Positions 1 through 64,000 of a stretch of 64,000 nucleotides of DNA are shown one piece after another. Both the position numbers and the translations under genes were made by a program. The notes below the pieces were generated by a model. The model ran no database searches. It was not told the origin of the DNA and was given only the letters and a program-made list of their open reading frames with translations. Position 1 is the stretch's first letter; the number at the start of each line of letters is the position of its first letter. Source of the stretch: Thermoleophilia bacterium. Lineage in GTDB: Bacteria; Actinomycetota; Thermoleophilia; RBG-16-64-13. The DNA lies in NCBI GenBank assembly GCA_040768135.1, contig JAXGNF010000003.1:11191-75190 (forward strand). Reading direction: 5' to 3'.

Positions 1-511
1 GAGCCTCTTCCGCTTCCTCCATGGTATGTGCGACCATGACCCCTTTGCCGGCCGCCAAGCCGTCGGCTTTGACAACGACCGGTGCCCCATGCTTGTGGAG
101 ATAAGCAAGAGCCTGCTCGTAATCGGAGAACACGTCGGCATGCGCGTCGTTGACCCCAGCGGCTTCCATGACCTCCTTGGCGAACGCCTTAGAGCCTTCG
201 ATCCGAGCACCGTCGGCTCCGGGGCCGAACACGGCAAACCCTCTATCACGGAGTTGATCAGCCAACCCTGCCACCAGCGGGGCCTCCGGCCCCACCACAG
301 TCAGATCGAACTTCTCCCGCTCGACGAATGCGACCAGAGAAGCGATGTCTTCGGCTCTTATCGCGGCCGTCACGGCGTCGTCCTCAATTCCCGGATTTCC
401 GGGTGCACCGACGAGTCGGCCGATACGGGGGCTCTTCGCCAGGCTGCGAACGAGCGCGTGCTCTCGGGCCCCCCCACCGACTACCAGTACGTCCAACCGC
501 TCAGAAGCCAT
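1..511 (-). CDS. purD: phosphoribosylamine--glycine ligase (PurD), N-terminal part; gene runs off the window start
   Basis: Reverse-complement translation from the ATG at 511 gives MASERLDVLVVGGGAREHALVRSLAKSPRIGRLVGAPGNPGIEDDAV...VVVKADGLAAGKGVMVAHTMEEAEEA, a typical PurD N-terminus (ATP-grasp, GGREHAL motif). It overlaps the spurious + ORF 26..679. Confidence 0.8.
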   Translation of the reverse strand, partial: MASERLDVLVVGGGAREHALVRSLAKSPRIGRLVGAPGNPGIEDDAVTAAIRAEDIASLVAFVEREKFDLTVVGPEAPLVAGLADQLRDRGFAVFGPGADGARIEGSKAFAKEVMEAAGVNDAHADVFSDYEQALAYLHKHGAPVVVKADGLAAGKGVMVAHTMEEAEEA

Positions 512-584
512 GCCTCTCTCTCTTTCTATGGAATCAGATGCTGTGATCGCATCCCCACGGGCTCGATCAGACCGCCGGCCGCCC

Positions 585-1952
<1,368 letters not shown>

Positions 1953-2156
1953 CTATCCGTGAACCAAGAACCCAACCTGGGCGCAACCGATTTGTGACCA
2001 CGGCTACAACAACCACCCATCTTATCCACAACCTGGTGGATCACTGCGGCCGCCTCCGCGGTCCGCGGCCCTACCTGCACCCAGTGGACAGTTTACACCA
2101 GCCCTCTAGCACCACGCGTACAGACCCCCGCAACAGCGGACGCCGACCCAGCGTTG

Positions 2157-3089
2157 TCAGCCGTCCGCGGCCTCGCCTGGTCGACCTTCACGAATAGATA
2201 ACGAGATCTGATACTCGATACATCCAACGTCACAGGCTTTGACGCACTTCAAGCACCGGATGCACTCTGGGCTGTTGGGGCGCGCGGGAACATCCAGATC
2301 TACTGGACACGCTCGGCTGCAGGCGCCGCACGAGAGACATCGACGCCGATCTACATTGAGGCGGAGCAGACTGACTTTGTTGAACAGGCCGAGGATCGCT
2401 CCCAGAGGGCAGATGGTCCGACAGAACGGCCGCAGACTGACGATCATCCATAGGGCGAAGGCCACCAACAACGCTACCTTCCACACGAACAAGAGCCCTA
2501 TCATGCTCCGGATGTCGGCGTTCGCGGTCACCAGCGGCAAACCGGCCTCGAGTGTTCCCGCAGGACAGATCCATTTGCAGAACCAGGTATCGCCGAACCC
2601 GGCCGCATTGAGGACGACCGCCGGCAGAAGCAAAACAGTCATCACAAGGATGAGATATTTGAGGTAGGTGAGGATGCGGGGGATGCGGAGTTTTGGTCCC
2701 GGGATCTTGTGAAGAATATCCTGTAACAGACCGAAGGGACAGAACCAGCCGCACGGAAAACGGCCGACCAGGCTACCGACGATCCCTAGGGAGCCCAGAA
2801 CATACAGACCAAACTGCAACTCACCGGTTGCGAACCGGAAGCGTATGGAGGCGAACGCATGTTGCAACGAACCGATGGGGCAGGCCCCGACGGCAGCCGG
2901 ACACGAGTAACAGTTGAGCACCGGTACGCAGATGCCCTTCGACTTGGCTCGGACGATGGTCCCTGTGAAGTAGTTCGTGACGATGGGATTGAGGGTGATG
3001 GCGCTCAGGATCTGCACCCACCTGCGTCTGGCCAACCGAAGCACCGACCATCCGCCTCCGGTTATCCGATCCCGATGCAACTCAGACAA
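2157..3089 (-). CDS. membrane-bound 4Fe-4S polyferredoxin, NapH/MauN-like
   Basis: Multiple CxxCxxC and CP motifs (CYSCPAAVGACP, CLSCGACSRACP, CIRCLKCVKAC) sit between hydrophobic segments, as in the NapH/MauN family. Confidence 0.6.
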   Translation of the reverse strand: MSELHRDRITGGGWSVLRLARRRWVQILSAITLNPIVTNYFTGTIVRAKSKGICVPVLNCYSCPAAVGACPIGSLQHAFASIRFRFATGELQFGLYVLGSLGIVGSLVGRFPCGWFCPFGLLQDILHKIPGPKLRIPRILTYLKYLILVMTVLLLPAVVLNAAGFGDTWFCKWICPAGTLEAGLPLVTANADIRSMIGLLFVWKVALLVAFALWMIVSLRPFCRTICPLGAILGLFNKVSLLRLNVDRRRCLSCGACSRACPVDLDVPARPNSPECIRCLKCVKACDVGCIEYQISLSIREGRPGEAADG

Positions 3090-3195
3090 ACATTGACGGC
3101 GTTTGCCAGCACCGACCTGAACTCGCCCAGTACAAGACCGGCCACCACCAAAGCCACGAAGACGGCCAACGACACGTACGGCGCGTAACGCCTCA

Positions 3196-4656
3196 TCACC
3201 GACCGAGGTCCCTCGCGACCGCGCGTGCTGCCACCAGCCCCGACGCTGAGGCCTGCACCAAGCCCCGGGTCACCCCGGCCCCGTCGCCGATCGCGTACAG
3301 TCCAAAGACGGAGGTCTGAAGGCTGTGGTCGAGGGCCAAACGCGACGAATAGAACTTGACCTCCGCACCGTACAAGAGCGTGTCCCGCCCGCCCACACCC
3401 GGAAGGAGCGCGTCAATGGCGTCCAACATGTCCAGAAGGTCCCGCAAGTGCCGATAGGGCAGGGCGAAGGCAAGATCGCCCGGGGTAGCGGCGCGCAGCG
3501 TCGGCTCGACGACGCTGCGCCGCAGTTTCTCTGGGGTAGTGCGGTGCCCAGAACGCAAATCGCCCAGACGCTGAATCAGGATATCTTTGCCGAGCATGTT
3601 GGCCAAACGGGCGATCGATTTGCCGTACTCGATGGGTTCTTTGAAGGGTTCTGTGAACCGGGTGGACACAAGCAGGGCGAAGTTGGTGTTGGCCGTCTTG
3701 TGCTCGGCATCGGCGTAGCTGTGGCCATTCACGGTGACGGCGTCACCCCAACTCTCGGTGCAGACCACCCCATGAGGATTCATACAGAACGTGCGGACCT
3801 GGTCCTCAAAATGACGTGATGTATAGAGCAACTTCGGTTCGTATAGTTCGTCGGTGATCACATCAGTGAACACCGCGGGAACCTCCACCCGCACGCCTAT
3901 ATCGACCGCGTTGCTCACCAGAGGGATCCCCAGCCGTCGCGCCTCTTCGGTGAGCCATGCCGACCCTTCTCGCCCCGGAGCAACTATGACCACCGGGCTC
4001 TCATACACGACGCCACCGGCAGTCGTCACTCCGGTGACGCAGGCGCTCCCCCGGCCTGCCCCGCGCGAAACGGTGCCACCCAGACTGAGGGACACGTTCC
4101 CCAAGCCCGCGTCGACACCGTCCTCCTCCACCGCGCCCGTGGTCAAGATCCGATGCACTGCCGTCCCGGTGAGAATGTCGACTTTGTCTTCTAACTCAGC
4201 CCGCATGGCGGCCAGTATCTCCGCCGCCCGCTCGGTTCCCAAGTGACGGACCGGGGAACGCACGAGACGCAGCCCCTGCCGAACTGCCAGATCCGACCAG
4301 CGGTCGAAGACCTCGGGGTCATCACCGTAGAGCCGGTCCGAAGCGCCGAACTCCCTATAAGTCTTATCCACATCGGCAATGAGTTCCAGAGCGGCCGCTT
4401 CGTCAGTATAGTCGCTCAGCCACCCCCCGACCTCGGGGCTCAGGGTCAGCTTCCCGTCGGAGAAGGCCCCTGCCCCGCCCCACCCCGTGGTTATGGCGCA
4501 GGGAGAACAATGAGAACAACCGCCGGTGGCACGCGCCGGGCAGCGCCGCTCACCTATGTCAAGGCCTTTCTCTAGGAGCAATACCCGCAACGCCCCATGC
4601 TGCGCCAGTTCCAGAGCGGCGAAGATGCCTGCCGGGCCGCCGCCGACGATGATCAC
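3196..4656 (-). CDS. FAD-dependent oxidoreductase (COG2509-like uncharacterized FAD-dependent dehydrogenase)
   Basis: The N-terminus MIIVGGGPAGIFAALELAQHG is a Rossmann GxGxxG dinucleotide-binding fold. At 486 aa it matches the conserved bacterial NAD(P)/FAD-dependent oxidoreductase family. Confidence 0.7.
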   Translation of the reverse strand: MIIVGGGPAGIFAALELAQHGALRVLLLEKGLDIGERRCPARATGGCSHCSPCAITTGWGGAGAFSDGKLTLSPEVGGWLSDYTDEAAALELIADVDKTYREFGASDRLYGDDPEVFDRWSDLAVRQGLRLVRSPVRHLGTERAAEILAAMRAELEDKVDILTGTAVHRILTTGAVEEDGVDAGLGNVSLSLGGTVSRGAGRGSACVTGVTTAGGVVYESPVVIVAPGREGSAWLTEEARRLGIPLVSNAVDIGVRVEVPAVFTDVITDELYEPKLLYTSRHFEDQVRTFCMNPHGVVCTESWGDAVTVNGHSYADAEHKTANTNFALLVSTRFTEPFKEPIEYGKSIARLANMLGKDILIQRLGDLRSGHRTTPEKLRRSVVEPTLRAATPGDLAFALPYRHLRDLLDMLDAIDALLPGVGGRDTLLYGAEVKFYSSRLALDHSLQTSVFGLYAIGDGAGVTRGLVQASASGLVAARAVARDLGR

Positions 4657-4813
4657 GTCGTATCGATCTACCGCTGTGGCGATGACATCCCTCCTACATC
4701 AGATGCAAACTACGCACCCGCGCGCCTCGGACCGCGCCGGAGCACCACCAGCACACGCGCGTCGACCAGCGCCGCGCACCCGCGCGCCTCGGGCCGTACC
4801 TGCTCCGCCTGTC

Positions 4814-6190
4814 TTACCGCGTAAGACTCTTATCGGCAAGATCGGCAAAGCGAGTGTAGTTCTGAGCGAAGGCCAGCTTACATTCCCCGATGGGACCATT
4901 GCGCTGCTTACCCACAATGATCTCAGCCGTTCCTTTGTCGGGGCTGTCCCGGTTATACACTTCGTCACGGTAGATGAAGAGCACCACGTCTGCGTCCTGC
5001 TCAATACTGCCCGATTCGCGCAGGTCGGAGAGCACCGGCTTGTTGCCCGCCCGCTGCTCCACCTGGCGAGACAACTGCGATAGCGCCAGTACGGGAACCT
5101 CCAACTCCCGGGCGAGGATTTTAAGCCCGCGGGAGATGCGCGACACTTCTTGTTGCCTGTTCTCGGCCCCTACGTCGCCCATCATCAGCTGCAGATAGTC
5201 GACCACGATCAAACCCAGATTCTTCTCTTTGGCCCTCAGACGACGGGCTTTGGCTCGTATCTCCATGAGATTGAGGGAGGCGCTGTCATCGACAAATATT
5301 GGCGCGGTGTGCAGGGGTGTGCAGGCCGCCGCCAACTTGCTCCACTCGTTCGGCTGGAGCATGCCCCGTCGCACCCTCCAGTGATCCACCCGGGCCTCCG
5401 AACACATCATCCGGTTGACCACCTCCATCTTCGACATCTCGAGGCTGAAGATGGCCACTCCTTTCCCCTGATCGACGGCCACGTTGCGGGCGATATTGAG
5501 AGCGAGGGCCGTCTTACCCATCGACGGCCGAGCAGCAAGGATGACCAGGTTAGACGGCTGGAAACCACTGATGATGACATCGAGATCGCGGAATCCGGTA
5601 GCGCAGCCGGCCGTATGATGCCCCTCGGTCATAGTCCGTTCGAGCTCCGGCCAGCTCTCATCGATCAACTCAGAGATAGGCGAGAACTCCCCCACGACCC
5701 GGGTTTGAGAGATGTCGAACACCATCTGTTCGGCCCTGTCGATGAGATCCATGGGAGGGTGTTCACGCCGGTAGGCCATCTCAGTGATCTCTCCCCCGAC
5801 CCTGATGAGCGAGCGCAGGTAGTAGTTCTCCCGCACTATCTCTGCATACTGCCGGGCATTGGTGGCAGCTGGAACGGCTGTCACCAGACTATGGACAAAC
5901 GCCCTCCCACCAACGGCCTCCAAAGCGGCCCGGTTGGCCAACTCCTCGCAGACCGTGATAGGGTCGATGGGCTCGCCGCGCGAGAATAGGTCTTCGATGG
6001 CCTCGTAGATGCGCTGGTGGGCCTGCCTATAGAAATGGTGCGGTCGGATGATCTCACTGATCCCAGGTATGACGTTGGGAGTGAGCATGCCGGCCCCCAG
6101 TACTGAGATCTCAGCATCGAGGTTCTGGGGGATTATGTAATCGCCTCCGCTGAGGCTCCCGACGCCTCCAACTCCTTCCCTCATCTCCAT
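4814..6190 (-). CDS. dnaB: replicative DNA helicase DnaB
   Basis: AEISVLGA N-terminal motif, Walker A ARPSMGKTALAL, and Walker B/RecA-like motifs (LIVVDYLQLM, SQLSR). It follows rplI as in the conserved cluster. Confidence 0.9.
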   Translation of the reverse strand: MEMREGVGGVGSLSGGDYIIPQNLDAEISVLGAGMLTPNVIPGISEIIRPHHFYRQAHQRIYEAIEDLFSRGEPIDPITVCEELANRAALEAVGGRAFVHSLVTAVPAATNARQYAEIVRENYYLRSLIRVGGEITEMAYRREHPPMDLIDRAEQMVFDISQTRVVGEFSPISELIDESWPELERTMTEGHHTAGCATGFRDLDVIISGFQPSNLVILAARPSMGKTALALNIARNVAVDQGKGVAIFSLEMSKMEVVNRMMCSEARVDHWRVRRGMLQPNEWSKLAAACTPLHTAPIFVDDSASLNLMEIRAKARRLRAKEKNLGLIVVDYLQLMMGDVGAENRQQEVSRISRGLKILARELEVPVLALSQLSRQVEQRAGNKPVLSDLRESGSIEQDADVVLFIYRDEVYNRDSPDKGTAEIIVGKQRNGPIGECKLAFAQNYTRFADLADKSLTR

Positions 6191-6232
6191 ACGCGCCCCT
6201 CTCTCCCCAGGAACGGAGACATCGCGCCGCTG

Positions 6233-6700
6233 CTACGCCTGGTGTTCCTCCGGGACCACTATGACCTTGACCTCCGCAGGTTGCACGCCGGCAGGCATGT
6301 GGACCTTGACCATATAGGTGCCGACCATTTTGATCGGTTCCTCCAGGTCTACGTTCCGCTTGTCGATCCGGATCTTGCGGGCCGCGAAGATGGCATCGGC
6401 AACGTCCTGATTGGTGACGGACCCGAAAAGCCGGTCGGCGGACCCCACGGGAGCAGGGATGGTAAGAACGGTCCTCGAGAGTAGGTCTCTGGTTTCGTCG
6501 GCCCGTTCGGCCTCCCGACGCGCCTGAGCGGCCTTCTCTTCCATCATCCGCCGCGCCTGGGCAATGCGCGCGGGGGTAGCTATCTCAGCCAGTTTACGCG
6601 GGAGCAGGAAGTTGCGTGCGTATCCTTCCGAGACATTGGCGACGTCGCCCTTCGCGCCCAGCTTCTCCACATCTTGCAGCAGAATTATCTCCATACTCAC
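6233..6700 (-). CDS. rplI: 50S ribosomal protein L9
   Basis: MEIILLQDVEKLGAKGDVANVSEGYARNFLLP is a canonical L9 N-terminus. The start may be the second Met, at 6694. Confidence 0.9.
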   Translation of the reverse strand: MSMEIILLQDVEKLGAKGDVANVSEGYARNFLLPRKLAEIATPARIAQARRMMEEKAAQARREAERADETRDLLSRTVLTIPAPVGSADRLFGSVTNQDVADAIFAARKIRIDKRNVDLEEPIKMVGTYMVKVHMPAGVQPAEVKVIVVPEEHQA

Positions 6701-6703
6701 TCC

Positions 6704-7711
6704 TTACTTATGGATCTTATCCGTAGAACCCGCCTCCGGGTTCTTGACAGCGAAACGTCTGCGGTAGTCGATCCATGTATCGAATAGCCCCACCAGCCCT
6801 GTCAGCTGGAGAAGCCCCTGTGCAACAACTGCCGCCACGAAGAGCACTCCCCAGCCTCCCTTACTCATGCCGCGCCTCAGTGCGAACCATCGAGCCACAG
6901 CTACGCCCTGCACAAAAAACAGCGTCTGCGACACCAGGAGCATGTTGATGCCTATATACATCACCACGGTGCTCCAAGTGCTCCCTCCTCGAGCAAACAG
7001 CAGCATCGCCAAACCGGCGATCGAACCATAAGCCGCCGCCCAATGCATCCGGAACCCCGACAGAGACATGGTCACCGGTAGCCGATCCCGCAACCGTGGG
7101 AAGATCAGATAGGCCAGTCCGATGGATGATGAAGCCAACAGGATGGCCACCATACCCAGTAGACCGGGGGTCACGTAAGGCACAACTTCGACGAAACGCC
7201 TGAGTTGTGCGGCCACGGTCTCTGCCGAACCGGTGCTCATACCCAACTGGACGTATTGGGCGGCCGTGTTGTCGATGACGCTTCCGGCGGCCTCTTTGAA
7301 CCAGGCAAAATCGACGCCAAAGACCAGCCAGAGGACCAGTCCCCAGCCCACCACTGCTCCGAGGGCTCCGCCCGAGGTCGCGACCAGAGTCGGCTCGAAC
7401 CTCCAACCTGCGCTCAGAGCCCACCCCAACAGCATGCCGATGCCCATGAGGGAGAACAGCACCAAGACGGCTGTCGGGATGCCGACCATCACCCAGATCA
7501 GTAGCGCGGAGATGACGGCGCTGAGAACCCCGTACTTGAGTCCCCAGCGGGCGACTACGAACGCTGCGGGCAGGGCCAAGAACGGGGCGATGAGGGCGGG
7601 CACCATCGGAAGGACGACCAAAGAGAACCCCATGACGAAGGTGACCGCGGACGCCTTGACCACCGAGAGTAGTGGCGATCTCGACGGCATCTTCACCGGC
7701 CCAGCCTGCAT
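6704..7711 (-). CDS. polytopic membrane protein, DUF2232/YybS-like
   Basis: Highly hydrophobic 335-aa protein with multiple TM helices. It sits between rpsR and rplI exactly where yybS lies in Firmicutes-type rpsF-ssb-rpsR-yybS-rplI clusters. Confidence 0.5.
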   Translation of the reverse strand: MQAGPVKMPSRSPLLSVVKASAVTFVMGFSLVVLPMVPALIAPFLALPAAFVVARWGLKYGVLSAVISALLIWVMVGIPTAVLVLFSLMGIGMLLGWALSAGWRFEPTLVATSGGALGAVVGWGLVLWLVFGVDFAWFKEAAGSVIDNTAAQYVQLGMSTGSAETVAAQLRRFVEVVPYVTPGLLGMVAILLASSSIGLAYLIFPRLRDRLPVTMSLSGFRMHWAAAYGSIAGLAMLLFARGGSTWSTVVMYIGINMLLVSQTLFFVQGVAVARWFALRRGMSKGGWGVLFVAAVVAQGLLQLTGLVGLFDTWIDYRRRFAVKNPEAGSTDKIHK

Positions 7712-7726
7712 GGGACGATCTGCCCT

Positions 7727-7984
7727 CTACCTACTGCTATAGGGCAGAAGTGCCACCTCGCGGGCCCGCTTGATCGCGACGGCCACCTGCCGCTGGTGAC
7801 GTCGGCATGCACCCGTAGTACGACGAGACCGGATCTTACCCCGCTCGGACATGAACCGTCGAAGCGTCCCGTAATCTTTGAAATCGACTTCGTCGACGCC
7901 CTCTTTGCAAAAGAAGCAGTACTTGCGTCGACGAGAGCCCGTAGCGGGGCGCGCCCGCCTCTGTTGCCTTTTAGGATTGGCCAC
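7727..7984 (-). CDS. rpsR: 30S ribosomal protein S18
   Basis: [62 protein letters not shown] is the S18 signature. Confidence 0.9.
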
Positions 7985-8172
7985 TTCTCAAACCTCCTTG
8001 CTGCTCGTTCAAGAATGAAGTCGCAGTCGCCTAGAACGTGCTGACAGAGCACTCGGCCATCGACAGTCGCGCCCGCAACCACACCAAGAGCGCACTCTCC
8101 ACGTCGGGCCCGTCCGCGTTGCCCGCACCTTGGCAACGAAGCTTCATCCTCAAACGGCCTCCTCGGGAACGA

Positions 8173-8616
8173 CTAGAAGGGTATGTCGTCGCCCCCAAAA
8201 TCGATGTCACGAAAATCGTCCTGCGCCGCAGCATCGGCTGCAGGCCGGGCCGCGGGGCGAACTGTTGGCTCGCGGGTCTCGCCCGACCCACCGATGAACA
8301 TCACCGTGTCGGCGACGATCTCGACCTTACTGCGCCTACTACCGTCCTGAGCCTCCCAACTACGCTGGTCGAGTCGGCCGTCGACCGCCACTTGGCGGCC
8401 TTTGGTGAGATAACGAGCACAGTTCTCGCCCTGTTGCCCCCATACGACCACGTCGAAAAAATTGGGCTTCTCGACCCATTGACCGCTCGCGTCTTTATAG
8501 GAAGAGTTGACCGCCACGCCCAACTGGCACACCGAAGTACCCTGCGGGGTCTGACGGAGCTCGGGGTCGCGGGTCAGGTTACCTACCAAAGTCACACGTG
8601 CGATGCCGCGAGCCAT
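8173..8616 (-). CDS. ssb: single-stranded DNA-binding protein
   Basis: From the ATG at 8616 (RBS GGAGGA 5 nt upstream): MARGIARVTLVGNLTRDPELRQTPQGTSVCQLGVAVN...DDIPF, an OB fold with the acidic C-terminal DDIPF tail. The ORF track extends spuriously further upstream. Confidence 0.9.
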   Translation of the reverse strand: MARGIARVTLVGNLTRDPELRQTPQGTSVCQLGVAVNSSYKDASGQWVEKPNFFDVVVWGQQGENCARYLTKGRQVAVDGRLDQRSWEAQDGSRRSKVEIVADTVMFIGGSGETREPTVRPAARPAADAAAQDDFRDIDFGGDDIPF

Positions 8617-8630
8617 ACTTCCTCCTTCAA

Positions 8631-8972
8631 TCAGTCCTCTTCGGCCGCCGGTGCAGGTGTGGCCACCGGCCCGAGGGGACCAAAAGGCTTTTTGTGCCGA
8701 ACGGGCATGAAACGGAGCACGACGTCGGTGATACCGAGGACTCGGGTCACCTCGTCGAGGGTCTTGGGGGTAGCCTCGAAGTACAAGATGTAATAGACGC
8801 CGTCGAGCGAGTCGTCTATCTCGTACGCGAGACGTTTCTTGCCCCACTCATCGATCTTCACGACGACGCCCCCGTCGCCAGTGATGATCTCTTTGGTGCG
8901 ATCGAGCACCGCGGTCCGCTCTTCATCCGTCGCACTAGTGCGCAGGATAAGAACCAGCTCATAGCTGTTCAG
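8631..8972 (-). CDS. rpsF: 30S ribosomal protein S6; start codon apparently non-canonical (CTG at 8970-8972)
   Basis: C-terminal two-thirds (IDEWGKKRLAYEI...VVLRFMPVR) is S6. The reading frame stays open upstream of the listed GTG and encodes (K)LNSYELVLILRTSATDEERTAV, the conserved S6 N-terminus. An AGGAGG RBS at 8982-8987 is followed 9 nt later by CTG. No ATG/GTG/TTG is present in the expected place. Confidence 0.75.
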   Translation of the reverse strand: MNSYELVLILRTSATDEERTAVLDRTKEIITGDGGVVVKIDEWGKKRLAYEIDDSLDGVYYILYFEATPKTLDEVTRVLGITDVVLRFMPVRHKKPFGPLGPVATPAPAAEED

Positions 8973-9152
8973 TTTGGGTCACCTCCTACGGTCTTTGCGG
9001 CCCCGGCCTCTCTGCCGGAGCAGGGGTGCTGTATGGAATTGTACCCGCACCGCCGGACAGGACTCCCAAAGACCCCTCCGAGTTGTCGCAGTGCGAAGCA
9101 GGGAGTATACACAAGGGGTGGGGGGAGCACCACCAGTGGCCCCCACACACAA

Positions 9153-10343
9153 TCACGTTTGGTCGCCCGAAGCCTGTTGAGCACCTGCGTTTTCAAGGCC
9201 GGCCGAGGCGGCAGACCGTGAGGTAGTGGATGCATATGGGGCAGCAGGTACCTGCGGTCCTCCGGTCTGTGCGACGCCGGCCTGGCCCGGATCGACCGGA
9301 ACGGGCTGTCCGACCGAAGCCGCCTGACTGCCCCATCCTTGCGGGTGGGCTTGATAGCGGGCTTGGCGCCGCTCTCGATTCCGGCGCACCAGAATCAGGC
9401 AGATCCGGTAGACAATGAACGCAACCACGGCAAGCACCACCAGCACCGGGATCAACACTCCAAGTCCTCGGATCACGGCGTTGAAGGCCTTCACGAGATT
9501 GTGGAGACCATCTTTCAAGGCCGCGATCACGCCCCAGTCCACACCAGAAGCCAACACCGCTCCGATCTCGTATATAGTCATGGCGATGGTCGAGTAGCCG
9601 GTGTGTTCATCTAGGTAGCGCAGGCGCCCTTTCAAGGCTTCAAGCTCTTCTTGGGCCCGATTGAGCACCGACTGCACGGTCAGAGTGTCGTCGATGGTCT
9701 CGGCCTTGCGGAGGAGCGCAGAGATCGAATCCACGTAGGCCTCGGAGTTCTTTATGCGGGCCTGCAGGTCTACGTACTCCTCCGTAACATCCTGGGTGTA
9801 GAGCGACTGGTTCTTGAGCGTACCCAGCTTGGCGGCGTCGCTCAGAGCCTGGGTGAAGGACGCGCTGGGCACCCGGATGGCCACGGTGCCGCTCCTCATG
9901 GCGTCATCCTCGCCGCCGGCGTAAGAGGTGGAACTGACAAGGTAGCCTCCGTAGCGATCGGCCAGCAGGATGGCCTGATCAAGAACGGTCTCGAACCGGC
10001 CGCGTTCGACTTCGATCTCGAGTTGCGCATCGCTGATTATCTTCTGGCCGGAGACGACGGACGCAGTCACCGCCCCCGACCAAGCTCTTTCTGGAGTCTC
10101 AGTCGAAGAGTATTGCCGAGCTGCCGTACCGCCTCCCCCGTCATAGTCCGCCTGCCCCCGGGTCGCAGTATTCATCGGTGCAGCCGTGGTCGCCGTTACC
10201 CAAGGCGCACCCTCCCCAGCCGGTGTGGTCATGTTCTTGTCGGCCCCTCCACAGCCGACGAAACCCAGCAGCCCGGCCAATCCCAACACGACCAGACCGG
10301 CCGCAACGGTCGTCAACGTCCTTTGTGCCCTTTTTGACCGCAC
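9153..10343 (-). CDS. DUF4349-like lipoprotein with a C-terminal TM helix and a low-complexity tail
   Basis: GTG start at 10341-10343, 6 nt after GAAGGAGG. Signal peptide VRSKRAQRTLTTVAAGLVVLGLAGLLGFVGCGG with a lipobox. The body carries a coiled-coil region and a C-terminal TM (LIPVLVVLAVVAFIVYRICLILV) typical of DUF4349. The first 60 codons of the ORF-track ORF are S/R/P-rich junk. Confidence 0.6.
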   Translation of the reverse strand: MRSKRAQRTLTTVAAGLVVLGLAGLLGFVGCGGADKNMTTPAGEGAPWVTATTAAPMNTATRGQADYDGGGGTAARQYSSTETPERAWSGAVTASVVSGQKIISDAQLEIEVERGRFETVLDQAILLADRYGGYLVSSTSYAGGEDDAMRSGTVAIRVPSASFTQALSDAAKLGTLKNQSLYTQDVTEEYVDLQARIKNSEAYVDSISALLRKAETIDDTLTVQSVLNRAQEELEALKGRLRYLDEHTGYSTIAMTIYEIGAVLASGVDWGVIAALKDGLHNLVKAFNAVIRGLGVLIPVLVVLAVVAFIVYRICLILVRRNRERRQARYQAHPQGWGSQAASVGQPVPVDPGQAGVAQTGGPQVPAAPYASTTSRSAASAGLENAGAQQASGDQT

Positions 10344-10470
10344 AGCCCGCCTCCTTCTCGAGTTCTTTGACCCCTGTGTGTGCTGGGACGGCTTGGCCGA
10401 CCACCCGGTTCCGGGCATAGTCGACCAGAGCCACGAAACGAGAGGAGCCCTTGGGCAGATCGGGCTTGTC

Positions 10471-11052
10471 TTACGAGAGCAGGTCGGCCACCCGCCTGGA
10501 GAGCTTCTGGGCGGTCGCTTTTCCAACCAACCTGTCTATCAGACGACCATCAGAATCGACTACGAAGACGGTGGGCACTGCCTGTACCTTGTACGCAGTC
10601 GCGATATCGCCGGAGTCCATCATGACGGGAAAATCCCAGCCTCCGGTCTTCATGAATTTTTCCATGGCGGCCTCGGTGTCACCTACCGCCAAGACCAACA
10701 ATCCTGCTCTTTGTGATTCGGCTCGATAGAACCTATCGAGTTCGGAGGCTTCCGCTCCGCAGGAGCCTCACCAACTGGCCATGAAGGCCAGCACCAGTGG
10801 TTTGCCCCGATACTCGCCCAGAGAGACGCCCGACCCGTCTAGAGTAACGCCGGCAAAATCGGGGGCTGCATCCCCAGAAACGCTGGAAGGAGTCGCCTGA
10901 CCTGCAGTCGCGTCGGAACCGGTCGCCGCCGGTCCACCGGCGCCGCATCCCGCGAGGAGTCCCACCGCAGCCACCAGAACCAGCGCCACGAACAATCCGG
11001 AGGTAGCCGCCCACGCCACCGGTCGACTCTTGTCACCCATCGCCGCTCTCAT
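10471..11052 (-). CDS. TlpA/ResA-family thiol:disulfide oxidoreductase lipoprotein with an in-frame TGA (putative Sec) replacing the first Cys of the CxxC motif; candidate selenoprotein
   Basis: Two ORF-track ORFs (10768..11199 and 10471..10701) are in the SAME frame, separated only by a TGA at 10768..10770. The joined protein reads ...LLAGCGAGG...APDFAGVTLDGSGVSLGEYRGKPLVLAFMASW-[TGA]-GSCGAEASELDRFYRAESQRAGLLVLAVGDTEAAMEKFMKTGGWDFPVMMDSGDIATAYKVQAVPTVFVVDSDGRLIDRLVG. This is the ResA/TlpA pattern (VLVNFWASWCGPC...) with U in place of C. The ATG at 11050-11052 abuts the lgt stop. A nonsense pseudogene (TGC/TGT to TGA) is the alternative. Confidence 0.6.
10722..10740 (-). promoter_or_regulatory. 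candidate bacterial SECIS-like hairpin downstream of the in-frame UGA
   Basis: mRNA CUCGAUA-GGUUC-UAUCGAG forms a 7-8 bp perfect stem whose apical loop begins GG, about 35 nt 3' of the UGA. This is within the 16-37 nt window of the bSECIS model. Confidence 0.4.
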
Positions 11053-11054
11053 AC

Positions 11055-11864
11055 TCACCGTTTTCCTTTCGCCGTCCCGGACGTCGCCACGAGAGCCTCG
11101 GCCGGCTGATCTATAGGCCCCGCAGGACGGAGCCGTCCACGAGTCCCAAACCACCACATACCCACGATACCGACCACCATCATGCCGATCCCTATCCACT
11201 GCATCTGGGTCAGTCCCAGAGCCATCGACTCATTGGTCCGGATGAACTCGATCAAGAGCCGTTCGAGGCCGTGCAGGAGAGAGAATGCAAAAATCAGGGG
11301 GCCTTCCCGCCTGAACAAAGGCCCGATGACCCAGGCAAGCAGGGCAAAGATGACGAGCGAAGCCACAGTCTCATAAAGCTGCGTGGGATGCACCGGTGTC
11401 GGCGTCGGTGGGATCCCGTGTGGGAATATCATGCCCCAGGGAAGATCGGTGGGAGTGCCGTGATCGCAGCCTCTGAGAAAACAACCGATGCGGCCGACAG
11501 CATATCCGACCGATACCGCCATGGCCCCGCAGTCCATCACCGCGGCCAACCTCTGCTTCGACAGCAGAGTGACTATCACCACTGCAACGATCGCCCCGAA
11601 CAAGCCTCCGAACCAAACCAACCCTTCACCACTCAACAGGTTCCTGGGCCACTGCTCGGGATGGAGAATCAAATAATGGACCTTGGCCCCCAGAAGACCG
11701 CCAACGATGCAGGCGATGAGTAGGCCGTAGATGAAATCGGGGTTGACTCCGCGTTTCTTGAATTGCCAGTGAGCGACGAAGCCCGCAGATATGAATGCGA
11801 GCGCCATCATCACCCCGTATGAATTAAGGGTGAAGCCTCCTATATGCAACAGCTCCGGATACAT
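11055..11864 (-). CDS. lgt: prolipoprotein diacylglyceryl transferase
   Basis: Seven-TM protein with Lgt motifs (GGFTLNSYGVM..., GRIGCFL.GCDHG.P...WG..FP, HPTQLYE). Confidence 0.85.
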   Translation of the reverse strand: MYPELLHIGGFTLNSYGVMMALAFISAGFVAHWQFKKRGVNPDFIYGLLIACIVGGLLGAKVHYLILHPEQWPRNLLSGEGLVWFGGLFGAIVAVVIVTLLSKQRLAAVMDCGAMAVSVGYAVGRIGCFLRGCDHGTPTDLPWGMIFPHGIPPTPTPVHPTQLYETVASLVIFALLAWVIGPLFRREGPLIFAFSLLHGLERLLIEFIRTNESMALGLTQMQWIGIGMMVVGIVGMWWFGTRGRLRPAGPIDQPAEALVATSGTAKGKR

Positions 11865-11981
11865 CCAAGCCCTCTAGCCTACCGGTGACGGCTTTCTGCG
11901 TTCGGTAGAGCAGAGCACCGAGAGGCCATGGTCATGTGGGAAACGCCATGAGGACCGCACGGGTCCTCGACCCTAGCCTGC

Positions 11982-12206
11982 TCAGCTGAAGCCGGAGCTC
12001 GTGGAACAGACCCGAGGCTCGCAGTTGCTAAAGCATGACTGAGAAGCCGAGCCCAGACCCATCACGCCGCCGAAGCCCGTGAACCGCTGCTCGACCTCGC
12101 GCCCGTTGCACTCGGGGCACACCTTAGCTTCGTCCTTCAAAAAACCGAGGACGAACACCTCGAACTCCTTGCCACAAGAACGGCACCTGAGATCATACGT
12201 GGCCAT
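11982..12206 (-). CDS. FmdB-family zinc-ribbon regulatory protein
   Basis: MATYDLRCRSCGKEFEV...CPECNG, the twin CxxC zinc ribbon of the FmdB family. Confidence 0.6.
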   Translation of the reverse strand: MATYDLRCRSCGKEFEVFVLGFLKDEAKVCPECNGREVEQRFTGFGGVMGLGSASQSCFSNCEPRVCSTSSGFS

Positions 12207-12532
12207 TAGACCAACCCGAATTCGCGCTCGTAATCACTTTGGGCGCGGGCCCCGATCAGCTGGCTCTTGAGTTCGCCCCCGCTGAACATGATGACCGTAG
12301 GGATGCTCATGATGCCGAAGCGGGCGGCCAAATCCTGATTGAGATCCACATTCACCTTCACGACACTGACCGTATCAGGGTGGTCAGCAGCCAGCTTCTC
12401 GAGCACCGGCCCCACCATACGACACGGACCACACCAAGGCGCCCAGAAGTCGGCCACCACAGGGACTGTGGACGTAGATATTATCTGGTCGAACTCCTCT
12501 GCGTTGACTTCTTGGACGGTCCCACTACTCAT
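12206..12532 (-). CDS. trxA: thioredoxin
   Basis: From the ATG at 12532 (RBS AGGAGAAGG): MSSGTVQEVNAEEFDQII...VVADFWAPWCGPCRMVGPVLE...IPTVIMF, the canonical WCGPC thioredoxin. The upstream in-frame extension in the ORF track is rejected. Confidence 0.85.
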   Translation of the reverse strand: MSSGTVQEVNAEEFDQIISTSTVPVVADFWAPWCGPCRMVGPVLEKLAADHPDTVSVVKVNVDLNQDLAARFGIMSIPTVIMFSGGELKSQLIGARAQSDYEREFGLV

Positions 12533-12720
12533 TGCCTTCTCCTTCTTGCGCTGCAGCCGGTCCTCCGGCCCTGCAAATGTGTATCTTACCCTACACTGCG
12601 GCATTTCAGCGGCCACTACGTGCCCGGCCGCACACGCGGCCCCCTCTCCGGGCCCGTGTCCGCGTATTGTTACCCAATCAACGAAATCCGCTAACCTATA
12701 TTCATAAGTCACCGAAGAAC

Positions 12721-13392
12721 ATGGAGGCGACCGCCATGAGACTCACGTATTTCGGCCATTCCTCCTTCCTTGTCGAGACCGCGGACGGCACACGCGTGAT
12801 CCTCGACCCCTACCGACATGGGTGTTTTGATGGGGCCGTCAAGTACGAACCGATCGATGAATCCGCGGATGTAGTGGTCGCGAGCCACGACCATGACGAT
12901 CATGGAGCCGCCGACACCATCTCCGGGAACCCACGCGTGTTCATGCATCCGGTCTCGGAAAAGGTCGGATCCGTAACGATCACCGGCGTCGAGGTGGCCC
13001 ACGACGAAGCGGGCGGTGAGAAAAGAGGCAAGAATACTATCTCCGTGCTGGATGACGGCGACGTACGGCTCGTCCATGCCGGCGACCTGGGGCACGTTCT
13101 GGATGAGGCGACCATCAAGGCACTCGGCAGAGTCGACGTGTTGCTTGTGCCTGTGGGCGGGTTCTTCACTATCGATCACCAAGAGGCGGCCGAGGTCGTC
13201 GAACAACTGAAACCCCGGGTGGTCGTCCCCATGCACTACAAGACCAACAAGATCGACTTCCCCATTGCAGCCGTCGATCCGTTCCTGGCTACGCAGGAGA
13301 CGGTGGAGCGCAAAGACGGCTCGACGCTGGAAGTGACCGGCGCCGGTCTGCCCGAGAGCCGAACTACCGTCCTTCTGAAGCACGCCCGCTGA
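12721..13392 (+). CDS. MBL-fold metal-dependent hydrolase (UPF0173-like)
   Basis: MEATAMRLTYFGHSSFLVETADGTRVILDP...VASHDHDDHG carries the metallo-beta-lactamase HxHxDH motif. Confidence 0.8.
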   Translation: MEATAMRLTYFGHSSFLVETADGTRVILDPYRHGCFDGAVKYEPIDESADVVVASHDHDDHGAADTISGNPRVFMHPVSEKVGSVTITGVEVAHDEAGGEKRGKNTISVLDDGDVRLVHAGDLGHVLDEATIKALGRVDVLLVPVGGFFTIDHQEAAEVVEQLKPRVVVPMHYKTNKIDFPIAAVDPFLATQETVERKDGSTLEVTGAGLPESRTTVLLKHAR

Positions 13393-13428
13393 CGCGCGCG
13401 GGCGTAAACACGCCCGCGCCCGGCGCCT

Positions 13429-16400
13429 GTGACCGGCGCCCAGTCAGACTGGAAAGGGGCGACCATACCAGCGACTAATGTGACGAGCCCCAAAGACGGA
13501 CGACCCCGTGACGAGAGACCTCTTTCGGGCGGCACGCGGGCCGAAGGGCCGGACCGGCTACAGCGCGTGATCCGCCTGGGGCCCGGCCCGCTGCGACGGG
13601 CCGTCCTCATAGTGATCGCACTGGTTTTATTCTTCGGACTAGGTGCGATATTCTCGCGCATCTGGACCGACTACCTCTGGTATGCAGAGGTCGGGTATAC
13701 GTCGGTCTTCTGGACCCCGATCGTTGCGAAGCTTCTGGTCGGGTTGTTCTTCGCGATGGTCTTCTTCGCCGTCTTCTACGGCAGCCTGTGGTCGGCCCGA
13801 AGAATCTCGCCCCGACTGCTCCCGGTGTCTGATTCCAAAGAAGGCAATGTCTTCGAATGGGCCACAAGGAGAAGGTGGCCGGGCAGGCTTATGCTTGCCG
13901 TTTCACTGGTGATCGCGGTCATCATCGGGGCCGTATATAGTACCCGGTGGGAACAGGTGCTCCTCTTTCTCAACCGGAACGACTTCGGCTACACCGACCC
14001 CCTCTTCGGCAAGGACGCTTCGTTCTTCGTATTCACGCTCCCGCTGTGGTCGACACTGGTGAACTTCGTGGGCATCACCCTGTTCATGACGTTGTTCGCG
14101 ACCACATTCGTATACGCGGCCGACCGAGCGCTTGTCATGAAGGCGGATAACCGGATCGCACCGGCCCCGCACGTGAAGGCCCATCTGTCTGTGCTACTTG
14201 CGCCGGTGATGTTGGCCAAGGCCGGGGACTACATGCTCCAAACCTGGAAACTCAACTACTCCACCAGGGGCCCGACCTTCGGGGCCTGCTACACCGACGT
14301 TCACGCGTCTCTCCCTGTGCTCCACTTCTTGGCCATTGTCTCGGTCATCGCCGCAGCCGTAATCCTGCTCAACATCCGCTTCAAAGGGTGGCGCCTCCCG
14401 GTCGTGGCCATCGGAGTCATGATTCTCACCTGGGCCCTCGCCGGCAAGGCCTACCCGGCCATCATCCAGCAATATCGGGTCTCACCTAACGAGATCTCGG
14501 CCGAGACTCCCTACATCATCGACAATATTGAGGCGACCCGCTGGGCCTTTGGGGTAGATCGACTCACCGAGGTCTCCCTCCAGGCCGATGCCGGCCTCAC
14601 CGCAGCCGACGTAGTCGCCAACTCAGACACGATCGACAATGTGCGTCTGTGGGAGCCCAGGCCCGCCCTCTCGACCTATTCACAAATTCAGGAGATCCGC
14701 CTCTACTATTCGTTCACCGATGTAGACGTCGACCGCTACGTCATCGACGGCGAATACCGTCAGGTACTGATCAGTGCCCGCGAACTCGATCAGTCTCGTC
14801 TTCAAGAGCAATCACGGACCTGGGTGAACCAACACCTTACCTACACCCACGGATACGGCTTCGTCCTCAGCCCGGTCAATGAAGCGGGCGGCGACGGACT
14901 CCCCGTACTCCTTGTGAAAGACATCCCTCCGCTCAGCGATACCGACCTCGAGATCTCCCGCCCCGAGATCTACTACGGCGAGCTCAGCAACCCATATGTG
15001 GTGGTGGGAACGACCAATCCCGAGTTCGACTACCCCCGAGGCGACTCCAACGTGTTCACGGCCTATGAGGGCACCGGTGGCGTCGCTATCGGCAGCACCA
15101 TCCGCAAGTTGGCGTTTAGCTTCCGTTTCAACGCCCTCAAGATCCTCTTCTCTGACTCGTTCACCGACGAGTCGCGCATCATGTACCGCCGCAGCCTCAA
15201 TGAGCGCATGCGGACGCTTGCCCCATTTTTGGCTTATGACGGTGATCCATACTTGGTCCTGCGCGATGACGGCACCCTGGTATGGATGTGGGATGCCTAC
15301 ACCAAGACCGACCGCTTCCCCTATTCCCAACCTTACGAGGGCGGCCTCAACTACATCAGGAACTCCGTCAAAGTGGTCATCGACGCCTACAACGGCGACG
15401 TGACTCTCTACCAGATCTCAAGCGACGACCCTCTGGCGAACGCCTGGAGCCGAGTATTCAATGGACTTTTCACCCCCGGTGACCAGATGCCCGCCGACCT
15501 GCGCAGGCACATGCGCTATCCCGAAGATCTGTTCAGCCTCCAGGCCAAGGTGCTCTCCACCTACCATATGACCGACCCTCAGATCTTCTACAACAAGGAG
15601 GATGTCTGGGAGATCCCCATGGAGATCTACGGACCGGAGGAGATAACTGTGGTGCCCTACTATGAGATCCTTGCTCTGCCCCAGGAGACGAAGCCTGAGT
15701 TCGTGCTCCTGCAGCCCTTCGCCCCCCTCAGCAAAGAGAACATGGTCGCGCTTCTTGTGGCCCGCCAAGACGGCGAGAACTACGGCCAGCTGATGGTGAT
15801 TGACTTCCCCAAGGGTAAGCTGGTATACGGCCCCGCCCAGGTAGAGGCCCGTATATCGAACGACCCGGTCATCTCGTCACAGCTCACCCTCTGGAGCCAA
15901 GCCGGAAGCCAAGTTATACGAGGCAATCTCCTCATCGTTCCCATTGGCCAATCAGTCATGTACTTCGAACCGGTCTACCTACAAGCCGAGCGGAGCCCGC
16001 TGCCCGAGTTGACGCGGGTCATCGTTGCATACGGCGACGAGATCGTTATGGAACCCACGTTGACTGACGCCCTTCTTAGGATCTTCGGCCCCGCCGTATC
16101 TCCGGGCACGACCACTACCCGGCCTCCAGGGACACCGACTCCCCTGCCGAGTGCAACCACAACCGTGCCGGGCGCGCCCACACCTACCTTCCCCAGTACG
16201 ACCACCACTACCCGGCCTCCGGGGACGGCCACTACCGTAGGCGGCCCCCCGACTACAGCCAGTGGCCCTACGACGACTGTGAGTGGCCCGACGACCCCAC
16301 TGCCGACCGATGTGGCTAGGCTCATCACCCTTGCCAATGAGTATTACGACGCGGCCGTCCAAGCGCAGATTCAAGGGAATTGGGCTGAGTACGGTAAACA

Positions 16401-16452
16401 GTTGGAGCGACTGGGGGAGGTGCTTCAAGCCCTGGAGACATTAACCCATTAG
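13429..16452 (+). CDS. UPF0182 family large membrane protein with a Pro/Thr-rich C-terminal linker
   Basis: N-terminal multi-TM region (WYAEVGYTSVFWTP..., seven hydrophobic helices) followed by a large extracytoplasmic domain typical of UPF0182, roughly 1000 aa. The exact start is uncertain. Confidence 0.7.
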   Translation: MTGAQSDWKGATIPATNVTSPKDGRPRDERPLSGGTRAEGPDRLQRVIRLGPGPLRRAVLIVIALVLFFGLGAIFSRIWTDYLWYAEVGYTSVFWTPIVAKLLVGLFFAMVFFAVFYGSLWSARRISPRLLPVSDSKEGNVFEWATRRRWPGRLMLAVSLVIAVIIGAVYSTRWEQVLLFLNRNDFGYTDPLFGKDASFFVFTLPLWSTLVNFVGITLFMTLFATTFVYAADRALVMKADNRIAPAPHVKAHLSVLLAPVMLAKAGDYMLQTWKLNYSTRGPTFGACYTDVHASLPVLHFLAIVSVIAAAVILLNIRFKGWRLPVVAIGVMILTWALAGKAYPAIIQQYRVSPNEISAETPYIIDNIEATRWAFGVDRLTEVSLQADAGLTAADVVANSDTIDNVRLWEPRPALSTYSQIQEIRLYYSFTDVDVDRYVIDGEYRQVLISARELDQSRLQEQSRTWVNQHLTYTHGYGFVLSPVNEAGGDGLPVLLVKDIPPLSDTDLEISRPEIYYGELSNPYVVVGTTNPEFDYPRGDSNVFTAYEGTGGVAIGSTIRKLAFSFRFNALKILFSDSFTDESRIMYRRSLNERMRTLAPFLAYDGDPYLVLRDDGTLVWMWDAYTKTDRFPYSQPYEGGLNYIRNSVKVVIDAYNGDVTLYQISSDDPLANAWSRVFNGLFTPGDQMPADLRRHMRYPEDLFSLQAKVLSTYHMTDPQIFYNKEDVWEIPMEIYGPEEITVVPYYEILALPQETKPEFVLLQPFAPLSKENMVALLVARQDGENYGQLMVIDFPKGKLVYGPAQVEARISNDPVISSQLTLWSQAGSQVIRGNLLIVPIGQSVMYFEPVYLQAERSPLPELTRVIVAYGDEIVMEPTLTDALLRIFGPAVSPGTTTTRPPGTPTPLPSATTTVPGAPTPTFPSTTTTTRPPGTATTVGGPPTTASGPTTTVSGPTTPLPTDVARLITLANEYYDAAVQAQIQGNWAEYGKQLERLGEVLQALETLTH

Positions 16453-16649
16453 CCCCGCCTCCCCGCAGTGGTTTTTTGCTACCGGAAGCGACCCCCCACG
16501 ACGTGCGCGGAGAAAACATGGGGCCTCGGTTTGGCCGGCGCACTCCCGGGCAATAACAGGTCTGAACAACTACGATGCGAGGTCTCTCTGTGGAACCTAG
16601 GAATAAGAACGATCAACCCGGCTTCCGGAGGTTGCAGAGCGAGGTCGAC

Positions 16650-17063
16650 AGAATGCTCCTCGAACTGCTCCGCGGAGAACGCACGCCCCGGTACGGCAAG
16701 ACCGCCTTCCGTCCCAACGCTGATGTGTATTTCGACAAGGGTGCCCAGCAAGTGGTGGTTAGATTCGAGTTGCCCGGCATCGATCCCGGTGCCATAGACC
16801 TCGAGGTCGATGACACCGCTCTGCGGGTGAGTGGAGTCCGCACCGACGAGCGACGCCCCGACGCCGTCTATCAACAGATGGAGATCGCTTATGGGCGCTT
16901 CGAAAGGACCATCGTGCTGCCACCCGAGGTCGACGGCGCCAACGCTTCAGCCGGCTATCACGCGGGCTATCTGGAAATAGTGCTACCTGTGAAGCCTCGA
17001 TCGGTCCACAGGCGCATAGAAATCAACACGACCGACGAGGACGAAGGAGGGCAGGACCGATGA
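16650..17063 (+). CDS. Hsp20/alpha-crystallin small heat-shock protein
   Basis: FRPNADVYFDKGAQQVVVRFELPGIDPGAIDLEVDDTALRVSGVR...YGRFERTIVLPPEVD is an alpha-crystallin domain. The ATG at 16650 is preceded by GAGGT. The longer ORF from 16575 has atypical codon usage. Confidence 0.75.
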   Translation, partial: RMLLELLRGERTPRYGKTAFRPNADVYFDKGAQQVVVRFELPGIDPGAIDLEVDDTALRVSGVRTDERRPDAVYQQMEIAYGRFERTIVLPPEVDGANASAGYHAGYLEIVLPVKPRSVHRRIEINTTDEDEGGQDR

Positions 17064-19573
17064 CCGCCCGCCGAAGAGATTCTGACGCCCATCCCGGTGC
17101 CCCGGAGTTCTTCGACACCGGCCCCTTGGAGGCGGCCGGCGCCGATTTCGTGATCATCTCCCGCGAGCCGATGGATACGTCTCTGACCGGCAGCCCGACC
17201 ACGCTACCCATTCTGCCGCTCAAAGACACGGTCGTGTTTCCCGAGACCGTGATGCCTTTGGGTGTCGGACAGCCGCGTTCGGTGCAGTTGATAGACGACG
17301 TCCTGCGAGGCGATAAGCAGGTAGGCTTGGTGGCATCGCGAGACCCGGAACTCGAGACACCGGGGCCGGACGACGTATACCGCGTTGGTGTACTAGCCAG
17401 TGTCCAGAGGATGATCAAGGCCCCCGACGGGACCCTCCGCATCATAGTCCAGGGCATACGCCGCATCCGGATCGAGAACTTCACGACCGAAAAGCCGTAT
17501 CTCATGGCAGAGATCAGTGACCTGCCCGACGTAGTCATGCCGGGTACCGAACTGGAGGCCCTGCAACGCAACCTCGTCTCGGTCTACACGAAGATCATCG
17601 CGCTGGTGCCATATCTGCCGGACGAACTCGAGATGGCCGCCACCGGCATCGAGGATCCGGCCGTGTTGGGCTACTTCATTGCATCGACGATGCGCATCAA
17701 GACCGAGGAGAAGCAGGCGCTTCTCGAAGAGATCGACGTCATCAAACGCCTTCGCCGGTTGACCGCCTTGTTGAACCGTGAGCTTGAAGTCCTGGAGTTA
17801 GGCTCGAAGATCCAAGATCAAGTGCAGTCTGAGATGGACAAGAGCCAACGGGAGTATGTACTCCGCCAACAGATGAAGGCCATCCAGGAAGAACTAGGTG
17901 AGACCGACGAGACCCAGGCCGAAGTCAACGAGTTACGGGAACGTATCGAGAAGGCCGGCCTCCCTGAGGAGGTCGACAAGCAGGCCCGACGGGAGCTGGA
18001 CCGACTGGCCAAGCTACCGCCTGCAGCGGCGGAATACGGAGTCATCCGTACGTATCTAGACTGGATCGTCTCGCTACCCTGGTCGGTGGTCACCGAGGAC
18101 CACCTCGATATCCCCAATGCCCGGGAAGTACTCGACGATGACCACTACGACCTGGAGGATGTCAAAGACCGCATCCTCGAGTTTCTGGCCGTCCAGAAGC
18201 TGAAGAGCGGGGCTACGGGACCCATCTTGTGCTTCGCGGGACCTCCAGGTGTCGGCAAGACCAGCCTCGGCAAGAGCATCGCCAGAGCCATGGGGCGCAA
18301 ATTCATCCGCATCAGCGTGGGGGGAGTGCGCGACGAATCTGAGATACGCGGACACCGGCGCACCTATGTGGGGGCAATGCCCGGGACCATCATCCGGGCC
18401 CTCCGTGACGCCGGCAGCAGCAACCCGGTCTTCATGATCGACGAGATCGACAAGATGGGTTCTGACTGGCGAGGCGACCCGTCCAGTGCCATGCTTGAGG
18501 TGCTCGACCCCGAACAGAACGGCAGCTTCCGCGACCACTATCTCGACCTACCCTTCGACCTCTCTAAGGTGATGTTCGTCTGCACTGCGAACATGCTCGA
18601 CACCATCCCCGGACCATTGCGCGATCGCATGGAGATCATCTCCATCGCCGGCTATACCGAAGAAGACAAGCTCCACATCGCCCGGCGGTACCTTGTGCCC
18701 AGGCAGCTCGAACGCAATGGTCTGAAACCCGGGCAGCTGAAGGTGACCGATGCGGCTCTGCGGACGGTGATCGAGAGCTACACACGTGAAGCCGGGGTAC
18801 GCAACCTAGAACGACAGATCGGCACCATAGCCCGCAAGTTCGCCCGCATGGTGGCCGAGGAAGGCCGGAAGCGCGCCACCGTCGGCGACAAGCAGGTAGC
18901 GTCGTATCTGGGCAAAAAGAAGGTGTTCCGCGAAACCAAGCGCCGCACCAGCGAACCCGGGGTATCTACCGGTCTGGCCTGGACCCCGACAGGCGGAGAC
19001 ATACTATTCATAGAAGCTCGGGCGATGCCGGGCACCGGACGTCTCACCCTGACCGGCCAACTCGGCGACGTCATGAAAGAGTCGGCCCAGGCCGCCCTTA
19101 CCTATGTGCGGAGCGCTGCGTCGGAATTGGGCGCTGAACCCGACTTCTTCCAGACGCATGACATCCACGTGCATGTCCCCGCCGGCGCGGTGCCTAAGGA
19201 CGGCCCTTCGGCTGGTGTAGCCATAGCAACGGCCCTGGCTAGTATGGTCTCCGGCCGGGCGGTGGACCCGAATGTGGCCATGACCGGCGAGTTGACCCTC
19301 ACCGGACAGGTGTTGCCGGTGGGAGGCATAAAGGAGAAGGTGTTGGCCGCACGGGCCGCGGGCATCACCCGAGTGCTCCTCCCCGACCGCAATCAAGCCG
19401 ATGTCGCCGAGATTAGAGGGGAAGACGTGTTGAGCGGCCTTCAGCTCTGCTACGTGGAGCACATCGGCGCCGTGTTGGAACAGGTGCTGGTCGCTGCAAA
19501 GAAGCGCCGCTCCCGTGTTTCGTGCTCGACACCCGAAGCGGTAGAGGCAGAGAGAGATGGTGCAAACGCCTGA
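17060..19573 (+). CDS. lon: ATP-dependent Lon protease (endopeptidase La)
   Basis: LON N-domain (LPLKDTVVFPE), AAA+ Walker A GPPGVGKTSLGKSIA, and protease domain with PKDGPSAGVAIATAL (catalytic Ser). Its start overlaps the hsp20 stop (ATGA). Confidence 0.9.
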   Translation: MTARRRDSDAHPGAPEFFDTGPLEAAGADFVIISREPMDTSLTGSPTTLPILPLKDTVVFPETVMPLGVGQPRSVQLIDDVLRGDKQVGLVASRDPELETPGPDDVYRVGVLASVQRMIKAPDGTLRIIVQGIRRIRIENFTTEKPYLMAEISDLPDVVMPGTELEALQRNLVSVYTKIIALVPYLPDELEMAATGIEDPAVLGYFIASTMRIKTEEKQALLEEIDVIKRLRRLTALLNRELEVLELGSKIQDQVQSEMDKSQREYVLRQQMKAIQEELGETDETQAEVNELRERIEKAGLPEEVDKQARRELDRLAKLPPAAAEYGVIRTYLDWIVSLPWSVVTEDHLDIPNAREVLDDDHYDLEDVKDRILEFLAVQKLKSGATGPILCFAGPPGVGKTSLGKSIARAMGRKFIRISVGGVRDESEIRGHRRTYVGAMPGTIIRALRDAGSSNPVFMIDEIDKMGSDWRGDPSSAMLEVLDPEQNGSFRDHYLDLPFDLSKVMFVCTANMLDTIPGPLRDRMEIISIAGYTEEDKLHIARRYLVPRQLERNGLKPGQLKVTDAALRTVIESYTREAGVRNLERQIGTIARKFARMVAEEGRKRATVGDKQVASYLGKKKVFRETKRRTSEPGVSTGLAWTPTGGDILFIEARAMPGTGRLTLTGQLGDVMKESAQAALTYVRSAASELGAEPDFFQTHDIHVHVPAGAVPKDGPSAGVAIATALASMVSGRAVDPNVAMTGELTLTGQVLPVGGIKEKVLAARAAGITRVLLPDRNQADVAEIRGEDVLSGLQLCYVEHIGAVLEQVLVAAKKRRSRVSCSTPEAVEAERDGANA

Positions 19574-20027
19574 CGAACGCTGGAAACCGGTTGACCGGGA
19601 CAAGGTTTATGCGGAACTGGACCATGCCGCCGACGTCTTCGTGGAAGTCTGGGGAGATGACCTGCCCAAGCTTTTCGAGAACGCGTTGTTCGCCCTCTAC
19701 GACCAGTTGGCCGAGCTCGAGGGTTTCACCGCCGAGTACGAAAAGACGATCACGGTGCGCGCCCCGACGAATGCCGAGGCGCTACGCGCGCTGTTATCCG
19801 AAGCGCTCTACCGGTTCGAGACTGAGGGGTTCGTCGCAGTAACCGCAAGGATCGCGGTCGACACCGAAGGGAACGAAGTGCAGGCCACCGCCCATCTGCG
19901 GGGAGAGACGCTGGATAGACACCGTCACACTCTTCTGAAGGAGGTCAAAGCGGTGACCTATCACCAGTTGGCGGTGGATGTGATCCCCGAGGGAGGATGG
20001 CGGGCGACTTTGCTTTTCGACGTGTAG
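19557..20027 (+). CDS. archease (RtcB activator)
   Basis: YAELDHAADVFVEVWGDDLPKLFENA...KAVTYHQLAV matches archease family motifs. It lies directly upstream of rtcB. Confidence 0.75.
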   Translation: MVQTPDERWKPVDRDKVYAELDHAADVFVEVWGDDLPKLFENALFALYDQLAELEGFTAEYEKTITVRAPTNAEALRALLSEALYRFETEGFVAVTARIAVDTEGNEVQATAHLRGETLDRHRHTLLKEVKAVTYHQLAVDVIPEGGWRATLLFDV

Positions 20028-20131
20028 AGACCGCCGCGACATTCCTAGTGCGGACACGCCGATCGACCGGCCCAGCCGGCAGAGCTGAGCAGGTCGCGCT
20101 CTAGGCGACGCCCAGAGGAGGTGACGGAGCA

Positions 20132-21571
20132 ATGGCGACCGTCAACCAGGTGAATGACTACGTGTGGGAGCTTCCGGTAATGGGCGGCATGCGTGTACCC
20201 GGGCGCATCTACGCCGATAGACGGCTGATGGAGGCATTGCGGGAGGACCAGAGCCTTGTCCAGGTTGCCAACGTGGCCCACCTACCGGGGATTCTCTGTT
20301 GTTCCATGGCTATGCCCGACATCCATTTCGGTTACGGATTCCCGATCGGTGGCGTGGCCGCGTTCAGTGCGGAAGAAGGCGTGGTCTCGCCGGGGGGAGT
20401 GGGCTATGACATAAACTGCGGGGTCCGGCTGATGGCCACCGACCTCGAAGAAGACGACCTCAAGGACGACATCCGCAGACTGGTCGACCAACTCTTCCGT
20501 GATGTGCCGTCCGGGGTGGGCGCGAGCGGCGCGATCGCGAAATTGTCGCGCGGAGAGTTGCAAAAGCTGGTGGTCGAAGGAGCTGCTTGGGCGGTGGGAC
20601 GTGGCTACGGTACGAAGCAGGATCTGAAGCACACCGAGGACGGCGGCGCTCTGCCCGGCGCCGACCCCGACGCGGTTGGGGACAGAGCCTACACCCGCGG
20701 CCTGGACCAAGTGGGGACTTTGGGCTCAGGCAACCATTTTCTCGAGATCCAGACGGTCGACGAGATCTTCGATCCCGAAGCGGCAGCGGCATATGGTCTG
20801 TGCGAAGGCCAGGTGACGATCATGGTCCACTGCGGCTCGCGAGGTTTTGGCTATCAAGTGTGTGAAGACTATCTGGGAGTCATGGCCGAGGCCACCCATC
20901 GATACAACATGGAGCTCCCCGACCGCCAGCTGGCCTGTGCTCCAGTGACATCGTCCGAGGGCAGACGGTACCTCGCGGCGATGGCCTGTGCAGCCAACTA
21001 TGCCTGGGCTAATCGCCAGATGATCATGCACCTGACCGAGCAGGCTCTGCTCCGCGCTTTGCGCTTATCACCCAAAGACCTGAACATGCGTCTGGTATAC
21101 GACGTCGCCCACAACATAGCAAAGCTCGAGACTCACGAGGTATCCGGTTCTTCAGTCAACACATGTGTCCATCGCAAAGGAGCCACCCGAGCCTTCGGCC
21201 CCGGACGACCGGAGGTGCCGGATGACTACCGCGAGGTAGGGCAACCGGTGTTGATCCCGGGAGATATGGGCACGGCTTCTTTCGTGTGCAAAGGCACTGA
21301 GGAGGCTATGCGCCAGACGTTCGGTTCCACCTGCCATGGAGCCGGTCGGGTGATGAGTCGTTCTCAAGCCCTGAAACGAGCCCGCGGTAGAGCCATCGAT
21401 CGAGAACTCGAGTCGGCGGGCATCTTGGTCCGCTCACAGGGACGAAAAACCCTGGCTGAGGAGATGCCCGAAGCCTATAAAGACGTTGATCAGGTGGTGT
21501 CGGTGATGGAAGGAGCCGGCATCTCACCGCGAGTGGCGCGGTTGCGGCCTTTGGGAGTGGTGAAGGGCTAG
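20132..21571 (+). CDS. rtcB: RNA-splicing ligase RtcB (3'-phosphate/5'-hydroxyl RNA ligase)
   Basis: GYDINCGVRL, GSGNHFLEIQ, and CHGAGR with the catalytic His are RtcB motifs. Confidence 0.9.
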   Translation: MATVNQVNDYVWELPVMGGMRVPGRIYADRRLMEALREDQSLVQVANVAHLPGILCCSMAMPDIHFGYGFPIGGVAAFSAEEGVVSPGGVGYDINCGVRLMATDLEEDDLKDDIRRLVDQLFRDVPSGVGASGAIAKLSRGELQKLVVEGAAWAVGRGYGTKQDLKHTEDGGALPGADPDAVGDRAYTRGLDQVGTLGSGNHFLEIQTVDEIFDPEAAAAYGLCEGQVTIMVHCGSRGFGYQVCEDYLGVMAEATHRYNMELPDRQLACAPVTSSEGRRYLAAMACAANYAWANRQMIMHLTEQALLRALRLSPKDLNMRLVYDVAHNIAKLETHEVSGSSVNTCVHRKGATRAFGPGRPEVPDDYREVGQPVLIPGDMGTASFVCKGTEEAMRQTFGSTCHGAGRVMSRSQALKRARGRAIDRELESAGILVRSQGRKTLAEEMPEAYKDVDQVVSVMEGAGISPRVARLRPLGVVKG

Positions 21572-21575
21572 GCGG

Positions 21576-22100
21576 TCAGTTCAGCGAAGACCCGGTGGGT
21601 GGCCCACCCGGTGACCCACTCAGGACTCCATCTTCGCCTTCAACCGGAGATGAGGTGGCATCGAGTCCGCGTTCATCCCTCTGCAACCGCTGAGCCGCCG
21701 CTCGCCCCAGACGGGCGACTTCGCGCACAGGAGACGACTCACTCAGGCGTATGAGAACGTCCGGCGGGACCCTGTCTTTGAGCGCATCCATCACGGCATG
21801 GACGGCCCGGGTGGCTTCATCTTTGGCCTGATACGAACCAGCCCTCTGCACCGCCTGCACCAAGCCCTCCATCTGATCCTTCACCGCTCGGCCTTTATCA
21901 CCGATCAGATCTCGTACAGAGAAGCTCAGTTTGAACTCGAGATGGTCGCCGTGCTTGTAGTGAGTGATACGCTGCAGAACACGCAGCAGGCCGCCCCAGA
22001 CCAGGCGCCCAGTCGTGAACCGCCGGGGCCGCCGACGAGACCGGCCTACGGGAACGGCAATACTGTGGCTGGTGCTCGACACAGACACTCTCCAGTACAT
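21576..22100 (-). CDS. hypothetical protein (possibly DUF2267-like); start uncertain
   Basis: Protein-like composition in LQRITHYKHGDHLEFKLSFSVRDLIGDKGRAVKDQMEGLVQAVQRAGSYQAKDEATRAVHAVMDALKDRVPPDVLIRL. The first 40 codons are R-rich and probably not translated. Confidence 0.35.
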   Translation of the reverse strand: MYWRVSVSSTSHSIAVPVGRSRRRPRRFTTGRLVWGGLLRVLQRITHYKHGDHLEFKLSFSVRDLIGDKGRAVKDQMEGLVQAVQRAGSYQAKDEATRAVHAVMDALKDRVPPDVLIRLSESSPVREVARLGRAAAQRLQRDERGLDATSSPVEGEDGVLSGSPGGPPTGSSLN

Positions 22101-22168
22101 CTTGGACCGACCTGATATGTGACATCATACCGCAGTAATGCACGCGAGAAAACCCGCATTCGGTCCAT

Positions 22169-22714
22169 TCAGCAGTGGCGTTCGACTTTGAATCGATAGA
22201 TGCGATAGTGGTCTCGACCGTAGGCGATATTGCCTTTGCGGCACACAATACTCAGTTGCTGCTCTACGGTGTCGACCCCCTCCAAGTCGGGCAGGAGTAA
22301 GGCCCGGCGTCCGTCCTCAGTCTGGACGATGACTCCGTAGGCCTTGGGATCGAGCAACGCGGGATCGGCAACTTCCTCCGCTGCGCCGAGCACATCGACC
22401 GATATGTGTAGTTCGGCCAGTTCGTCTGACTGCACGGGCGAGAAGCGCGGATCCCGAGTGGCGGCACTGATGGCGTTGGCCACGATCTCTTCTTCGATGC
22501 TGTCCCGATTACCTTCGATCGTCCCTATGCAACCCCGCAGAGAACCGTCGCCCAAATGCAACGAGACGAACACGCCCGCCCGGCGGGGCTCCAGCCCCGG
22601 GATAGGGTCCGGTTTCAGCACCACCCCATCGCGGACATAGGCTTCGATAGCCCGCCCCGCCAGCTCCACCAGGGGATCCCGTTCGTACCCTGGCTCCTTC
22701 GACCAGGCGCTCAT
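22169..22714 (-). CDS. AMMECR1 domain protein (AmmeMemoRadiSam system protein A)
   Basis: GVFVSLHLGDGSLRGCIGT carries the AMMECR1 signature Cys. It forms an operon with the Memo-like and radical SAM genes. Confidence 0.8.
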   Translation of the reverse strand: MSAWSKEPGYERDPLVELAGRAIEAYVRDGVVLKPDPIPGLEPRRAGVFVSLHLGDGSLRGCIGTIEGNRDSIEEEIVANAISAATRDPRFSPVQSDELAELHISVDVLGAAEEVADPALLDPKAYGVIVQTEDGRRALLLPDLEGVDTVEQQLSIVCRKGNIAYGRDHYRIYRFKVERHC

Positions 22715-23598
22715 TGACCCACTCCGGCGACCGGGCCGTCATCTGTCGTCCCTGCATGTACAGTATCCGCTTCACCCACCTCCACTTCTCCCACCAGGTA
22801 GCCCACGCCGAACGGCCCCTCATACGAGAGCACCCGATTTCGGACGTGGAGTCCCGCCGCCCGCGCGGCACCCACAACCCCGGAGAGAACGGTCATCGAG
22901 CGATAACCACACTCGCCCGCAGCCGCGGTAAGGGTGGAGGGGATCGAAAGCAGTCCCTGCCAATCACCGGCGCCAAAAGTCTCGACCACCTGCTTGTCGA
23001 ACTCCGCCCCGCGCGGGTCGTAGCCGGCAGGGGCTCCTGGTATCAGCCTATGACTGAGATCGCTACTGGCCACATAGAGCACCCGGCGCGGCGACCTCAC
23101 AATGACTTCGCCGACTGCCTCCCCGAAACGCACGTGTTCGTGGCAACCGAGTTGCGAGAACGACAATATCACCAGGCGGCAGGCCTGGGTCAGCCCGCCC
23201 ATGATGTAGACCAGAGGCACCATAGAACCGTGGTCCAGGTCTACCTCATCGCCAACGGAGGCGATAATGGTCGTCGGGATATTCCTGTTCGCAGCATGTT
23301 CTACTATTGCCCCGCCCAGTTCATCGTCCCCGGCAACGCTAAGCGTGACCTGCGGTGCGCGAAAGTAGGCCAGTGACCCTCTGTACGAAGAGGCGAACGA
23401 GACCCCCATGTGACGTGCAGACAAGGGAGCGTGCGGCGAAAGCAACACGATTGTGTCCGGCATGAGCCCAGCGGCTTTGGAACGCAGCATCTGCATCGAG
23501 CGCACGGTGGCCTCGATCCGCCTTAATTCGCTCCCTCCGACCTCCGGCACCATGATCGGAGGATGCGGGCTCACAAAGCAGCCGACCAGTGTCATTTC
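22711..23598 (-). CDS. Memo-like protein (AmmeMemoRadiSam system protein B)
   Basis: From MTLVGCFVSPHPPIMVPEVGG...LLSPHAPL, the Memo/dioxygenase-like fold (SPHAP). Overlapping stop/start with neighbours on both sides. Confidence 0.8.
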   Translation of the reverse strand, partial: EMTLVGCFVSPHPPIMVPEVGGSELRRIEATVRSMQMLRSKAAGLMPDTIVLLSPHAPLSARHMGVSFASSYRGSLAYFRAPQVTLSVAGDDELGGAIVEHAANRNIPTTIIASVGDEVDLDHGSMVPLVYIMGGLTQACRLVILSFSQLGCHEHVRFGEAVGEVIVRSPRRVLYVASSDLSHRLIPGAPAGYDPRGAEFDKQVVETFGAGDWQGLLSIPSTLTAAAGECGYRSMTVLSGVVGAARAAGLHVRNRVLSYEGPFGVGYLVGEVEVGEADTVHAGTTDDGPVAGVGQ

Positions 23599-24659
23599 GA
23601 CCCCTCCTTCTGATGGACGGCTATCTCCGCGCCACAAAGCGGACACCGTCCGTGCATCACGCTGTTCTTTTTAAGCGCGAAACCTTGACGCTCGATCACG
23701 ACCTCTCCGCACTCCGGACACGCGGTCGATTCAGTCGGATGGCCGGGGATATTCCCACCGTACACATACCGCAGACCCTCGGCCCGACCAATGCGAATAG
23801 CCCTCTCGATGGACGACACAGGCGTGGGCTCCACATCGAGCAACCGGTGCGAGGGGTAGAAACGCGATACGTGCCAGGGAATGTCGGGCGACACCGAGAC
23901 CAAAAACCGCACGAGCGAGCTCAGTTCGTCTTCGCCATCGTTCAGGCCCGGGATGAGGAGTGTCGTCACTTCTATCCACACCCCCATGCTCCACAGGCGT
24001 CGGATGGAATCTAGTACCGGCTTGAGCCGCGCGTCCACCCGAGTACGGTAGAATTCATCGGAGAACGCTTTTAGATCGACGTTGGCGGCGTGAAGATCTC
24101 CGTCGATGTCGGCCAAGGTCTCGGCCGTCATGTATCCGTTCGTGATGAACACGTTCTTGAGGCCCGCCGCTGAGGCCGATCGGGCGCAATCCCGCGCATA
24201 CTCGTAGAAAATGGTCGGCTCGGTATATGTATAAGAGATGCTGGCGCATCCCGACTCGAGGGCAGCCTCCACCACCTCTTCGGGCGAGAGGAACCTGCCG
24301 ATGATGGCACCACGCTCGCGGGGCATCTGGCTTATGTCGGCGTTCTGGCAGAAGGAACAGGCAAAATTGCAACCCACGGTGGCCAGCGAGAGACTAGTAG
24401 TGCCGGGGAGAAAGTGGAACAGGGGTTTTTTCTCGATGGGATCCACCGCGATCGAGACCGGCCGCCCGTACACCAGCGTGTAGAGGACGCCGCCCCTGTT
24501 CTCCCTCACGCCGCACTTCCCCCGCTCTCCAGAGGCTATCCGACAGTGGTGGGCGCAGAGAAAACAGTGTACGCCCGGCCCCCCGCGCCATTCACGCCAG
24601 AGCGAGGCCTCGACAGCTTCGATAGGACGATCGCCGTTCACCGCCTGCCACCTCCCCAA
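23592..24659 (-). CDS. AmmeMemoRadiSam system radical SAM enzyme
   Basis: VGCNFACSFCQN is a CxxxCxxC radical SAM motif. An N-terminal Cys-rich region (CFLCAHHCRI...GKCGV) is typical of this family. Confidence 0.85.
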   Translation of the reverse strand: MGRWQAVNGDRPIEAVEASLWREWRGGPGVHCFLCAHHCRIASGERGKCGVRENRGGVLYTLVYGRPVSIAVDPIEKKPLFHFLPGTTSLSLATVGCNFACSFCQNADISQMPRERGAIIGRFLSPEEVVEAALESGCASISYTYTEPTIFYEYARDCARSASAAGLKNVFITNGYMTAETLADIDGDLHAANVDLKAFSDEFYRTRVDARLKPVLDSIRRLWSMGVWIEVTTLLIPGLNDGEDELSSLVRFLVSVSPDIPWHVSRFYPSHRLLDVEPTPVSSIERAIRIGRAEGLRYVYGGNIPGHPTESTACPECGEVVIERQGFALKKNSVMHGRCPLCGAEIAVHQKEGSK

Positions 24660-24684
24660 GAGGAGCTCTTTCGGAAGGGCGTCT

Positions 24685-25386
24685 CTACAATTGACTCGTC
24701 ACGCGGCGACATATCCGCGTAAACGGAGACAGACCCTGCATACCCCAATTGAGGGCATATTCACGCCTCCCGAGCCGGTGCGCCACCGTGCCCGCCTCAA
24801 CCAAAGAGACAAGCGTATCCCGGGTGGGGTATTCATGGACCACCACGTAAGCTTGGCCTACCTCTTTTTTGCAGTGGGCATCGCTACCTGCACCACAAGG
24901 CTTAGCCATCCGCCTCGCGAGCCGCGAGGCATTCGCGTTGGCCCATGGGCTAAGGGCTCTTCCATTGAATGTTTCGATGATGTCGGCCAGCCCTGCAGCC
25001 CGCACGCGGGCCTTCCGCGAGATCGTGCCGCGGCGGAAACGATCACACGGATGGGGTAGATAGACGAGCCCTCCCTGCTGCCTTACTAGTTCCACTGACC
25101 GCTCCAGAGAGAGACCCGCGGGGATGTCTTCTTGAAGATAGAGCCCTATGATCTCGCCTTCTGCCGTCAACAGTTCGATTCCCGGGATCACTCGGGGCAA
25201 CGACTTGTCCGAGTCGGCAAGGGCCAAAGCCTCTAGGCCCCCCCGGATAGAGTTGTGGTCGGTGACCGCCATACAGTCGATGCCGCGAGCCGCGGCGATC
25301 TCAAGGAGGGCCGCCGGAGAGAGGAAACCGTCGGCAGAGAATCGCGTGTGGTTGTGCAGATCCAGCCTTAGGCCAAAGACCGACAC
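24685..25386 (-). CDS. PHP-domain metal-dependent phosphoesterase
   Basis: LDLHNHTRFSADG...AVTDHNS...LPHP, His-rich PHP motifs. Confidence 0.7.
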   Translation of the reverse strand: MSVFGLRLDLHNHTRFSADGFLSPAALLEIAAARGIDCMAVTDHNSIRGGLEALALADSDKSLPRVIPGIELLTAEGEIIGLYLQEDIPAGLSLERSVELVRQQGGLVYLPHPCDRFRRGTISRKARVRAAGLADIIETFNGRALSPWANANASRLARRMAKPCGAGSDAHCKKEVGQAYVVVHEYPTRDTLVSLVEAGTVAHRLGRREYALNWGMQGLSPFTRICRRVTSQL

Positions 25387-25388
25387 GG

Positions 25389-25589
25389 TCAGACATCCGG
25401 GAAAGAACCACTGATGCGACGGCGGCGCCGGTCCCGCAGTACCCGCTTGCCCCCACCCTCGCTCGCGGAACGCCGATCTCCTTCACGCCGGTCGATGATG
25501 ACCTCGACACCCTCCACGCCTTCGAAACGTTTCTTGAATTCGTTGTAGTATTTGTCCGCCAGTTCGCGGGGGATCACATAGTAGATCAC
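25389..25589 (-). CDS. small hypothetical protein (66 aa) with an Arg-rich C-terminus
   Basis: GTG start 5 nt after GGGAGGTGA. Host-like codon usage. Its stop abuts the PHP gene start. MIYYVIPRELADKYYNEFKKRFEGVEGVEVIIDRREGDRR... Confidence 0.4.
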   Translation of the reverse strand: MIYYVIPRELADKYYNEFKKRFEGVEGVEVIIDRREGDRRSASEGGGKRVLRDRRRRRISGSFPDV

Positions 25590-25675
25590 GTGCAGTCACC
25601 TCCCATCATCGGACGATTTCTATGATAGTGTCTCGTTACTCTCAGTCCAAGAGCGAAGAGCCTCTACACTAGCGC

Positions 25676-27379
25676 ATGACAGACAGCACTGACGTAAGCG
25701 AGAATGGGCCGCTTCTAAAGAACCGCTACCGTCTGGGCAGGGTACTGGGACGCGGCGGTATGTGCATCGTGTATCAGGCCTGGGATACGCGCCTGCAACG
25801 CAACGTTGCCGTGAAGCGCTTGGAGCCCCCTCTCAACGAAGATCCGCGCACCCGGGCGAGGTTCGATCGCGAGGGACGTGCCCTCGCCCAGCTCTCGCAC
25901 CCCAATCTGGTCACCCTCATCGATCGGGGCTCGACCGAGACCGAAGACTACCTGGTTTTTGAGTACGTGGAGGGACGCTCCCTCAAGGAGATGATCCGAG
26001 AGGGCCTGATGAGCATCAGCGACTTCGGCCGAATCACCGGTCAGGTTGCAGAGGGACTGGCAGCGGCCCACGCAGCGGGTATTGTGCACCGCGATGTCAA
26101 GCCGCAGAACATCCTTATCGACCGCAACGGTTTCGCCAAGGTCACTGATTTTGGCATAGCCACGGGCCCGGACTGGACCCGCGTGACCCGAGCGGGGTCG
26201 GTCATCGGCAGCGCCCGCTACATGTCGCCAGAGCAGGTGCGGAGCAGGCAGGTGGACGGCCGTTCGGACATCTACTCTTTGGGCGTGGTCATGTATGAGA
26301 TGTTGACCGGCCATCCACCTTTCGACGGTACCAACATGCCCGTGATTGCCCGCATGCATCTGAACGCGGTCCCTCCCCCTATCAGCGATATACGCCCCAA
26401 CCTGCCCGCCGGGCTCGAGAAAATCGTCATGCGCTGCCTGGAGAAATCGCCGGAGGACCGGTTCACGTCTATGGACGAACTCCTGGGAGCGCTGGTCGGC
26501 CTGGGCTTGTATGCGCCACAGCGGGTACCGGAGGTGGCCGCCTCGGTAAGACGATCCTACCGGCGTGATGAAAAGAGATCGCGGTCGGCGACCAGGCCCC
26601 CGGCGCCCGAAACCTTCTCTGACGAGATCGACGAAGACATGTGGATCCGCGAGCGAGCCCGCGAACTAGCCCGCAAACGCCGTGCCCAACGCCGCTGGAA
26701 GATCCTGGGTTTCCTAGTGGTGATCGCCTTGGTGATCGTCGGGCTGGTTCTCGCCTTCACTCTTAAGGGGGGCGGAGCTCCGATGGTGCTGGGGCTCACT
26801 CTCGATGAGGCCAGGGTATTGGCAAAAGAGGCGGGCCTCCAGATCGAGATCACCGACCGGGTTCCGTCATTCGATAGACCCGCCGACATCGTGATGCGCC
26901 AGGATCCCGAGGCGGAGTTGAAGTCGAAAGACAAAGTGCTCCGCCTGATAGTGACCAGGGAGCCCACTATGGTGGCGGTGACCAAGCTGGTCGATGTCGA
27001 TCCAGAAGGTGACAATGTCGAGAACCCCGACAAACTGCCCAACCTGATCGACGGCAAGGAAAGCACTGTCTGGAGCACCGAACTGTATCGCTCGGAGCTC
27101 TTCGGAGGTCTGAAGACAGGCGTAGGATTTGACTTCACCCTTGAAGGCGAGGCCACGATCATAGAGGTCGTCTCGTCGGTGGAGGGGTGGAAGGGCCAAC
27201 TGCTGCAGGTCCTGGCCTCAGGGGGTCTGGCCAAGGTAGCCAATCTCGACGGTACGACTACCCAGATCATCACTCTGGGGAACCCCATCGACAACGGGCG
27301 CTTCTGGTTCACCGAATTGGCAAAACTGACCAACAATCGCTGGGGAGTGGAGCTTTCGGAGATTCGCTTCTACAGGTGA
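25676..27379 (+). CDS. Hanks-type Ser/Thr protein kinase with a TM segment, one PASTA-like repeat and a C-terminal discoidin/F5-8-type-C-like domain
   Basis: Kinase subdomains GRGGMCIVY, VAVKRL, HRDVKPQNILI, DFG, SPEQ. The TM is WKILGFLVVIALVIVGLVLAF. The extracellular MVLGLTLDEARVLAKEAGLQIEI resembles a PASTA repeat. The C-terminal roughly 150 aa resembles a galactose-binding-like fold. Confidence 0.85.
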   Translation: MTDSTDVSENGPLLKNRYRLGRVLGRGGMCIVYQAWDTRLQRNVAVKRLEPPLNEDPRTRARFDREGRALAQLSHPNLVTLIDRGSTETEDYLVFEYVEGRSLKEMIREGLMSISDFGRITGQVAEGLAAAHAAGIVHRDVKPQNILIDRNGFAKVTDFGIATGPDWTRVTRAGSVIGSARYMSPEQVRSRQVDGRSDIYSLGVVMYEMLTGHPPFDGTNMPVIARMHLNAVPPPISDIRPNLPAGLEKIVMRCLEKSPEDRFTSMDELLGALVGLGLYAPQRVPEVAASVRRSYRRDEKRSRSATRPPAPETFSDEIDEDMWIRERARELARKRRAQRRWKILGFLVVIALVIVGLVLAFTLKGGGAPMVLGLTLDEARVLAKEAGLQIEITDRVPSFDRPADIVMRQDPEAELKSKDKVLRLIVTREPTMVAVTKLVDVDPEGDNVENPDKLPNLIDGKESTVWSTELYRSELFGGLKTGVGFDFTLEGEATIIEVVSSVEGWKGQLLQVLASGGLAKVANLDGTTTQIITLGNPIDNGRFWFTELAKLTNNRWGVELSEIRFYR

Positions 27380-27427
27380 CGTAGCCGCGTCCATCGTCCA
27401 TTCCCCACCGAGGGCAGGGGCGCCACC

Positions 27428-28201
27428 TCAGGTATTCACACCCAAATCCCCCAAGAGTCCTCTGACCAAACCGCCGAAGCCGGGCTCGGCCACCATGCCT
27501 TGGCGACGAGGACGGGGCAGGTCGACCACCAACTCGCGTTTGACGGTACCCGGCCGGGCACTCAGGACGATGACCCTATCAGCGAGGTACACGGCTTCTT
27601 CGACGTCGTGCGTGATAAATACCACTGTCCTATCGAATTCTTGCCATACGGTCAACAGCCAGTCTTGAAGCTCTCTGCGGGTGAGGGCATCAAGAGCCCC
27701 GAATGGTTCGTCGAGCAACAGGGTCTCGCAGCCAGTGAACCACGCTCTAAGCAGAGCTGCGCGTTGGCGCATACCCCCCGAGAGAGAAGAGGGATAATCG
27801 TGCTCGAAGCCCTCTAGGCCAAAGGGACGAAGCATCTCAAGGGCTGCCGGCCGGGACTCCTTGCGGGGAACACCCTTGATGTCTTGAGATAGAAGTACGT
27901 TATCCAGAACACTCCGCCAGGGCAACAACAGATCACGCTGCGGCATATAACCTAACGTCCCGAGGCGATTTCGGGAGATCTCGCCGTTGATAAGAATCGA
28001 GCCTTCATCAGGCTCCAGCAGACCTACGAGGAGATTGAAGAGCGTGCTTTTTCCGCTGCCGCTTGCGCCGATGATGGTGACGAATTCCCCAGGCATCACC
28101 TTGAGGGACACATCACGGAGGGCCGGAACCGACCGGCCGTTACCCACGAAGGTCTTGCCGACATGACGCAACTCTATGCGCGGAGTGGTCATCTTGAGCA
28201 C
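27428..28201 (-). CDS. ABC transporter ATP-binding protein (ThiZ/SsuB-like, NitT/TauT family)
   Basis: Walker A GASGSGKST, signature LSGGMRQRAAL, Walker B LLLDEPFGALD. Confidence 0.8.
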   Translation of the reverse strand: MLKMTTPRIELRHVGKTFVGNGRSVPALRDVSLKVMPGEFVTIIGASGSGKSTLFNLLVGLLEPDEGSILINGEISRNRLGTLGYMPQRDLLLPWRSVLDNVLLSQDIKGVPRKESRPAALEMLRPFGLEGFEHDYPSSLSGGMRQRAALLRAWFTGCETLLLDEPFGALDALTRRELQDWLLTVWQEFDRTVVFITHDVEEAVYLADRVIVLSARPGTVKRELVVDLPRPRRQGMVAEPGFGGLVRGLLGDLGVNT

Positions 28202-28259
28202 CTGCGACGGAGTGATCCGCCCACACCATCATCCAGACACACAGCCGCGCTCCTCGATA

Positions 28260-29273
28260 CTAGGGCAAGAATCGGTTGGTGAACGCATCTTCGATAATGA
28301 TGGGGGTCGCCACAACGTCGTTCTTGACCAGCCAGTCGGTGTAGTCCTGCCAGACTTCGGTTCTTTGCTCACCCCAGCGGGGAGCTTCGCCCACCAGATA
28401 GGCCGAAAGCCATCTCTGGCTCTTTTTGACGAGTGCGCCATCGAGTTCGGGCACTGCCGCTAGGAGGATGTCTGCGGCTTCATCCGGGTGCTCAGCCGCG
28501 AACGTATATCCCCGCGAAAGAGCCGTGAGCAGTGACTTCGCGAGCTCACCTCGACTTTCCACAGTAGACTCACCGGCGATGACCACCGGGGTGTAGAAAT
28601 CGGGCACGCAATTGAAGTAGTCTTCCATCATGACCACGTTGAGGGCGATCCCCTTCTCTTCAGCCTGAATGCCCTGCCAGCCGTAGTAAATCCAGGCCAA
28701 GTCGACCCGGTTTTCAGCGAGGAGTGCCAACGCGTCCGAGAAGCCCGTGGTCACCATCTTCAGTTTGTCGAACTCAGCGCCCGAACATTCCATCAAAGCT
28801 TTAAGAGTAGGGATCTCGGACGGTGAGCCCCAAGCTCCGTAGCGCAATCCTTCGAAGTCGGCAGGGTCGGTCACGTTGAGAGCGGCCGGTGAAGCAAACC
28901 CCGATGTGTTGTGCTGGAGGACCGCCGCAATGGAGACGATGCGCGCCCCCTCGGCCCGCGCGAGCGTCACGGATTCTTGAAAGCTTATGCCGAAGTCGGC
29001 GGCCCCCCCGGCCACCGCCGCCTCAGGGTACACCTCGCCTGGAGTGATGATCTGGACGTCCAGCCCCTCGTCCGCGAAATAGCCCTTGTCGCTTGCCACG
29101 AAGATGCCGGTGTGGTTGGTGTTCGGTACCCAATCGAGCATGAACTTCACAGGCGTAAACACCTCCGGCGTCGAGCTGCCGCACCCACCGCCGATGATGA
29201 CCACGAATACGAGGACCATGAGTAGCAGTGATACAACCGACGACAGATTCCTCATCTCACCTGACCTCCCCAA
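28260..29273 (-). CDS. ABC transporter substrate-binding protein, NMT1/THI5-like (ThiY-like, likely HMP/thiamine-precursor binding)
   Basis: Signal peptide plus lipobox (GGGCGSS). LDWVPNTNHTGIFVA...GYF is the NMT1/THI5 family signature. It lies in a riboswitch-controlled thiamine locus. Confidence 0.7.
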   Translation of the reverse strand: MGRSGEMRNLSSVVSLLLMVLVFVVIIGGGCGSSTPEVFTPVKFMLDWVPNTNHTGIFVASDKGYFADEGLDVQIITPGEVYPEAAVAGGAADFGISFQESVTLARAEGARIVSIAAVLQHNTSGFASPAALNVTDPADFEGLRYGAWGSPSEIPTLKALMECSGAEFDKLKMVTTGFSDALALLAENRVDLAWIYYGWQGIQAEEKGIALNVVMMEDYFNCVPDFYTPVVIAGESTVESRGELAKSLLTALSRGYTFAAEHPDEAADILLAAVPELDGALVKKSQRWLSAYLVGEAPRWGEQRTEVWQDYTDWLVKNDVVATPIIIEDAFTNRFLP

Positions 29274-29277
29274 CCAA

Positions 29278-30066
29278 CTAGTAGATGCCCTGGCCTTCCC
29301 ACTGTTCTTTTCGCCGACCGGAGTGGTACCAGGGCAGGGTCACGCGCTCGATTCCGTAGACCAACACGAACAGGGCTACGCTCAGCAACGAGGTGACGAA
29401 CATGGCCGCGAACACTTGGTCTGTGGCAAGCGCGTTCTTCGAGCGAAGCAGGTATTGCCCCAGCCCCGGCGAGCCGCCCACCCACTCGCCGACGGTCGCC
29501 GCCACGATGCTGTACGTGACGGCCATACGCAGGCCCGTGAAGAACGAGGGAAGAGCCGAGGGCAGGCGGACCATCCGCCATATCTGTCTCCTATTTGCCC
29601 CCATAGACCGGACGAGAGCGATCAATTCCGGATCAGCGGACGCCAGGCCGTCGGCAGTGCTTATGGTGAGCGGAAAGAAGCAGAAGAGCACCACGATGGC
29701 CACGGTGGGAGTCATTCCAAACCCAAACCAGATGACCAAGATCGGAGCGACAGCCAGTATCTGTATTGTTTGCGATACCACCAGGAGCGGATAAAGAGCA
29801 CGACGGGCCACCGGCCAATAATCTACGAGAGCGGCCAGCCCAATCCCGGCTGTGAGGGCGAGCACCAATCCTATGAAGGTCGCCAGCATCGTGGTGCCGA
29901 CGGCATCAAGCAGCAAGTGTCTCGTCCTCCAACCGGCCTGTACCACATCGAGCGGAGAGGGCAGAATGAATCGACCCACTCCGCTCACCTTGGCCACGAA
30001 GTACCAACCCAAGACCAGTACCACGATGAGCAGCACCGGTGAAGCGATGTCTCTTCGCCGTTTCAT
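29278..30066 (-). CDS. ABC transporter permease (ThiX/SsuC-like)
   Basis: Six TM helices and the EAA-like motif region (ALVRSMGANRRQIWRMVRLPSALP) of binding-protein-dependent permeases. Confidence 0.8.
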   Translation of the reverse strand: MKRRRDIASPVLLIVVLVLGWYFVAKVSGVGRFILPSPLDVVQAGWRTRHLLLDAVGTTMLATFIGLVLALTAGIGLAALVDYWPVARRALYPLLVVSQTIQILAVAPILVIWFGFGMTPTVAIVVLFCFFPLTISTADGLASADPELIALVRSMGANRRQIWRMVRLPSALPSFFTGLRMAVTYSIVAATVGEWVGGSPGLGQYLLRSKNALATDQVFAAMFVTSLLSVALFVLVYGIERVTLPWYHSGRRKEQWEGQGIY

Positions 30067-30123
30067 CTTCCGGCCTGGCTACAGGGAACAGTGAGAAGCC
30101 GGCGCCGTGTCAGTACCGCAGTG

Positions 30124-30510
30124 TCAGTCCCCGCCACTCTCTGCTCCCCGGGTAGGCGGGTCCGTCTGGTCGTAGCCATTATCGCCGGACGCGGAAGCAT
30201 CGCCATCCAGCATGCGTTGGATCTCGCCGACCAACTCATCGCCGGGCATGCCGGCGGCCAGAGTGGCCGTCATCACGGAAGGGCCGCCCCGCTGCGCGGC
30301 GCGGAACGCCGCCCGCAGCGCGGCGAACACTTGGTCTTCGTCGCCCGTCAACAGTGTGCTCAGATTGCCGACGCGCACGGCGCACCCTTCGGCGCGGGCC
30401 GCCTGTATGGCGGCCTCGATGGGTTCGCCGATGCCTGCCTGCCGGAGCGGATAGATAGAGAACTGGCAGCCTAGGATCTGAGGACTTAAGTATCCGGATC
30501 TTTCGCTCAT
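30124..30510 (-). CDS. MTH1187/YkoF-family thiamine-binding protein
   Basis: ILGCQFSIYPLRQ...IEAAIQAARAEGCAVRVGNLSTLLTGDEDQVFAALRAAF matches the ~100-aa MTH1187/YkoF pattern (YPLG...T.IEGD.D.V). It is co-localised with the thiamine genes. Confidence 0.55.
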   Translation of the reverse strand: MSERSGYLSPQILGCQFSIYPLRQAGIGEPIEAAIQAARAEGCAVRVGNLSTLLTGDEDQVFAALRAAFRAAQRGGPSVMTATLAAGMPGDELVGEIQRMLDGDASASGDNGYDQTDPPTRGAESGGD

Positions 30511-30533
30511 CGCAACTACCTTTCTTCCGTTGT

Positions 30534-31172
30534 CTACTTGTCTCGGTAGTGGAACAGTAGGAGAGTGCCTTTCCCGTGACTCACGCGGGCTCGGGTGTCT
30601 ACCATCATGTTGCTGACGCCCCGAGTAGACGACTGAAGGAGCGTCTCACCTCTCAAAGGGTAGAGCAGTCCCTCGGTCACCACCTCATCCACCTCGGGAG
30701 TCAGGGCCAGCAGGGAGACGATGTCTCCGGGTGCCCCCGCGACTTCCGCCTCCCCTTTGACCAGGAAGATCTCGTGCAGTTCGTCGACCAGGCGCACTCG
30801 GACACCCTCCAGCCAGGGTGACGTAAGGAGGAGTAGATTCCCGATGAAGTGATCGAAGCGAGGCCCGCCAAGCGCTCCATACACAGTGATTTCGCCCGCG
30901 CCGCGATCCACGGCGAGCCGCATCGCAACCTCGGTATCAGTCTCGTTCTTCGCCGTCGGTAGGAGCAAGACCTCGACTCCCCGATGCTCCAGCCACCGGC
31001 GGGTCGCAGGATCGATCGAGTCCATGTCGCCCACGAGCAGAGCGGGGATAATGCCCATTCCAACCAGCGCCTGGGCCCCCCCGTCGACGGCCACGATCAA
31101 GTCGGCTTCAACAACAGAGGCGGCATCCAACTCGACCACCGGTCTCGAACCCGCTACTACGACAGCACGCAT
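30534..31172 (-). CDS. thiN: thiamine diphosphokinase
   Basis: LIVAVDGGA...VGDMDSI is the TPK catalytic-domain motif (GD.DS). It is the first gene after a TPP riboswitch. Confidence 0.75.
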   Translation of the reverse strand: MRAVVVAGSRPVVELDAASVVEADLIVAVDGGAQALVGMGIIPALLVGDMDSIDPATRRWLEHRGVEVLLLPTAKNETDTEVAMRLAVDRGAGEITVYGALGGPRFDHFIGNLLLLTSPWLEGVRVRLVDELHEIFLVKGEAEVAGAPGDIVSLLALTPEVDEVVTEGLLYPLRGETLLQSSTRGVSNMMVDTRARVSHGKGTLLLFHYRDK

Positions 31173-31244
31173 GCTCCACTCCTAACTCACTGGGGAACAT
31201 GGGGCTGCATTTTGAACGAAGACACCGACACCGTCAGAAGGCGG

Positions 31245-31335
31245 GCGGGCTATCGCAGATCACCGTTACTTCCCTTCGCTGGCATTACCCAGATCAGGTT
31301 CGCAGGGTCTGTGGCCTAGCCACACTCTCAGCTAC
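31245..31335 (-). ncRNA. TPP (thiamine pyrophosphate) riboswitch / THI element
   Basis: The minus-strand sequence contains GAACCUGAUCUGGGUAAUGCCAGCGAAGGGAAG, the conserved TPP-riboswitch core. It is preceded by ...CACAGACCCUGC (CUGAGA-like) and lies in the 5' leader of the thiN-ykoF-thiXYZ-like operon. Boundaries are approximate. Confidence 0.75.
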
Positions 31336-31684
31336 AAGCTCCCCTAGCAAGGCACATTGAATGTGTGCTTAGTATACCATCGACAACGCACGATCGGCTG
31401 GGACACTATTTTGATAAACAGATATCGCACCGCGTTATAGCGCAACGTGATAGAGTGTTATTCAGTGTCACCGGTCGATCGATTTTTGGGAACTAGCGGC
31501 AGTTCTTCCTGAGGAACTCCTGCAGGTTCTTGGGTTTTCGCGAGGCCGGGAGGCCTGCAGAGTCGGGGGGCGGCCGATTCGCCGGCGTGGTGACCACTCG
31601 AGACCGGGATCACTTGGGAATCGAGGGCGGTGGCGGTCAACGACGCGGGCGGGCGCCGCGATTCGTCCGTATGGAGAGGAGCGA

Positions 31685-32298
31685 TCGTGTCGAGGACAGA
31701 GGCGTCCGAGGCGGGAAGTCGGACCGGGGAGGGGCTCACCGAGATACGGTGGCATGCCCGGGGCGGTCAGGGAGCCGTCACGGCGGCAAAGATGGTGGCC
31801 GAACTGGCCCTGGGCCAGGGCAAACACTTCCAAGCATTCCCTGAGTATGGGCCTGAGCGGTCGGGGGCGCCCATCGTGGCGTTCACCCGCGTCAGCGACG
31901 AACCCATCCAGATCTATGCGGGTGTGGAGCGTCCGGGGATCGTGGTGGTCCTTGACTCCTCCCTGCTCAGCGTCATCGATGTGACCAGAGGGGCACCCGA
32001 AGATGCGGTGGTGTTGGTCAACAGTGAGATGGCTCCGGCAGACCTGCGTAAGGAGCACGGGCTCAAAGGGGGCCGCCTCTATACCATCGCCGCGACCCGC
32101 ATAGCCACCGAGACCATCCGCCGACCCATCCCGAACACACCCATGGTGGGAGCCTTGACCCGCATTACGGGGCTATTCCCCATCGAAGACGTGGTCGAGT
32201 TTCTGCGCGTGGACTTCGGCAAGAAGTTCCCGCCAAAAGTGGTCGAGGGCAACATCGCGGCCATCATGCGCGCATATGAGGAGGTGCGGGGCGAATGA
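31685..32298 (+). CDS. porG: pyruvate/2-oxoacid:ferredoxin oxidoreductase gamma subunit
   Basis: GTG at 31685, 6 nt after GGAGAGGAG. EIRWHARGGQGAVTAAKMVA...PEYGPERSGAP is the PorG signature. Confidence 0.85.
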
Positions 32299-32618
32299 GC
32301 GCCGCCAAGAAAACAACCTGGGATATCAGCGACATAGACACGTGGGGGCCCGAGAGGCACGAACTCGGAGCGACGATCCCTGTAGCGGGGAACTCCATGG
32401 AGGTCGAGACCGGCGGCTGGCGCTCGCAGGTACCCGTAATCTCCAGCGAGAAGTGCACAGGCTGCATGCTCTGCTACTTCTACTGTCCCGACGCCTCCAT
32501 CATCGTCGAAGACGGCAAAGCGGTGGGAATCGACCTCGACCACTGCAAAGGCTGCGGTATCTGCGCCAATGAGTGCCCGGCCAAGGCCATCGTCATGAAG
32601 ACCGAAGAGAAGGAGTGA
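32295..32618 (+). CDS. porD: pyruvate:ferredoxin oxidoreductase delta subunit (2x[4Fe-4S] ferredoxin)
   Basis: CTGCMLCYFYCP and CKGCGICANECP. Overlapping ATGA junction with porG. Confidence 0.85.
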   Translation: MSAAKKTTWDISDIDTWGPERHELGATIPVAGNSMEVETGGWRSQVPVISSEKCTGCMLCYFYCPDASIIVEDGKAVGIDLDHCKGCGICANECPAKAIVMKTEEKE

Positions 32619-32622
32619 CGAG

Positions 32623-33825
32623 GTGAGCGGACAGAAGACAACCACGCTCGCCGTCACCGGTAACGAAGCCGCAGCGGAGGCAATGCGCCAGATAGACCCC
32701 GACGTGGTCTGTGCTTACCCTATCACTCCACAGACCGAGGTCGTGCAGATCTATGCACAAATGGTAGCCGACGGCAGGGTGACCTCCGAGTTCGTGACGG
32801 TGGAGTCGGAGCACTCGGCTATGAGCGCCGTGATAGGTGCAGCCGCCGGCGGCGCCCGCACTATGACTGCCACCTCTTCCCAGGGGTTCGCCCTCATGTG
32901 GGAACTTCTCTTTGTGGCTTCGAGTTACCGGCTACCAGTAGTGATGACCACAGTCAACCGGGCTCTTTCGGGTCCCATCAACATCCACTGCGATCACAGC
33001 GACACTATGGGTGGTCGTGATAGCGGCTGGATCCAGCTCTATGGTGAAGACCATCAACAGGCCTATGACAACTGCATCCAGGCCGTGCGCATCGGGGAAC
33101 ATATGGACGTCCGCCTACCCGTCATGCACATGTACGATGGCTACGTCATCAGTGGGGCCATAGGGCCTTTGGTCATGCTCACCGACGAGCAGGTCCATGA
33201 CTTTGTTGGGCCCTTCACACCCATCAACCCCCTACTTGACCCTAAGCGTCCGGTCACAGTAGGCCCATTCGACGGTCTGCACGGTTGGTACTTCGAACAC
33301 AAGGTGGCGCAGAACCGAGCTATGGACCGGGCCCTCAAAGTAATCCAGGACGTGGCCGATGAGTTCGCCGAGTTGAGTGGACGGCATTACGGTCTGCTCG
33401 ACCCTTATCGACTCGAAGACGCCGAGATCGCCATTGTAGTGGTCAACTCCACTGCAGGGACAACCCGCATGGTGGTCGACAAGCTGCGAGCGCGGGGAGT
33501 CAAGGCCGGGATGATCCGCATGCGGGTGTTCCGTCCCTTTCCCTACGCCGCTTACGCCAAAGCGCTCGAGCATGTCAAAGTCGTGGGCGTGCTCGATCGG
33601 GCCGACTCCTTCGGAGCACAAGGCGGACCGCTCTTTCTGGAGATCCGAGCGGCCCTCTACGACAACGACCCGCGGCCCCAGGTGTTGCCGTTTGTCTATG
33701 GATTGGGCGGCCGGGACGTCTTCCCGGACAACATCGAGCAGGCATTCGCAGTGCTGGAACAGGCGGCAGCAGGCAAGAAACGGAGCTCGACCGAGCGGCG
33801 CTATCTCAACCTGCGGGAAGACTGA
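32623..33825 (+). CDS. porA: pyruvate:ferredoxin oxidoreductase alpha subunit
   Basis: N-terminal AVTGNEAAAEAMRQIDPDVVCAYPITPQTE is the PFOR domain I signature. 400 aa. Confidence 0.9.
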   Translation: MSGQKTTTLAVTGNEAAAEAMRQIDPDVVCAYPITPQTEVVQIYAQMVADGRVTSEFVTVESEHSAMSAVIGAAAGGARTMTATSSQGFALMWELLFVASSYRLPVVMTTVNRALSGPINIHCDHSDTMGGRDSGWIQLYGEDHQQAYDNCIQAVRIGEHMDVRLPVMHMYDGYVISGAIGPLVMLTDEQVHDFVGPFTPINPLLDPKRPVTVGPFDGLHGWYFEHKVAQNRAMDRALKVIQDVADEFAELSGRHYGLLDPYRLEDAEIAIVVVNSTAGTTRMVVDKLRARGVKAGMIRMRVFRPFPYAAYAKALEHVKVVGVLDRADSFGAQGGPLFLEIRAALYDNDPRPQVLPFVYGLGGRDVFPDNIEQAFAVLEQAAAGKKRSSTERRYLNLRED

Positions 33826-33834
33826 GGTGGGGGT

Positions 33835-34696
33835 GATGACGAACGGAAACGGAGGCAACGGCAAGAGACCACGGGGGGGTGGCCCGAGAGACGCGCATGT
33901 AGCTCAGCCCAAAGGCTCGGCCCTCTACGAGGTTCTGAAAGGGATCGACTTTGAGCGCAGGCAATTGGTGGGTAAGAATCCCTCCATCGGTCTTTTTGAC
34001 CTTGTCAGAAAAGAGGACGGTAGCTATCGCTGTTACTCATGCACCCTCTGCGAGCGCGTCTGTCCGGTGGACTGTATCGAACTCGAATACTGCCCGGAAT
34101 TCCCCGAGGAACCCTTCGATTTCGACGCCGCTCGGGCGGCCGCTTTGACGACGCTCCCGGGGGAGAGTTGTGGAGCTGCATCAGCGTGTGTGATGGGGGA
34201 AGCGCCCGCTCAGTTCGTCCCCGAGATCGACAAGAAGCTCCTTGACCCTGTGATCGCGGGTATCCGGGCGGGATCGGGCCTGGTGGAGGCCCTCCACGCG
34301 ACTCAGGAGGCGTACGGCTACCTGCCGCGGGTGGCTTTGGAGGATATCGCCGAGGAGATAAGCATTCCTTTCTCGCGCGTCTTTGGCGTGGCCAGCTTCT
34401 ACAGCCAGTTCCGGCTCCGGCCGGTAGGCAAATACGTCATTGATGTCTGCATGGGGACTGCGTGTCACGTGGCGGGCGCGCCGCTTATCGTGGAAGCCTT
34501 CAGCCAGGAACTTGAGATCCCCGTCGGGGGCACGACACCAGACGGCCTCTTCACCCTGCAGACCGTCAACTGCGTGGGTGCCTGTGCCCTCGCCCCGGTA
34601 GTTCGCATCGGCGAGGACGAGACGTTCGGCCGCTTGGGTCCTACAGAGGCCCGGCGCCTGGTGCGCAGGCTTCGCAGGCAGGAGGCGGCGTCATGA
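33835..34696 (+). CDS. NuoE/HydC/StnC-like [2Fe-2S] thioredoxin-like ferredoxin subunit with a Cys-containing N-terminal extension
   Basis: ATG at 33835 after GAGGTGGGGG. The core SRVFGVASFYSQF...VCMGTACHVAGA...VNCVGACALAPV is the NuoE fold. The extra roughly 100-aa N-terminal region carries CYSCTLCERVCPVDC. Confidence 0.8.
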
Positions 34697-36612
34697 ATGC
34701 CGCCGGAGAAGCTCGTGCCGCCGCTATCTATGCAGCCCTCGACGCTGCGGCCGACAAGAACGCTTACCTTTCCGACGACACCAAGACCGAGATCCGCCTC
34801 TGTGCCGGTACGGCCTGCCACGCCTCCGGCCGAGTAGCACTACGCGAGGCGGTGGAGAAGGCCCTCGCTCAACGGGGACTCAGCGAACAGGTGAGGGTCA
34901 TCGAGACAGGCTGCCACGGCTTCTGCCAACAGGGCCCCATCATCGTCATCAGGCCCAAGGGGATCTTCTATCCGCGCCTGAAGCCCCAGGACATTGATGA
35001 GATCATCGAGGCCAGCGTGGTGGGCGACGGCGTGGTCGAACGCCTTCTGTACCGACATCCCCAGACCGACGAACCCCTGGCGCTGGAAGAAGAGATCCCC
35101 TTCTATGCCCTTCAGAAGCGGATTGTCCTCAGCCTCAACGGCAAGATCGATCCTTATTCGATCGATGACTATCTGGCCCACCATGGGTACACGGCGCTCG
35201 CCAAGGTCTTGGCCGAAGCCGATCCGCAGGCCCTCATCGCTGAGATTGAGAAGAGCGGCCTCCGGGGTCGAGGTGGCGCCGGTTTCCCGACGGCGCGCAA
35301 GTGGCGCTCATGCCGGGCCAACCCAGGCGACAAGCATTACATCATCTGCAACGCCGACGAGGGCGATCCCGGAGCCTTCATGGACCGCTCGGTACTCGAA
35401 GGCAACCCCCACAGCGTCATCGAAGGCATGGTCATAGCAGCATACGCTATCGGCGTCGATAACGGTCCCGTCGAAGGCTACGTCTATGTACGACGCGAGT
35501 ACCCATTTGCGGTGGAACGTCTGCGCCGGGCTCTGGATCAGGCTCGGGAGAGAGGCCTGCTGGGCCGGGACATCCTGGGCTCGGGTTTTGATTTCGACAT
35601 CCGCATAAACCAAGGTGCAGGTGCCTTTGTCTGCGGAGAATCCACCGCCCTAACCCTCTCCATCGAGGGACACCGGGGCATGCCCCGGGGTAAGCACATC
35701 CGCACCGTGGCCCGTGGCCTGTGGGGTCAGCCCACCAACCTCAACAACGTGGAGACCTACGCCAGCGTACCCTGGATCATCAACCACGGCGCTGAGGAAT
35801 TCGCCGCCGTGGGCACCGCTACCAGCAAAGGCACCAAGATATTCTCACTCACCGGCAAAGTGATGAATGGTGGACTTATCGAGGTGCCCATGGGTGTCAC
35901 CCTGCGAGAGGTGATCTTCGATATCGGAGGCGGTATGCTGCCGGGCCGCGAGTTCAAAGCGGTCCAGCTGGGCGGTCCGTCAGGAGGCTGCCTCCCGGCC
36001 TCGCTCCTGGACGAACCCATTGACTTCGAGAGCCTGGTCGCCGCCGGCTCCATGATGGGTTCCGGTGGCATGGTGGTAGTGGACGACACTACCTGCATGG
36101 TCGATTTTGCCAAGTTCTTCTTACAGTTCACTGCAGAGGAGAGTTGTGGCAAGTGCGTGCCCTGCCGAGTGGGAACCACCCGTATGCTCGAGATACTCGA
36201 ACGGATATCGGCAGGCTTGGCCTCACTCGAAGAGGTCGAACTGCTAGAACGGTTGGCCGACGATGTGGTCGAAGGGTCGCTTTGTGCCCTTGGAGGCAGC
36301 GCCCCTAACCCGGTCCTCTCCACCCTGCGCTACTTCCGGGATGAAGTCGTGGCTCATGTGACCGAGCGACGTTGTCCGGCCAAGGTCTGCCGTCCGCTCA
36401 TCCGCTATACGATCGACAAAGAGGCGTGCACTGGGTGCCGGGCCTGCATCACAGCCTGCCCGACCGGCGCAGTGAGCGGAGAACGCAAAGAGCCCCATCA
36501 CATCGACCAGAAACTCTGTATCCAGTGCGACGCCTGTCGCCAGGCCTGTCGGTTCGACGCCGTCCGGGTTGAGACCGGGATACCGTCGCTCGTCGAAGGG
36601 AGGCGCAGATGA
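34693..36612 (+). CDS. NuoF/HydB/StnB-like NAD(H)-binding FMN subunit with an N-terminal thioredoxin-like 2Fe-2S domain and a C-terminal 2x[4Fe-4S] ferredoxin
   Basis: N-terminal CAGTACHASG...CHGFCQQGP is a 2Fe-2S site. GRGGAGFPTARKW is the NuoF FMN/NADH site. The SLBB and 4Fe-4S region is ESCGKCVPCR. C-terminal CTGCRACITACP and CIQCDACRQACR. Overlapping start/stop with both neighbours. Confidence 0.85.
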   Translation: MNAAGEARAAAIYAALDAAADKNAYLSDDTKTEIRLCAGTACHASGRVALREAVEKALAQRGLSEQVRVIETGCHGFCQQGPIIVIRPKGIFYPRLKPQDIDEIIEASVVGDGVVERLLYRHPQTDEPLALEEEIPFYALQKRIVLSLNGKIDPYSIDDYLAHHGYTALAKVLAEADPQALIAEIEKSGLRGRGGAGFPTARKWRSCRANPGDKHYIICNADEGDPGAFMDRSVLEGNPHSVIEGMVIAAYAIGVDNGPVEGYVYVRREYPFAVERLRRALDQARERGLLGRDILGSGFDFDIRINQGAGAFVCGESTALTLSIEGHRGMPRGKHIRTVARGLWGQPTNLNNVETYASVPWIINHGAEEFAAVGTATSKGTKIFSLTGKVMNGGLIEVPMGVTLREVIFDIGGGMLPGREFKAVQLGGPSGGCLPASLLDEPIDFESLVAAGSMMGSGGMVVVDDTTCMVDFAKFFLQFTAEESCGKCVPCRVGTTRMLEILERISAGLASLEEVELLERLADDVVEGSLCALGGSAPNPVLSTLRYFRDEVVAHVTERRCPAKVCRPLIRYTIDKEACTGCRACITACPTGAVSGERKEPHHIDQKLCIQCDACRQACRFDAVRVETGIPSLVEGRRR

Positions 36613-39600
36613 GCGCACGGACAGACAAAGAGACCCTGGCCGGTGGCTCTGCCAAAGCCACCCTCGGCAGTTCCTTGGGTGACGCTGCCGACGCCGCATC
36701 CCAAGTCACGCTCACAATAGACGGCAAAGAACTCCGTGCCCAAGCGGGCGAAACGGTCCTTGATGTCGCCCGACGTGCGCGAATCTACATCCCTGCCCTG
36801 TGTCACATCGCCGATACTGCCGCCTGGGGGGCCTGCCGTCTTTGCCTGGTTGAGGTGGACGGAGTGGATAAGCTCCAAGCCGCCTGCACCACCTGGGTGG
36901 CCGAGGGTATGGTGGTACGCACCAATACTCCACGTGTACGGGCCCGCCGTGAGAGCTATCTCAAGATGTACCTGTCCGACCACAACGCCTACTGCGAAGC
37001 TCCGTGCTCACATGCCTGCCCGACCCACATAGACATCCCCGCGTATATGGCAGCCTTGGCCGCCGGCGACCCGGACGAGGCCCTCTCCATCGTACTGGCC
37101 GAACTCCCTTTTCCGGGCGTCCTTGGACGGATATGCCCGCGCTACTGTGAGCCGGTCTGTCGCCGTAGCGAAGTAGACGACGCCGTCGCCATCTGCGACC
37201 TACACCGCGCGCTGGGCGACCACGCCGGGCGCGGCCAGGTGCGTCTCCGCCCCGGCCGGCCCAGTGGCCGGCGTGTAGCCGTAATCGGCGCCGGCCCTGC
37301 AGGGTTGTCGGCCGCCTGGTTCCTGGCCGAGAAGGGACACCAGGTGACCATATACGACGAGCACGAAGAGCCCGGGGGCTTACTCCGATACGGTATCCCT
37401 GAGTTCAAACTCCCTCAGCGTGTGCTCGAAGACGAACTGCGGCCGCTCTGGGAGGCGGGGGTCCGCTTCTCCGGGGGGTCGAAGATACCCGCGGTAGGCG
37501 GCGCCGAGAGGCTGCTGGACGCCGGCTTCGACGCAGTCATAGTCGGCACCGGAGGCGGACCGGCGCCCAGAGCCCGTCGAACCGCTAAGGGAGAAAAGGT
37601 GTTGAGCGCCTCCAAGCTGCTTGGCCAGGTGCGCTCGGGCGACGCTGTCTCGCTGTCCCCCAAGGTGATAGTGCTCGGCGACGATGTGGTGGCCCTCGAC
37701 GCGGCCCGGACTGCTCTACGCCTTGGAGCCACAGAAGTAACCGTGATCACGCCCCGCCAGCCCGACGATCTCCCCGCGGGCGACCGCGAACTGACGGCCG
37801 CCTTTGACGAAGGGGTCAGGTTCGAGTTCGGCGCGGCCCACCCCAAGGCCTCCGCGTTTGCCGGCGACGACATCACAGTCATCGTCGAAAAAGAGCGCCC
37901 TACGGCGAAGCCCATAGATGCCCACCCGTCGACGGGGCGCACGGGCGCCCGGGGCGTGTTTGCCGCAGGCGACGCGATCGGTGGTGTTCAGTCGGTGATC
38001 CACGCGGTCGCGAGTGGCAAGCGCACCGCTCTCGCGGTAGACGCTTGGCTGCGGGATGTGGATCTTGACCAGTTGGAGCAAGACCTGGCCGAGTACGAGG
38101 CTCTACCGTATCTGGAGCAGCTCGCGCAGTCAGAGCGGATCGACACTCTGGGCCAACGTCTGGCCGAGCGGACGCCGGTGTGGCTCAAAATGGGAGCGAC
38201 TGCGGAGCCCGCGGGCCGGGCAGCTATGCCCAAGACGGCTAAGGCCAAGCGCCTCTCCGATCTCAACGTCGAAGTAGAGAAAGGCCTTAGCCTGGCGGTG
38301 GCCCAAGAGGAGGCCAAACGCTGTCTACAGTGCGTATGTCCGGCTCTGGGAACCTGCTCACTACAGAAGCTCGGGGTCGAGTACGGTATCACTGCCAACG
38401 AATTGGCGGTTAAGGGTGGCCGGGTACGGGTCGTAGGATCGCAGCATGAGCACCCCTTCATCAGGCGCGACATGGAGCGCTGTATCGCCTGCGGCCGCTG
38501 TGTCCGAGTCTGCCGCGACGTAGCGGGCCCAGCCTGCTACGACTTCACCGGCCGGGGCTTCACCATGAACGTCGACACTCCTTACAGCGAAGCCCTGCAG
38601 CTTGCCGACTGCATCAGTTGCGGGCGTTGTGTGAGCACCTGCCCGACCGGGGCCTTGACTTTCAACGAGCGGAGTCTTACCTCCTTCCGAGTCGACGAAA
38701 GCCGGTGCATCCTGTGCAGGGAGTGCGTGGAGGTCTGCCCGGTGGACGCCCTGGAAGAGACCAATCACTTCGAAGAGGCCCGCCGGAGGTGGCTTGAACT
38801 GGTCGGCAAAGGCAGTCAACTCGCCGGCGGCCACCGCATGTGTGCAGGTTGTGGGGCGCCGATAGTCGTACGCCAAGTGCTCATGGGGACGGACCGCCCG
38901 ACGGTGGTGGGAGCGGCTACGGGATGCCTCGAGGTAAGTACGACTATCTATCCGTACACTTCTTGGAAGGGTGGTTTTATCCACACAGCCTTCGAGAACG
39001 CTGCGGCCACCGTCAGCGGAGTCGAGACCGCCTACCGAGCTTTGCGAAAGAAGGGCACTATTGACGAGGATGTCAGATTCATCGCCTTCGGCGGTGACGG
39101 AGGCACGTACGACATCGGATTGCAGTCACTCTCCGGGGCCATGGAACGAGGCCACCGGATGCTCTACGTCTGCTACGACAACGGCGCTTACATGAACACC
39201 GGTTTCCAGCGCTCGGGCGCGACGCCGATCTCGGCTTGGACCACCACCAGCCCGGTCGGTAGAGAGTCGCCCGGCAAGTTGCAACACCGCAAGAACCTCA
39301 CCGAGTTGATGATCGCCCACGGCATACCGTACGTGGCCCAGGCCTCCCCCCACGATCCCCGCGACCTGGTACGCAAAGCCGCCAAAGCTTTGTCGATCGA
39401 TGGTCCGACGTTCTTGAACGTCCTCTCCCCCTGCCCGCGCGGATGGCGTTCGGACGGCGCCGAGAGCATCGACCTAGCCCGCGAAGCGGTGAACACCTGC
39501 TACTGGCCGCTCTTCGAATATGAAGATGGTGAGTACCGTCTGACCTACCGGCCGCATCACAAGCTGCCTCTGATACCGTGGCTGAAACGCCAAGGCCGCT

Positions 39601-39755
39601 TCGCTCATCTGTTCCAGCCAGGATATGAGGAAGCCCTCGCCAGTATCGAAGCTTGGGTAGATGAGGAGTGGGAAAAGCTGCTGCGCAAATGCGGTGAGCC
39701 CAGCGAGGCCGATTGGCAGGAGCATCTGCAAGAACACGGCTGCCTACTGCGTTGA
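36609..39755 (+). CDS. multidomain fusion protein: NuoG-type [2Fe-2S] ferredoxin + GltD/NfnB/StnA-like FAD-NAD(P)H oxidoreductase + polyferredoxin + C-terminal pyruvate:ferredoxin oxidoreductase beta (TPP-binding PorB) domain
   Basis: Domain order along the 1048 aa. (i) [32 protein letters not shown]...CRLCLVEV is a NuoG/FdhA-like 2Fe-2S domain. (ii) [14 protein letters not shown]...[14 protein letters not shown] followed by [29 protein letters not shown]...GVFAAGD is GltD-like. (iii) Four Cys clusters: [47 protein letters not shown]. (iv) [10 protein letters not shown]...[11 protein letters not shown]...[12 protein letters not shown] is the PorB TPP-binding motif GDG-x(24-27)-N. Confidence 0.8.
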   Translation: [1048 protein letters not shown]

Positions 39756-39822
39756 AGACCCCTATGGAGCCATGACCTACCTCATATCAGCAACGATGTA
39801 GCGTCACGAACGATGCGGCGCC

Positions 39823-41070
39823 ATGCCTGACATAGAGATACGGGCCCCTCGTGAGGAGGAGTTCCCGGCCATCTTGCGGACAAGCAGCGTAGCCTTCGGT
39901 GAAGAGGCAACTGCCGAAGACGCTGAGGTCTACCGAACATCGTTCCCCTTCGACCGGGCTCTTTGCGCATATGAGGGCGGAGACATGGTGGCGACGTCTG
40001 CCGCTTTGCCTATGGAACTAACCTTACCCGGACAGCGCGCACTGCCTGCAGCAGGGATGACCTGGATCGCCACCCTGCCCACCCACCGGCGACGTGGCCT
40101 CCTGCGACGGCTCATGACAAGCCACTTCGTCCAGATGGTCGAACGTGGAGAGCCACTCTCGCTCCTGCTTGCCTCTGAGGGGAGCATCTACTCACGCTTC
40201 GGCTACGGACCCGCCACCAACATCTTGAGTTTCAGTGTCGAACGCCCTTACGCAGTGTTCTCTTGTCCGGTCACCAACAGGGGCCGCCTGAGCCTCCTGA
40301 GTGACGAGGAGGCGGCCGCGGAGCTGCCGCCCCTCTACGATGATCTCAGGCTCCTCCAACCGGGAATGGTCCGCCGTCCCATCTTCTGGTGGCCGCATTA
40401 TCTCCACGATCCGGTCGGCGCGAGAGAGGGCGCCACCAAGATGTACCATGTGAAACATGAGACGGTCCCCGGGGTGGCCGACGGTTATGCCAGCTATCGG
40501 ATTAAGGAGGCTTGGTCCGGCGCGGCCACACCAGCCGGTGAGGTGCAGGTCGTAGAGGTGATCGCCGCAAACCCCGACGTCTACAAAGTACTATGGGACT
40601 ACCTGCTCAACACCGACCTATCTCAGACTACCTCGTGCTGGAGAGGAAGAGTTGACGAGCCGCTCCGCTGGCTTCTGGCCGACCCGCGCCGTTTTGAGAC
40701 AAAGGCTATGGCCGATGACCTCTATCTGCGCCTTCATGACGTGCCCCGCGCTCTGTCCGCCAGGGGTTATCGGGCCTCAGGCGAACTGGTGCTCGCGGTG
40801 ACCGAGGAGTTCTTCCCTCACCCCAGCGAAACCCGCTACCTCCTCCGGGCCGACCCGGCAGCTCTGCCGGGCGCAGAATGCAGCCACACGCAACGAGAAC
40901 CCGACTTAGCGATCTCAATCGATTATCTCGCCGCTGCTTATCTGGGAGGAGTGTCGTTTAGGACGCTGGCGACAGCAGGAAGGGCACGAGAGTTGACCCC
41001 GGGAGCCATCGAACAGGCCGACAAGATGTTCTCCACCGAGGTAGCGCCTTTCTGCTCCACGATGTTCTGA
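39823..41070 (+). CDS. Eis-like GNAT family N-acetyltransferase (GNAT + SCP2-like C-terminal domain)
   Basis: At 415 aa, with acetyl-CoA-binding region HRRRGLLRRLMTSHF and architecture similar to enhanced-intracellular-survival-type acetyltransferases. Confidence 0.65.
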   Translation: MPDIEIRAPREEEFPAILRTSSVAFGEEATAEDAEVYRTSFPFDRALCAYEGGDMVATSAALPMELTLPGQRALPAAGMTWIATLPTHRRRGLLRRLMTSHFVQMVERGEPLSLLLASEGSIYSRFGYGPATNILSFSVERPYAVFSCPVTNRGRLSLLSDEEAAAELPPLYDDLRLLQPGMVRRPIFWWPHYLHDPVGAREGATKMYHVKHETVPGVADGYASYRIKEAWSGAATPAGEVQVVEVIAANPDVYKVLWDYLLNTDLSQTTSCWRGRVDEPLRWLLADPRRFETKAMADDLYLRLHDVPRALSARGYRASGELVLAVTEEFFPHPSETRYLLRADPAALPGAECSHTQREPDLAISIDYLAAAYLGGVSFRTLATAGRARELTPGAIEQADKMFSTEVAPFCSTMF

Positions 41071-41094
41071 CGCACGTCCTCACAAGGAGGGTTC

Positions 41095-41697
41095 ATGCAA
41101 GACCAAGTCGGTCCGAGCCCCAGCCACGCAACGTTCAGACCTGAGCGCGCTCATCGGCTGAACGACGTGCGCCGTTTGGAGACTCAGGTTGCAGAGGCCG
41201 ATCTGGCCCGCCTGCTCGCCCTCAAAGGCAACGAAAACCTGCTGGACCTCGGCAGCGGGACCGGTTTCTACACTGATCGTATGGCCCGTCTCACCACGGG
41301 TGTTGTGTACGCGGTCGACTTCCAACCCGAGATGCACGCGCACCACAGAACTCGTGGACTACCGGTCAATGTACAACAGTTGTCCGCCGACCTGACCGAC
41401 CTTGTCGGTCTTATCATCATACCGGGAAGCGTTGATGTGGCCTGCACTATCACTACCTGGCACGAGATAGGAGGCCGTCTTGACCTTCCGGGCCTTCTCA
41501 GGGTCCTCAGCCCCGGTGGACGACTCGTCGTCATCGATTGGAGAAAACACCCGGAGTCTTGGGACCACGGACCTCCAGGAGATATCCGCTTCACCAAAGA
41601 GGAAGTGGCCTCCTCTCTTCAACGCTACTTCGCCCACGTCGATGCCGAGGACTTGGGTCGCTTCATGTTCGCCGTGGTGGCAAGACGGATCGCATAG
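41095..41697 (+). CDS. class I SAM-dependent methyltransferase
   Basis: LLDLGSGTGFYT is SAM-binding motif I (DxGxGxG), and VLSPGGRLVVIDW is motif III. Confidence 0.7.
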   Translation: MQDQVGPSPSHATFRPERAHRLNDVRRLETQVAEADLARLLALKGNENLLDLGSGTGFYTDRMARLTTGVVYAVDFQPEMHAHHRTRGLPVNVQQLSADLTDLVGLIIIPGSVDVACTITTWHEIGGRLDLPGLLRVLSPGGRLVVIDWRKHPESWDHGPPGDIRFTKEEVASSLQRYFAHVDAEDLGRFMFAVVARRIA

Positions 41698-41777
41698 ATC
41701 TCCGGGTATCGATCGCTCCCACAGCTAGACTAGAGATTGATTGTGGAGCGTCGCCCAGACCGGGTCGGATCCGTAGA

Positions 41778-42206
41778 CTACTCTTCATCGGCCGGATCAG
41801 CCGCCCGCTCCCGTTTCAGACGACCTCGCCGGCGCTTCTCTTCCAAACGTCTCACTTTGACCGCCTCGGGAATCTGCACAGGAACGCGCTCCGGTACCTC
41901 GGTCAGGGCCGTGCGCACTAGTTCGGCTAGTCTCCGAGTCGCAGCCTCACGGTTGGCCAACTGAGTGCGATGGCGTTCGGAGACCACTCGCAGGACCCCC
42001 TGTTTGTTGATACGTCCTGCAAGACGACGGCGGAGCGACTCTTTCTGTTCCACAGTCAACGAAGGTGAGCCGTTCACATCGAACAGCAAAGTGACGCGGG
42101 TATTAAGCTTGTTGACGTTCTGGCCGCCCGGCCCACCGCTGCGAGAGGTGGTGAATGTCAGTTCGTCGTCCGGGATCTCAAGATCATCAAGCACCCGCAC
42201 CATCAT
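41778..42206 (-). CDS. arfB: alternative ribosome-rescue factor ArfB (peptidyl-tRNA hydrolase, class-I release-factor domain)
   Basis: SRSGGPGGQNVNK (GGQ motif) and a basic C-terminal tail (KVRRLEEKRRRGRLKRER) are typical of ArfB/YaeJ. The start is taken at the MMVRVLDD Met. Confidence 0.75.
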   Translation of the reverse strand: MMVRVLDDLEIPDDELTFTTSRSGGPGGQNVNKLNTRVTLLFDVNGSPSLTVEQKESLRRRLAGRINKQGVLRVVSERHRTQLANREAATRRLAELVRTALTEVPERVPVQIPEAVKVRRLEEKRRRGRLKRERAADPADEE

Positions 42207-42316
42207 CACTCCTTTCGGCCGCAACAACCCCCTATGCCGCACTGGGCCCGGCTATGGACCGCAACCTGCCTCGGCCGACTTCCCGGAGCACGCCGACAAA
42301 CCGATCCGGCCGTTCG

Positions 42317-43003
42317 TCAGCGGCCGCCTCGGCCTTCTTTTTGTTCCCCCAGCGAAGCGATGAGCGTCCGATCGAGCTCTACTATCGAGTCCAGCACCAC
42401 GTCCGCCGAAGCAAGCACTTCCGCCGAGGGTGGGAAGGCGGCGTTGGGGATGGCGACGACCGCCAGCCCGGCCGAATGAGCCGCCTGGATCCCACTGGTG
42501 GAATCCTCTACGGCGACCGCCCGCTCCGGCTCAGTCGCCAGACGGGCACAGGCCTCAAGGTAGACGTGGGGCTCGGGCTTGCCCGCCGACACTTCGTCAG
42601 ACGACACCAACGCATCAAAGCACGCCTGCAACCCAGCCAGTTCTAAGACGTATTCAATGATTTCCAGCGGTGAGGATGAAGCCACTCCTAACCTATAATA
42701 ACGGGCCAGACCAATGACCACGTCCACGGCTTTTGGAATCAGCGGCAGATGCTGAGCATATCGCCTACGCAGTCCACTTATGATGCCGGCATAGATCTCC
42801 TGATTAGACAGATCGACCCCGTTATTCTCTCGCATGGAAGCCGCCCATTGCATGGAATTGGCCCCCATCACCAGCGGCTGATCTCTTTCTGTGTCCCAAT
42901 ACCCTCCGTGGCAAGTGGCGAACTCGTAACGCACGGTGTTCCACACATTTTCGGTGTCGATGATGACTCCATCGAGATCAAAAACAATCGAATCGATGCT
43001 CAC
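42317..43003 (-). CDS. HAD-IA family hydrolase (beta-phosphoglucomutase-like phosphatase)
   Basis: IVFDLDGVIIDTE is HAD motif I (DxDGV), with downstream K and DD motifs. Confidence 0.75.
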   Translation of the reverse strand: MSIDSIVFDLDGVIIDTENVWNTVRYEFATCHGGYWDTERDQPLVMGANSMQWAASMRENNGVDLSNQEIYAGIISGLRRRYAQHLPLIPKAVDVVIGLARYYRLGVASSSPLEIIEYVLELAGLQACFDALVSSDEVSAGKPEPHVYLEACARLATEPERAVAVEDSTSGIQAAHSAGLAVVAIPNAAFPPSAEVLASADVVLDSIVELDRTLIASLGEQKEGRGGR

Positions 43004-45702
43004 GGCAGGGTGACCTGCTTGGCGCCGAGCCCCGCATAATCTGAAGGGTTGCAGGTCAGCACAATTATCTGAAGTCCCCGCTCCGCACCGAGGTCGAGCA
43101 TCCGCTGCAGCGTCTGTACGCGTTCGGGATCAGAGTATGCGAAGGCATCGTCAAACACCACGGGGAGCGAGCCGTCGTGACCGGCAGCCAGCAACTCCGC
43201 AATCGCGAGTCGAACGGCAGCCGCGACCTGCTCGCGGGTCCCGCCGCTCAACCGGGCAAACGAAGTGGTGCCTCCGTCGTCGGAACGAGCAAGTTCGATG
43301 CCCTTGAAGCGTCGGTTCTCGAAGGACACCACGGCACGGGCATCCGCTCCGAACAGACAGCGTAGATACGCGCTTATCTTGTCGGCCAACGGCTGTGAGA
43401 AGCGATCTGCCAAGGCCCTCTGCTCGGCGACGAAGAGGTCATCGACAAGGACAATGGCGCGGGCCTTTCGCTCCACCAACCGCAGATTGGTCTCGGCCGC
43501 CTGCAACCGGGCGTCGGCCTCAGCGAGTAGCGCCTGGGGATCCTCAGCGCCACTCAAGCGGAGGAGGGCCTGGTTCGCGGCACGCCGGTTAGACGCATCC
43601 AGCTTCTGCTCAGCGATCCGTTCCAGGGCACGGGCCAACCGTTCGTGATCCGCCGCCAATACATCGGGCTGCAAAGCTTCCAACGATGCCCGAGTCGTCC
43701 CCAGTTCGTCTGCTAGTCGCTTCGCATCCTCCCGGGCTTCTCTCAGCGTCGCTGCACGCACTTCGTCCGCCCCGTGATTCCCGATCAGCAGTTCCAACTG
43801 GTCGGTGCACTTGGTCAACTGCTGCTTGTCGGCCTCTATCAGGATCCCGGCCGCGGTGAGCTCCTTCTCCTTTTCGACGACCAGCACCCGGAGCGCTTCC
43901 AGCGCCGCTTTGGCCGCCCCCTCATCGGATTCGACAACCTGCAGGCCCTCCTGTTCGTGCCGGAGCCATTCCCGCGCATCGGCAATCGTCTGCGGCGATG
44001 CCGCACCGTCGATATGTTGCGCGCGTCTCTGGACATCGGCCACAGCCGCAGCAAGCTCCTCTGCTGCCACCGCGCGTTCGTCGTCCAGCCCCGAAGACCC
44101 AGCGGGCCACTCCGCCAGACGATCCACCAGTGAGCGCTCTTTGCTCAGAAGGCCGGCTCTGACTTTCGCCATCTCGAGGACCTCGGCCACCGATCCCAGA
44201 CCGTACCCGTCCAGCGTGCGCCTCAACTTATCACCCAGTGTACGAACTCTCTCCCGTGCCTGGACTAAGCCGTCACCGCCACCTGGATAGATGCGAAGCA
44301 GTGTCGTTCCCACCACCACCTCGGTAGGATCGGAGACTGTATGGCGCCCACCACCGGCGAGGCTAACCGGCCCTACCTGAACCGCGGCATCGCTACGGAC
44401 GACCTCCACCTCGGTAGCCATGGCCTTCAGAGCCGATTCGGCTTGAGCTGCCTTACCCTCGAGGTCCCGTAAACCGTCAAGAGCCTGTTCATCGAGCGGC
44501 ACCAACCCCGCCAGCTCCGTGCGGAGGCCGGCTAGTTCCTCTTCAAGCCGTCGTACGCGCTCTATGTACTCGTCGAGCTTGTCACAACGAGCCCGCTTCT
44601 CAAAGAGAGCCACATATGCAGCGGCCAATTCCTTCCTGTTCCAGGCTTCTCGAATGACCGCCATTGCCCCTTCGTATGCGTGTTCTGCCTCTGCCTTCTC
44701 TTTCTTCACGGCCAGCAATTCGGCTTCGAGGAGTGCTCGGGCTTCTTCTCGTGGTCTGAGCGACTTCTTCAGGTCGCCGGCCAAGTCCCGTAGCTCAGAT
44801 ATGCTTGTTTCGACGGCTTCTAGATCTGCCAGTCTCTGGGCGGCAATATCGGAGTCGGCTGCTTGTCGCTCCTCACGACGCCGCAACTCATCGACTTCGG
44901 TCATTCCAATCTCGACAGACCGACGCTGCTCAGTCAGGCCTTCCGCCTCACGGGTGAGCCGCTCGATCGTATTCGAAGCCTCTTCGAATCCCAGGGCCGC
45001 TTGACGTAACCTGTCGACCCGGTCGGCAGCCGTCGCACGCTCCGCCGCAGCCTCGGCGTATTCGGTCTGCGCCTTCTCGAGATCGGAGCCTTTCTTGGGC
45101 CTGCCGGTGCTCACGAAAATCAGGCTCCGGTTGCGCGAGAAACGAGCGGCCACCCGCCCGTCCGACTCGGACTGCATGGCCACGGCTCCCCCAGAGTCCT
45201 GCAGTCTTTGCAGGAGGTCTTCCTGCTGGGCGCCCACATATCCACACGGGTCGTTCAGGCTGTTGCCCTGCCATACCCAGAGATGCGACCACTGTTCGAA
45301 GACCCGCTCGTCGGCTCCCCTGCCGCCCTCGATGGTAGGCACCCCAAGTAATTCAGCAATCCGCTGCTGAGCGTCTTCGCCGAGCCAAGTGGACCCGCCC
45401 ACTTGAGTCAGACGAGTAGTGCCGTTCTGACCACTGAAACGCTTCGCGACCTCGTACTGCGCGCCCCGGGCCTCGAACCTCACCTCCACCTCGGGATGTC
45501 CCGCAAAACGAGTAGACCGCATGCGATGATGAGCCTCCCCCGTCACAGTGGCCTTGAGAAACAGCCCTCTGTGGACGGCCTCGATGAGAGTGCTCTTGCC
45601 GCTCTCGTTGGGACCGCCCACCAATGTACGCGCCGGGTCGAACTCCACCGTGACGTCCTGGTGGATGCGATAGCTGATAACCCGAGCAGCGAGCAGCCTC
45701 AT
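43000..45702 (-). CDS. SbcC/Rad50-like AAA ATPase (DNA double-strand break repair)
   Basis: N-terminal Walker A LVGGPNESGKSTLIEA, a long coiled-coil (E/A/R/L-rich) middle, and a C-terminal signature/Walker B (LSGGTREQ..., LPVVFDDAF). Overlaps the SbcD-like gene. Confidence 0.8.
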   Translation of the reverse strand: MRLLAARVISYRIHQDVTVEFDPARTLVGGPNESGKSTLIEAVHRGLFLKATVTGEAHHRMRSTRFAGHPEVEVRFEARGAQYEVAKRFSGQNGTTRLTQVGGSTWLGEDAQQRIAELLGVPTIEGGRGADERVFEQWSHLWVWQGNSLNDPCGYVGAQQEDLLQRLQDSGGAVAMQSESDGRVAARFSRNRSLIFVSTGRPKKGSDLEKAQTEYAEAAAERATAADRVDRLRQAALGFEEASNTIERLTREAEGLTEQRRSVEIGMTEVDELRRREERQAADSDIAAQRLADLEAVETSISELRDLAGDLKKSLRPREEARALLEAELLAVKKEKAEAEHAYEGAMAVIREAWNRKELAAAYVALFEKRARCDKLDEYIERVRRLEEELAGLRTELAGLVPLDEQALDGLRDLEGKAAQAESALKAMATEVEVVRSDAAVQVGPVSLAGGGRHTVSDPTEVVVGTTLLRIYPGGGDGLVQARERVRTLGDKLRRTLDGYGLGSVAEVLEMAKVRAGLLSKERSLVDRLAEWPAGSSGLDDERAVAAEELAAAVADVQRRAQHIDGAASPQTIADAREWLRHEQEGLQVVESDEGAAKAALEALRVLVVEKEKELTAAGILIEADKQQLTKCTDQLELLIGNHGADEVRAATLREAREDAKRLADELGTTRASLEALQPDVLAADHERLARALERIAEQKLDASNRRAANQALLRLSGAEDPQALLAEADARLQAAETNLRLVERKARAIVLVDDLFVAEQRALADRFSQPLADKISAYLRCLFGADARAVVSFENRRFKGIELARSDDGGTTSFARLSGGTREQVAAAVRLAIAELLAAGHDGSLPVVFDDAFAYSDPERVQTLQRMLDLGAERGLQIIVLTCNPSDYAGLGAKQVTLP

Positions 45703-46874
45703 GACACCCTCTCCTGCTGCCAGGCCGCATATAGTTCGCGGAGGGCAACCCGGGCAGTAGCCGCCTCCTCACCGTCACCACCGGCTTGAGTCATGAGTTG
45801 GGCCGCGACCCGGGCGATGAGCGGGTCTGCCCCACTCGCGGTGAGGGCGTGTATCTCGTTTTCGGTCGGGGAGACCATAGTGAGATCTTCCAGCCTCAAC
45901 CGCAACAGCCGGGCTTCAAGAGACTCCACGATTCCGTCCACGCGAGCGGATGCTTCGAATCCCACCGCTCCGGAAAGCGTTAGGCGTAACAGGTCTTCGT
46001 TCGCCCGCTGTCCCAACAATGTTACTAGGCGGTCCTCGAGCCCGGAGATGGCCGAGTCGTCGGCCAAGTCGAACGACAACACCCGCCACACCAACCTGCC
46101 TGTGTGGACCTTCTCCACCCGGGGGATGCGCCCCCGGTCGACGTCGACCACAAGAACATTGCCGGCATCATAGCCCTCGCCCTTGGGGAAGCGATCGGCC
46201 TCAGGGGTGCCCGAGTACCAGGCCTTTGCGCTCACCTGCCCCGTCCCATGCCAGTCACCCAAGGCCACATAATCGATCTCTGCCTCGGGCAGCCTGGTGA
46301 CATCGATCAGGTTGGAGAGGGCGTCGCTTTTGTCTTCGTCGTCGATCTCGCCCACGAAACTCTGGGTGCTGCCGTGGGCGAGGACGATCCGCGGCCGGTC
46401 CGTGGGCAGACCGGCATATGTCGCGGGTGAGCGCAACCATTCCGTCGGATCACCCACAACTGAGCGCCGCGCCAAAGGACAGGGGAGGATGACCGCCCCG
46501 TCCTCCACGAACGGCTCAGTCTCAGTGAGTACGGTGAGGTTAGGCGCGAGCGCCTCTCGCTCCCTCAAGAAGAACTCCTGATCCCAAATGCTCCCCGGAC
46601 CCGCATGATCGTGGTTACCCGGGATGGCATAAACCGGCACCTCCATCTGCCCGATGGCGCTGCAGGCGGCCGCCACCGTCGCCTTGTCGACGCTGGGGGA
46701 GTCAAACAGATCGCCCGCCACAACCACAAACGCCGCCCCGTTCTCGTGAACGACGGCCCCAACCCGTTTGATCACGTCCACCCGGGCCTGTCGAACCAAT
46801 GCGCGTTTGTGAGGGTCGTCGATACGGGCGAAAGGCGCCCCGATCTGCCAATCTGACGTGTGGATGAACTTCAT
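45699..46874 (-). CDS. SbcD/Mre11-like metallophosphoesterase nuclease
   Basis: MKFIHTSDWQIG...GDLFD...GNHDH are calcineurin-like phosphoesterase motifs. The start is taken at the MKFIHTSD Met. Confidence 0.8.
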   Translation of the reverse strand: MKFIHTSDWQIGAPFARIDDPHKRALVRQARVDVIKRVGAVVHENGAAFVVVAGDLFDSPSVDKATVAAACSAIGQMEVPVYAIPGNHDHAGPGSIWDQEFFLREREALAPNLTVLTETEPFVEDGAVILPCPLARRSVVGDPTEWLRSPATYAGLPTDRPRIVLAHGSTQSFVGEIDDEDKSDALSNLIDVTRLPEAEIDYVALGDWHGTGQVSAKAWYSGTPEADRFPKGEGYDAGNVLVVDVDRGRIPRVEKVHTGRLVWRVLSFDLADDSAISGLEDRLVTLLGQRANEDLLRLTLSGAVGFEASARVDGIVESLEARLLRLRLEDLTMVSPTENEIHALTASGADPLIARVAAQLMTQAGGDGEEAATARVALRELYAAWQQERVS

Positions 46875-46960
46875 GAGCCTCCCCCCGGATGTTTCGCCGG
46901 TCCATACTACTATAGCCAGGCCGACGGACACGTACGCACATCCCGAGGAGCCGGTGTTAG

Positions 46961-48466
<1,506 letters not shown>

Positions 48467-48473
48467 GCGCACG

Positions 48474-48543
48474 CGCGTTGCCCGGTGTGGTGACGCCCTC
48501 TTGCCGGCGTGACCCCCAGTCGGCTTTGATGGCGAGATCGCCC
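48474..48543 (+). repeat. copy A of a ~67-bp direct repeat (TTGCCCGG..GGTGACGCCC..TTGCCGGCGTGACCCC..GGCGAGATCGCC)
   Basis: Aligns with 52295..52360 in the same orientation at roughly 80-85% identity. It contains the imperfect hairpin GTGACGCC-N8-GGCGTGAC. Confidence 0.5.
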
Positions 48544-48639
48544 GCTTGAGGATTGAGACTGCCTCCGCCCACCCGCGTGGCCACCGATTGATTTCTACCA
48601 ACCAGGTCTTCCCTCCCGTTGGCGGCGGCGTGTAGCATG

Positions 48640-48675
48640 AGCCCCAGAAATGCGAAAACCGCCCGAGGGCGGCTT
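48640..48675 (-). terminator. possible intrinsic terminator on the minus strand (GCCGCCCUCGGGCGGC hairpin followed by UUUUCGCAUUU)
   Basis: The plus strand reads AAAACCGCCCGAGGGCGGCTTCGC. The reverse complement gives a GC hairpin followed by a U-run. No obvious minus-strand gene lies immediately upstream, so its role is unclear. Confidence 0.3.
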
Positions 48676-48733
48676 CGCGCCCTAGGCGTATAGCCTAGGG
48701 GTAGCGACAACATCATAAGGCCGGAGGGCCCGG

Positions 48734-49385
48734 ATGTCAACGGATCGGACGCGCGTCTACGTGGACGGCTTCAACCTCTACTACGGGGCGTTTCGCGATG
48801 GGACCTTCGGAGCATACAAGTGGCTCAACCTGGTCGGTTTCTGTCAGGATATCCCCCCCCAAGGGACATCGTATCGACATGGTGAGATATTTCACGGCAC
48901 GGGTGAAGCCCAGAGGGACCGATCCCGGAGCCCCCGCGCGTCAGGCGACCTACATCCAAGCGTTGCGCACGCTCCCAGAGATCAGCATCCACATGGGCAC
49001 TTTCTCCACTCACCCCAAGATCAGGCCGGTTACGGATCAGGCCGCCCATTGCCAGCCTGCCGTAGAAGTAATCATCACCGAGGAAAAGGGTTCGGACGTG
49101 AACCTGGCAACGTACCTCCTGCTGGATGCTTTCGACGACACGTTGGATACAGCCGTCGTCATCTCGGACGACTCTGACCTGCTCGAACCGATCAAGGTCG
49201 TCAAAGAACGATTCGACAGGCGAATCGTGGTAATCCGGATCCGAACCAACCGAGGTAGCGTGTTCAAGAATGTGGCAGACGCCGTCTATGACGCCAACCG
49301 GTCGCGCTACTACTCGCAAAGCCAGCTCCCGGCGACGCTCACGTCGCCCTCGGGGAAGGTGATCAACAGGCCCTCCGGATGGTAG
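48734..49385 (+). pseudogene. NYN-domain (LabA/PIN-like RNase) gene disrupted by a frameshift in a C8 homopolymer tract
   Basis: Frame A (48734..) gives MSTDRTRVYVDGFNLYYGA...FCQDIPP. Frame B continues KGHRIDMVRYFTARVKP...EEKGSDVNLATYLLLDAFDDTLDTAVVISDDSDL, the NYN motif. The frames switch at CCCCCCCC, 48853..48860. Removing one C restores a single ~216-aa ORF. Confidence 0.6.
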
Positions 49386-49416
49386 ACCGGCATAGTGACG
49401 TCTTCTTTGCCAACGA

Positions 49417-49986
49417 TCACGCGGGGCTCGAGCGCCGCCTCGGCATCTGACTCCAAGTTCGGCCGTCCAGTACCCTACCTGCGGTCTTCCTGCGCGTACC
49501 ACCCCACTGCTTGAAGAAGAACGGCACCGACTCTTCAGTACAGCTATCTCTGATCGAAGAAATCCACTCCCGCTTCATTGGCCGCGCTCCTGGACCGGAC
49601 TCTTCGCCGACAATCACCCAATCGACCCCCGTCAGGTCAAAATCGGGCAGAGGTCCAAGAAGGGGTTCGATAGAAAGAAACCTCACGATAGCCGGGACCA
49701 TCCGCAGTCGCCCCACCCGCTTGAGGCGCTGATTGTCCTCGACAGTGACACCCATCCGGACGTTATCGGGCCACGGGAGCGAGGACGCCAATTCCCCCAG
49801 CCGATCGGCGCGCTTGGTAAGAAGTTGGTACGTATGCCTGGGAGTGCGCTCCATCACTTGAAATATGCGCGCGATGAAGTCCACCGGCACTTCCTCGTGA
49901 AACAGGTCGCCCATGGAGTTGACGAAGACCATGCGTGGTTTCTTCCACGAGAAAGGGACCTCGAGCATGTGCTCATGAGTACGCAC
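49417..49986 (-). pseudogene. phage Gp37/Gp68 family (DUF5131) gene, N-terminally truncated remnant
   Basis: MVFVNSMGDLFHEEVP...TKRADRL...VGEESGPGARP matches the conserved C-terminal two-thirds of Gp37/Gp68 proteins. The Cys-rich N-terminal segment is absent. There is a TAA 11 codons upstream of the first possible GTG start and no upstream continuation. Confidence 0.5.
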
Positions 49987-50172
49987 GGCGAAACCATCAC
50001 GGTAGTTCGGTTGGTCTTAGTGACACAACAACTTCTTCTGAGGTTGCACGCTTAGACAGTCATTGCCTCCTTTCCGCGCTCTGTATTCTCCTTCCAGCTC
50101 ATCCACTACCGGTTAACATGTCGCTCGGCAAAGCATCGACAAGCTACACCAACTCAGCCGCCTCGCCACTGT

Positions 50173-51075
50173 TCATCTGGAAACCCTTTCCTGATAGCCG
50201 ATGACCAACCCATGAGCGATCTTCAGAACCTCCTCCACGGGCAGGTTGGAGAGCACCTCCACCCGCGTGCCGCCCTGCGCCCACACGATCAAGCTGGCGT
50301 CCTCATAAGTAACTGCGTATCGTGGATTTGTAGCCGCAGTGCCCCCCTGGTCCACCACCAGTTGCTCAGGGGGCGATACCGATCCGGAGAGCCCTGTAAT
50401 TAGCACAGCGTCATTGCCGCTCACCTCGGCTGCCTGGCCTTCCGGCAGAGGGGCACCGCTATCCGGAGAGATCCTGACAAGCAGGAACCAGTCACCGCTG
50501 CGATAAAGCACCTGCTCGGTCAGACTGCCTTGCGTTCCGGGCCTGTTGCCGACGCCGTCGCCGCCCCCTGACGGAACGTCAGCCGTTCCCACCTGGTAGA
50601 CCGGAACCGGATCGAACCCCTCTGGCAGATAGCCTGCCTCCGTGGGGACGAGTCGATAGAAATTCAGGTTCAGGATCCCGGCTAGGAAGTCCCCAGCAGC
50701 GGACCGCGCCGAAGGTACCGCAAGCACGACAGCAACCGCAAGCAAGACTATCGCTCCAGCTACCGCTGCGACCCTCCACTTGCACGATAGTGTGTGTCCG
50801 CCGACAGCTTTCGAAGGCGCAGCTCCGGTTGACATCGCGCCTTCATTTCCAATGGCTGCCTGAAGACGAGCCCAGGCGTTCTTTGACGGAGCCGCCTCCG
50901 AGACCAACATTCGCATACCCTTTGCAGCCCGGACACGAGTCCTCCCGAGAGCTCCGAGATCCTTCTCACATGACTTGCACCGGGCCAGGTGCGCATCGAT
51001 GGCTCTGCGTTCTGATGGCGCGACTTCTCCGTCTAAATAGGCAACCAACGATAACCGCACTTCACGGCATTTCAT
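50173..51075 (-). CDS. anti-sigma factor (zf-HC2 N-terminal domain, single TM, extracytoplasmic domain)
   Basis: HLARCKSC is the H..xCxxC zinc-finger anti-sigma motif. The TM is AAVAGAIVLLAVAVVLAV. Its start overlaps the stop of the upstream ECF sigma. Confidence 0.7.
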   Translation of the reverse strand: MKCREVRLSLVAYLDGEVAPSERRAIDAHLARCKSCEKDLGALGRTRVRAAKGMRMLVSEAAPSKNAWARLQAAIGNEGAMSTGAAPSKAVGGHTLSCKWRVAAVAGAIVLLAVAVVLAVPSARSAAGDFLAGILNLNFYRLVPTEAGYLPEGFDPVPVYQVGTADVPSGGGDGVGNRPGTQGSLTEQVLYRSGDWFLLVRISPDSGAPLPEGQAAEVSGNDAVLITGLSGSVSPPEQLVVDQGGTAATNPRYAVTYEDASLIVWAQGGTRVEVLSNLPVEEVLKIAHGLVIGYQERVSR

Positions 51076-51641
51076 CCTTGCGCCTCCACTACGGACTGGC
51101 CCTGACCCCGCGGGTCGGGCTCCAGTTGATCCTTCATCGCATGCATGGCCAGGTTCAGCCGGGACTTCACCGTCCCCAAAGGGACGTCAAGCATTTCGGC
51201 GATCTCAGCGTAGGAAAGCCCCCAGTAGTGCCGGAGTACCAGCACCACCCGTAGCTTGTCGCTAAGCCCACCCAGGGCATGGCGGATCCAATCACGTTCC
51301 GCGAGACATTCATCCGCGGCGCAAACAGATTCTCGGATCTGGCCCTCGACGTCCTCCAGTCGGTCTGCTACATGACGGCCTCTTCGGCAATTGAGGCAGC
51401 GATTGACCGTGACCTGATGAACCCATGTGCTGAAGGAGCCACGATTCGGATCGTAGCTGTCGAGAGAGCGGTGCACCTGAAGGAAGACATCCTGCAGGAT
51501 GTCTTCGGCTTCAACTGCCGTACCTACCATGAGGTAGGCGGTGCGGTACACGAGGTTCTTGTACTGCTCGAACAACTGACCGAAGGCCTCTTCATCTCCG
51601 ACTTGGCACCGGCGGACAAGAATCGTGTCGGCTCCCTGCAT
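51072..51641 (-). CDS. ECF-family RNA polymerase sigma-70 factor
   Basis: Region 2 (LVYRTAYLMVG...AEDILQDVF) and region 4 (LVLRHYWGLSYAEIAEMLDVPLGTVKSR) helix-turn-helix. Confidence 0.85.
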   Translation of the reverse strand: MQGADTILVRRCQVGDEEAFGQLFEQYKNLVYRTAYLMVGTAVEAEDILQDVFLQVHRSLDSYDPNRGSFSTWVHQVTVNRCLNCRRGRHVADRLEDVEGQIRESVCAADECLAERDWIRHALGGLSDKLRVVLVLRHYWGLSYAEIAEMLDVPLGTVKSRLNLAMHAMKDQLEPDPRGQGQSVVEAQG

Positions 51642-52135
51642 GTCGACTCCTGCGTAGTGAATGCATCAATAATGGTACACAGCCCAGGCTCAGGAAGTTC
51701 ACTTGACGTGTGGGCCTCTGAATTCAGTCTATTCCAGACCAAGGTCTACCAAGCCCGCTCTGTGCGCTGTGAGTCGGCCTGGTCGGCTGCACAGCCGTCG
51801 TTAGTGCCGGACGTCTCTTCTCCCCTTTCTGCTCACCTGCGTGGACTCTGCACCCGTCGCGACGAAGTCGGAAATGACGTCCGCTTACACGTCTCTACCG
51901 TGGCGGAGTGGCGGCAGTTCGGCGGGGGTGAACTTGTAGGCCTTGTCCATGGGAGACTACTTCTGCCTCGGTGTGGAGTCGATGCTCTCTCCGCTGAAGA
52001 TGTGCAGGAGGCTGAAGCGGGAGATCGCACGGTTCCTGACCTGCCTGCGCATCTCCAAGGCTCGTGGCGCACCGCCTCCGAGCGTGATGGCAGTCGATGC
52101 AAATGCCACCCAATTGTCTGCGAAGAAGCTCCCGC

Positions 52136-52306
52136 CAGCACGCAACTCCGGTAGGCAACATCGTTCAGATAGACGTCGACAGCCTGCTCCCCCAGTTGAG
52201 CGAATGCCTCTTCCGCGCTGAGGCCCAGGGCCTCAGCCCCCCGCTCCACGGCCGCCCGCTCTTCGGGCGTATAGGGTCCAAGAACGCTCTTTCCCTTGCC
52301 CGGCAT
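52136..52306 (-). CDS. possible small ORF (RHH/antitoxin-like?), apparently frame-disrupted downstream; very uncertain
   Basis: The first ~57 codons (MPGKGKSVLGPYTPEERAAVERGAEALGLSAEEAFAQLGEQAVDVYLNDVAYRS) are protein-like. The frame then degenerates into S/R/P-rich sequence while a second frame becomes protein-like, suggesting a decayed gene. Confidence 0.2.
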
Positions 52307-52360
52307 GGTGACGCCCCCCTTGCCGGCGTGACCCCAACCCGCGCTGACGGCGAGATCGCC
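52295..52360 (+). repeat. copy B of the ~67-bp direct repeat
   Basis: See copy A. It lies in the gene-poor stretch between the ECF sigma gene and the VapC-like fragment. Confidence 0.5.
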
Positions 52361-52513
52361 GGTCTGCGCACCCCAGGATCCGCGGCCAAGGCGACCTGCG
52401 TGACGCCCCGCGGGGTGAAGAGCTCTTAGCGCAGCACGCCTGGGTGGGTGAAGGTGCGATTCCCACGGATCGTGAGCGCGTCTCTCGCCTGCAGTGGTCG
52501 CACGGGCGCAGGA

Positions 52514-52828
52514 TCAACCCCGCACCCAGTTCTCGATCTTCAGCTCCCGGTACCCGGCGAAATCAGCCTCGTTGTTGGCGACCAGTGCCGCGTCGAGGCC
52601 GACGGCGTGAGCGGCGCTGAGCCTGTCGAGCGCATCCCTGGCCTTCTCTCGCGTCGCCGCCCGGATGGGTCCGTAGACCCCAGCCGCTCCGGTGTCGAAG
52701 GGGACGGCGGGGATGTCCTCCACCAGGCCGTCCGGCGCCCGACGATTCTGTTCCCGGCTCGGGCCTGAGCGCGCGACCCCGTACTCAGGTTCAGCCAAGG
52801 TGATGGCCGACATCACCAGCTGCGCCAC
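52514..52828 (-). pseudogene. VapC-like PIN-domain toxin fragment lacking a canonical start and a cognate antitoxin gene
   Basis: The open frame after the TAG reads SLLYILHGFVVDAKS...GVYGPIRAATREKARDALDRLSAAHAVGLDAALVANNEADFAGY, the PIN C-terminal pattern (IAA.A...LVT.N..DF). Only about 8 codons precede the first conserved Asp and none is ATG/GTG/TTG. No vapB fits upstream. Confidence 0.45.
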
Positions 52829-53008
52829 GCCGCCGGTACCGCTTCGAGACTTCGCGTCAACAACGAATCCGTGGAGAATGTACAGCAGTGACTAGACAGT
52901 AATGTGAAAAGAAGGAGAATATATAGCAGCTCTTGTGGCATTACAGCTCAGATACCTTATCATGCTAAAGAGATACCGTTTGCTATGAAGAAGAAAGGAG
53001 AAAGAAGG

Positions 53009-54283
53009 GTGCGTAAGCGGATTGGGATTCTGGGTACTCTAGATACTAAAGGAGAAGAAATAGGATATCTCAAGCAGAGGATCGAGGATCAAGGACATCA
53101 GCCTATTGTGATTGATGTCGGCGTGATCGGTGAGGTCCCGTTTGACCCTGATGTCGACCGTAGCAGCGTTGCGCTAGCCAGTGGCGCGACCATTGAAGAG
53201 ATAGCCAGTTATGGAGACGAAGCCAAGGCCGAACTAGAAATGGCCAAAGGTGCCGCTAAGATCGTCAAAGACATGAACGACAGTGACGAACTGGATGGTC
53301 TTCTGGCTTTGGGTGGGACCATGGGGACCGATCTAGCGCTGGATGTCATGGCGGCACTACCCCTGGGCATCCCGAAGCTAATAATCTCCAGTGTCGCATT
53401 CTCTCCCTTGATACCGCCAGATAGGATCCCTGCCGACCTCATGATGGTGCTTTGGTCAGGGGGGCTATGGGGGGTAAACAGCATCTCGCGCAGTATTCTT
53501 GACACAGCTGCCGGTGCAATTGTGGGGGCAGCCGAAGTCTACAAGCGCAAGCCCGCGCAAGACCGGCCCGTGGTAGGTGTGACCGCAGCGGGCTCATCGG
53601 CCCTGAAATATCTGGATTGGATCAAACCTGCTCTGGAGGAGCGCGGTTACGAGGTGGCGGTCTTCCACTCAGTCGGCATGGGCGGACGAGCTTTCGAGAA
53701 TCTGATTGCCAAGAACGCTTTTGTCGCGGTCCTAGACCTCTGCATGATGGAAGTCCTTGGTCATATCCTGGATTGCCCATGTTCTTCTGGCGAGGACCGG
53801 ATGGAGGCCGCAGGCAGGGCCGGTATTCCTCAGATCATCGGCCCCGGACTGATCAGTTGCGTTGCCATTTCGCCTTGGCGACCGATCCCACCCCGTTTTG
53901 AAGGCCGTCATGTCCGCTGGCATAACCGACTGATCGGAGACCCGCCCTGCACGAGCGAAGAACAAGCCATGCTGGGAGAAGTCGTTGCAAGAAAACTGAA
54001 TGCAGCCGTGGGCCCGACCGCCATCGTCATTCCCTTGCGGGGCTCAGTGGAATGGGATAGGCCCTCCGAACCGCTATATAACCCTGAAGGCTTGGTCCCA
54101 TTCAGCAGTGCCTTGAAAAGGCTTATCAAGCCCGAGGTCAAGGTCGTGGAACTCGACGCACACATCAACGACAAGGAGTTCGCCGACGCGGTGCTCTCGC
54201 TATTCGATGCTATGGTGTTTGGCCAAGGGGAGGAGCAGAAACGCCCCGTAGCAAGTCCAGCGAAAGATGCCGTCGGGCAGTAG
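53009..54283 (+). CDS. UPF0261 family (Tm-1-like) ATP-binding protein, paralog 1
   Basis: GTG at 53009-53011, 6 nt after AAAGGAGAAAGAAGG. V/MRKRIGILGTLDTKGEEIGYL parallels the paralog MRKCIAIVATMDTKGDQIAYL. The longer ORF from 52904 is AT-rich leader. Confidence 0.7.
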   Translation: MRKRIGILGTLDTKGEEIGYLKQRIEDQGHQPIVIDVGVIGEVPFDPDVDRSSVALASGATIEEIASYGDEAKAELEMAKGAAKIVKDMNDSDELDGLLALGGTMGTDLALDVMAALPLGIPKLIISSVAFSPLIPPDRIPADLMMVLWSGGLWGVNSISRSILDTAAGAIVGAAEVYKRKPAQDRPVVGVTAAGSSALKYLDWIKPALEERGYEVAVFHSVGMGGRAFENLIAKNAFVAVLDLCMMEVLGHILDCPCSSGEDRMEAAGRAGIPQIIGPGLISCVAISPWRPIPPRFEGRHVRWHNRLIGDPPCTSEEQAMLGEVVARKLNAAVGPTAIVIPLRGSVEWDRPSEPLYNPEGLVPFSSALKRLIKPEVKVVELDAHINDKEFADAVLSLFDAMVFGQGEEQKRPVASPAKDAVGQ

Positions 54284-54339
54284 ACCTCTTCTGACTGATC
54301 TGGTGCGAACGTTGTGATGTGAGTTAGGAGAATAGGGTT

Positions 54340-55581
54340 ATGCGAAAGTGCATCGCGATAGTCGCCACCATGGACACCAAAGGTGACCAGATCGCTTACT
54401 TGAAGGAGCAGATTGAGGAGAAAGGGATATCAACCTGCACCATCGATATCGGAGTCGCTGCGGACGGCCCATTCCGGACTGATTATGATCGTCACAAGGT
54501 GGCGTCAGCCGGGGGTACGAGTATTGCAGACATCCTTTCCATGAACAACCGCCGCGCCGGACTGGAGAAGATGGGAGAGGGCGCGGCGAGTATCGTTCGT
54601 GACCTGAACGTGCGCGGCGAACTAGTGGGCGTTGTCTCAGCCGGCGGCTCCCAGGGCACAGCTATCGCCCTGCTACTCATGCAGACCGTACCCCTTGGAA
54701 TCCCCAAATTGTTGCTCACAACCATAGCCTACAGCCCGGTCATCGTCCCAGATATGGTGGGGGGTTCGGACCTCATCATGATGCCGTGGGTAGCGGGCCT
54801 CTGGGGCCTCAATCCCCTGTCGAAGCAATGCCTGGACACTGCGGCCTGCGCCATCGCTGCTGCCGCTGAGAACTACCGCGGCAGACCACTGGATAAGAGC
54901 AGGAAGATCGTAGGCATCAGTTCCCTGGGGGGTTCAGTCCAACGCTATGCCGACACGTTGAAACCGGCTCTCGAGGCACGGGGGCATGAGGTCGGCGTCT
55001 TCCACGCCCTGGGAATGCCTGGCCGTATCTTCGAGCGAGCAATCTCCGATGGTCTGATCAGTGCAAGCCTGGACCTCTCCGTCGGCAGCGAATTGATCAA
55101 CCAGCTCAAGGGCGGTGTCTATGCCGGAGGAGAACATCGCTTGGAAGCGGCCGGCCGCATGGGCATCCCTCAGATCGTGTCTCCGGGGGGCATCGAGGTC
55201 TTCATGTGGGGCAAGGATCGACCACTGCCTTCTCGTTACAAGGACCGACCCATGGTGGCGTGGCACAGCTCGCTCCACGTTTCCATCAGCACTACCCCCG
55301 AGGAAATGGCCGCGGTGGGCAAACTGATGGCACACAAGGTCAACATAGCCCGGGGACCGGTCACCGTAATACTACCCTTGCAAGGCATCGGCTGGGCACC
55401 AGGCACGCCTTTTGGCGAAGGCAGGAGAGCCGCAGTCCTGCAGGCCGGTATGGCTGCCTTCCGGCGCAGTATCAGACGACATCTGGGCGCCGGCGTCCGT
55501 TACATAGAAATCGACGTGGATTTCAATCACCCCGAGTACATCGATACCGTTCTCGCGGTGTTCGACGAAATGACTGCGTAG
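54340..55581 (+). CDS. UPF0261 family (Tm-1-like) ATP-binding protein, paralog 2
   Basis: 413 aa, collinear similarity to the preceding gene (GIPKL, SGGLWG/VAGLWG, HSVGMGGRAFE/HALGMPGRIFE). Confidence 0.8.
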   Translation: MRKCIAIVATMDTKGDQIAYLKEQIEEKGISTCTIDIGVAADGPFRTDYDRHKVASAGGTSIADILSMNNRRAGLEKMGEGAASIVRDLNVRGELVGVVSAGGSQGTAIALLLMQTVPLGIPKLLLTTIAYSPVIVPDMVGGSDLIMMPWVAGLWGLNPLSKQCLDTAACAIAAAAENYRGRPLDKSRKIVGISSLGGSVQRYADTLKPALEARGHEVGVFHALGMPGRIFERAISDGLISASLDLSVGSELINQLKGGVYAGGEHRLEAAGRMGIPQIVSPGGIEVFMWGKDRPLPSRYKDRPMVAWHSSLHVSISTTPEEMAAVGKLMAHKVNIARGPVTVILPLQGIGWAPGTPFGEGRRAAVLQAGMAAFRRSIRRHLGAGVRYIEIDVDFNHPEYIDTVLAVFDEMTA

Positions 55582-55680
55582 CCTGCGTAGCAGGCCGTCA
55601 CACCACCCATAACGTCGGCCTTCAGTCGGTCGCCCGCGGACGTCCTTTCTGTCCGCCCAGGAGCTACCACCGTCAGAGCC

Positions 55681-56910
55681 TTACACCACTGTCAGGTCCA
55701 ATGATAACCGACTGGTCGCCGCGGCTTCATTCTCTGTCACGATCAGGGTATTCCCCAGCATGATCCCCCTGTACCCCATCTCTCCGTCCCCGGGGCTGAT
55801 GTGAGGGTGATTGGCATAGATCATCCGCGGCTGGAGTTCCGTGTACGTCAACTTGTAGTGGTCCTCCGCCATCTCACTGACCTGCAACGTCCAGACCTTC
55901 CCCGACATGCCGCGGGCCGAAGCACAGCTCGCCGCCTTCTTCTCGATCTCGAGGACGGTGTTCCCGGGCCGCAGTTCGGCTTTGGCCAGCTCATAGATGT
56001 CCCGATGAAGCCTCATGGTGTCTCTGAAGGCAGACGGGAGCGCGTCTTCCGCCATGCCAACGCAGATTGGATGGCAGACCTGCACATACGATCCGTGGCA
56101 GCCGGGACACAGCTCATTGAAGATAAGATCCCCCCTCTTCACCGCGCGCTGTGGATCGCCCACGGACCGATCTCCATGGATCCTTTCCTCCCACGAGCCC
56201 ACGGACACAATGGCAAAGTCCGCCGCGGTGGCGCCACCAACCAGCATACCTATCCTCGCGGCCCTCTGAAGATCACCCAAAGTGACCCCCGGCCGGGTGG
56301 CCGCTTCGATAATAGCTTCAATGCCCTGGTCAGCCGCTTCCGCGGCTGTGTACGTATATGCGATTTCCTCCGGACTCTTGATCCTTCTCACTTCCAAGAG
56401 AAGATCGCCGGCCGGAATGAACGTTGCCTGAGGCAAGTCACGTTGAATATCCACGTAGACTCCGGCAGGCATCACTCTCATGTCGGCGATTCCGATCGTA
56501 GCTCTCTGTAGCCCCAAGCGCTCGACTGCTCGGACTATACCCCAGGCATAGTCCTTGATCCTCTGGCCTTCACCCTTTCCCTTCTTGAAGACCGGATCCA
56601 GGACCGTTGGCACAGGAAGCCTATCGTCTACCCACACCTCACCGGTGCCGGTGGCAGGACTCTGCAGCTGAATAGGTTCCCCTTCCATCGGGAATATGAC
56701 GTAAGCGTAATCGCCCAATCCCACCATATCCTGACCGGCTACATACATATGAGAGGCTGAATAAGCCCAGTTCTTCGCCGAACACCCGACGACGACCAGG
56801 CAATCGATGTTCCGCAGTTGCATGACTTCCCTGATCTTGCGGTGCCTCCTCTCCCATTCCTCGGAGGAAAACCCCAGCTTCTGCCTGCCTACCGTCCCAG
56901 TAGCTTCCAT
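55681..56910 (-). CDS. M24-family metallopeptidase (Xaa-Pro aminopeptidase/creatinase-like)
   Basis: Creatinase-like N-domain plus a pita-bread C-domain with metal-ligand region (IFNELCPGCHG...). 409 aa. Confidence 0.75.
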   Translation of the reverse strand: MEATGTVGRQKLGFSSEEWERRHRKIREVMQLRNIDCLVVVGCSAKNWAYSASHMYVAGQDMVGLGDYAYVIFPMEGEPIQLQSPATGTGEVWVDDRLPVPTVLDPVFKKGKGEGQRIKDYAWGIVRAVERLGLQRATIGIADMRVMPAGVYVDIQRDLPQATFIPAGDLLLEVRRIKSPEEIAYTYTAAEAADQGIEAIIEAATRPGVTLGDLQRAARIGMLVGGATAADFAIVSVGSWEERIHGDRSVGDPQRAVKRGDLIFNELCPGCHGSYVQVCHPICVGMAEDALPSAFRDTMRLHRDIYELAKAELRPGNTVLEIEKKAASCASARGMSGKVWTLQVSEMAEDHYKLTYTELQPRMIYANHPHISPGDGEMGYRGIMLGNTLIVTENEAAATSRLSLDLTVV

Positions 56911-56966
56911 CGTCCGCAGCTCCCCTGTGCCATCGCTCGGCTCCGAACCTACCGATTCACGCTCGG

Positions 56967-57950
56967 CTAGTACTCGCCTGTTCTCAGATAAGTAACGTAG
57001 GCTTGGATACCTTCCCTAACCGATTTGGGGACAAAACCAACCTCTTCTTTGATCCGGTCCATCCTTAGCGATCGGTCCACCATGTTATGTGCTTTGATAT
57101 CTGAAGGTGGGCCGAGAGTTATCCGAGCTCCTGGAATGACATCCGTCACAGCGTCCGCAATCTCCTGCATAGTGGGGTTACTCCCTGACGATACGTTATA
57201 GATATGATGGCTCAATGGTCTGTCCGCCATGAGCAGCGCACTCGTAGCTTGGGCGCTGTCTTTCGCGTAGACGCAATGCGTCCGCCGGTTGGCCGGTATC
57301 CCGGACAGGTCCAGAGGCTCGTTGTTGAGCGCCGAGTGGATCATGTCGTTCACCACTGCGTGCGTGCATCCGATCCCAAAATTCGAGCCAAGCCTGACGC
57401 TTACATAGCTTATGCCGTAACCTTTGGCATATAAGAAGCCAATGAGATCCGCTGCGCGCTTGCAGTTGCCGTCTGGCGAGTACGCCACCGGCGGCAGGTA
57501 CGCGTCTTCTTCGAACACCTCCGGCTGACCGGGGAATCCTCGGTAATTGTCCACCGAGGCGATGAAGACCATGCGCCGCAAGTCCATCAGCTGCGTGGCC
57601 TCCAGACAGTTGACCGCTCCCACTACCTCCGTTTCGAACCGTCCCCGCACGTGCCATCCTCGCGGGTCCAGAACGGCCTTCAATCCTACGACATCCTTCC
57701 AGCCCCGGGCTTCCGCAGCCGCCTTCACGATGCTGTTGATCTTGTGCTCTTTGACTATCTCAAGGATCGATGACAGATCCAGTAGGTCGCCTAGTGCCTG
57801 GCGGACTTCCTTCCCCCAGTATTGCTCCAGTAGCGGGTGTGGTTCCATGGGGTGGCGTTGCATGAGCACCACACTCTCGCCACGTTCCGCCAAGCACCGG
57901 GCCATGTTTATCCCCAAGAAGCCGCTTCCTCCGGCAATGAGAATCATCAA
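56967..57950 (-). CDS. NAD-dependent epimerase/dehydratase (extended SDR family)
   Basis: MMILIAGGSGFLGINMARCL is the TGxxGxxG Rossmann motif. 327 aa. Confidence 0.8.
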   Translation of the reverse strand: MMILIAGGSGFLGINMARCLAERGESVVLMQRHPMEPHPLLEQYWGKEVRQALGDLLDLSSILEIVKEHKINSIVKAAAEARGWKDVVGLKAVLDPRGWHVRGRFETEVVGAVNCLEATQLMDLRRMVFIASVDNYRGFPGQPEVFEEDAYLPPVAYSPDGNCKRAADLIGFLYAKGYGISYVSVRLGSNFGIGCTHAVVNDMIHSALNNEPLDLSGIPANRRTHCVYAKDSAQATSALLMADRPLSHHIYNVSSGSNPTMQEIADAVTDVIPGARITLGPPSDIKAHNMVDRSLRMDRIKEEVGFVPKSVREGIQAYVTYLRTGEY

Positions 57951-58120
57951 CCATTCCTCCTAGGACCTGATCTTCCGGCCGTCGTGTGTCGCCACTATCC
58001 GCCGCTTTCTCGGTGCCCGAGTCTACCCTAGCAATCCGCGGCCCCCTCCACCCATCTGTTGACTCCCACGCGCCCACTGCTCCGATCGTGCGTCGGTACT
58101 CACATGCGGCCGGACGCTAT

Positions 58121-58828
58121 TCACCCGCCCAAGTAGCATCTCTTGACGGTCTCGTCTTCGGCAAGTGAGGCGGCGTTGCCACAGGCGCAGATCTCCCCCA
58201 CCTCGAGTACATAGGCCCTGTTGGCCAATCCCAACGCCATATTCGCATTCTGCTCCACCAGCAACACGCTGATGCCACTAGCACCGATCTCCTGAATCAT
58301 TCTGGCGACTTCCTCTACCATGATCGGAGCCAACCCCATGCTCGGTTCGTCCATCAGGATCAGCTTAGGACGCGACATCAGCGTTCGTGCCACCGCCAAC
58401 ATCTGTTGTTCTCCCCCGCTCAGACTGCTGGCCAACTGTTTCCGCCGGCTCTTGAGAATAGGGAAGTGCTCGTACATACGCTGCATGTCTTCGCTAATGC
58501 CGCCCCTGTCTTTGCGCAGGTAAGCCCCCATCCTCAGATTGTCGGACACGGACATCCCCGCGATCATGACCCTTCCTTCCGGCACATGACCCACACCCAG
58601 CTTCACGATTTCGTGGGCCGGCGATCCGTCTATCCGTCGTCCGTCGAAGTTGATACTCCCCGAAGCAAGAGTCTTCAACCCCGATATTGCCCGCAGCGTA
58701 GTTGTCTTACCAGCCCCATTTGGTCCTATCAGGGCGACGATCTCTCTCTCGTCAACGTGAAGCGAGATACCCTTGACAACCTCGGCTTTGGCGTAGCGTA
58801 TTCTCGCTTCTCGAACCTCTAATAACAC
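58121..58828 (-). CDS. livF: branched-chain amino acid ABC transporter ATP-binding protein LivF-type
   Basis: Walker A GPNGAGKTT, signature LSGGEQQMLAVAR, Walker B ILMDEPSMGL. Last gene of the liv operon. Confidence 0.85.
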   Translation of the reverse strand: MLLEVREARIRYAKAEVVKGISLHVDEREIVALIGPNGAGKTTTLRAISGLKTLASGSINFDGRRIDGSPAHEIVKLGVGHVPEGRVMIAGMSVSDNLRMGAYLRKDRGGISEDMQRMYEHFPILKSRRKQLASSLSGGEQQMLAVARTLMSRPKLILMDEPSMGLAPIMVEEVARMIQEIGASGISVLLVEQNANMALGLANRAYVLEVGEICACGNAASLAEDETVKRCYLGG

Positions 58829-59598
58829 CTAGTTGCGCCCTCCCCTCCAAGATATGCAGCAATCACCTCTTCATTGTTCATTATCTCCGTCGGCAGTCCC
58901 TCCGCAATCTTATGTCCATAATTCAGCACAACCACCCTATCACACAAACGTGTGATTACTCTCATATCATGTTCCACAATTACTACTGCAATACCCTTGG
59001 CTCGAATCTCCTGAATGCGTTCAACCATCATCATAGATTCTGCCATATTCATACCGGCAACCGGTTCATCAAGCAAAAGCACTCTAGGCTGAATCGCCAG
59101 AGCCATACAAACACCTAGTATTCGCTGGTGACCATGCGATAAATTACCGGCCAACTCGTCTCTTAGCGCAAATAGCCCCATCCAATCAACGATATCGAGA
59201 CTACGTTGTTTCAACGCCTGTTCTTCTCTCCGTGCGGCCGGGAGGCGAAGCACCCGCTTCAGCATGGGCACCTGGTAGCTCATGTGAAAACCGGCGAAGA
59301 CGTTTTCTAAGACAGACAGTTCCGTGAACAGATTTGACGTCTGGAAGGTTCGGCCGATCCCGAGGCTCGCTATCTTATGTGCGCTGGCCCTTGTGATATC
59401 AGAGGCTTCGAACCTGACCTCTCCCTTGCTGGGCGGAATGTGCCCACTGACAACATTGAAGAAGGTCGACTTACCAGACCCATTGGGCCCAATCAGCCCC
59501 AAGATCTCGGCTTCCATGACTCTGACGCAGACGTCAGTCAACGCCGCCAAGCCCCCGAAAGCCTTGCACAGATTGTGCGTCTCCAATAAGGCCGTCAC
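58819..59598 (-). CDS. livG: branched-chain amino acid ABC transporter ATP-binding protein LivG-type
   Basis: Walker A GPNGSGKST, signature LSHGHQRILGV, Walker B LLLDEPVAGM. Confidence 0.85.
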   Translation of the reverse strand: MTALLETHNLCKAFGGLAALTDVCVRVMEAEILGLIGPNGSGKSTFFNVVSGHIPPSKGEVRFEASDITRASAHKIASLGIGRTFQTSNLFTELSVLENVFAGFHMSYQVPMLKRVLRLPAARREEQALKQRSLDIVDWMGLFALRDELAGNLSHGHQRILGVCMALAIQPRVLLLDEPVAGMNMAESMMMVERIQEIRAKGIAVVIVEHDMRVITRLCDRVVVLNYGHKIAEGLPTEIMNNEEVIAAYLGGEGATRCY

Positions 59599-60707
59599 GA
59601 CTTCACCTTTGTGCGTCGCCCCATCATCGCCCTGCGAACCTTCGCAGTCGCCTCTGCGAAGCGGATGGCGAAGGGGTCACTCCTCCGAGACTTGAACAAG
59701 CCCAATATCCCTCCGGGGAAGAACAGAATCACCCCTATCAGAATCAGACCGACGAAGATCGGCTGTGCCGCCTCAACGCTTCGCATCATCTCCGGCAACA
59801 CCGTCATAAGGCTCGAACCAATCAGAGGTCCAAGTATCAATGAACCCAGACCGCCCACGATGGCGTACACCTGGATGTAAATGGTTTTGAACACATCAAA
59901 GGATCCAGGGACGATTGCGGTCACGTAGCTGGCATAAAGACTACCCATCAGACCGGCGGTCGCGCTTGCTATGGCGAAACCTAGAAGCCGGTACTTGTAA
60001 GTAGCCACCCCAAGCGTCTCCGCCAGATTGGATCTCAACCCCATCGCCCTCCACGCCCTGCCGGGCGACGAGTTCGAAAGGCCTGCATAAACAAGCATCA
60101 AGACGACTACGACAAGTAGCACCAGGTAGTAGTACGCCCGCTGGGTCCCGAAGCTAATGACCATACGGGTCAACGGGATTGTAATAGGCGACGGCCCGGG
60201 AATCTTCGTAATCCCTACATGCGCACCGAAGAATTTGAACGTCCCAAATACCTGAACCACTATCATGCCCAAGACGATACTCAGAATCACGAAGCAATTG
60301 CCTGGGACCCGGACGAGAAGCAGGCCTAGTACGAGCGCAGTAATGCCGGCTATGAGTGCAGCCAAGAATAGCGCCGCCCAAAACGGCGCCCCTCCTTTCG
60401 TGAGCAGAAGCGCCGACGCATATGCGCCAATACCCCAAAAGGCCGCGATAGACATGTTGATAAGTCCCATGCGAAACATGAAGACAAAAGTGACGGCTAG
60501 AACAGTATTAATACACACCATTATGAGCAAGTGCACATAATACTGATTCTCGACTACCAAAGGTATCACGATGGCCGCCACAACCAAGGCCACCCTGCCG
60601 ATGGTCTTCCAATACCGCGCGAGATTACTACGTGAAGGTAGTATCCAAGCCGGCCTTTCCAAAGACCCCTCCCGGTCTAAAGAAGATAACACCCGCAACG
60701 ACGACAT
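59595..60707 (-). CDS. livM: branched-chain amino acid ABC transporter permease LivM-type
   Basis: Multi-TM permease. Its 5' end overlaps livH by ~80 nt, so the true start is probably internal (around 60640). Confidence 0.7.
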   Translation of the reverse strand: MSSLRVLSSLDREGSLERPAWILPSRSNLARYWKTIGRVALVVAAIVIPLVVENQYYVHLLIMVCINTVLAVTFVFMFRMGLINMSIAAFWGIGAYASALLLTKGGAPFWAALFLAALIAGITALVLGLLLVRVPGNCFVILSIVLGMIVVQVFGTFKFFGAHVGITKIPGPSPITIPLTRMVISFGTQRAYYYLVLLVVVVLMLVYAGLSNSSPGRAWRAMGLRSNLAETLGVATYKYRLLGFAIASATAGLMGSLYASYVTAIVPGSFDVFKTIYIQVYAIVGGLGSLILGPLIGSSLMTVLPEMMRSVEAAQPIFVGLILIGVILFFPGGILGLFKSRRSDPFAIRFAEATAKVRRAMMGRRTKVKS

Positions 60708-61512
60708 ATACGACGATCTGAGCTACTCCGGTACCGATGAAAGCCTGGCCATAGCTTTGACTTAAGCCGAAAATAAGTGCACCTAGACTCACTCCCAGCA
60801 TGCTGCCCATTCCGCCAAACAACACCACCAACAGGACGACCAAGATGATACCGCCCATAGTCTGGGCTATAGGGAATAACGGGGCAATCAGGCCACCGGC
60901 CAAGCCGGCCAGAGCACAGCCTACCGCCATCGTGACCAGATAGACCCGGTTCCAGTTGACCCCCAGCAGGGCGGCAATATCCGTATTGACCGCCACTGTA
61001 CGGAGCGCTCGGCCCAGATTCGTCCTCTGCAGGAACAGGGCTAGTACGACTGTCATGGCAATACCGAGTAGAATCACTATCAGTCTCTCGTAGGTAATGG
61101 TGGCACCGATAACGCTGAGTTTACCCGGAAACGCTGGTGGTATGCTCTTAGGCGCAGAGCCAAAGAATAGAACCGCTACTTGCCCAAGAATCATCATCAA
61201 TCCGAGGGCAGCCGTAAGGTCGGACAAAAAACGTTGCTCACGGCGTTGGGTGTGTCTGAATATAGCGAAGTAGACGACCACTCCTAGTGCGGCCGTAATC
61301 AAACCTGCAATCGCAAGAGAAATAAAATACGGAATTTTAAGGGAGACACTAAAAAACCACACTGCATAGGCACCTATCATATAGAAATTGCCGTAAGCGA
61401 CTAGTACAATCCGAGTTGTAGTAATAATGAGGTTGAGGCCGACCGCTAAGAGAACATAGATCATCGACATCCCCAGGGCATCAACCGTTACCTGCCAGAT
61501 CAAATGTGCCAC
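60628..61512 (-). CDS. livH: branched-chain amino acid ABC transporter permease LivH-type
   Basis: MAHLIWQVTVDALGMSMIYVLLAVGLNLI... is the LivH N-terminus. 294 aa. Confidence 0.8.
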   Translation of the reverse strand: MAHLIWQVTVDALGMSMIYVLLAVGLNLIITTTRIVLVAYGNFYMIGAYAVWFFSVSLKIPYFISLAIAGLITAALGVVVYFAIFRHTQRREQRFLSDLTAALGLMMILGQVAVLFFGSAPKSIPPAFPGKLSVIGATITYERLIVILLGIAMTVVLALFLQRTNLGRALRTVAVNTDIAALLGVNWNRVYLVTMAVGCALAGLAGGLIAPLFPIAQTMGGIILVVLLVVLFGGMGSMLGVSLGALIFGLSQSYGQAFIGTGVAQIVVYVVVAGVIFFRPGGVFGKAGLDTTFT

Positions 61513-61788
61513 TCAATCTCCTCCACGCAGAATGGCCTGCAGTCTCCATCCATTACAAGGCGCTCACCACTACCGTGCCCCAACTTGCGGTCTCTGTGGC
61601 CGGGACTAGGCCACGATGGCGACACGGAGGCGGCCTGCTTCATAGGCTGTCGTCGGCCCGTCGACCGCGCCGTGTCCTGTCGGCACAAGAGTCCTCGAGT
61701 CGGCAGTTGGCAGGCTTCACCGGACGGATGCCAGACGAAACCGGCCGAGGAGAGCGACACCTTGGTGCCGCCCTCCTCGGCCTGGAAA

Positions 61789-63051
61789 TCACCACCCGAA
61801 AAGCTTCTTCAGGTACTGGAGAGCTTCGTCAGGATCGATTGTATCCAGACTGTGCGCCTTACCACTTTCCACTCGCGCTATGTACGTGGTATAAACCGCG
61901 TCGACCGTCCGGTCACCGCCTAGGTCTGGCCGACTTACCATGCGGGCCTTCCCAGAGGGCGCCTCGAACTCCAGCCCGTTTCCGAGTACTGCAGCGACCT
62001 TATCCACCTCCAGGCTCTGCGCCTTCTGTATAGCAGCGAGCCAGCAGTAGAACGAGTTGATCTCGAAGATGGTAGGAGAGTCCCACTTGCCGTACTTGGC
62101 TGCATATGCATCCATCAGTTCCTTAGTCGCCACCGGCGGTTGTTCGAATTCGGTTGGATCCTCGGTGATGTACATGCCCTCAGTCTGTTCCGGCGTCATT
62201 ACCTTGAGTATCTGTGTCGTGCTGGAAGTAATGGGTAACCAGAGTTGGCCCTCATATCCAGCATCCCGGAGCGCTTTGAACACCCCTGCCAGAACGTTGA
62301 TTCCGGACCCGCCGGTCGTGAACACGTCGGGCTTCAGGCTGGCAGCCTTTGTCGCCAGCGCGCTCAAGTCCGACTGCTCGATCGGGAAGAAGGAAGTCCC
62401 CAGCAGGGTTTGGCCGAAGGCCTTGGTGAAGGTCTCAAGCTTAGACGCTTCTTGGTGGCCGATCATATAGTCCGGATACATACCAGCTGCGGACTTGACA
62501 TCTGGGTTATTCTCGGAAAGCCATCCCCACGCTACCCCCGAACCCGTGTTGATGAAAGTACCCTGGACAGTGTATTTGTTCTGAGGGTCAAGGGCGGCCG
62601 GCGCGGAACCAGAAATCACAGACAGGATCTTGTTCTCCTCTGTGAGCTGGACCCAGCCGCTTACAGTGTCATCACCTAGAATGAACTTCACACCCTCCGA
62701 GATCAGCTTCTGTACGCCGGCGCGGGCGGTATCATTATCGGAGTTGGTATCAATGGAGACGACCTGGATTTGATATTTCTTCCCCCCAATATCCACGCCA
62801 CCTTGACCATTGAGGTACTCCACCACCGCCTGCACTGACCTCTGGCCGTCAAGCCCGACTACGCCTTGGAGTGAGTCAACGTAGCCAAGTTTGATTGTGT
62901 TGCCGCCGGCATCAGGACTCGCCGAGCTTGCAGTTGAGGTCTCCACTGTGCTCGGCGTGGACTCACCTCCGCAACCAGCCAAAGCGGTGATCAACACTAC
63001 CGTCAACGAGAGCACAAAGATGATCAGTGTCACAGGTCGTCTAGTACTCAT
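61789..63051 (-). CDS. livK: branched-chain amino acid ABC transporter substrate-binding lipoprotein (LivK/LivJ-type)
   Basis: ATG at 63049-63051, 6 nt after AGAAGGAGAA. The signal peptide MSTRRPVTLIIFVLSLTVVLITALAGCGG carries a lipobox. Periplasmic-binding-protein type I fold (IKLGYVDSLQG...). The ORF-track N-terminal extension is rejected. Confidence 0.8.
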   Translation of the reverse strand: MSTRRPVTLIIFVLSLTVVLITALAGCGGESTPSTVETSTASSASPDAGGNTIKLGYVDSLQGVVGLDGQRSVQAVVEYLNGQGGVDIGGKKYQIQVVSIDTNSDNDTARAGVQKLISEGVKFILGDDTVSGWVQLTEENKILSVISGSAPAALDPQNKYTVQGTFINTGSGVAWGWLSENNPDVKSAAGMYPDYMIGHQEASKLETFTKAFGQTLLGTSFFPIEQSDLSALATKAASLKPDVFTTGGSGINVLAGVFKALRDAGYEGQLWLPITSSTTQILKVMTPEQTEGMYITEDPTEFEQPPVATKELMDAYAAKYGKWDSPTIFEINSFYCWLAAIQKAQSLEVDKVAAVLGNGLEFEAPSGKARMVSRPDLGGDRTVDAVYTTYIARVESGKAHSLDTIDPDEALQYLKKLFGW

Positions 63052-64000
63052 CCGATTCTCCTTCTGAGTAATGCGGCCTTTGTCGATTCCCGGCGGTCTG
63101 GCCCCATACCGCCGGCGCAACCTAATGGTCTTGCGAAAAGGCCGTCGTCTGTTTCCCGTTTCCCTTCCGTGCCACGCCATGATCAATTCCACAGGAGATG
63201 AAGATCGGCGGGCACTACTCAACGAGTCACCGGTGGGCATTAGTCGAGTCGAACTTGGCTGTTCCTCCCTCCCGCAATCTGGATGACGGGATTGTCGACC
63301 GACAAGCCGACCATCGGTGTTGTTGCCGGCACGACATATCAAGTTGTACACGGACACTTGCCACCGCCGCCTCGCCCGACCGGGGCGTTCCCCGCCTCCA
63401 GGACCTGTCAAGCCGGGCGAGACGACCGGCATTCATTGCTCAGGGCGCGATCACCTCCTTAGGTTCGTTGATCCAGGCAGCGCCGGGGAGTGCCGGGGGC
63501 CGGAGCGGCTCGCCAACGAAGCGCCTCAAGAGCGCCGGCATCCCCTTGCCGACGCCATCTGGCGAGGTGCCAGGAATGGGAGTTCGCACGGCCAAGAAGC
63601 GAGCCGCTCTCCCCAAGACGCTCGGCCAGACCGTCGGCTTCCCTCACGACCGAGAGCCCGCAGGCGGAGGTGGGCCGCCGACGCTCAGCCCGCTCTTTCA
63701 CTGCTGGACCCGGTAGTCCTGCCCAGGAGGCGCCGCCGCCGACCCTGAGGCTGCGCTCGCCTCCGGCTCGCTGCGCCTCAGGGTCGGCCTCTCTTCCTCC
63801 ACTCCATGCAAACACAGACATCTTACGTGCTCCGATCTCGCCCTTCAGATTCACTAGTTCCCCGATGAGGATCGTCCCACGTCAGCCTGACAGAGAGCCG
63901 TGCCACATCATGAATTGGGCCCAGGCTAACACGAACAGCATTTCACGGCACTCTAGCAGTGTCAAGCAGCGTGGAAGCTACGCGCTCTCACAACGTGCTG

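Follow-up and report, generated by a model that had tools for sequence, protein, structure and literature searches.

A predicted selenocysteine-containing TlpA/ResA-like lipoprotein encoded beside lgt in a Thermoleophilia bacterium

Two open reading frames on the reverse strand of the 64 kb stretch of DNA analysed here (hereafter the window), 10768–11199 and 10471–10701, lie in the same frame and are parted only by a TGA at 10768–10770. The question raised by this locus is whether the TGA ends a gene, is an error or is decoded as selenocysteine (Sec) within a single gene, as an initial annotation had proposed. The sequence and its translation agree with that description of the break: the TGA (10770–10768) is the sole interruption between the two frames, and read-through on the reverse strand from the ATG at 11052 to position 10471 gives 193 codons followed by TAA, with a GTG at 11058, overlapping the stop codon of lgt, as an alternative start. 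The reverse strand around the TGA reads ...TTC ATG GCC AGT TGG TGA GGC TCC TGC GGA... (F-M-A-S-W-stop-G-S-C-G), and the predicted peptide that spans the Sec residue is ...FMASW-U-GSCGAEASELDR. We consider, with a probability of roughly 0.88, that 10471–11052 is one intact, genuine selenoprotein gene, here called tlpA. The features of the gene itself are as follows.

10471–11052, reverse strand: predicted selenoprotein gene encoding a TlpA/ResA-like thiol-disulfide oxidoreductase lipoprotein with the motif W-U-G-S-C, assigned from the sequence, its translation, Pfam/NCBIfam and ResA structures.
10768–10770, reverse strand: in-frame UGA at codon 95, which would place selenocysteine in the N-terminal, nucleophilic position of UxxC.
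10945–11052, reverse strand: predicted signal peptide with the lipobox L-L-A-G-C36 and without a twin-arginine motif, read directly from the translation.

Judged from the window alone, a base-call mistake at codon 95 would be possible, and one assembly of the same species (L001) is error-prone: it carries a TAG further downstream in the gene and is full of indels. Assemblies of the same species were reached through the identical Lgt protein (GCA_040771365.1, GCA_964447185.1, GCA_002049745.1 and two Logan assemblies). All five (98.9–99.9% nucleotide identity to the window) retain the TGA, so that six independent assemblies or read sets, the window included, agree on it, and the TGC or TGT that resequencing might have brought to light at 10768–10770 appears in none of them. 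The TGA is real and is not a sequencing error. In the good assemblies that cover the domain (L002–L004), the differences in the thioredoxin domain are synonymous only, and the amino-acid changes are confined to the signal peptide and the linker; L005 stops just past the TGA. The companion idea, that the locus holds two truly separate small genes, has to contend with a second frame whose first possible start is a TTG 22 codons past the TGA; Cys98, Glu101 and the segment ELDRFYR would then stay untranslated, yet they are conserved at the protein level in the Cys homologs. Taken as one alternative, an error or a pair of separate genes is exceedingly improbable. The public gene calls nevertheless divide tlpA into fragments of 94–96 and 56–73 residues in every assembly of the species, which is the fragmentation that had been anticipated for automated annotation. 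A second in-frame TGA at 41068–41070, between the frames 39802–41070 and 41071–41697, was rejected as a further case: the translation shows distinct genes, and the second starts at a Met of its own. A systematic scan of the 64 kb window and the fetched loci for other TGA-split genes revealed nothing convincing.

The translated product matches AhpC-TSA (PF00578, 7e-22) and Redoxin (PF08534, 1e-19) in Pfam and a ResA subfamily in NCBIfam (1e-23). The best matches among solved structures are to ResA (4nmu, 1e-18; 1st9, 1e-16) and to the pneumococcal Etrx lipoproteins (2yp6 and 4hqz). The scores against NF002854 (ResA proper; 84 bits, cutoff 170) and NF041054 (WAxxUGC selenoprotein; 27.9 bits, cutoff 300) lie below threshold. 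In the structure alignment, the stop position of the window gene falls on the first cysteine of the ResA W-C-x-x-C motif, and it aligns with the same residue in the Cys homologs, as expected from the earlier placement of the TGA at the first cysteine of WCxxC. The hallmarks of the family are kept and align with those of ResA, namely W94, U95, C98, Glu101 (three residues after the second cysteine) and the cis-Pro loop V-P160-T; W94-U95-G-S-C98, E101 and P160 are the invariant elements of the family, with the motif taking the form W-U-[GSR]-[SATG]-C among the orthologs that carry TGA. The lipoprotein signal peptide claimed previously can be read from the translation, and its lipobox is retained in the orthologs as LAGC, LSGC, VVGC, LAAC, LGGC or LVGC.

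Scans of one-genome-per-species and metagenome collections recovered nine further distinct orthologs with TGA at the same codon (48–71% amino-acid identity to the window protein). They originate from MAGs labelled Actinomycetes or Actinomycetota (L006, L007, L008 and L009, among them 'Actinobacteria bacterium RBG_16_64_13') and from metagenomes (L021/L022, L024/L028, L025, L026 and L027), and their frames are open and alignable to a normal C-terminus. TGC or TGT occupies the Sec codon in the Cys forms (L010, L011, L023 and the proteins P0001–P0003 with loci L035–L037), so that both states foreseen for the orthologs, TGA and a cysteine codon, are represented. The closest full-length proteins in the searched protein database are Cys forms (at most 55% identity), and no full-length Sec form was returned by that search. 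An exhaustive profile search found 113 202 representatives of the TlpA-like superfamily; the specific subfamily is represented in this library by one full-length Cys protein (P0003) and a 96-residue fragment (P0150) that terminates at the Sec position.

These orthologs bear directly on the possibility that tlpA is a pseudogene, i.e. a TlpA-like gene killed by a nonsense mutation at its catalytic cysteine codon. Only a single base step separates TGC or TGT from TGA, automated calls yield two fragments at the locus, and one Cys-type relative (L011) does look degenerate, its frame being broken and containing internal stops. The TGA is, however, kept in ten distinct orthologs, down to 48% identity, which are not contaminating copies of one sequence because they diverge by 29–52% at the amino-acid level. 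The frames downstream of the TGA are intact, and in this region the mean pN of the ten TGA forms (0.27–0.30) lies below the mean pS (0.57–0.63), with an uncorrected pN/pS of ∼0.47; therefore, the region past the TGA is translated and under purifying selection. An invariant RNA hairpin linked to the TGA, described below, also argues against decay, and a pseudogene is very unlikely. The reading of tlpA as an intact selenoprotein gene calls for an element that would direct Sec insertion, and the following RNA features were delineated downstream of the UGA.

10722–10740, reverse strand: predicted SECIS hairpin CUCGAUAG-GUU-CUAUCGAG, with an 8 bp stem, the loop GUU and an energy of −9.5 kcal/mol.
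10722–10743, reverse strand: invariant 22 nt block GAACTCGATAGGTTCTATCGAG (columns 31–52 of alignment A2).
10744–10757, reverse strand: weaker upstream hairpin of 5 bp with a GAAG-type loop (columns 17–30 of alignment A2).

The block was defined in an alignment of 72 nt around the UGA from the ten distinct TGA forms, and each of its positions is invariant in all ten. Of its 22 nucleotides, 19 form the 8 bp hairpin (z = −3.9 versus shuffles), which spans 30–48 nt downstream of the UGA, with the loop beginning 35 nt past it. The hairpin may alternatively be drawn with 7 bp and the loop GGUUC, which conforms to N1-G-[G|U]-N-N2, where N1 can pair with N2. In the published bSECIS model, the loop has 3–9 nt, the upper stem has 4–16 bp, a G stands in the first two loop positions and is usually followed by G or U, the spacing between the UGA and the loop is 16–37 nt and the minimum free energy does not exceed −7.5 kcal/mol (PMC13188914, legend of Fig. 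2). Downstream of the UGA, where the initial annotation looked to a SECIS element, the hairpin at 10722–10740 agrees with this model in all respects, its spacing of 35 nt being close to the upper limit, and it is the element that is invariant among the TGA forms. The invariance means that the hairpin has no covariation support. Rfam returned no SECIS or tRNA-Sec match in the window at the gathering threshold, and a search of the 161 nt region with E values up to 10 returned chance matches only and no SECIS family.

The hairpin lies inside the coding sequence, over the codons for E-L-D-R-F-Y-R, and the block uses codons (GAT, AGG, TAT and CGA) that are unusual for a genome of 61% GC. Where the amino acid is invariant and its codon degenerate, the codon itself is also invariant at seven of seven positions in the block compared with three of 30 elsewhere in the domain (hypergeometric p ∼1e-5 by our own arithmetic). 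As read from these alignments, the suppression of synonymous variation is limited to the block and amounts to a constraint at the RNA level. The exact 19-mer of the hairpin has one copy in the window and is found only in loci that bear TGA. Cys forms encode a similar peptide through different codons and lack the hairpin, with the exception of L036 (TGC), where the block survives apart from one C-to-G substitution that disrupts a stem pair; this block looks like a fossil SECIS that is decaying after a recent switch from Sec to Cys.

Two other foldings were seen between the UGA and the predicted SECIS. When the window sequence is folded alone, a strong hairpin appears straight after the UGA (10745–10769); it was rejected as the SECIS because it is not conserved in the orthologs, and the invariant second hairpin was chosen for this reason. 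In the weaker hairpin at 10744–10757, 86% of the alignment cells are paired and two pairs show compensatory changes. Its register is not retained in the window sequence, where 10745–10769 forms the longer, window-specific hairpin, and the Cys form L037 can fold a similar structure (sequences read by eye). The weaker hairpin is probably incidental or auxiliary.

Neither selA, selB and selD nor tRNA-Sec was found in the 64 kb window or in ∼300 kb of related loci, in searches that combined ARAGORN, scans for motifs of the SelA, SelB and SelD proteins, and Pfam analysis of 40 ORFs from the window. Their absence from the scanned DNA would accord with a selenium-free decoding of the UGA as Trp, Cys or Gly, either by leaky termination stimulated by the hairpin or under an alternative code; in some systems, read-through of a stop codon can be promoted by stem-loops that follow it. 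TGA is, however, the most frequent ordinary stop among the long ORFs of the window, where it terminates lgt and purA, and hence it is not reassigned in this genome. Moreover, the UGA stands exactly at the catalytic cysteine, where the enzyme would not survive a Trp or Gly, while the Cys homologs use TGC or TGT at this site, and the hairpin has SECIS-specific properties that include the G-U start of the loop and the spacing (PMC13188914). Insertion of a standard amino acid is unlikely on these grounds, and the preferred reading of the UGA remains Sec. The in silico identification of bacterial selenoproteins customarily relies on Sec/Cys pairing, on homologs from other organisms that carry the UGA as well, and on a bSECIS (PMC13188914); here, the UGA pairs with a catalytic cysteine, the UGA homologs have conserved coding sequence on both sides and a predicted bSECIS is present. 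The earlier proposal of a Sec-for-Cys selenoprotein candidate has thereby gained Sec/Cys pairs, TGA orthologs with conserved downstream coding and a hairpin linked to the TGA. The organism is presumed to be Sec-competent from the predicted selenoprotein gene itself. The window also encodes proteins of the pyruvate:ferredoxin oxidoreductase type and NuoE/F-like proteins, and the genus RBG-16-64-13 has been described from anoxic peat (10.1101/2023.07.09.548291); an anaerobic way of life would suit the use of Sec but is no proof of it.

The genes around tlpA give further indications of its role. The relevant neighbours in the window are listed below.

11055–11864, reverse strand: lgt, prolipoprotein diacylglyceryl transferase (PF01790), directly upstream of tlpA.
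12206–12532, reverse strand: trxA, 108 residues with WCGPC, conserved in the cluster.
9153–10343, reverse strand: gene for a DUF4349 protein of 396 residues with a lipobox-like FVGC, a conserved downstream neighbour.

The gene does abut lgt, as initially stated, with lgt ending 2 nt upstream of the ATG, and the two are probably translationally coupled; lgt is found upstream of tlpA in all related loci. The ordinary Cys-type trxA previously located ∼1.2 kb away lies at a distance of 1.15 kb, and its product is likely to be the cytoplasmic source of electrons. The conserved gene order is trxA, a gene for an FmdB-type Zn-ribbon protein, lgt, tlpA in its Sec or Cys form, ccdA in some loci, and the DUF4349 gene. 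ccdA (DsbD_TM) lies between tlpA and the DUF4349 gene in Sec forms (L008, L009, L024 and L027) and in Cys forms (L010, L011, L023, L036 and L037). The adjacent ccdA is absent in the clade of the window (the window, L006, L021/L022 and L026), and no CcdA homolog is detectable within the 64 kb window; cytochrome c maturation genes (resB/resC or other) and Msr genes were not found in the window either. Extracytoplasmic reduction that proceeds from cytoplasmic thioredoxin through CcdA to a surface thioredoxin-like protein is an established route for ResA and for the Etrx/CcdA system of pneumococci. Since the trxA/ccdA arrangement is standard for this kind of reduction, the tlpA product would be a lipid-anchored surface disulfide reductase with selenocysteine as the attacking residue, and the synteny suggests a reducing pathway from thioredoxin through CcdA to a surface Sec-lipoprotein.

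We infer the following scheme of Sec insertion, export and lipidation, and electron transfer. According to the standard bacterial pathway, SelB with Sec-tRNA(Sec) would be recruited by the mRNA hairpin at 10722–10740, and the UGA at 10768–10770 would then be decoded as selenocysteine and not as a stop. The 193-residue pre-protein would be exported and, as its sequence indicates, lipidated on Cys36 by the Lgt encoded by the adjacent upstream gene, which would leave the mature lipoprotein anchored at the outer face of the cytoplasmic membrane. By homology and synteny, its thioredoxin-fold domain would function as a TlpA/ResA/Etrx-type thiol-disulfide reductase; within the UxxC motif, Sec95 would make the nucleophilic attack and Cys98 would serve as the resolving residue. 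The electrons would presumably travel from cytoplasmic thioredoxin (trxA of the same cluster) through the CcdA membrane shuttle to the lipoprotein, and ccdA would lie elsewhere in the genome of the window or be missing from it.

In a neighbour-joining tree of the domain, which is crude and unbootstrapped, the Cys forms L035, L036, L037 and L023 each lie amid Sec forms, and L010 is basal. Such a scatter of Cys forms among Sec forms fits a Sec form that arose once and then reverted to Cys repeatedly. A wider and tentative picture, which we put forward as possible and on balance doubtful, is that of a hitherto unrecognized Sec subfamily specific to the lineage of uncultured anaerobic Actinomycetota around RBG_16_64_13, whose use of selenocysteine it would mark: a lipid-anchored cell-surface reductase with one ancient, frozen SECIS, in which several independent Cys reversions have left fossils and from which the adjacent CcdA has been lost in the clade of the window. 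If this loss took place, electrons might come from a different donor in that clade.

UxxC thioredoxin-fold selenoproteins of the TlpA/Prx-like kind are an already established class, to which the window gene adds a member that is unannotated in public assemblies. Four relevant families are tabulated in PMC13188914 (Table 1). One is the 'Prx-like thiol:disulfide oxidoreductase' family, with UxxC or UxxU in a PF00578 domain and WP_010940744.1 as its type member (Kryukov & Gladyshev, 2004); another comprises the UxxC-bearing 'thiol-disulfide isomerase-like' selenoproteins of the Sargasso Sea, which are TlpA-like (cd02966; PMC1088965). By domain and motif, the window protein groups with these two families, with which it shares a thioredoxin-fold domain of the TlpA/AhpC-TSA type, Sec as the first residue of UxxC, Cys homologs that are widespread, and a SECIS located within the coding sequence. 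The window subfamily differs from them in stemming from uncultured anaerobic Actinomycetota rather than from marine bacteria, and in being a predicted lipoprotein fixed beside lgt with its own invariant SECIS. A link to the 'UGSC-containing protein' family (PMC5029168) was judged to be a coincidence of motif because the orthologs read USSC, USTC, USGC, UGAC and URAC.

Among structurally characterized proteins, ResA of Bacillus (1st9, 1su9 and 4nmu) and the TlpA/CcmG type provide the best structure matches (1e-18 to 1e-16). They have in common with the window protein the W-C/U-x-x-C motif, the Glu three residues past the second cysteine, the cis-Pro loop and a membrane-anchored extracytoplasmic location (predicted in the present case), as well as a CcdA neighbour in many orthologous loci. 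The window protein is distinguished from ResA by Sec in place of Cys, a predicted lipid anchor instead of a transmembrane helix, the lack of resB/resC nearby and the score of 84 against the required 170 bits. Etrx1 and Etrx2 of Streptococcus pneumoniae (2yp6 and 4hqz; matches of 2e-16 and 5e-15) are lipoprotein thioredoxin-fold reductases that are fed by CcdA, with the same logic of a pathway from Trx through CcdA to a surface lipoprotein. In contrast to the window protein, they are Cys enzymes, and their partner MsrAB2 is not seen at the window locus. NF041054 ('ResA-like WAxxUGC motif-containing protein') is also a ResA/TlpA-like selenoprotein family (the UGC-containing TlpA family), but it differs in its motif (WAxxUGC) and in its greater length (a model of 354 positions), and the window protein is not a member of it. 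As judged from the sequences compared, the particular traits of the window subfamily are its Actinomycetota lineage, its predicted lipoprotein anchor, its position after lgt, its frozen SECIS and its apparent Sec-to-Cys reversions.

The finding leaves the understanding of Sec decoding and of the mechanism of TlpA-type enzymes unchanged and introduces no new mechanism. It restores a predicted surface redox enzyme to its full length from two fragments that are meaningless in public assemblies, and it marks the organism, together with at least four related MAG lineages, as a probable user of selenocysteine. The invariant 19 nt hairpin offers a ready probe for the subfamily. The subfamily also constitutes a clean natural test case for SECIS constraint versus protein constraint, since the element appears to decay in recent Cys revertants (L036) once the UGA is gone. 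For the biology of the lineage, the locus would mean that an actinobacterial lineage of the monoderm type possesses a selenoprotein that is exported and lipid-anchored, and it suggests that trxA, lgt, tlpA and ccdA form a compact module for extracytoplasmic disulfide reduction.

A trace of a change in coding is found in L036, an orthologous locus of the predicted selenoprotein gene tlpA. Its Cys-type form (L036:504-1058) carries TGC, and the 22-nt SECIS block is still present, with the hairpin region located ∼60 nt downstream of the WCGPC codons. The block differs from the SECIS block of the window by one C-to-G change, which breaks one stem pair, and is apparently a fossil SECIS that remained after reversion from Sec to Cys.

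The ccdA gene (DsbD_TM) lies immediately 3′ of tlpA both in orthologous loci with Sec forms (L008, L009, L024 and L027) and in those with Cys forms (L010, L023, L036 and L037). It is not found at the corresponding position in the window (10344-10470) or in the Sec-form loci L006, L021/L022 and L026, and no CcdA homolog is detectable across the 64-kb window. The other genes that flank tlpA and lgt in the window are as follows.

11982-12206, minus strand: FmdB-family Zn-ribbon protein with two CxxC pairs, between trxA and lgt
9153-10343, minus strand: DUF4349 protein, a conserved downstream neighbour, with a lipobox-like signal peptide (ending in LGFVG-C)

Sec forms (UxxU) of the FmdB family are given in Table 1 of PMC13188914, whereas the protein of the window is all-Cys. 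The DUF4349 protein has a hydrophobic segment at its C-terminal end, and its signal peptide means that both genes downstream of lgt, tlpA and the DUF4349 gene, encode putative lipoproteins.

Alignment of the window with L001, another assembly of the same species (GCA_040771365.1, contig JAXGHH010000003.1), contains 52 gap openings in 13 kb. The RtcB and Lon genes of L001 are fragmented and a TAG is located within the C-terminal part of tlpA; these differences probably reflect indels and substitutions introduced by long-read sequencing errors and not biology.

Two same-frame ORFs at 39802-41697 (plus strand), separated by a single TGA (41068-41070), resemble a second recoding site. This candidate was rejected by eye: these are two distinct genes, one acetyltransferase-like and the other SAM-methyltransferase-like with its own Met start.

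Elsewhere in the window, a TPP riboswitch is located upstream of a thiamine-related cluster (genes 27431-31181, minus strand), and there are two tandem paralogs of an uncharacterised family.

31254-31355, minus strand: TPP riboswitch (Rfam RF00059, 68.7 bits)
30537-31181, minus strand: thiamin pyrophosphokinase
30127-30645, minus strand: YkoF-related protein
28263-29339, minus strand: NMT1/THI5-like binding protein
27431-28228, minus strand: ABC ATPase
52892-55581, plus strand: two UPF0261 paralogs, each with N- and C-terminal domains

An oxidoreductase cluster of unusual make-up occupies 32599-39755.

Within 32599-39755, plus strand: POR alpha-like protein (POR_N/PFOR_II)
Within 32599-39755, plus strand: NuoE-like and NuoF-like proteins
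Within 32599-39755, plus strand: 1060-aa fusion of Fer2_4, Fer4_20 and Pyr_redox_2, 4Fe-4S domains and TPP_enzyme_C

In the fusion, Fer4_20 with Pyr_redox_2 is GltD/NfnB-like and TPP_enzyme_C is POR beta-like. By its appearance, the cluster may encode a flavin-based, NAD(P)-linked 2-oxoacid:ferredoxin oxidoreductase complex.

Follow-up and report, generated by a model that had tools for sequence, protein, structure and literature searches.

Does the in-frame TGA in the gene that follows lgt end a protein or encode a residue, and, if the latter, what in the mRNA marks it as a sense codon? The gene lies within the window, by which we mean the whole 64-kb stretch of DNA that was analysed (Table 1). 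Its ATG start codon is 2 nt 3' of the lgt stop codon and its own stop codon is TAA. The 193-residue product carries a lipobox, LLAGC, which identifies it as a lipoprotein. Translated through the TGA, it matches the Pfam families AhpC-TSA (7e-22) and Redoxin (1e-19), and has a thioredoxin fold of the TlpA/AhpC-TSA/Redoxin type with an active site that reads W-U-G-S-C. The top NCBIfam match is ResA, at 84 bits and below the cut-off of 170, and the NCBIfam selenoprotein models all stay under their cut-offs (WAxxUGC_long scores 28 against 300). In four other assemblies that cover the gene, the two sides of the TGA are annotated as separate fragments of 94-96 aa and 56-73 aa; in a fifth, the contig is shorter and ends just 3' of the TGA.

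The UGA aligns to the first Cys of the CxxC motif (W-U-G-S-C against W-C-x-x-C) in 12 homologs, the only ones returned by a word-index protein search and none of them a split Sec fragment. Orthologs were instead gathered by DNA-level scans, their sources being five Actinomycetota-type MAGs and about 60 metagenome contigs. The corresponding codon is TGA in 59 distinct orthologs (51 tabulated and 8 added later) at roughly 40-99% protein identity. One of the two peptide patterns used in the scans, [SP]ELDRFYR[EAD], biases this set towards the peptide, not towards its codons. In these orthologs the protein sequence stays conserved 3' of the TGA, there is no indel between the UGA and the downstream hairpin described below, and wherever relatives replace the UGA they do so with TGC or TGT. 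UxxC selenoproteins of the thioredoxin fold are a well-known class (PMC13188914). The window's gene shares with them the fold and Pfam families, the position of Sec at the first Cys of CxxC and the existence of Cys homologs; what sets its clade apart is that the protein is a lipoprotein, that its gene comes immediately 3' of lgt and that the hosts are uncultured Actinomycetota.

Table 1. Positions in the window of the gene, its UGA codon and the associated RNA elements; nucleotides are numbered with the U of the UGA as 1.
Feature	Position	Strand	Basis
Lipoprotein CDS, 193 codons	11052..10471	minus	sequence and ORFs
In-frame UGA, predicted selenocysteine codon, residue 95	10770..10768	minus	Cys alignment and conservation of TGA in orthologs
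H1, spacer hairpin, C12-G28, 5 bp + 1 bp, bulged C23, GGAA loop	10759..10743	minus	folding with nt 1-9 single-stranded
Unpaired A29 A30 linker between H1 and H2	10742..10741	minus	conservation
H2, predicted SelB-binding SECIS hairpin, CUCGAUAG-GUU-CUAUCGAG	10740..10722	minus	folding, inverted repeat, conservation
Apical loop of H2, G38 G39 U40 U41 C42	10733..10729	minus	invariance and bSECIS loop pattern

Around the UGA, the mRNA reads UGG UGA GGC UCC UGC GGA GCG GAA GCC UCC GAA CUC GAU AGG UUC UAU CGA G. An inverted-repeat search places the arms of H2 at 10722-10729 and 10733-10740, each of 8 nt, 100% complementary and 3 nt apart. The hairpin starts 27 nt 3' of the UGA, on the same strand and inside the ORF. 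It can be drawn as 8 bp with a 3-nt loop or as 7 bp with a GGUUC loop, the G38-C42 pair being optional; in the minimum free energy (MFE) structure this pair is formed. The original prediction had proposed a hairpin at exactly this place, with its apical loop about 35 nt after the UGA, and both points are borne out, the measured distance being 34 nt to G38 or 35 nt to G39. RNAfold, suggested there as a check, recovers the perfect 8-bp hairpin in both the MFE and centroid structures of the 71 nt after the UGA (-26 kcal/mol, z = -2.4), as well as in a 141-nt context and in the 19-mer alone (-8.4 kcal/mol, z = -3.6; -9.5 kcal/mol with 3-nt flanks). The accompanying claim, that such a palindrome is unlikely by chance, is weak when taken alone. 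By our own estimate (64000 x ~6 loop sizes / 4^8), about six perfect 8-bp short-loop repeats are expected per 64-kb window. Because such repeats are not rare by chance, the case for H2 rests on comparative evidence.

Conservation at synonymous positions, also put forward at the outset as a check, comes out clearly: H2 is kept in all 59 distinct TGA orthologs and decays in Cys orthologs. The stretch from G28 to G49 is 96-100% invariant, third codon positions included, and synonymous sites are frozen inside nt 28-49 only. Third positions in H2 and the preceding GAA codon show 7 minor alleles in 413, against 365 in 944 in the flanks. The loop bases G39, U40, U41 and C42 are invariant in the 51 + 8 sequences. 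G39 is the synonymous third base of an AGG codon and C42 that of a TTC codon, and neither position has a minor allele (0/59), though AGA and TTT are synonymous; elsewhere in the same genes AGA is used 25 times against 37 for AGG, and TTT makes up 17% of Phe codons. Likewise A30, the synonymous third position of a GAA rather than GAG codon, is retained in 56 of the 59 sequences, although only 31% of the Glu codons in the rest of these genes are GAA.

The few substitutions that do occur in the stem all keep pairing. Across 51 sequences, 99.8% of H2 cells pair and two pairs show compensatory double changes; since H2 hardly varies, this compensatory evidence comes from few sequences. For instance, A37G in L034 and A35G in L064 each give a G.U pair, and A48G in L067 a U.G pair. 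L057 carries both C33U+G47A and A35G+U45C, each compensatory, with the protein changed as a result (D to G, R to Q). When compared with synonymous-codon randomisations, H2 folds at -8.3 against -1.9 kcal/mol, with p <= 0.05 in 59 of 59 sequences, shuffle statistics that overstate independence, the 59 sequences being phylogenetically related.

The Cys-containing relatives complete this picture. In a neighbor-joining (NJ) tree, four close Cys forms are nested at separate places inside the Sec clade. H2 is intact in one of them (L011), has one mismatch in another (L019, -5.0 kcal/mol) and is absent from the remaining two (L018 and L020). These four independent Sec-to-Cys replacements display the hairpin at successive stages of decay. 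H2 is a conserved and covarying RNA structure, and it is linked to the UGA.

The bSECIS consensus used by bSECISearch (Zhang and Gladyshev) describes a loop of 3-9 nt, an upper stem of 4-16 bp, a G in the first two loop positions, usually as N1-G-[G|U]-N-N2 with N1 and N2 paired, a UGA-to-apical-loop distance of 16-37 nt and an MFE of -7.5 kcal/mol or lower (PMC13188914). As originally proposed, H2 fits this consensus, in loop size, stem length, loop pattern (G38-[G39 U40 U41]-C42), spacing and MFE. Bacterial SECIS elements are mostly dissimilar from one another (PMC13188914), whereas the sequence of H2 is invariant across the whole protein family. Two further features set H2 apart from the consensus: its spacing of 34-35 nt lies close to the upper limit that the model permits, and its spacer holds a second, covarying hairpin that is no part of the model.

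In the fdhF element of E. coli the apical context is A21 GGUC U26. H2 shares this A-[GGU..]-U context, reading A37 GGUUC U43 with one extra U. The minimal fdhF SECIS is a 17-nt upper stem-loop, nt 15-31, in which U17, G23 and U24 are essential (PMC8659212). By comparison, the stem of H2 is perfect, without the bulged U (U17) on the 5' arm. Its literal spacer is 27 nt rather than 11, and its UGA-to-loop distance exceeds by 16 nt that of E. coli, in which spacing is critical. A lower stem of the E. coli type, between nt 1-12 and nt 50-66, shows no covariation, 192 of 2000 permutations being at least as good (p about 0.1). A search of the window with Rfam at gathering thresholds finds no SECIS, only a TPP riboswitch elsewhere; a permissive scan of 10400-11100 (E <= 10) returns only an HCV match at E = 5.9, which we take as chance.

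Judged from these sequence comparisons, H2 is very probably a bacterial SECIS for the UGA, which would encode the attacking residue of the UxxC motif in an exported TlpA-like oxidoreductase lipoprotein. By analogy with E. coli and Moorella, SelB-GTP-Sec-tRNASec would bind the apical GGU of H2 via its C-terminal winged-helix domain. Once the UGA reached the A site, the tethered SelB would deliver Sec-tRNASec in competition with RF2. SelB binding and Sec insertion at this UGA are predicted on that basis. The mechanism is a known one, of which this locus is a new and well-supported example; what is new here is the second hairpin in the spacer, H1.

The interval between the UGA and H2 had been described in the original prediction as a weak 5-bp helix, GGCUC CUGC GGAGC. 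That description is incomplete, a second and structurally conserved hairpin being present there. The helix as written is also one base out of register, the complementary strands being GCUCC/GGAGC, and it is not the predicted fold. Instead, the MFE structure of the free mRNA has a longer imperfect helix, G2-C26 (10769..10745; 6 bp + 4 bp, loop GGA), with arms that the inverted-repeat search places at 10745-10755 and 10759-10769. H1 occupies about nt 12-29 of the 27-nt spacer and is variable in sequence but covarying in structure. With nt 1-9 excluded, it folds in 59 of 59 sequences and leaves 9-15 unpaired spacer nucleotides, with a mode of 11. Its register varies among orthologs, that of the window itself being 12-28 with a bulge. 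In the register 13-18/23-28, 79.7% of ortholog cells pair and four pairs are changed on both sides. H1 is more stable than arm-swapped controls (0/1000), and folds at -8.9 against -4.8 kcal/mol for synonymous-codon randomisations, with p <= 0.05 in only 26 of 59 sequences. A stable helix at the H1 position (-11.2 kcal/mol) is retained in L018, a Cys form in which H2 is lost; the link between H1 and the UGA is not a strict one.

The roles of the two hairpins could in principle be reversed, with H1 as the SelB-binding SECIS and H2 as an accessory that efficient UGA recoding also needs, one that might pause the ribosome, aid anti-termination or stabilise the mRNA. H1 does sit at the E. coli position, starting 8-10 nt after the UGA with its loop at about +19..+22, close to G23/U24, and its arms covary. 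Moreover, a sister Sec subfamily (L085-L098; 31-35% identity, motif W-x-x-x-U-x-x-C-V-A-E-V-P-L-L-K) has a hairpin exactly there. This hairpin, GUAGCGGA-GGU-UCCGCUAC at +13..+31, is an invariant 8 bp written in rare codons, with E. coli-like spacing and without an equivalent of H2 downstream. The sister subfamily shares with the window's gene the protein family, the UGA position and the GGU apical loop, and its invariant GGU-loop hairpin implies that the same loop motif marks the SECIS in related genes. The loop of H1, however, is GARN, without a conserved G[G|U]; its G19-A20 belong to a Glu codon whose conservation is explained at the protein level. Recognition by a protein should preserve the loop bases of an RNA, as is the case in H2 alone (G39, U40, U41 and C42), whereas H1 varies in both sequence and register. 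The retention of an H1-like helix in L018 after the loss of H2 points the same way. We consider the reversed assignment improbable.

With H2 as the predicted SelB-binding element, what H1 might do is a matter of geometry. H1 may stay folded at the mRNA entrance of the ribosome, looping out about 16 nt. This would leave about 11 unpaired spacer nucleotides, and G39/U40 would then take the place of G23/U24 in E. coli. The correspondence is an arithmetic mapping: removing the 16 nt of H1 gives an 11-nt spacer. We offer, tentatively, a two-hairpin SECIS as one possible reading, in which H1 acts through its structure only and restores the 11-nt spacing. Since the hairpin of the sister subfamily lies at the H1 position, the binding site would in that case have moved one hairpin downstream, with the old position still structured. 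As far as we could find, a two-hairpin SECIS of this kind has no earlier description. If true, a structured spacer would let bacteria preserve the decoding geometry while adding 16 nt to the E. coli distance between UGA and SECIS. It would also bear on selenoprotein gene prediction, through the spacing limits of bSECIS search tools, and on the engineering of Sec insertion with fewer codon constraints next to the UGA.

Genes for the Sec machinery were sought around the locus. ARAGORN finds no tRNA-Sec, returning 0 tRNAs in the 64-kb window and none in 34 related loci. Among 25 window ORFs scanned with Pfam and NCBIfam (19 of SelA/SelB/SelD-like size and 6 near the gene) none is selA, selB or selD. 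Regular-expression motifs for SelD, SelA and SelB have no match over 428 kb of related loci, and beyond the window there are purine-synthesis genes only, at one edge. A survey of in-frame TGAs flanked by open frames yields 136 candidates, too noisy a set at 61% GC, and when GGU-loop hairpins were sought 12-45 nt 3' of candidate TGAs, in the window as well as in all loci, no convincing second selenoprotein emerged. As a separate matter, the 15-mer CGATAGGTTCTATCG has 38 matches in viral contigs; these are unrelated, mostly non-coding in appearance and without relation to a UGA, and we attribute them to chance.

The lack of hits to Sec machinery, both in the window and across roughly 430 kb of related loci, is what would be seen if the UGA were read through without Sec, by a near-cognate Trp or Cys tRNA or under a reassigned code, with the hairpins stimulating read-through or slowing RF2 independently of SelB. 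Downstream structures can stimulate stop-codon read-through in other systems. The position of the UGA speaks against this: at the nucleophilic Cys of CxxC no residue other than Cys or Sec leaves the enzyme active, and replacement is confined to TGC and TGT. TGA also serves as an ordinary stop codon at the same locus, as that of lgt (11057..11055). The loop of H2 matches the SelB-type GGU motif, and UxxC proteins of this fold are an established selenoprotein class. Read-through without Sec is, on balance, quite unlikely.

It is very unlikely that the palindrome is coincidental, a by-product of the ELDRFYR peptide and codon bias without function at the RNA level. ELDRFYR is highly conserved in the family, and many TlpA-like proteins have a related motif, E-x-P-x-L, after their CxxC, both of which would suit such an origin. 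The codons are the wrong ones for it. GAT, AGG, TAT, CGA and GAA, as used here, are minority codons in the same genes, and their joint probability from the codon usage table is about 5e-5. The distant Cys homologs L083 and L097 encode the identical peptide with GAC and CGC codons and have no hairpin. Amino acid changes that preserve pairing are tolerated (L034, L057 and L064), and the synonymous freezing, as noted, stops at the limits of nt 28-49. A coincidental palindrome is already contradicted by these codon, synonymous-site and Cys-homolog tests. In the Sec forms, ELDRFYR is probably held constant chiefly by the hairpin that its codons make up, and would in this respect be an example of dual coding, in which a peptide appears frozen because its codons form a SECIS.

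That the gene is a pseudogene or two genes, with the TGA a true stop and the hairpin an intrinsic terminator or intergenic element, agrees with its automatic annotation as two ORFs, but is already contradicted and can practically be dismissed: both halves jointly form one thioredoxin-fold domain with conserved residues on either side of a TGA that is kept in 59 distinct sequences, no U-tract lies 3' of the hairpin, and the second fragment has neither a signal peptide nor a CxxC of its own. The annotation is corrected accordingly for a gene that is split into two ORFs in every assembly examined. The correction adds a widespread clade of predicted exported, Sec-containing thiol:disulfide oxidoreductase lipoproteins from uncultured Actinomycetota, represented in metagenomes of bioreactors, sediments and other environments by at least 59 distinct sequences.

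The lipoprotein gene starts 2 nt past the TGA stop codon of lgt and carries a single in-frame TGA (see table). Its read-through product of 193 residues has a signal peptide with the lipobox LLAGC at its end and one thioredoxin-fold domain (Pfam AhpC-TSA, 7e-22; Redoxin, 1e-19); ResA is the top NCBIfam match, under cut-off. Alignment with 12 homologs matches the TGA to the leading Cys of the WCxxC active site, so that the motif here reads W-U-G-S-C. Four other assemblies spanning the whole gene annotate it as two fragments, cut at the TGA, and the shorter contig of a fifth stops just past that codon. The gene order is kept: thioredoxin, FmdB-type zinc ribbon (CxxC form), lgt, selenocysteine (Sec)-containing TlpA-like lipoprotein, DUF4349. 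On L019 (1042-1728), a contig with a Cys form of the gene, DUF4349 is separated from the TlpA-like gene by a DsbD_TM/CcdA gene. The window lacks one at the corresponding place, and what donates electrons to the Sec form is therefore not obvious.

Features of the selenoprotein locus and of other parts of the window (window coordinates except for the last row)
Feature	Position	Strand	Basis
Lipoprotein ORF	ATG 11052 to TAA 10473..10471	-	Sequence and ORF reading
In-frame TGA	10770..10768	-	ORF reading
lgt	11055-11864	-	Pfam LGT, 1e-52
Predicted SECIS hairpin H2	10740..10722	-	Repeat search
Conserved gene order	9153-12712	-	
TPP riboswitch	31254-31355	-	Rfam RF00059, 68.7 bits
ORF downstream of riboswitch	30534-31172	-	
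HSP20 to RtcB gene row	16575-21571	+	Gene calls of L001/L002, assemblies of the same DNA
Oxidoreductase cluster	32623-39755	+	
L011 (TGC), Gaiellales MAG CAYNPL010000020.1	3102-3160		

In what follows the U of the UGA is mRNA position 1, so that window coordinate = 10771 - n. The original prediction of a stem-loop after the UGA, its loop starting with GG about 35 nt downstream, was borne out: H2 is a perfect inverted repeat (C31-G38/C42-G49, CUCGAUAG GUU CUAUCGAG), its G38-G39 lies 34-35 nt past the UGA, and it is recovered in the MFE and centroid structures of every fold tried (-8.4 kcal/mol when folded alone, z = -3.6). The 5-bp helix described upstream of it had been written out of register; the free mRNA is predicted to form a longer imperfect helix, G2-C26. 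Nor does the palindrome's supposed improbability hold, as an estimated six or so perfect 8-bp hairpins are expected by chance per 64 kb. Taken from one sequence, the argument thus carries little weight; it has to come from comparison across orthologs.

Published bacterial SECIS (bSECIS) constraints (PMC13188914) call for an apical loop of 3-9 nt, 4-16 bp in the upper stem, G within the first two positions of the loop (most often N1-G-[G|U]-N-N2), 16-37 nt between UGA and loop, and an MFE of -7.5 kcal/mol or lower. H2 lies within all of them, with a loop of 3 or 5 nt on a stem of 8 or 7 bp, the loop pattern G38-G39-U40-U41-C42, and the spacing and energy reported here, which supports the original reading of it as a bSECIS-like element. 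It is no literal fit to the E. coli fdhF minimal element, a hairpin of nt 15-31, 11 nt past the UGA, with bulged U17 and G23/U24 (PMC8659212), and Rfam scans returned no model match to it. Searches of the 64-kb window and of ~430 kb of related DNA found no selA, selB, selD or tRNA-Sec; past one window edge there are purine genes only. UxxC thioredoxin-fold selenoproteins have already been catalogued, including a Prx-like thiol:disulfide oxidoreductase along with a TlpA-like "thiol-disulfide isomerase-like" protein and members of the Redoxin family. Because of this, and because H2 fits the published model, the gene and its hairpin are a further case of a known mechanism.

A scan of species-representative genomes returned five orthologs with 61-64% identity, all five with TGA at the same codon, and a Gaiellales MAG with TGC there. 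Four of the five come from MAGs carrying the label Actinomycetota or Actinomycetes; the fifth, L008 (JAAYZO010000473.1, 2673 nt), is an actinobacterial-type locus on a short contig binned "Lentisphaerae bacterium", which probably reflects misbinning, not lateral transfer. A metagenome profile scan returned 80 loci. Together the scans gave 59 distinct TGA-containing sequences of the gene's own subfamily (SF1), about 40-99% identical in protein. Two search peptides were used, YRG[KR]PLVL[AV]F, upstream of the UGA, and [SP]ELDRFYR[EAD], which biases the set toward that peptide, not toward particular codons.

Comparison across SF1 shows the third positions of the hairpin to be nearly frozen. Among 51 aligned sequences, every position of G28-G49 is 96-100% invariant, third positions 30, 33, 36, 39, 42, 45 and 48 included, and flanking third positions are 35-76% conserved; in all 59, minor alleles occupy 7/413 third positions within the element versus 365/944 outside. 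Among the element's codons (GAA, CTC, GAT, AGG, TTC, TAT and CGA), most are minority choices in these genes (GAT 27%, AGG 14%, TAT 31%, CGA 5%, GAA 31%). Observed H2 energy is -8.3 kcal/mol, against a mean of -1.9 for synonymous randomisation with the family's own usage (p <= 0.05 in 59/59), and the RNAalifold consensus consists of H2 and a short piece of the spacer hairpin, H1. Of the H2 cells, 99.8% are paired, with both-side changes at two pairs. Single substitutions give G.U pairs in L034 (A37G) and L064 (A35G) and a U.G pair in L067 (A48G); L057 combines two compensatory pairs (C33U+G47A, A35G+U45C) with the A48G wobble, changing the peptide to ELGRFYQ, and only in L037 (G38A) is the closing G38-C42 pair opened. 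Since loop bases G39 and C42 never vary, although synonymous AGA and TTT are common elsewhere in these genes, the pattern suggests that the loop is recognised by its bases, not by structure alone. Such extreme invariance across a large clade goes beyond the routine.

In a neighbour-joining tree (without bootstrap), the four close relatives that have Cys are scattered inside the Sec clade, each at a place of its own. L011 retains both hairpins intact and perfect, as though Sec had given way to Cys very recently and left a fossil SECIS behind; in L019 the H2 stem has a single mismatch (C33G, -5.0 kcal/mol), and in L018 and L020 H2 is gone. The distant Cys homologs L083 and L097 encode the identical ELDRFYR peptide through GAC and CGC codons without a hairpin, so the peptide does not force one. 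H2 persists only alongside the UGA and decays once Sec has been replaced by Cys, the behaviour expected of a SECIS. A fossil series this clear is likewise beyond routine.

The 27 nt spacer between UGA and H2 varies in sequence but not in its ability to fold. With nt 1-9 left out, as if held in the ribosome, 59/59 sequences form a hairpin (outer pair 13-28, 12-28, 12-29 or 14-27); in the window, H1 has C12-G28, a bulged C23, a GGAA loop and -7.6 to -7.8 kcal/mol. The 13-18/23-28 register has 79.7% of cells paired and both-side changes at four pairs, covariation that is also beyond routine; in eight sequences A14 occurs with U27, coupling a second codon position (Gln versus Arg) to the synonymous third base of a Pro codon. 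At G15, the third position of a four-fold degenerate codon, 92% of sequences have G. H1 stability is -8.9 versus -4.8 kcal/mol in synonymous randomisations, with single-sequence p <= 0.05 in only 26/59, and arm-swapped controls were less stable than H1 (0/1000). An enclosing lower stem around the hairpins found no support. L018, a Cys form, still has an H1-like helix, so H1 is linked to the UGA more loosely than H2 is. Excluding H1 leaves 9-15 unpaired spacer nt, most often 11 (27/59), and subtracting 16 from G39/U40 gives 23/24, the E. coli positions; from this geometry and numerology we propose that H1 may be a structured spacer keeping the effective UGA-to-SECIS distance canonical.

A rival view takes the H1 position as the "natural" SECIS site. 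Its best argument comes from a sister subfamily, SF2 (L085-L098), which has TGA at the same codon, the motif W-x-x-x-U-x-x-C-V-A-E-V-P-L-L-K and 31-35% identity (L085, L087, L089-L095 and L098; for example L085:1834-1893). There an invariant hairpin, GUAGCGGA-GGU-UCCGCUAC, using rare GTA and CTA codons, occupies the H1 position at +13..+31 past the UGA, with its GGU loop at the E. coli-like +21..+23. The same GGU supports this triplet as a putative recognised loop motif in the family. For SF1, an architecture of H1 as spacer and H2 as SECIS would, if real, be a new SECIS variant, which we consider doubtful. SF2 also has a small CUGG-AAAUA-CCAG helix at +45..+57, recurring in 8/9 distinct sequences folded.

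Elsewhere in the window, about 80 nt separate the TPP riboswitch from the start of the downstream ORF 30534-31172. HSP20, Lon protease, archease and RtcB RNA ligase genes stand in a row; L001 has fragmented genes for Lon, RtcB and UPF0182, suggesting an assembly of lower quality in that stretch. The oxidoreductase cluster encodes a PorA-like 2-oxoacid:ferredoxin oxidoreductase alpha subunit, a NuoE-like protein, a NuoF-like protein of 639 aa carrying additional ferredoxin domains, and a fusion protein of 1048 aa with an unusual domain combination: 2Fe-2S, GltD-like Fer4_20 and Pyr_redox_2, 4Fe-4S and a C-terminal TPP-binding domain.

Follow-up and report, generated by a model that had tools for sequence, protein, structure and literature searches.

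The window analyzed here is a 64,000-nucleotide stretch of DNA from a soil actinobacterium. Between positions 31687 and 39755 it carries an operon in the order porC-porD-porA-bfuC-bfuB-fusion, in which the last gene is an uninterrupted 1048-aa ORF (36609..39755, + strand). Its ATG start shares bases with the upstream TGA stop codon (ATGA), and the ribosome binding site GGGAGG precedes it. The initial annotation had proposed a single polypeptide that joins a [2Fe-2S] domain, a GltD-like domain with an FAD fold, four iron-sulfur clusters, and PorB. This anatomy holds, as the ORF is intact and all of the named domains are present, far above chance (Pfam, NCBIfam). What that annotation did not cover is the operon itself, with NuoE-/NuoF-like genes and porC, porD, and porA directly upstream. 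The genes and features are as follows:

31687..32298, + strand: porC, gamma subunit of 2-oxoacid:ferredoxin oxidoreductase (Pfam POR, E 5e-39; NCBIfam PorC_KorC, 187 bits, cut-off 81)
32295..32618, + strand: porD, delta subunit of 107 aa with two CxxCxxCxxxCP motifs (translation; Fer4 matches for the identical L079 gene)
32623..33825, + strand: porA, alpha subunit (Pfam POR_N, E 4e-69; PFOR_II, E 5e-30)
33836..34696, + strand: bfuC, NuoE/NfnC-like, 286 aa (Pfam 2Fe-2S_thioredx, E 2e-42)
34001..34090, + strand: NuoI-like first half-ferredoxin motif (CYSCTLCERVCPVDC) in the BfuC N-terminal extension (positions 35-63 of the 121-position NCBIfam NuoI profile TIGR01971)
34693..36612, + strand: bfuB, NuoF-like, 639 aa (Pfam; phmmer)
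36699..36929, + strand: fusion residues 31-107, [2Fe-2S] domain, A1 equivalent, with C65, C76, C79, and C93 (Pfam Fer2_4, E 8e-22)
36981..37226, + strand: residues 125-206, GltD/NfnL two-[4Fe-4S] domain (Pfam Fer4_20, 128-206, E 2e-16; NfnA alignment)
37260..38063, + strand: residues 218-485, FAD fold with eroded NAD(P)H subdomain (Pfam Pyr_redox_2, 222-411, E 3e-14)
38313..38660, + strand: residues 569-684, all-Cys CxxCxC(x5)C cluster and NuoG/HydA-type 2x[4Fe-4S] domain (Pfam Fer4_Nqo3, 616-684)
38661..38780, + strand: third CxxCxxCxxxCP motif, NuoI-like second half, C700/703/706/710 (NCBIfam NuoI profile)
38811..39683, + strand: PorB domain (NCBIfam PorB, residues 735-1025, 358 bits; PDB 9bt4_C, 277 bits)
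39684..39752, + strand: conserved C-terminal tail CGEPSEA.WQ..LQ..GCLLR, role unassigned (family alignment)

The porC gene is read from a GTG start, as called in a near-identical NCBI MAG, and porD, which overlaps the porC stop, keeps its position in ~25 loci. No second porA or porB occurs in the 64-kb window, and there is no free porB in the operon. BfuC has a family-specific, Cys-rich N-terminal extension of ~125 aa that is kept in homologous loci; NfnC and HydC are its best PDB matches, and its nearest solved relatives are the NfnC chains 9n5u_C and 9bov_C, and also 8oh5_A. BfuB comprises an N-terminal thioredoxin-like 4-Cys domain (2Fe-2S_thioredx, 30-107), an FMN/NADH domain (Complex1_51K, E 4e-42), the B1 domain (NADH_4Fe-4S, E 1e-31), and a C-terminal 2x[4Fe-4S] domain (Fer4, 572-627), of which the first and last are absent from nonbifurcating NuoF/FdsB. 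It scores 779-690 bits (phmmer) with all solved bifurcating BfuB/HydB/NfnB chains (7t2r_B, 779) versus 414 bits with nonbifurcating FdsB, the alignment covering residues 33-624 with HydB and 54-551 with FdsB. Judged by these similarities, the neighboring NuoF-/NuoE-like genes belong to the BfuB/BfuC type of bifurcating enzymes.

Within the fusion, [2Fe-2S] comes first, followed by the GltD/NfnL-type two-cluster domain with its FAD fold, then the four 4Fe-4S motifs, and finally PorB with TPP; each segment has a profile match (Fer2_4, Fer4_20, Pyr_redox_2, Fer4_Nqo3, Fer4, TPP_enzyme_C, and PorB). The GltD/NfnL two-cluster residues are C129, C133, C137, C176, C180, C184, C196, and H199, and the FAD motif is G227-A-G229-P-A-G232 (GAGPAGL kept). 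The four clusters consist of one CxxCxC(x5)C (C572/575/577/583) and three CxxCxxCxxxC(P) motifs (beginning at C625, C668, and C700), with a Pfam Fer4 dicluster match at residues 665-716. The C-terminal region does score as a PFOR beta subunit, as had been claimed (PorB, as listed; Pfam TPP_enzyme_C, residues 771-938, E 8e-18), and contains the TPP site G828-G829-D830-G831...N858 (GDGG motif region 828-865). All Cys of the named clusters, including C745, C748, C773, and C942 of PorB, are invariant among 107 homologs, as are G828-G831 and N858; by homology, we infer that these four PorB Cys are the ligands of the TPP-proximal [4Fe-4S]. Identity within the family is highest in the NuoG-type clusters (87%) and PorB (mean 84%) and lowest in the NAD(P)H subdomain (40%). 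The AF2 model has a mean pLDDT of 64 and falls below 50 over residues 597-751, so the interdomain geometry is not readable from it.

Integrity and distribution of the fused gene

The fusion family comprises more than 100 full-length protein clusters (60-80% identity) from independent Actinomycetota MAGs, many of them from soil, and this recurrence shows that the gene is not a chimera. It should be noted that every carrier is a MAG; the contigs, however, reach 3.5 Mb and come from different assemblers, to judge from their k141_, NODE_, and contig_ name styles. The fusion consistently occurs in this operon, and never alongside a free porB. In ~25 Actinomycetota loci, porC, porD, porA, and bfuB lie 5' of the fusion in identical order, and bfuC is in the correct frame in 13 of the 18 loci examined.

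Fragmented copies do exist. In a public MAG that is 99.2% identical (GCA_040771365.1), the fusion is split into pieces of 188 aa and 670 aa and bfuB into four, and another relative (L080) is likewise in fragments. However, the splits in GCA_040771365.1 result from ~25 scattered indels of 1-3 bp, many at short base runs, that are found only in that assembly, whereas the reading frame of the window matches the more than 100 independent full-length clusters, obtained with several assemblers, residue by residue. Given also that the junction sequence is conserved in the family alignment (consensus ETNHFE.AR..W.EL...GS., then further residues) and that GC3 is even along the gene and across the junction (0.71-0.77), the notion that a gltD-like bfuA and a porB were wrongly joined in assembly, or that the gene is a decaying pseudogene, is effectively refuted and deserves almost no credence.

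Relationship to Nfn-Bfu and Por-Bfu enzymes

The locus has the sequence features of the Bfu family, that is, a NuoF-like BfuB with B1 and extra Fe-S domains, a NuoE-like BfuC, and a BfuA with an N-terminal [2Fe-2S] A1 and NuoG/HydA-type [4Fe-4S] clusters. Its closest known counterparts are the electron-bifurcating transhydrogenases NfnABC/StnABC (Caldicellulosiruptor saccharolyticus, 9BOV/9BP5; Sporomusa ovata, 8OH5; Thermococcus sibiricus, 9N5U), which share the three-gene core of NuoE-like, NuoF-like, and BfuA subunits; in their BfuA, too, an NfnL/GltD FAD module is inserted, and [2Fe-2S], CxxCxC..C, and 2x[4Fe-4S] clusters are present. Residues 31 to ~683-685 of the fusion are colinear with NfnA/StnA (1172-1178 aa: 2Fe-2S, GltD, Fe-S, and formate-dehydrogenase-like parts), and the best solved relatives of this part, in both sequence and fold, are NfnA 9bov_A, StnA 8oh5_C, and NfnA 9n5u_A. 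In these chains and in the NfnA-like protein P0131, as here, the FAD module sits between A1 and the NuoG-like clusters.

Homology to P0131 stops at residue 683, and the fusion has no Pfam match to Molybdopterin or Molybdop_Fe4S4. Where NfnA has its C-terminal, pterin-less Fdh/NuoG-like domain with A5, the fusion has the NuoI-like motif and PorB/TPP, and it differs further in that the GGGNTA, YRR, and A7 Lys ligand of NfnA are not kept. BfuC here also has a Cys-rich N-terminus, unlike in NfnABC/StnABC, and the operon includes porC, porD, and porA. By alignment, the gene is an NfnA-type BfuA joined to PorB, with PorB replacing the pterin-less formate-dehydrogenase-like domain. The domain swap that had been read from the translation thus stands, from approximately residue 683. 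The N-terminal module is not new in itself: its Fer2, GltD, and polyferredoxin parts make up the BfuA already known from Nfn-type bifurcating enzymes (PMC9304861, PMC11829005). Nor is the type of event rare, as had been suggested, given that third-module swaps are a Bfu hallmark; the particular Nfn-type BfuA~PorB combination is, however, not described in the literature searched.

Nfn-Bfu has been characterized, whereas Por-Bfu is predicted (PMC9304861). In the latter, for example in Dehalococcoides mccartyi, por and bfuABC occur in one operon, as they do here, and the proposed role of this uncharacterized system is to link NAD(H) and ferredoxin to the oxidation or synthesis of pyruvate (Schut et al. 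2022, PMC9304861). In that description its seven subunits (A-G) are all separate, its BfuA is a small Type-2 form that lacks A3/A5, and it occurs mainly in Chloroflexi and syntrophic Proteobacteria. In contrast, the operon described here is from Actinomycetota, and its BfuA, fused to PorB, is Nfn-type, containing the GltD insert as well as the CxxCxC..C cluster. The terms "fused" and Actinobacteria are absent from the text of PMC9304861.

Two further kinds of uncharacterized relative were found. Small BfuA~PorB fusions (504 aa in a Caldilineae MAG, L035; 492 aa in P0129/L083) have the order porA-bfuC-bfuB-(bfuA~porB), also with PorB at the BfuA C-terminus, but lack the GltD insert, the third NuoI-like motif, and the BfuC extension (their BfuC is an ordinary 151 aa). 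The closest nonfused relative is P0124 (816 aa; L081/L082), a GltD-bearing NuoG-like protein of a complex-I operon ("Nuo-Bfu"-type) that is 42% identical to and colinear with residues 29-724, including the third CxxCxxCxxxCP motif common to both. The BfuB and BfuC at that locus are 69% and 48% identical to those of the window, and the NuoI-like N-terminal extension is present. P0124, however, ends past the third motif and is flanked by nuoA-B-C-D-H and nuoJ-K-L-M-N, without a separate nuoI and without por. Ordinary porCDAB operons likewise have porC-porD-porA 5' of PorB, but here bfuC, bfuB, and ~735 BfuA residues separate porA from the PorB part, which is 48% identical to its counterpart in the four-subunit POR of Methanosarcina acetivorans (9BT4, chain 9bt4_C; Foldseek).

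The third motif aligns with the Molybdop_Fe4S4 region of StnA, the sequence position of the NfnA A5 motif. For the segment before PorB, NuoI is the top family (profile positions 69-115 of 121, 59.6 bits), and NuoI models are also the top families for the BfuC extension fragment, in which the motif is conserved. In NuoI itself (~160-180 aa) both CxxCxxCxxxCP motifs are on one polypeptide, which is not the case here, as the halves are on BfuC and the fusion; artificial concatenation of the two gives a single colinear NuoI match of 78 bits (cut-off 113).

A putative pyruvate-linked bifurcating complex and its alternatives

The fusion is the sole PorB in the operon and thus PorA must assemble with it, which physically ties POR to a NuoE/NuoF-like bifurcating core. 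The fusion is probably the central subunit of a six-polypeptide Por-Bfu-type complex (PorC, PorD, PorA, BfuC, BfuB, and BfuA~PorB) that would link the interconversion of pyruvate and acetyl-CoA with NAD(H) and ferredoxin. We infer bifurcation only from the BfuB/BfuC similarity. That the substrate is pyruvate is uncertain, because PorA (NCBIfam PorA_Arch, 480 bits versus 550) and PorB (NF008819, 358 versus 405, top among OFOR beta models) are both under the equivalog cut-offs.

In the proposed complex, electrons released at the TPP site as pyruvate and CoA are converted to acetyl-CoA and CO2 would pass to the PorB [4Fe-4S], possibly PorD, and the NuoI-like cluster pair, then follow A5-A4-A2, a dead-end side branch in NfnABC, as far as A1 and the B1-FMN-C1 site of BfuB/BfuC, where they would be split between NAD+ (FMN) and ferredoxin (C-terminal 2x[4Fe-4S] of BfuB). 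The retention of a separate porD makes a conventional exit to free ferredoxin possible, and the complex might equally work in the opposite direction, as a pyruvate synthase. The initial annotation envisaged an Fe-S wire from TPP to the flavin, which is doubtful as a working route because the NAD(P)H subdomain is degenerate. In NfnABC (path FAD-A7-A6-A3-A2-A1-B1, with A4/A5 a dead-end remnant; PMC11829005), the main wire passes through the N-terminal 2Fe-2S to reach the FMN in the NuoF-like subunit, with the GltD flavin at a branch end. By analogy, the main wire of the fusion complex would most likely do likewise.

More tentatively, and at lower odds than not, a complex-I-like bifurcating ancestor may have contributed an NADH-dehydrogenase module that is plugged onto pyruvate:ferredoxin oxidoreductase rather than onto the quinone module. 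The NuoI-like 2x[4Fe-4S] would then be built from the halves on the BfuC N-terminus and the pre-PorB segment, A2-A4-A5 would be a working input line from the TPP site, and, with the GltD flavin, one bifurcating core would have two alternative donors, pyruvate and NAD(P)H.

An alternative to bifurcation that we consider unlikely is a pyruvate:NAD(P)+ oxidoreductase with an Fe-S wire from TPP to a flavin (BfuB FMN and/or GltD FAD) and without free ferredoxin. Analogs are Euglena pyruvate:NADP+ oxidoreductase and the NADH-dependent phenylglyoxylate dehydrogenase PadEFGHI, a five-subunit enzyme that combines an OFOR with a GltD-like flavoprotein and has a beta subunit with an N-terminal ferredoxin extension. 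To our knowledge, PadEFGHI has neither a NuoE/NuoF core nor a flavoprotein-beta fusion, and we know of no obvious low-potential ferredoxin economy in soil Actinomycetota, a point counted in favor of the nonbifurcating enzyme. The union of a GltD-like flavoprotein with an OFOR beta subunit recalls PadH/PadI, and the PadI (fusion residues 705-1024), PadG (PorA), and PadE (PorC) models do match, but well under the NCBIfam equivalog cut-offs (232 versus 700, 314 versus 700, and 126 versus 300, respectively). The potential of pyruvate (E0' about -500 mV; Table 1, PMC9304861) could suffice to reduce NAD(P)+ directly. Against this stand the extra N- and C-terminal domains of BfuB, its approximately twofold higher score with bifurcating than with nonbifurcating homologs, and the erosion of the NAD(P)H subdomain in the window protein.

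That subdomain also bears on a four-substrate enzyme, in which the GltD FAD would be a working NAD(P)H site of an NfnABC-type transhydrogenase combined with POR, so that NADPH and pyruvate are alternative low/mid-potential donors to one core, or pyruvate reduces NADP+ via the intramolecular wire. We think this quite improbable. In the window protein, the second Rossmann motif reads GDDVVA instead of GxGxxA, ITPRQ replaces YRR, and there is a ~40-aa deletion, so the subdomain looks impaired. None of the 107 family members has the YRR 2'-phosphate motif of NfnA/GltD, and the subdomain is the least conserved part of the fusion (40-56% identity). The spacer after the second Rossmann motif is bimodal, ~41 aa in the window protein versus ~81 aa in about half of the family, and GxGxx[AG] is kept in 29 of 44 short-spacer but 47 of 53 long-spacer members. 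The A7-cluster Lys (Lys-170 in Csac NfnA), a ligand required for StnABC activity (PMC11829005), is His199 here, nearly invariant in the family and accompanied by the invariant Cys196.

On the other hand, 83 of 107 members (~78%) retain GxGxx[AG] and 106 of 107 the FAD GxGxxG, and thus the flavin module is not simply decaying; GVFAAGD is retained in most, every Cys of the two GltD clusters is invariant, and AF2 folds the FAD fold/NAD(P)H subdomain confidently (pLDDT 85-95). Within the Por-Bfu-type complex that we favor, the GltD-like FAD module would lie on a side branch and is more likely vestigial or electron-storing than a working NADPH site.

Domain composition and operon context

The fusion gene is an uninterrupted ORF of 1048 aa whose ATG shares the sequence ATGA with the stop of the upstream gene and is preceded by a GGGAGG site. 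It closes a tightly packed por-bfu operon in which genes partly overlap, and which comprises (window positions):

31687-32298: porC
32295-32618: porD, with two CxxCxxCxxxCP motifs
32623-33825: porA
33836-34696: NuoE-like gene (bfuC)
34693-36612: NuoF-like gene (bfuB)
36609..39755, + strand: the fusion, last gene of the operon

The domain set that the initial annotation read from the translation (an N-terminal 2Fe-2S domain, a GltD-like flavoprotein, ferredoxin-type clusters, and a PorB TPP domain) is present in full, at the positions claimed and with Pfam and NCBIfam E-values that exclude chance matches. In residues of the fusion:

31-107: Fer2_4 (Pfam)
31-415: PRK12814, the 2Fe-2S plus GltD architecture (NCBIfam)
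128-206: Fer4_20, the two-cluster domain of GltD/DPD (Pfam)
from 222: Pyr_redox_2/NAD_binding_8, with GAGPAGL (Pfam)
616-684: Fer4_Nqo3 (Pfam)
665-716: Fer4 dicluster (Pfam)
771-938: TPP_enzyme_C (Pfam)

The NCBIfam PorB model matches residues 735-1025 with 358 bits (under its 405-bit cut-off) and is the top scorer among all 2-oxoacid oxidoreductase beta models on this protein. The PorB part is 60-65% identical to ordinary PorB genes from many phyla, and it matches the PFOR beta subunit of Methanosarcina acetivorans (9BT4_C) with 277 bits and, by Foldseek, 48% identity. An AF2 model of the whole fusion, built from a 30-sequence alignment, has a mean pLDDT of 63.8 and a pTM of 0.49, with pLDDT <50 in the Fe-S region (residues 597-751); it served to confirm the GltD/NfnA fold via Foldseek alone and is unfit for cluster distances. 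Beyond the PorB fold lies a conserved C-terminal tail (CGEPSEA.WQ..LQ..GCLLR; residues 1026-1048, window 39684-39752), in which the Cys at 1028 is kept in at least 90% of 107 family members and a second Cys lies near the terminus.

Neither a free-standing porB nor a second porA or porB was found within the window. The order porC, porD, porA, bfuB upstream of the fusion is kept in about 25 Actinomycetota loci. The ordinary genomes of the same scan have porC-porD-porA-porB, so that three bfu reading frames stand between porA and the porB part. BfuC is conserved as well, as shown by right-frame translations from 13 of 18 loci, with wrong-frame ORF picks (5/18) left out. The flanks of the operon are housekeeping genes (UPF0182, Lon, RtcB, PASTA kinase, SbcCD-like, IMPDH), and composition is uniform; on these grounds, horizontal transfer or a mobile-element context was rejected. 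A promoter scan of the operon returned no sigma-70-like site, and terminator-like sites showed no excess over shuffled expectation.

Upstream, an intergenic TPP riboswitch (Rfam RF00059, 68.7 bits, E 2e-11) separates the por-bfu operon from a divergent thiamine-salvage cluster, which also includes an ABC permease. This placement sets the operon of a TPP-dependent enzyme back to back with TPP supply genes:

28260-29273: NMT1/THI5-like binding protein
30124-30510: YkoF
30534-31172: thiamine pyrophosphokinase
31254-31355, - strand: TPP riboswitch

Directly 3' of the fusion (window 39823-41070, +) is a gene for an Eis-like GNAT acetyltransferase (Acetyltransf_9/17 plus SCP2_2), found in the same position at several related loci (L003, L014, L019, L020, L022, and L034).

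Reality and spread of the fusion

The initial annotation raised chimeric assembly or a frameshift as possible sources of the fusion and proposed a search for it in related genomes. It is indeed present there: a search of 5.8 billion proteins yielded >100 clusters (1006-1085 aa) that align over 95-100% of the length with 60-80% identity, and some of them are encoded on contigs of 1-3.5 Mb. Among 185,579 species-representative genomes scanned, full-length copies occur solely in Actinomycetota MAGs (Thermoleophilia, “Actinomycetes,” and Gaiellales). The carriers come from Danish soils, Stordalen bog and palsa, and permafrost, on contigs with names typical of different assemblers. Clustering at 50% leaves one representative (P0108), plus fragments, for the whole family, which is thus tight and lineage-restricted. 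In alignments of 30 and 107 sequences, all cluster-ligand Cys and also the junction segment are conserved, and GC3 is uniform along the gene. Given the independent homologs, the conserved junction, and the uniform GC3, the fusion is not an artifact.

One closely related MAG has the fusion in two pieces and bfuB in four (L079; GCA_040771365.1, JAXGHH010000003.1); it is 99.2% identical to the window over the equivalent of 29731-46000. The breaks correspond to about 25 scattered 1-3-bp indels, clustered at window 35586-37725. Because these are small and scattered, and many fall at short base runs, the splits look like assembly consensus error, and the annotation of that MAG is misleading. Two apparent unfused relatives were rejected: P0081 (670 aa, ~100% identity) results from an internal start called because of the indels in this same MAG, and P0119 (798 aa), seemingly an NfnA' with a separate porB, lies on a frameshifted contig where bfuB is split too.

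A single 3.56-Mb contig (CAVZIK010000006.1; L006) carries two paralogs, P0078 and P0080, both full-length fusions with 65-66% identity to that of the window and both with an altered FAD-side GD motif (SVFEV.. and SVFAV..).

Kinship with NfnABC-type enzymes and the flavin module

By sequence and by fold, the best solved-structure matches to residues 31-685 are NfnA of Caldicellulosiruptor saccharolyticus (9BOV, 1178 aa), StnA of Sporomusa ovata (8OH5, 1172 aa), and NfnA of Thermococcus sibiricus (9N5U). All three serve as BfuA subunits in electron-bifurcating NfnABC enzymes. In NfnA, the N-terminal [2Fe-2S] domain carries cluster A1, an NfnL-like domain holds FAD plus clusters A6 and A7, and an Fdh/NuoG-like domain has clusters A2-A5 and an empty pterin site; electrons take the path FAD-A7-A6-A3-A2-A1-B1 (PMC11829005). 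A BLASTP alignment with an NfnA-like protein (P0131, 1177 aa) is colinear over residues 33-683 and ends right behind the second CxxCxxCxxxCP motif. Past that point, NfnA continues into Molybdop_Fe4S4 and Molybdopterin domains, whereas the fusion continues into a third ferredoxin motif and PorB. The replacement of a pterin-type domain by PorB, as originally proposed, therefore stands, with the end of colinearity at 683, but the appropriate reference is NfnA rather than NuoG or FdhA.

The neighboring genes point in the same direction. The NuoF-like protein shows the complete domain set of a bifurcating BfuB (N-terminal thioredoxin-like 4-Cys, FMN, NADH_4Fe-4S, and C-terminal 2x[4Fe-4S]), and its scores are 779-690 bits against all solved bifurcating homologs vs. 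414 against the non-bifurcating FdsB. The NuoE-like protein is closest to NfnC. These neighbors belong to the bifurcating (Bfu) family, and the fusion is predicted to work as members of that family do. It fits neither described type exactly: features that define Nfn-Bfu (NADPH motifs, the Fdh-like domain, and the Lys ligand) are absent, and the uncharacterized “Por-Bfu,” as described, consists of seven unfused subunits and has a small BfuA (PMC9304861), neither of which applies here. Phenylglyoxylate dehydrogenase of the Pad type was rejected, as all Pad models score far under their cut-offs.

Across the family, the flavin module keeps its FAD motif and both of its GltD clusters. Conservation along the protein is lowest in the NAD(P)H subdomain, at 40% identity to the window sequence vs. 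84-87% for PorB and the NuoG-type clusters. GGGNTA of NfnA corresponds to GDDVVA in the window protein, with GDGxTA as the family consensus, and none of the 107 family members has the YRR motif known from NfnA/GltD. The segment following the GxGxx[AG] motif is bimodal in length: ~41 residues in the window protein and ~81 in about half of the family, with 74 in NfnA. The motif is kept in 29/44 short-spacer vs. 47/53 long-spacer sequences; the short-spacer sequences also diverge more in the core of the NAD(P)H subdomain, though not in the other domains. The Lys that ligates A7 in NfnA, mutation of which impairs StnABC (PMC11829005), aligns with a nearly invariant His199 of the fusion, and Cys196 is invariant. 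From these sequence comparisons, we conclude that the module has been retained for its FAD and clusters, and that the window fusion has no NADPH site of the Nfn type.

A predicted complex and a split NuoI-like motif pair

PorA requires a beta partner, and the sole one encoded is part of BfuA; on gene content, the POR and the BfuABC core must therefore form one complex. Electrons from the TPP site would pass to the PorB cluster and on to the clusters N-terminal to it, then reach A1 via a branch that is idle in NfnABC, and continue to the B1-FMN-C1 site. There, NAD+ and ferredoxin would share them, or the reaction would run in reverse. A “Por-Bfu” enzyme in Dehalococcoides and syntrophs was suggested to catalyze the same reaction (PMC9304861) and is still termed hypothetical (PMC12318220).

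No description of the fusion was found among 8 million full texts, and database names are only generic (“FAD-dependent oxidoreductase,” “pyruvate ferredoxin oxidoreductase beta subunit,” “formate dehydrogenase major subunit”). The term “Por-Bfu” appears in only two papers, and enzymes of this kind have been predicted but never purified. With PorB covalently tied to BfuA, it is no longer doubtful that por and bfu genes lying side by side encode one enzyme; the fusion also provides a stoichiometrically defined target for expression and cryo-EM, as well as a functional context for the A4/A5 side branch, for which the NfnABC structures offer no explanation. The architecture is informative for specialists and directly testable, its function being predicted from sequence. 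The authors of the Bfu family paper ask why a reaction of such low potential as pyruvate oxidation would be tied to bifurcation (PMC9304861). The carriers are widespread uncultured Actinomycetota of soil, peat, and permafrost (Thermoleophilia, Gaiellales, and relatives), so the predicted enzyme may bear on pyruvate handling and redox balance of these abundant bacteria under oxygen limitation.

The closest non-fused relative of residues 29-724, P0124 (816 aa, 42% identity, third motif included), is a 2Fe-2S, GltD, and Fe-S protein (G') encoded within a complex-I operon, nuoA-B-C-D-H-E'-F-[P0124]-J-K-L-M-N, which lacks a nuoI gene (L081 2466-13432, and L082; JGI metagenomes 3300035696 and 3300033755). 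Its NuoF is of the bifurcating type and 69% identical to the window BfuB. Its NuoE is 48% identical to BfuC, a match that takes in the ~125-aa Cys-rich N-terminal extension of BfuC, itself conserved in the Por family. In this operon, NuoI-like halves lie on the N terminus of E' and the C terminus of G'. NuoI is also the top NCBIfam family for both orphan motifs of the window system: BfuC residues 56-85 correspond to profile positions 35-63, and fusion residues ~676-722 to positions 69-115. Artificial concatenation of the two halves gives a single colinear match (35-115/121, 78 bits, E 4e-22, under the 113-bit cut-off).

A simpler BfuA~PorB fusion of 492-504 aa occurs in a Caldilineae MAG (L035, 986-2500) and at L083 (3826-5304), so such fusions are not limited to Actinomycetota. 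It comprises a small BfuA with 2Fe-2S and two 4Fe-4S motifs, in the order porA-bfuC-bfuB-fusion as in the window. Unlike the window system, it has no GltD insert, no third motif, and no BfuC extension; across the three lineages seen, the half-motifs are thus either both present or both absent. We give moderate weight to the idea of a NuoI-like connector with two clusters, formed by the two halves where BfuC meets BfuA. Alternatively, the second and third motifs of the fusion may pair with each other, given that Pfam Fer4_7 (668-714) spans both and that the NuoI model NF004541 matches this region in one stretch. The fusion, its complex-I-embedded relative, and the small fusion document how a single Fe-S/flavin module has been joined variously to a quinone module, a pterin-type domain, or a TPP enzyme; for the Bfu family, swapping of the third module is an already known theme.

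Short Fer4 plus PorB proteins of Thermoleophilia (L026-L033) were rejected as unfused counterparts: they have no neighboring porA and adjoin NfnSL-like genes, and thus belong to a different system. At L026 (7839-9314), a 491-aa Fer4 plus PorB-like protein is followed by DUF3786, NfnS-like, and NfnL/GltD-like genes, and one MAG (MFD02979.bin.3.261) carries two such short copies (L030, L031) besides a full-length fusion (L024).

Follow-up and report, generated by a model that had tools for sequence, protein, structure and literature searches.

We found that the two direct repeats downstream of guaB in the window (the whole 64,000-nucleotide stretch of Thermoleophilia DNA analysed here) are what is left of a protein-coding gene. 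By homology, the repeat is a minus-strand coding remnant from near the 3′ end of a type IIG restriction-methyltransferase gene (~1150 aa). Two copies of that gene have decayed to stumps, which overlap in the repeat. Our preferred reading, to which we give a probability of roughly 80%, is that the repeats are enzyme-gene stumps in a decayed anti-phage defence island, that the tail of the gene was duplicated when cargo was inserted, and that the stumps later recombined. Homology, coding constraint, four copies in this species and a layout of gene, cargo and duplicated tail in other lineages were all observed. Judging from these end states, cargo would have been inserted together with a duplication of the enzyme-gene tail, and later decay would have claimed the enzyme gene along with much of its cargo, leaving the stumps behind.

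The window had initially been annotated as containing a ~67-bp same-orientation repeat pair; both copies, and every sequence block quoted for them including the imperfect hairpin arms, were recovered. The boundaries needed correction: the similarity between A and B begins at 48478 (TTGCCCGG), 4 nt later than first given, and at 52296, and the right boundary had been drawn too short, with homology of copy A to intact genes extending to 48584 and protein-level homology of copy B to about 52399-52420. When 48440-48640 was compared with the whole window by BLASTN, copies A (48478-48542) and B (52296-52360) aligned over 66 columns, with 83.3% identity, 2 gaps and E 1.7e-12; the matches that followed were unrelated and had E ≥ 0.4. 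Searches allowing up to 3 mismatches found no third copy in the 64-kb window, and a full-length homologous protein matched the window at copies A and B only (tblastn). Same-species contigs add copies C and D outside the window. A and B share at most 17 consecutive identical nucleotides, whereas A and C, whose arms have diverged, share 32.

Table 1. Positions of the repeat fragments and neighbouring genes, in window coordinates.
Feature	Position	Strand	Description
guaB (IMP dehydrogenase)	46985..48466	+	493-aa ORF; Pfam IMPDH/CBS listed for identical protein
Fragment A	48478..48584	-	107-nt 3′-region remnant, ~residues 994-1030 of the 1160-aa L007 protein
32-nt core ACGCCCTCTTGCCGGCGTGACCCCCAGTCGGC	48493..48524	.	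identical in copies A and C, including both derived indels
NYN-domain gene (PADLOC HEC-09)	48734..49385	+	Pfam NYN E 1.7e-7
DUF5131/Gp37-Gp68 gene, 5′-truncated (PADLOC PDC-M41B type)	49417..50013	-	Pfam DUF5131 profile 55-243 of 243
zf-HC2 anti-sigma factor	50173-51075	-	intact; Pfam
ECF sigma factor	51072-51641	-	intact; Pfam
Fragment B	52109..52420	-	pseudogene fragment truncated at both ends, ~residues 989-1091
PIN (VapC-like) fragment	52514..52828	-	Pfam PIN profile 30-115 of 120

The minus-strand translation of the repeat, GDLAVxAGWGHAGKGGVTMPGKG, covers the best-conserved 22 codons of a C-terminal domain (Pfam Type_ISP_C, PF18135). An intact type IIG gene was found in related Thermoleophilia/Gaiellales MAGs, and a genome-wide pattern scan gave seven Thermoleophilia, Gaiellales or Actinomycetota loci in which the repeat, the left flank of B and the right flank of A are continuous inside a long ORF. 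The remaining 8 of the 15 matches (Mesorhizobium, Streptomyces and others) shared only the 22 specified bases and were set aside as chance or unrelated. The long ORF contains N6_Mtase, MmeI_Mtase/Eco57I and Type_ISP_C domains (the last at E 1e-39) and is classified by PADLOC as REase_MTase_IIG (E 4e-87). Among 12 distinct intact in-frame versions the peptide GDLAVTAGWGHAGKGGVTMPG is nearly invariant, and the variable columns fall at codon positions 1, 2 and 3 in the numbers 4/1/17. When the remnant identity was checked against intact homologous genes, the repeat sequence was present there and in frame; we assigned the repeat to the class of type IIG remnants on Type_ISP_C homology and on coding-type evolution in relatives, and found both.

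No functional type IIG gene is present in the window, where tblastn recovers only the residue ranges given for the two fragments in Table 1. Fragment A carries two frameshifting indels; its tblastn match is VATRVGGGSLNPQAGDLAIKADWG, it matches the L015 protein at 50% over 54 aa (E 3e-9, tblastn), and BLASTN aligns it to the intact genes of L009/L012/L014/L015 at 78-85% over exactly its tabulated length. Fragment B matches the L015 protein at 74% over 97 aa (E 3e-37, tblastn) and intact genes at 84-88% over 52131-52366 (BLASTN). The ATG of a 157-aa ORF at 51833-52306, in which no Pfam domain was found, is the conserved enzyme Met in ...GGVTMPGKG, and homology is lost after about 65 codons. Many of the top homologue-search matches were 230-250 aa proteins on long contigs. 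A class of free-standing ~235-aa Type_ISP_C genes was considered and rejected: in the three cases checked (L037, L038 and L039) the short proteins were called from a conserved internal Met of frameshifted full-length genes in error-prone assemblies, and L043 is a full-length gene with one in-frame stop.

The left border of the locus is guaB, whose stop codon lies 11 nt ahead of copy A. The gene content initially annotated here was borne out, namely a frameshifted NYN gene, an N-terminally truncated Gp37/Gp68 gene, an ECF sigma/anti-sigma pair and an orphan VapC PIN fragment. The NYN frameshift is due to a single additional C at 48853, which is absent from two same-species assemblies with an intact 216-aa ORF, and PADLOC calls the intact L020 version HEC-09 (E 8e-48). 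The DUF5131 remnant lacks profile positions 1-54, the three-Cys N-terminus and the partner gene tcmP, and at the DNA level is 73.6% identical to its intact counterpart in L016, which adjoins TcmP. The PIN fragment lacks its N-terminal part and has no antitoxin gene. On these matches the genes between the fragments are defence-type cargo, with NYN corresponding to HEC-09 and the DUF5131 remnant to PDC-M41B, together with the PIN fragment.

Over about 20 kb downstream of guaB this species has at least four same-orientation fragments (A, B, C and D), which separate defence-type blocks (NYN/HEC-09, the DUF5131 remnant, PIN, DUF3800 and AbiEii) as well as some ordinary genes; an intact copy of the enzyme gene was not seen. 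Two contigs (L020 and L021) are 99.5-99.6% identical to and collinear with window positions 44327-64000; they and L033 place copy C at about 64.4 kb, some 400 nt outside the window. Copy D follows at about 68.6 kb, on the far side of an SLH gene and DUF3800, and in it residues 998-1151 remain open to the natural stop. Copy A behaves as the partner of C, 15.9 kb away outside the window, and not of B. A further contig, L001, consists of L020 positions 1849-4213 joined through the repeat to 20050-21242, with exactly one hybrid repeat copy and with the 32-nt core as the crossover interval. The A and C repeats match at 54 of 66 positions and their arms differ at 12 of 34; the identical core is compatible with a crossover, and homologous recombination would have the same outcome. 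It should be noted that L001 comes from a k=31 short-read metagenome assembly and that the same sample also has a contig of the internal segment (L042), so L001 represents one of the genotypes in a mixed population or, with lower probability, was wrongly joined via the 32-nt shared run.

The long form occurs in four same-species assemblies and the short form in one, which is closest to the window strain (identical GuaB protein). Because the short form sits closest to the window strain, and with four long forms against one short, deletion is the more parsimonious direction. This would be strain-level structural variation in which a 15.9-kb deletion may have removed a Liv-type amino-acid ABC transporter, an epimerase, an M24 peptidase and two UPF0261 genes. 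Such ordinary-looking genes are unusual for mobile cargo, which counts against the insertion step. A crossover in the A/C core, which would have removed the intervening 15.9 kb in a near-identical strain, suggests that the stumps may still serve as recombination substrates.

Four other lineages have a type IIG gene followed by cargo and then by a direct duplicate of the gene's own tail: L036 (Fic, GmrSD and DUF3800; duplicate of 549 nt, 94.7%), L038 (NYN; 370 nt, 97%), L024 (NYN and AbiEi/NTase; 106 nt, 91.5%) and L012/L028 (GNAT/ASCH; 220 nt, 87%). A DUF5131-TcmP pair in L016 is flanked by a 49-nt duplication, and in L014, L024 and L038 the immediate neighbour of the type IIG gene is NYN. Three of the seven intact genes with ≥ 2.9 kb of downstream sequence have no tail duplicate. 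The 5′ ends of eight independent fragments lie at residues 959-1008 of 1160, three of them no more than about 3 nt from the GDLA codons and with unrelated flanks. Fragment ends vary from case to case, and simple decay could therefore account for some of the pattern. The search for fragments was also conditional on the conserved core, a bias in the set of fragments recovered. L014 and L016 were considered as overlapping contigs of one locus and rejected, an identical overlap being absent. We found no description of tail duplications at type IIG genes in the literature.

The repeats had initially been read as att-like sites. This would make A and B the attL and attR of a 3.8-kb element put beside guaB by a site-specific recombinase, with the cargo decaying afterwards, and two same-orientation direct repeats do flank acquired-looking, partly decayed genes. 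The broader description of the locus as the scar of an integrated element holds in so far as decayed, horizontally acquired genes and insertion or rearrangement scars are present, but A and B are not the ends of one element, and we regard the att interpretation as very improbable. Both copies are remnants of coding sequence, in which homology to the enzyme gene extends past the repeat on opposite sides, and their longest exact match is 17 nt. No integrase, transposase or recombinase was found by Pfam in all ORFs of 48.5-52.9 kb or in the Pfam lists from guaB through copy D (L020/L021/L033), and the window has no tRNA or tmRNA genes. Synteny from guaB to the region after 52360 gave no relative lacking exactly the A-B segment; every same-species contig keeps it, and the only variant junction is A-C. 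GC marks no element boundary, being flat at 0.58-0.64 inside and outside the interval with no step, and a compositional island was rejected. The repeat core had no match in 2.9 million viral contigs, and the 3.9-kb segment is on no phage or plasmid: BLAST against these matched only parts of the DUF5131 gene (64-80%), and a viral origin was rejected. Also rejected were a DGR TR/VR pair (no RT among the Pfam matches; the A/B mismatches are not adenine-specific but involve every base type, and there are indels as well) and an integron attC site (no IntI; the sequence is fully explained by coding). The other initial suggestion was a conserved cis-regulatory or small-RNA element. This reading, and that of a leader providing the ORF that starts at 52306 with a ribosome-binding site, could draw on the imperfect hairpin and on the Shine-Dalgarno-like AAGGGGGG 7 nt ahead of the ATG at 52306, but were rejected as barely credible. 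With Rfam at E ≤ 1, the single match in 44-57 kb was sR32 at 45787, which has no bearing here, and neither copy matched; folding z-scores for both copies on both strands were between -0.07 and -1.7, not different from those of shuffles. The hairpin arms are codons for G-H-A and G-V-T and are not kept in L039; third-codon-position variation around an invariant peptide, an ATG that is an internal enzyme Met and the early loss of homology in the downstream ORF likewise argue against a role as RNA.

Two further explanations accept the fragments as enzyme-gene remnants and differ over how they came about. The 15.9-kb A-C segment could be an inserted unit and L001 the ancestral empty site, a circle with a tail fragment having recombined, through the shared core, with an isolated 66-nt remnant beside guaB. 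Enzyme-gene homology lies on A's right only and on C's left only, as for an integrated circle, the core has no differences despite the divergence of the arms (repeated cycles in and out possibly keeping it so), and L001 has exactly one hybrid copy. We nonetheless consider this unlikely, since the ratio of long to short forms and the position of the short form nearest the window strain make deletion more parsimonious, and the segment has no recombinase and contains mostly housekeeping-like genes. The fragments could also be unrelated debris, with copies that decayed independently by random deletions, the core being merely what stays detectable and no special insertion mechanism being involved. 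Variable fragment boundaries, the abundance of other truncated genes in the region and a search that required the core all fit with this. It becomes quite unlikely given that all fragments share one orientation, that those in L036, L038, L024 and L012 are 87-97% identical to the tail of the adjacent upstream gene, which points to local duplication, and that the eight independent 5′ ends are confined as described above.

A more far-reaching idea, which we hold only tentatively and think doubtful, is that the conserved 3′ tail of the type IIG gene acts as a landing pad, repeatedly capturing defence cassettes with a 50-550-nt tail duplication and no dedicated recombinase; such cassettes may include NYN/HEC-09, DUF5131-TcmP, AbiE, Fic, GmrSD and DUF3800. 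If true, arrays of cassette plus tail stump would form and later loop out by recombination between stumps, the break point at the GDLA codons (~3 nt, three lineages, unrelated flanks) would be a preferred joint, and there would be one concrete mechanism by which defence genes become embedded beside RM systems. The finding itself is an ordinary kind of genomic debris, in which such stumps mark defence-gene insertion points and can recombine with one another. For annotation, both strands should be checked for coding homology before direct repeats round decayed genes are read as att sites, as the repeat here is the slowest-decaying part of a dead gene.

Several known systems resemble parts of this arrangement. 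Insertion of e14 or phage 21 near the 3′ end of icd in E. coli keeps the gene intact and leaves a 5′-truncated direct duplicate of the tail downstream. The direct, 5′-truncated tail duplicates seen here are similar, but the icd elements encode an integrase acting at a defined core, whereas none is present in the loci examined here, where the duplicates are anywhere between 49 and 549 nt long. Phase-variable RM loci (type I hsdS, pglX shufflons) keep silent partial copies of the specificity or C-terminal part near the expressed gene. Partial RM gene copies near the gene are thus common to both, but the shufflon copies are inverted, carry alternative recognition domains and are served by a recombinase, while those described here are direct, comprise the conserved tail only, are frameshifted and have no recombinase.

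The closest published parallel for the A/C pair with L001, and for the tail duplicates in L036, L038, L024, L012 and L016, is found in Furuta, Abe & Kobayashi 2010 (PMC2853133), who described inserts of < 20 kb between direct repeats of > 30 bp, with no mobility genes and with a single repeat copy in a related genome, in cases linked to RM genes and with repeats that often span a gene end. A, C and L001 conform in repeat length, in the 15.9-kb insert, in the lack of mobility genes and in the one hybrid copy of L001, a short-read metagenome contig, though the event may have been an insertion or a deletion; both R and M genes inside the insert were not found, the A-C segment containing only decayed fragment B. 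The published examples have RM genes as inserted cargo, whereas at the present loci it is the RM gene whose 3′ tail serves as duplicated target, and other defence-type genes make up the cargo. The RM gene is also reduced to stumps in the window, and the other lineages yielded no empty site. Payne et al. 2024 (bioRxiv 10.1101/2024.01.29.577857) dealt with the co-location of defence genes with RM-like systems and not with how the genes arrive, and the words truncated, remnant and recombin- are absent from their text; HEC-09 gave no protection in their assays. The NYN protein here matches their HEC-09 candidate and the DUF5131/TcmP pair matches the PADLOC candidates PDC-M41A/B, but the host systems in that study were Hma, BREX, DISARM and type I, in contrast to the type IIG family found here. 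The locus is a further example of RM genes at sites of insertion, duplication and deletion, and offers a small, testable lead on how HEC-09 and PDC-M41 candidates come to adjoin RM genes.

Within the 64-kb window we found a single pair of same-orientation repeats, as the initial annotation had described: copies A and B were 83% identical over 66 columns with two 1-nt indels (E = 1.7e-12; next matches E ≥ 0.4), and no third copy was present in this stretch. The gene content listed there was also confirmed, with a NYN gene, a DUF5131/Gp37-Gp68 gene and an ECF sigma and zf-HC2 anti-sigma pair between the copies and a PIN fragment beside them.

We scanned the hairpin core of the repeat against one genome per species, which gave 15 loci. 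At 7 of these, all in Thermoleophilia, Gaiellales or other Actinomycetota MAGs, the match spanned the whole repeat and the homology ran on into the sequence flanking B on the left and A on the right; in these genomes a long ORF contains the segment in frame, and this ORF runs on the other strand from the one in which the repeat had been read. The protein from one of the contigs, L007 (1156-1160 aa), contains N6_Mtase, MmeI_Mtase/Eco57I and Type_ISP_C domains and matches the PADLOC models for type IIG restriction enzyme-methyltransferases (E 4e-87). The repeat encodes the peptide GDLAVxAGWGHAGKGGVTMPGKG, which is nearly invariant among 12 distinct intact versions, and 17 of the 22 variable nucleotide columns are third codon positions. 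The ATG at 52306 of a 157-aa ORF at B is the internal Met of ...GGVTMPG. Judged from the mapped homology of A and B to the enzyme gene, the repeat is the overlap of two truncated pseudogene pieces, and it is conspicuous because it is the slowest-evolving part of that gene.

Remnants of the type IIG enzyme gene and duplicates of its 3' tail (residues numbered on the 1160-aa L007 protein)
Feature	Position	Strand	Extent and identity	Setting
Copy A	48478 to 48542/3			starts 11 nt past guaB stop codon
Copy B	52295/6 to 52360			
Fragment A	48584->48478	minus	107 nt, two frameshifts; matched by the DNA of four intact genes over precisely 48478-48584	
Fragment B	52420->52109	minus	74% identity over 97 residues to L015 protein, then homology lost	
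Copy C	~400 nt past window's right end			adjoins SLH/DUF5010 gene
Copy D			residues 998-1151, open to natural stop	after DUF3800, before AbiEii toxin gene
L036 tail duplicate			549 nt, 94.7%	cargo Fic, GmrSD, DUF3800
L038 tail duplicate			370 nt, 97%	cargo NYN
L024 tail duplicate			106 nt, 91.5%	cargo NYN, then AbiEi/nucleotidyltransferase
L012/L028 tail duplicate			220 nt, 87%	cargo GNAT-like, ASCH
L016 duplicate			49 nt	flanks cargo DUF5131-TcmP pair

Two other explanations had been put forward for the repeat pair. One, a cis-regulatory or small-RNA element, drew on the imperfect hairpin, which corresponds to the codon pair GHA / GVT and is not preserved in the version on contig L039; since the repeat also has no match in Rfam, fold energies indistinguishable from those of shuffles and variation of the coding type, we rejected this reading. 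The other was the scar of an integrated element with att-like repeats and degraded cargo. The insertion scars and degraded cargo are supported by our analysis, but the use of A and B as att sites is not: GC content is flat (0.58-0.64 over 44-53 kb), no strain missing the A-B segment only was found among relatives, and a search of the 3.9-kb segment against phage and plasmid collections gave no counterpart, only partial matches to DUF5131. The repeat core was absent from viral contigs, and no integrase, transposase or tRNA was found anywhere from guaB to D.

For the sequence around the pair we used the same-species contigs L020 and L021, which are 99.5-99.6% identical to and collinear with window positions 44327-64000, together with L033; these revealed two further fragments, C and D. 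Fragments A, B, C and D share one orientation, and no intact enzyme gene was seen alongside them. A and C have in common an exact run of 32 nt (window 48493-48524) that includes both derived indels, whereas 12 of the 34 positions in their arms differ (p ~0.004 or less, by our own estimate, for a chance gap of 32 nt among 12 differences). This combination marks a crossover or conversion in which A and C took part, and the functional partner of A is therefore C, not B. Contig L001, from a near-identical strain, has a GuaB protein identical to that of the window and DNA 99.7% identical up to the repeat; it consists of L020 1849-4213 joined via the repeat to L020 20050-21242, with a single copy made of the left arm of A and the right arm of C and the intervening 15.9 kb absent. 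L001 is a k=31 short-read contig, and the internal segment is present in its sample as well (L042, 99.9% identical). L001 therefore represents either a single genotype within a mixed population, which we think fairly probable, or a mis-join. The long form occurs in four assemblies, which makes deletion of the 15.9 kb the more parsimonious direction. Outside the window, at the right junction of C (L021 20100-20135, ~64.47 kb on the window's scale), the flank and the remnant end pair as a perfect 7-bp inverted repeat, GATCGCC-GCGCC-GGCGATC, where enzyme-gene homology stops; the junctions in contigs L016 and L024 are without such an inverted repeat.

Other lineages have cargo genes behind an enzyme gene that is intact or almost so, and past the cargo a direct copy of some of this gene's own tail. 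Three loci, L031, L037 and L039, each with ≥2.9 kb of downstream sequence, have no tail duplicate. Eight independent fragments have their 5' ends at residues 959-1008 of 1160, a distribution that is biased because the searches required the conserved core. The 5' ends in C, L016 and L024 lie at most ~3 nt from the GDLA codons, with unrelated flanks, and L024 and L038 also have fragments starting more 3', at residues 1033 and 1113-1119. We regard this recurrent layout as a lead worth an unbiased survey, not as established. To the left of DUF5131 in L016 (3900-4120), a small type IIG piece is fused to the apparent C-terminal winged-helix end of a Fic-family protein (…YVREFEQIGILESRKVGRKKLYLNTGLYDLLAG*), a further indication that the gene debris in these islands is mosaic. 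Homologues of the enzyme were found in 2773 protein clusters. An enzyme-tail homologue of 396 aa, P0063, is fused on a 29.6-kb contig to a DUF559 (PF04480, Vsr-like endonuclease) domain.

The cargo matches candidate defence families, with NYN corresponding to HEC-09 (E 8e-48) and DUF5131/TcmP to PDC-M41B/A. HEC-09 has been described as embedded in Hma systems, with no protection seen (Payne et al. 2024, bioRxiv 10.1101/2024.01.29.577857). A single extra C at 48853 splits the NYN gene into two overlapping frames; L020 and L021 lack this base and have an intact ORF (216 aa). The difference may be genuine between strains, or it may stem from a homopolymer error in assembling the window. The DUF5131 remnant is without its N-terminus, with profile positions 1-54 missing, and has also lost the partner TcmP. 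Window 48639-48854, comprising ~95 nt 5' of the NYN start and the first codons, is 85% identical to 6147-6365 of L016 (a Gaiellales MAG), and at both loci a type IIG stump lies 100-200 nt further upstream. This stretch holds a GC hairpin, AAAACCGCCCGAGGGCGGCTTCGCG (about 48655-48680), which could be a terminator or operator.

Just upstream of guaB, 43000-46931 on the minus strand encodes a 900-aa SMC/SbcC-like ATPase and a 410-aa metallophosphoesterase. In PADLOC the ATPase weakly matches LmuB (E 7e-14) and mad3; the two genes could thus form a module linked to defence instead of a housekeeping SbcCD. Directly right of the PIN fragment are two tandem UPF0261 (Tm-1-like) paralogues (52904-55581), both intact in the window and split into several ORFs in L020, which shows that indel errors are numerous in L020 and L021. 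GC falls to 0.51-0.56 across the Liv-type ABC transporter permease genes (58500-61500), below that of the supposed island.

The repeat pair is thus real, and its explanation is a type IIG RM gene of which remnants persist in a defence island undergoing decay. The fragments were shown to be homologous remnants, with local tail duplications flanking inserted genes. We infer that genes entered at the 3' tail or behind it, duplicating a target stretch that is long and of variable length; a Campbell-type crossover of a circle carrying a piece of the tail would give the same product. In the window's species the enzyme gene has since disappeared and the cargo is partly decayed. The locus belongs to a known class of RM-linked rearrangement and is of modest significance. 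Nobusato et al. and Furuta et al. (2010) described this class as "insertion with long target duplication", characterised by repeats of >30 bp, an absence of mobility genes and a single copy at the empty site (PMC2853133); the inferred insertion with tail duplication corresponds to this class.
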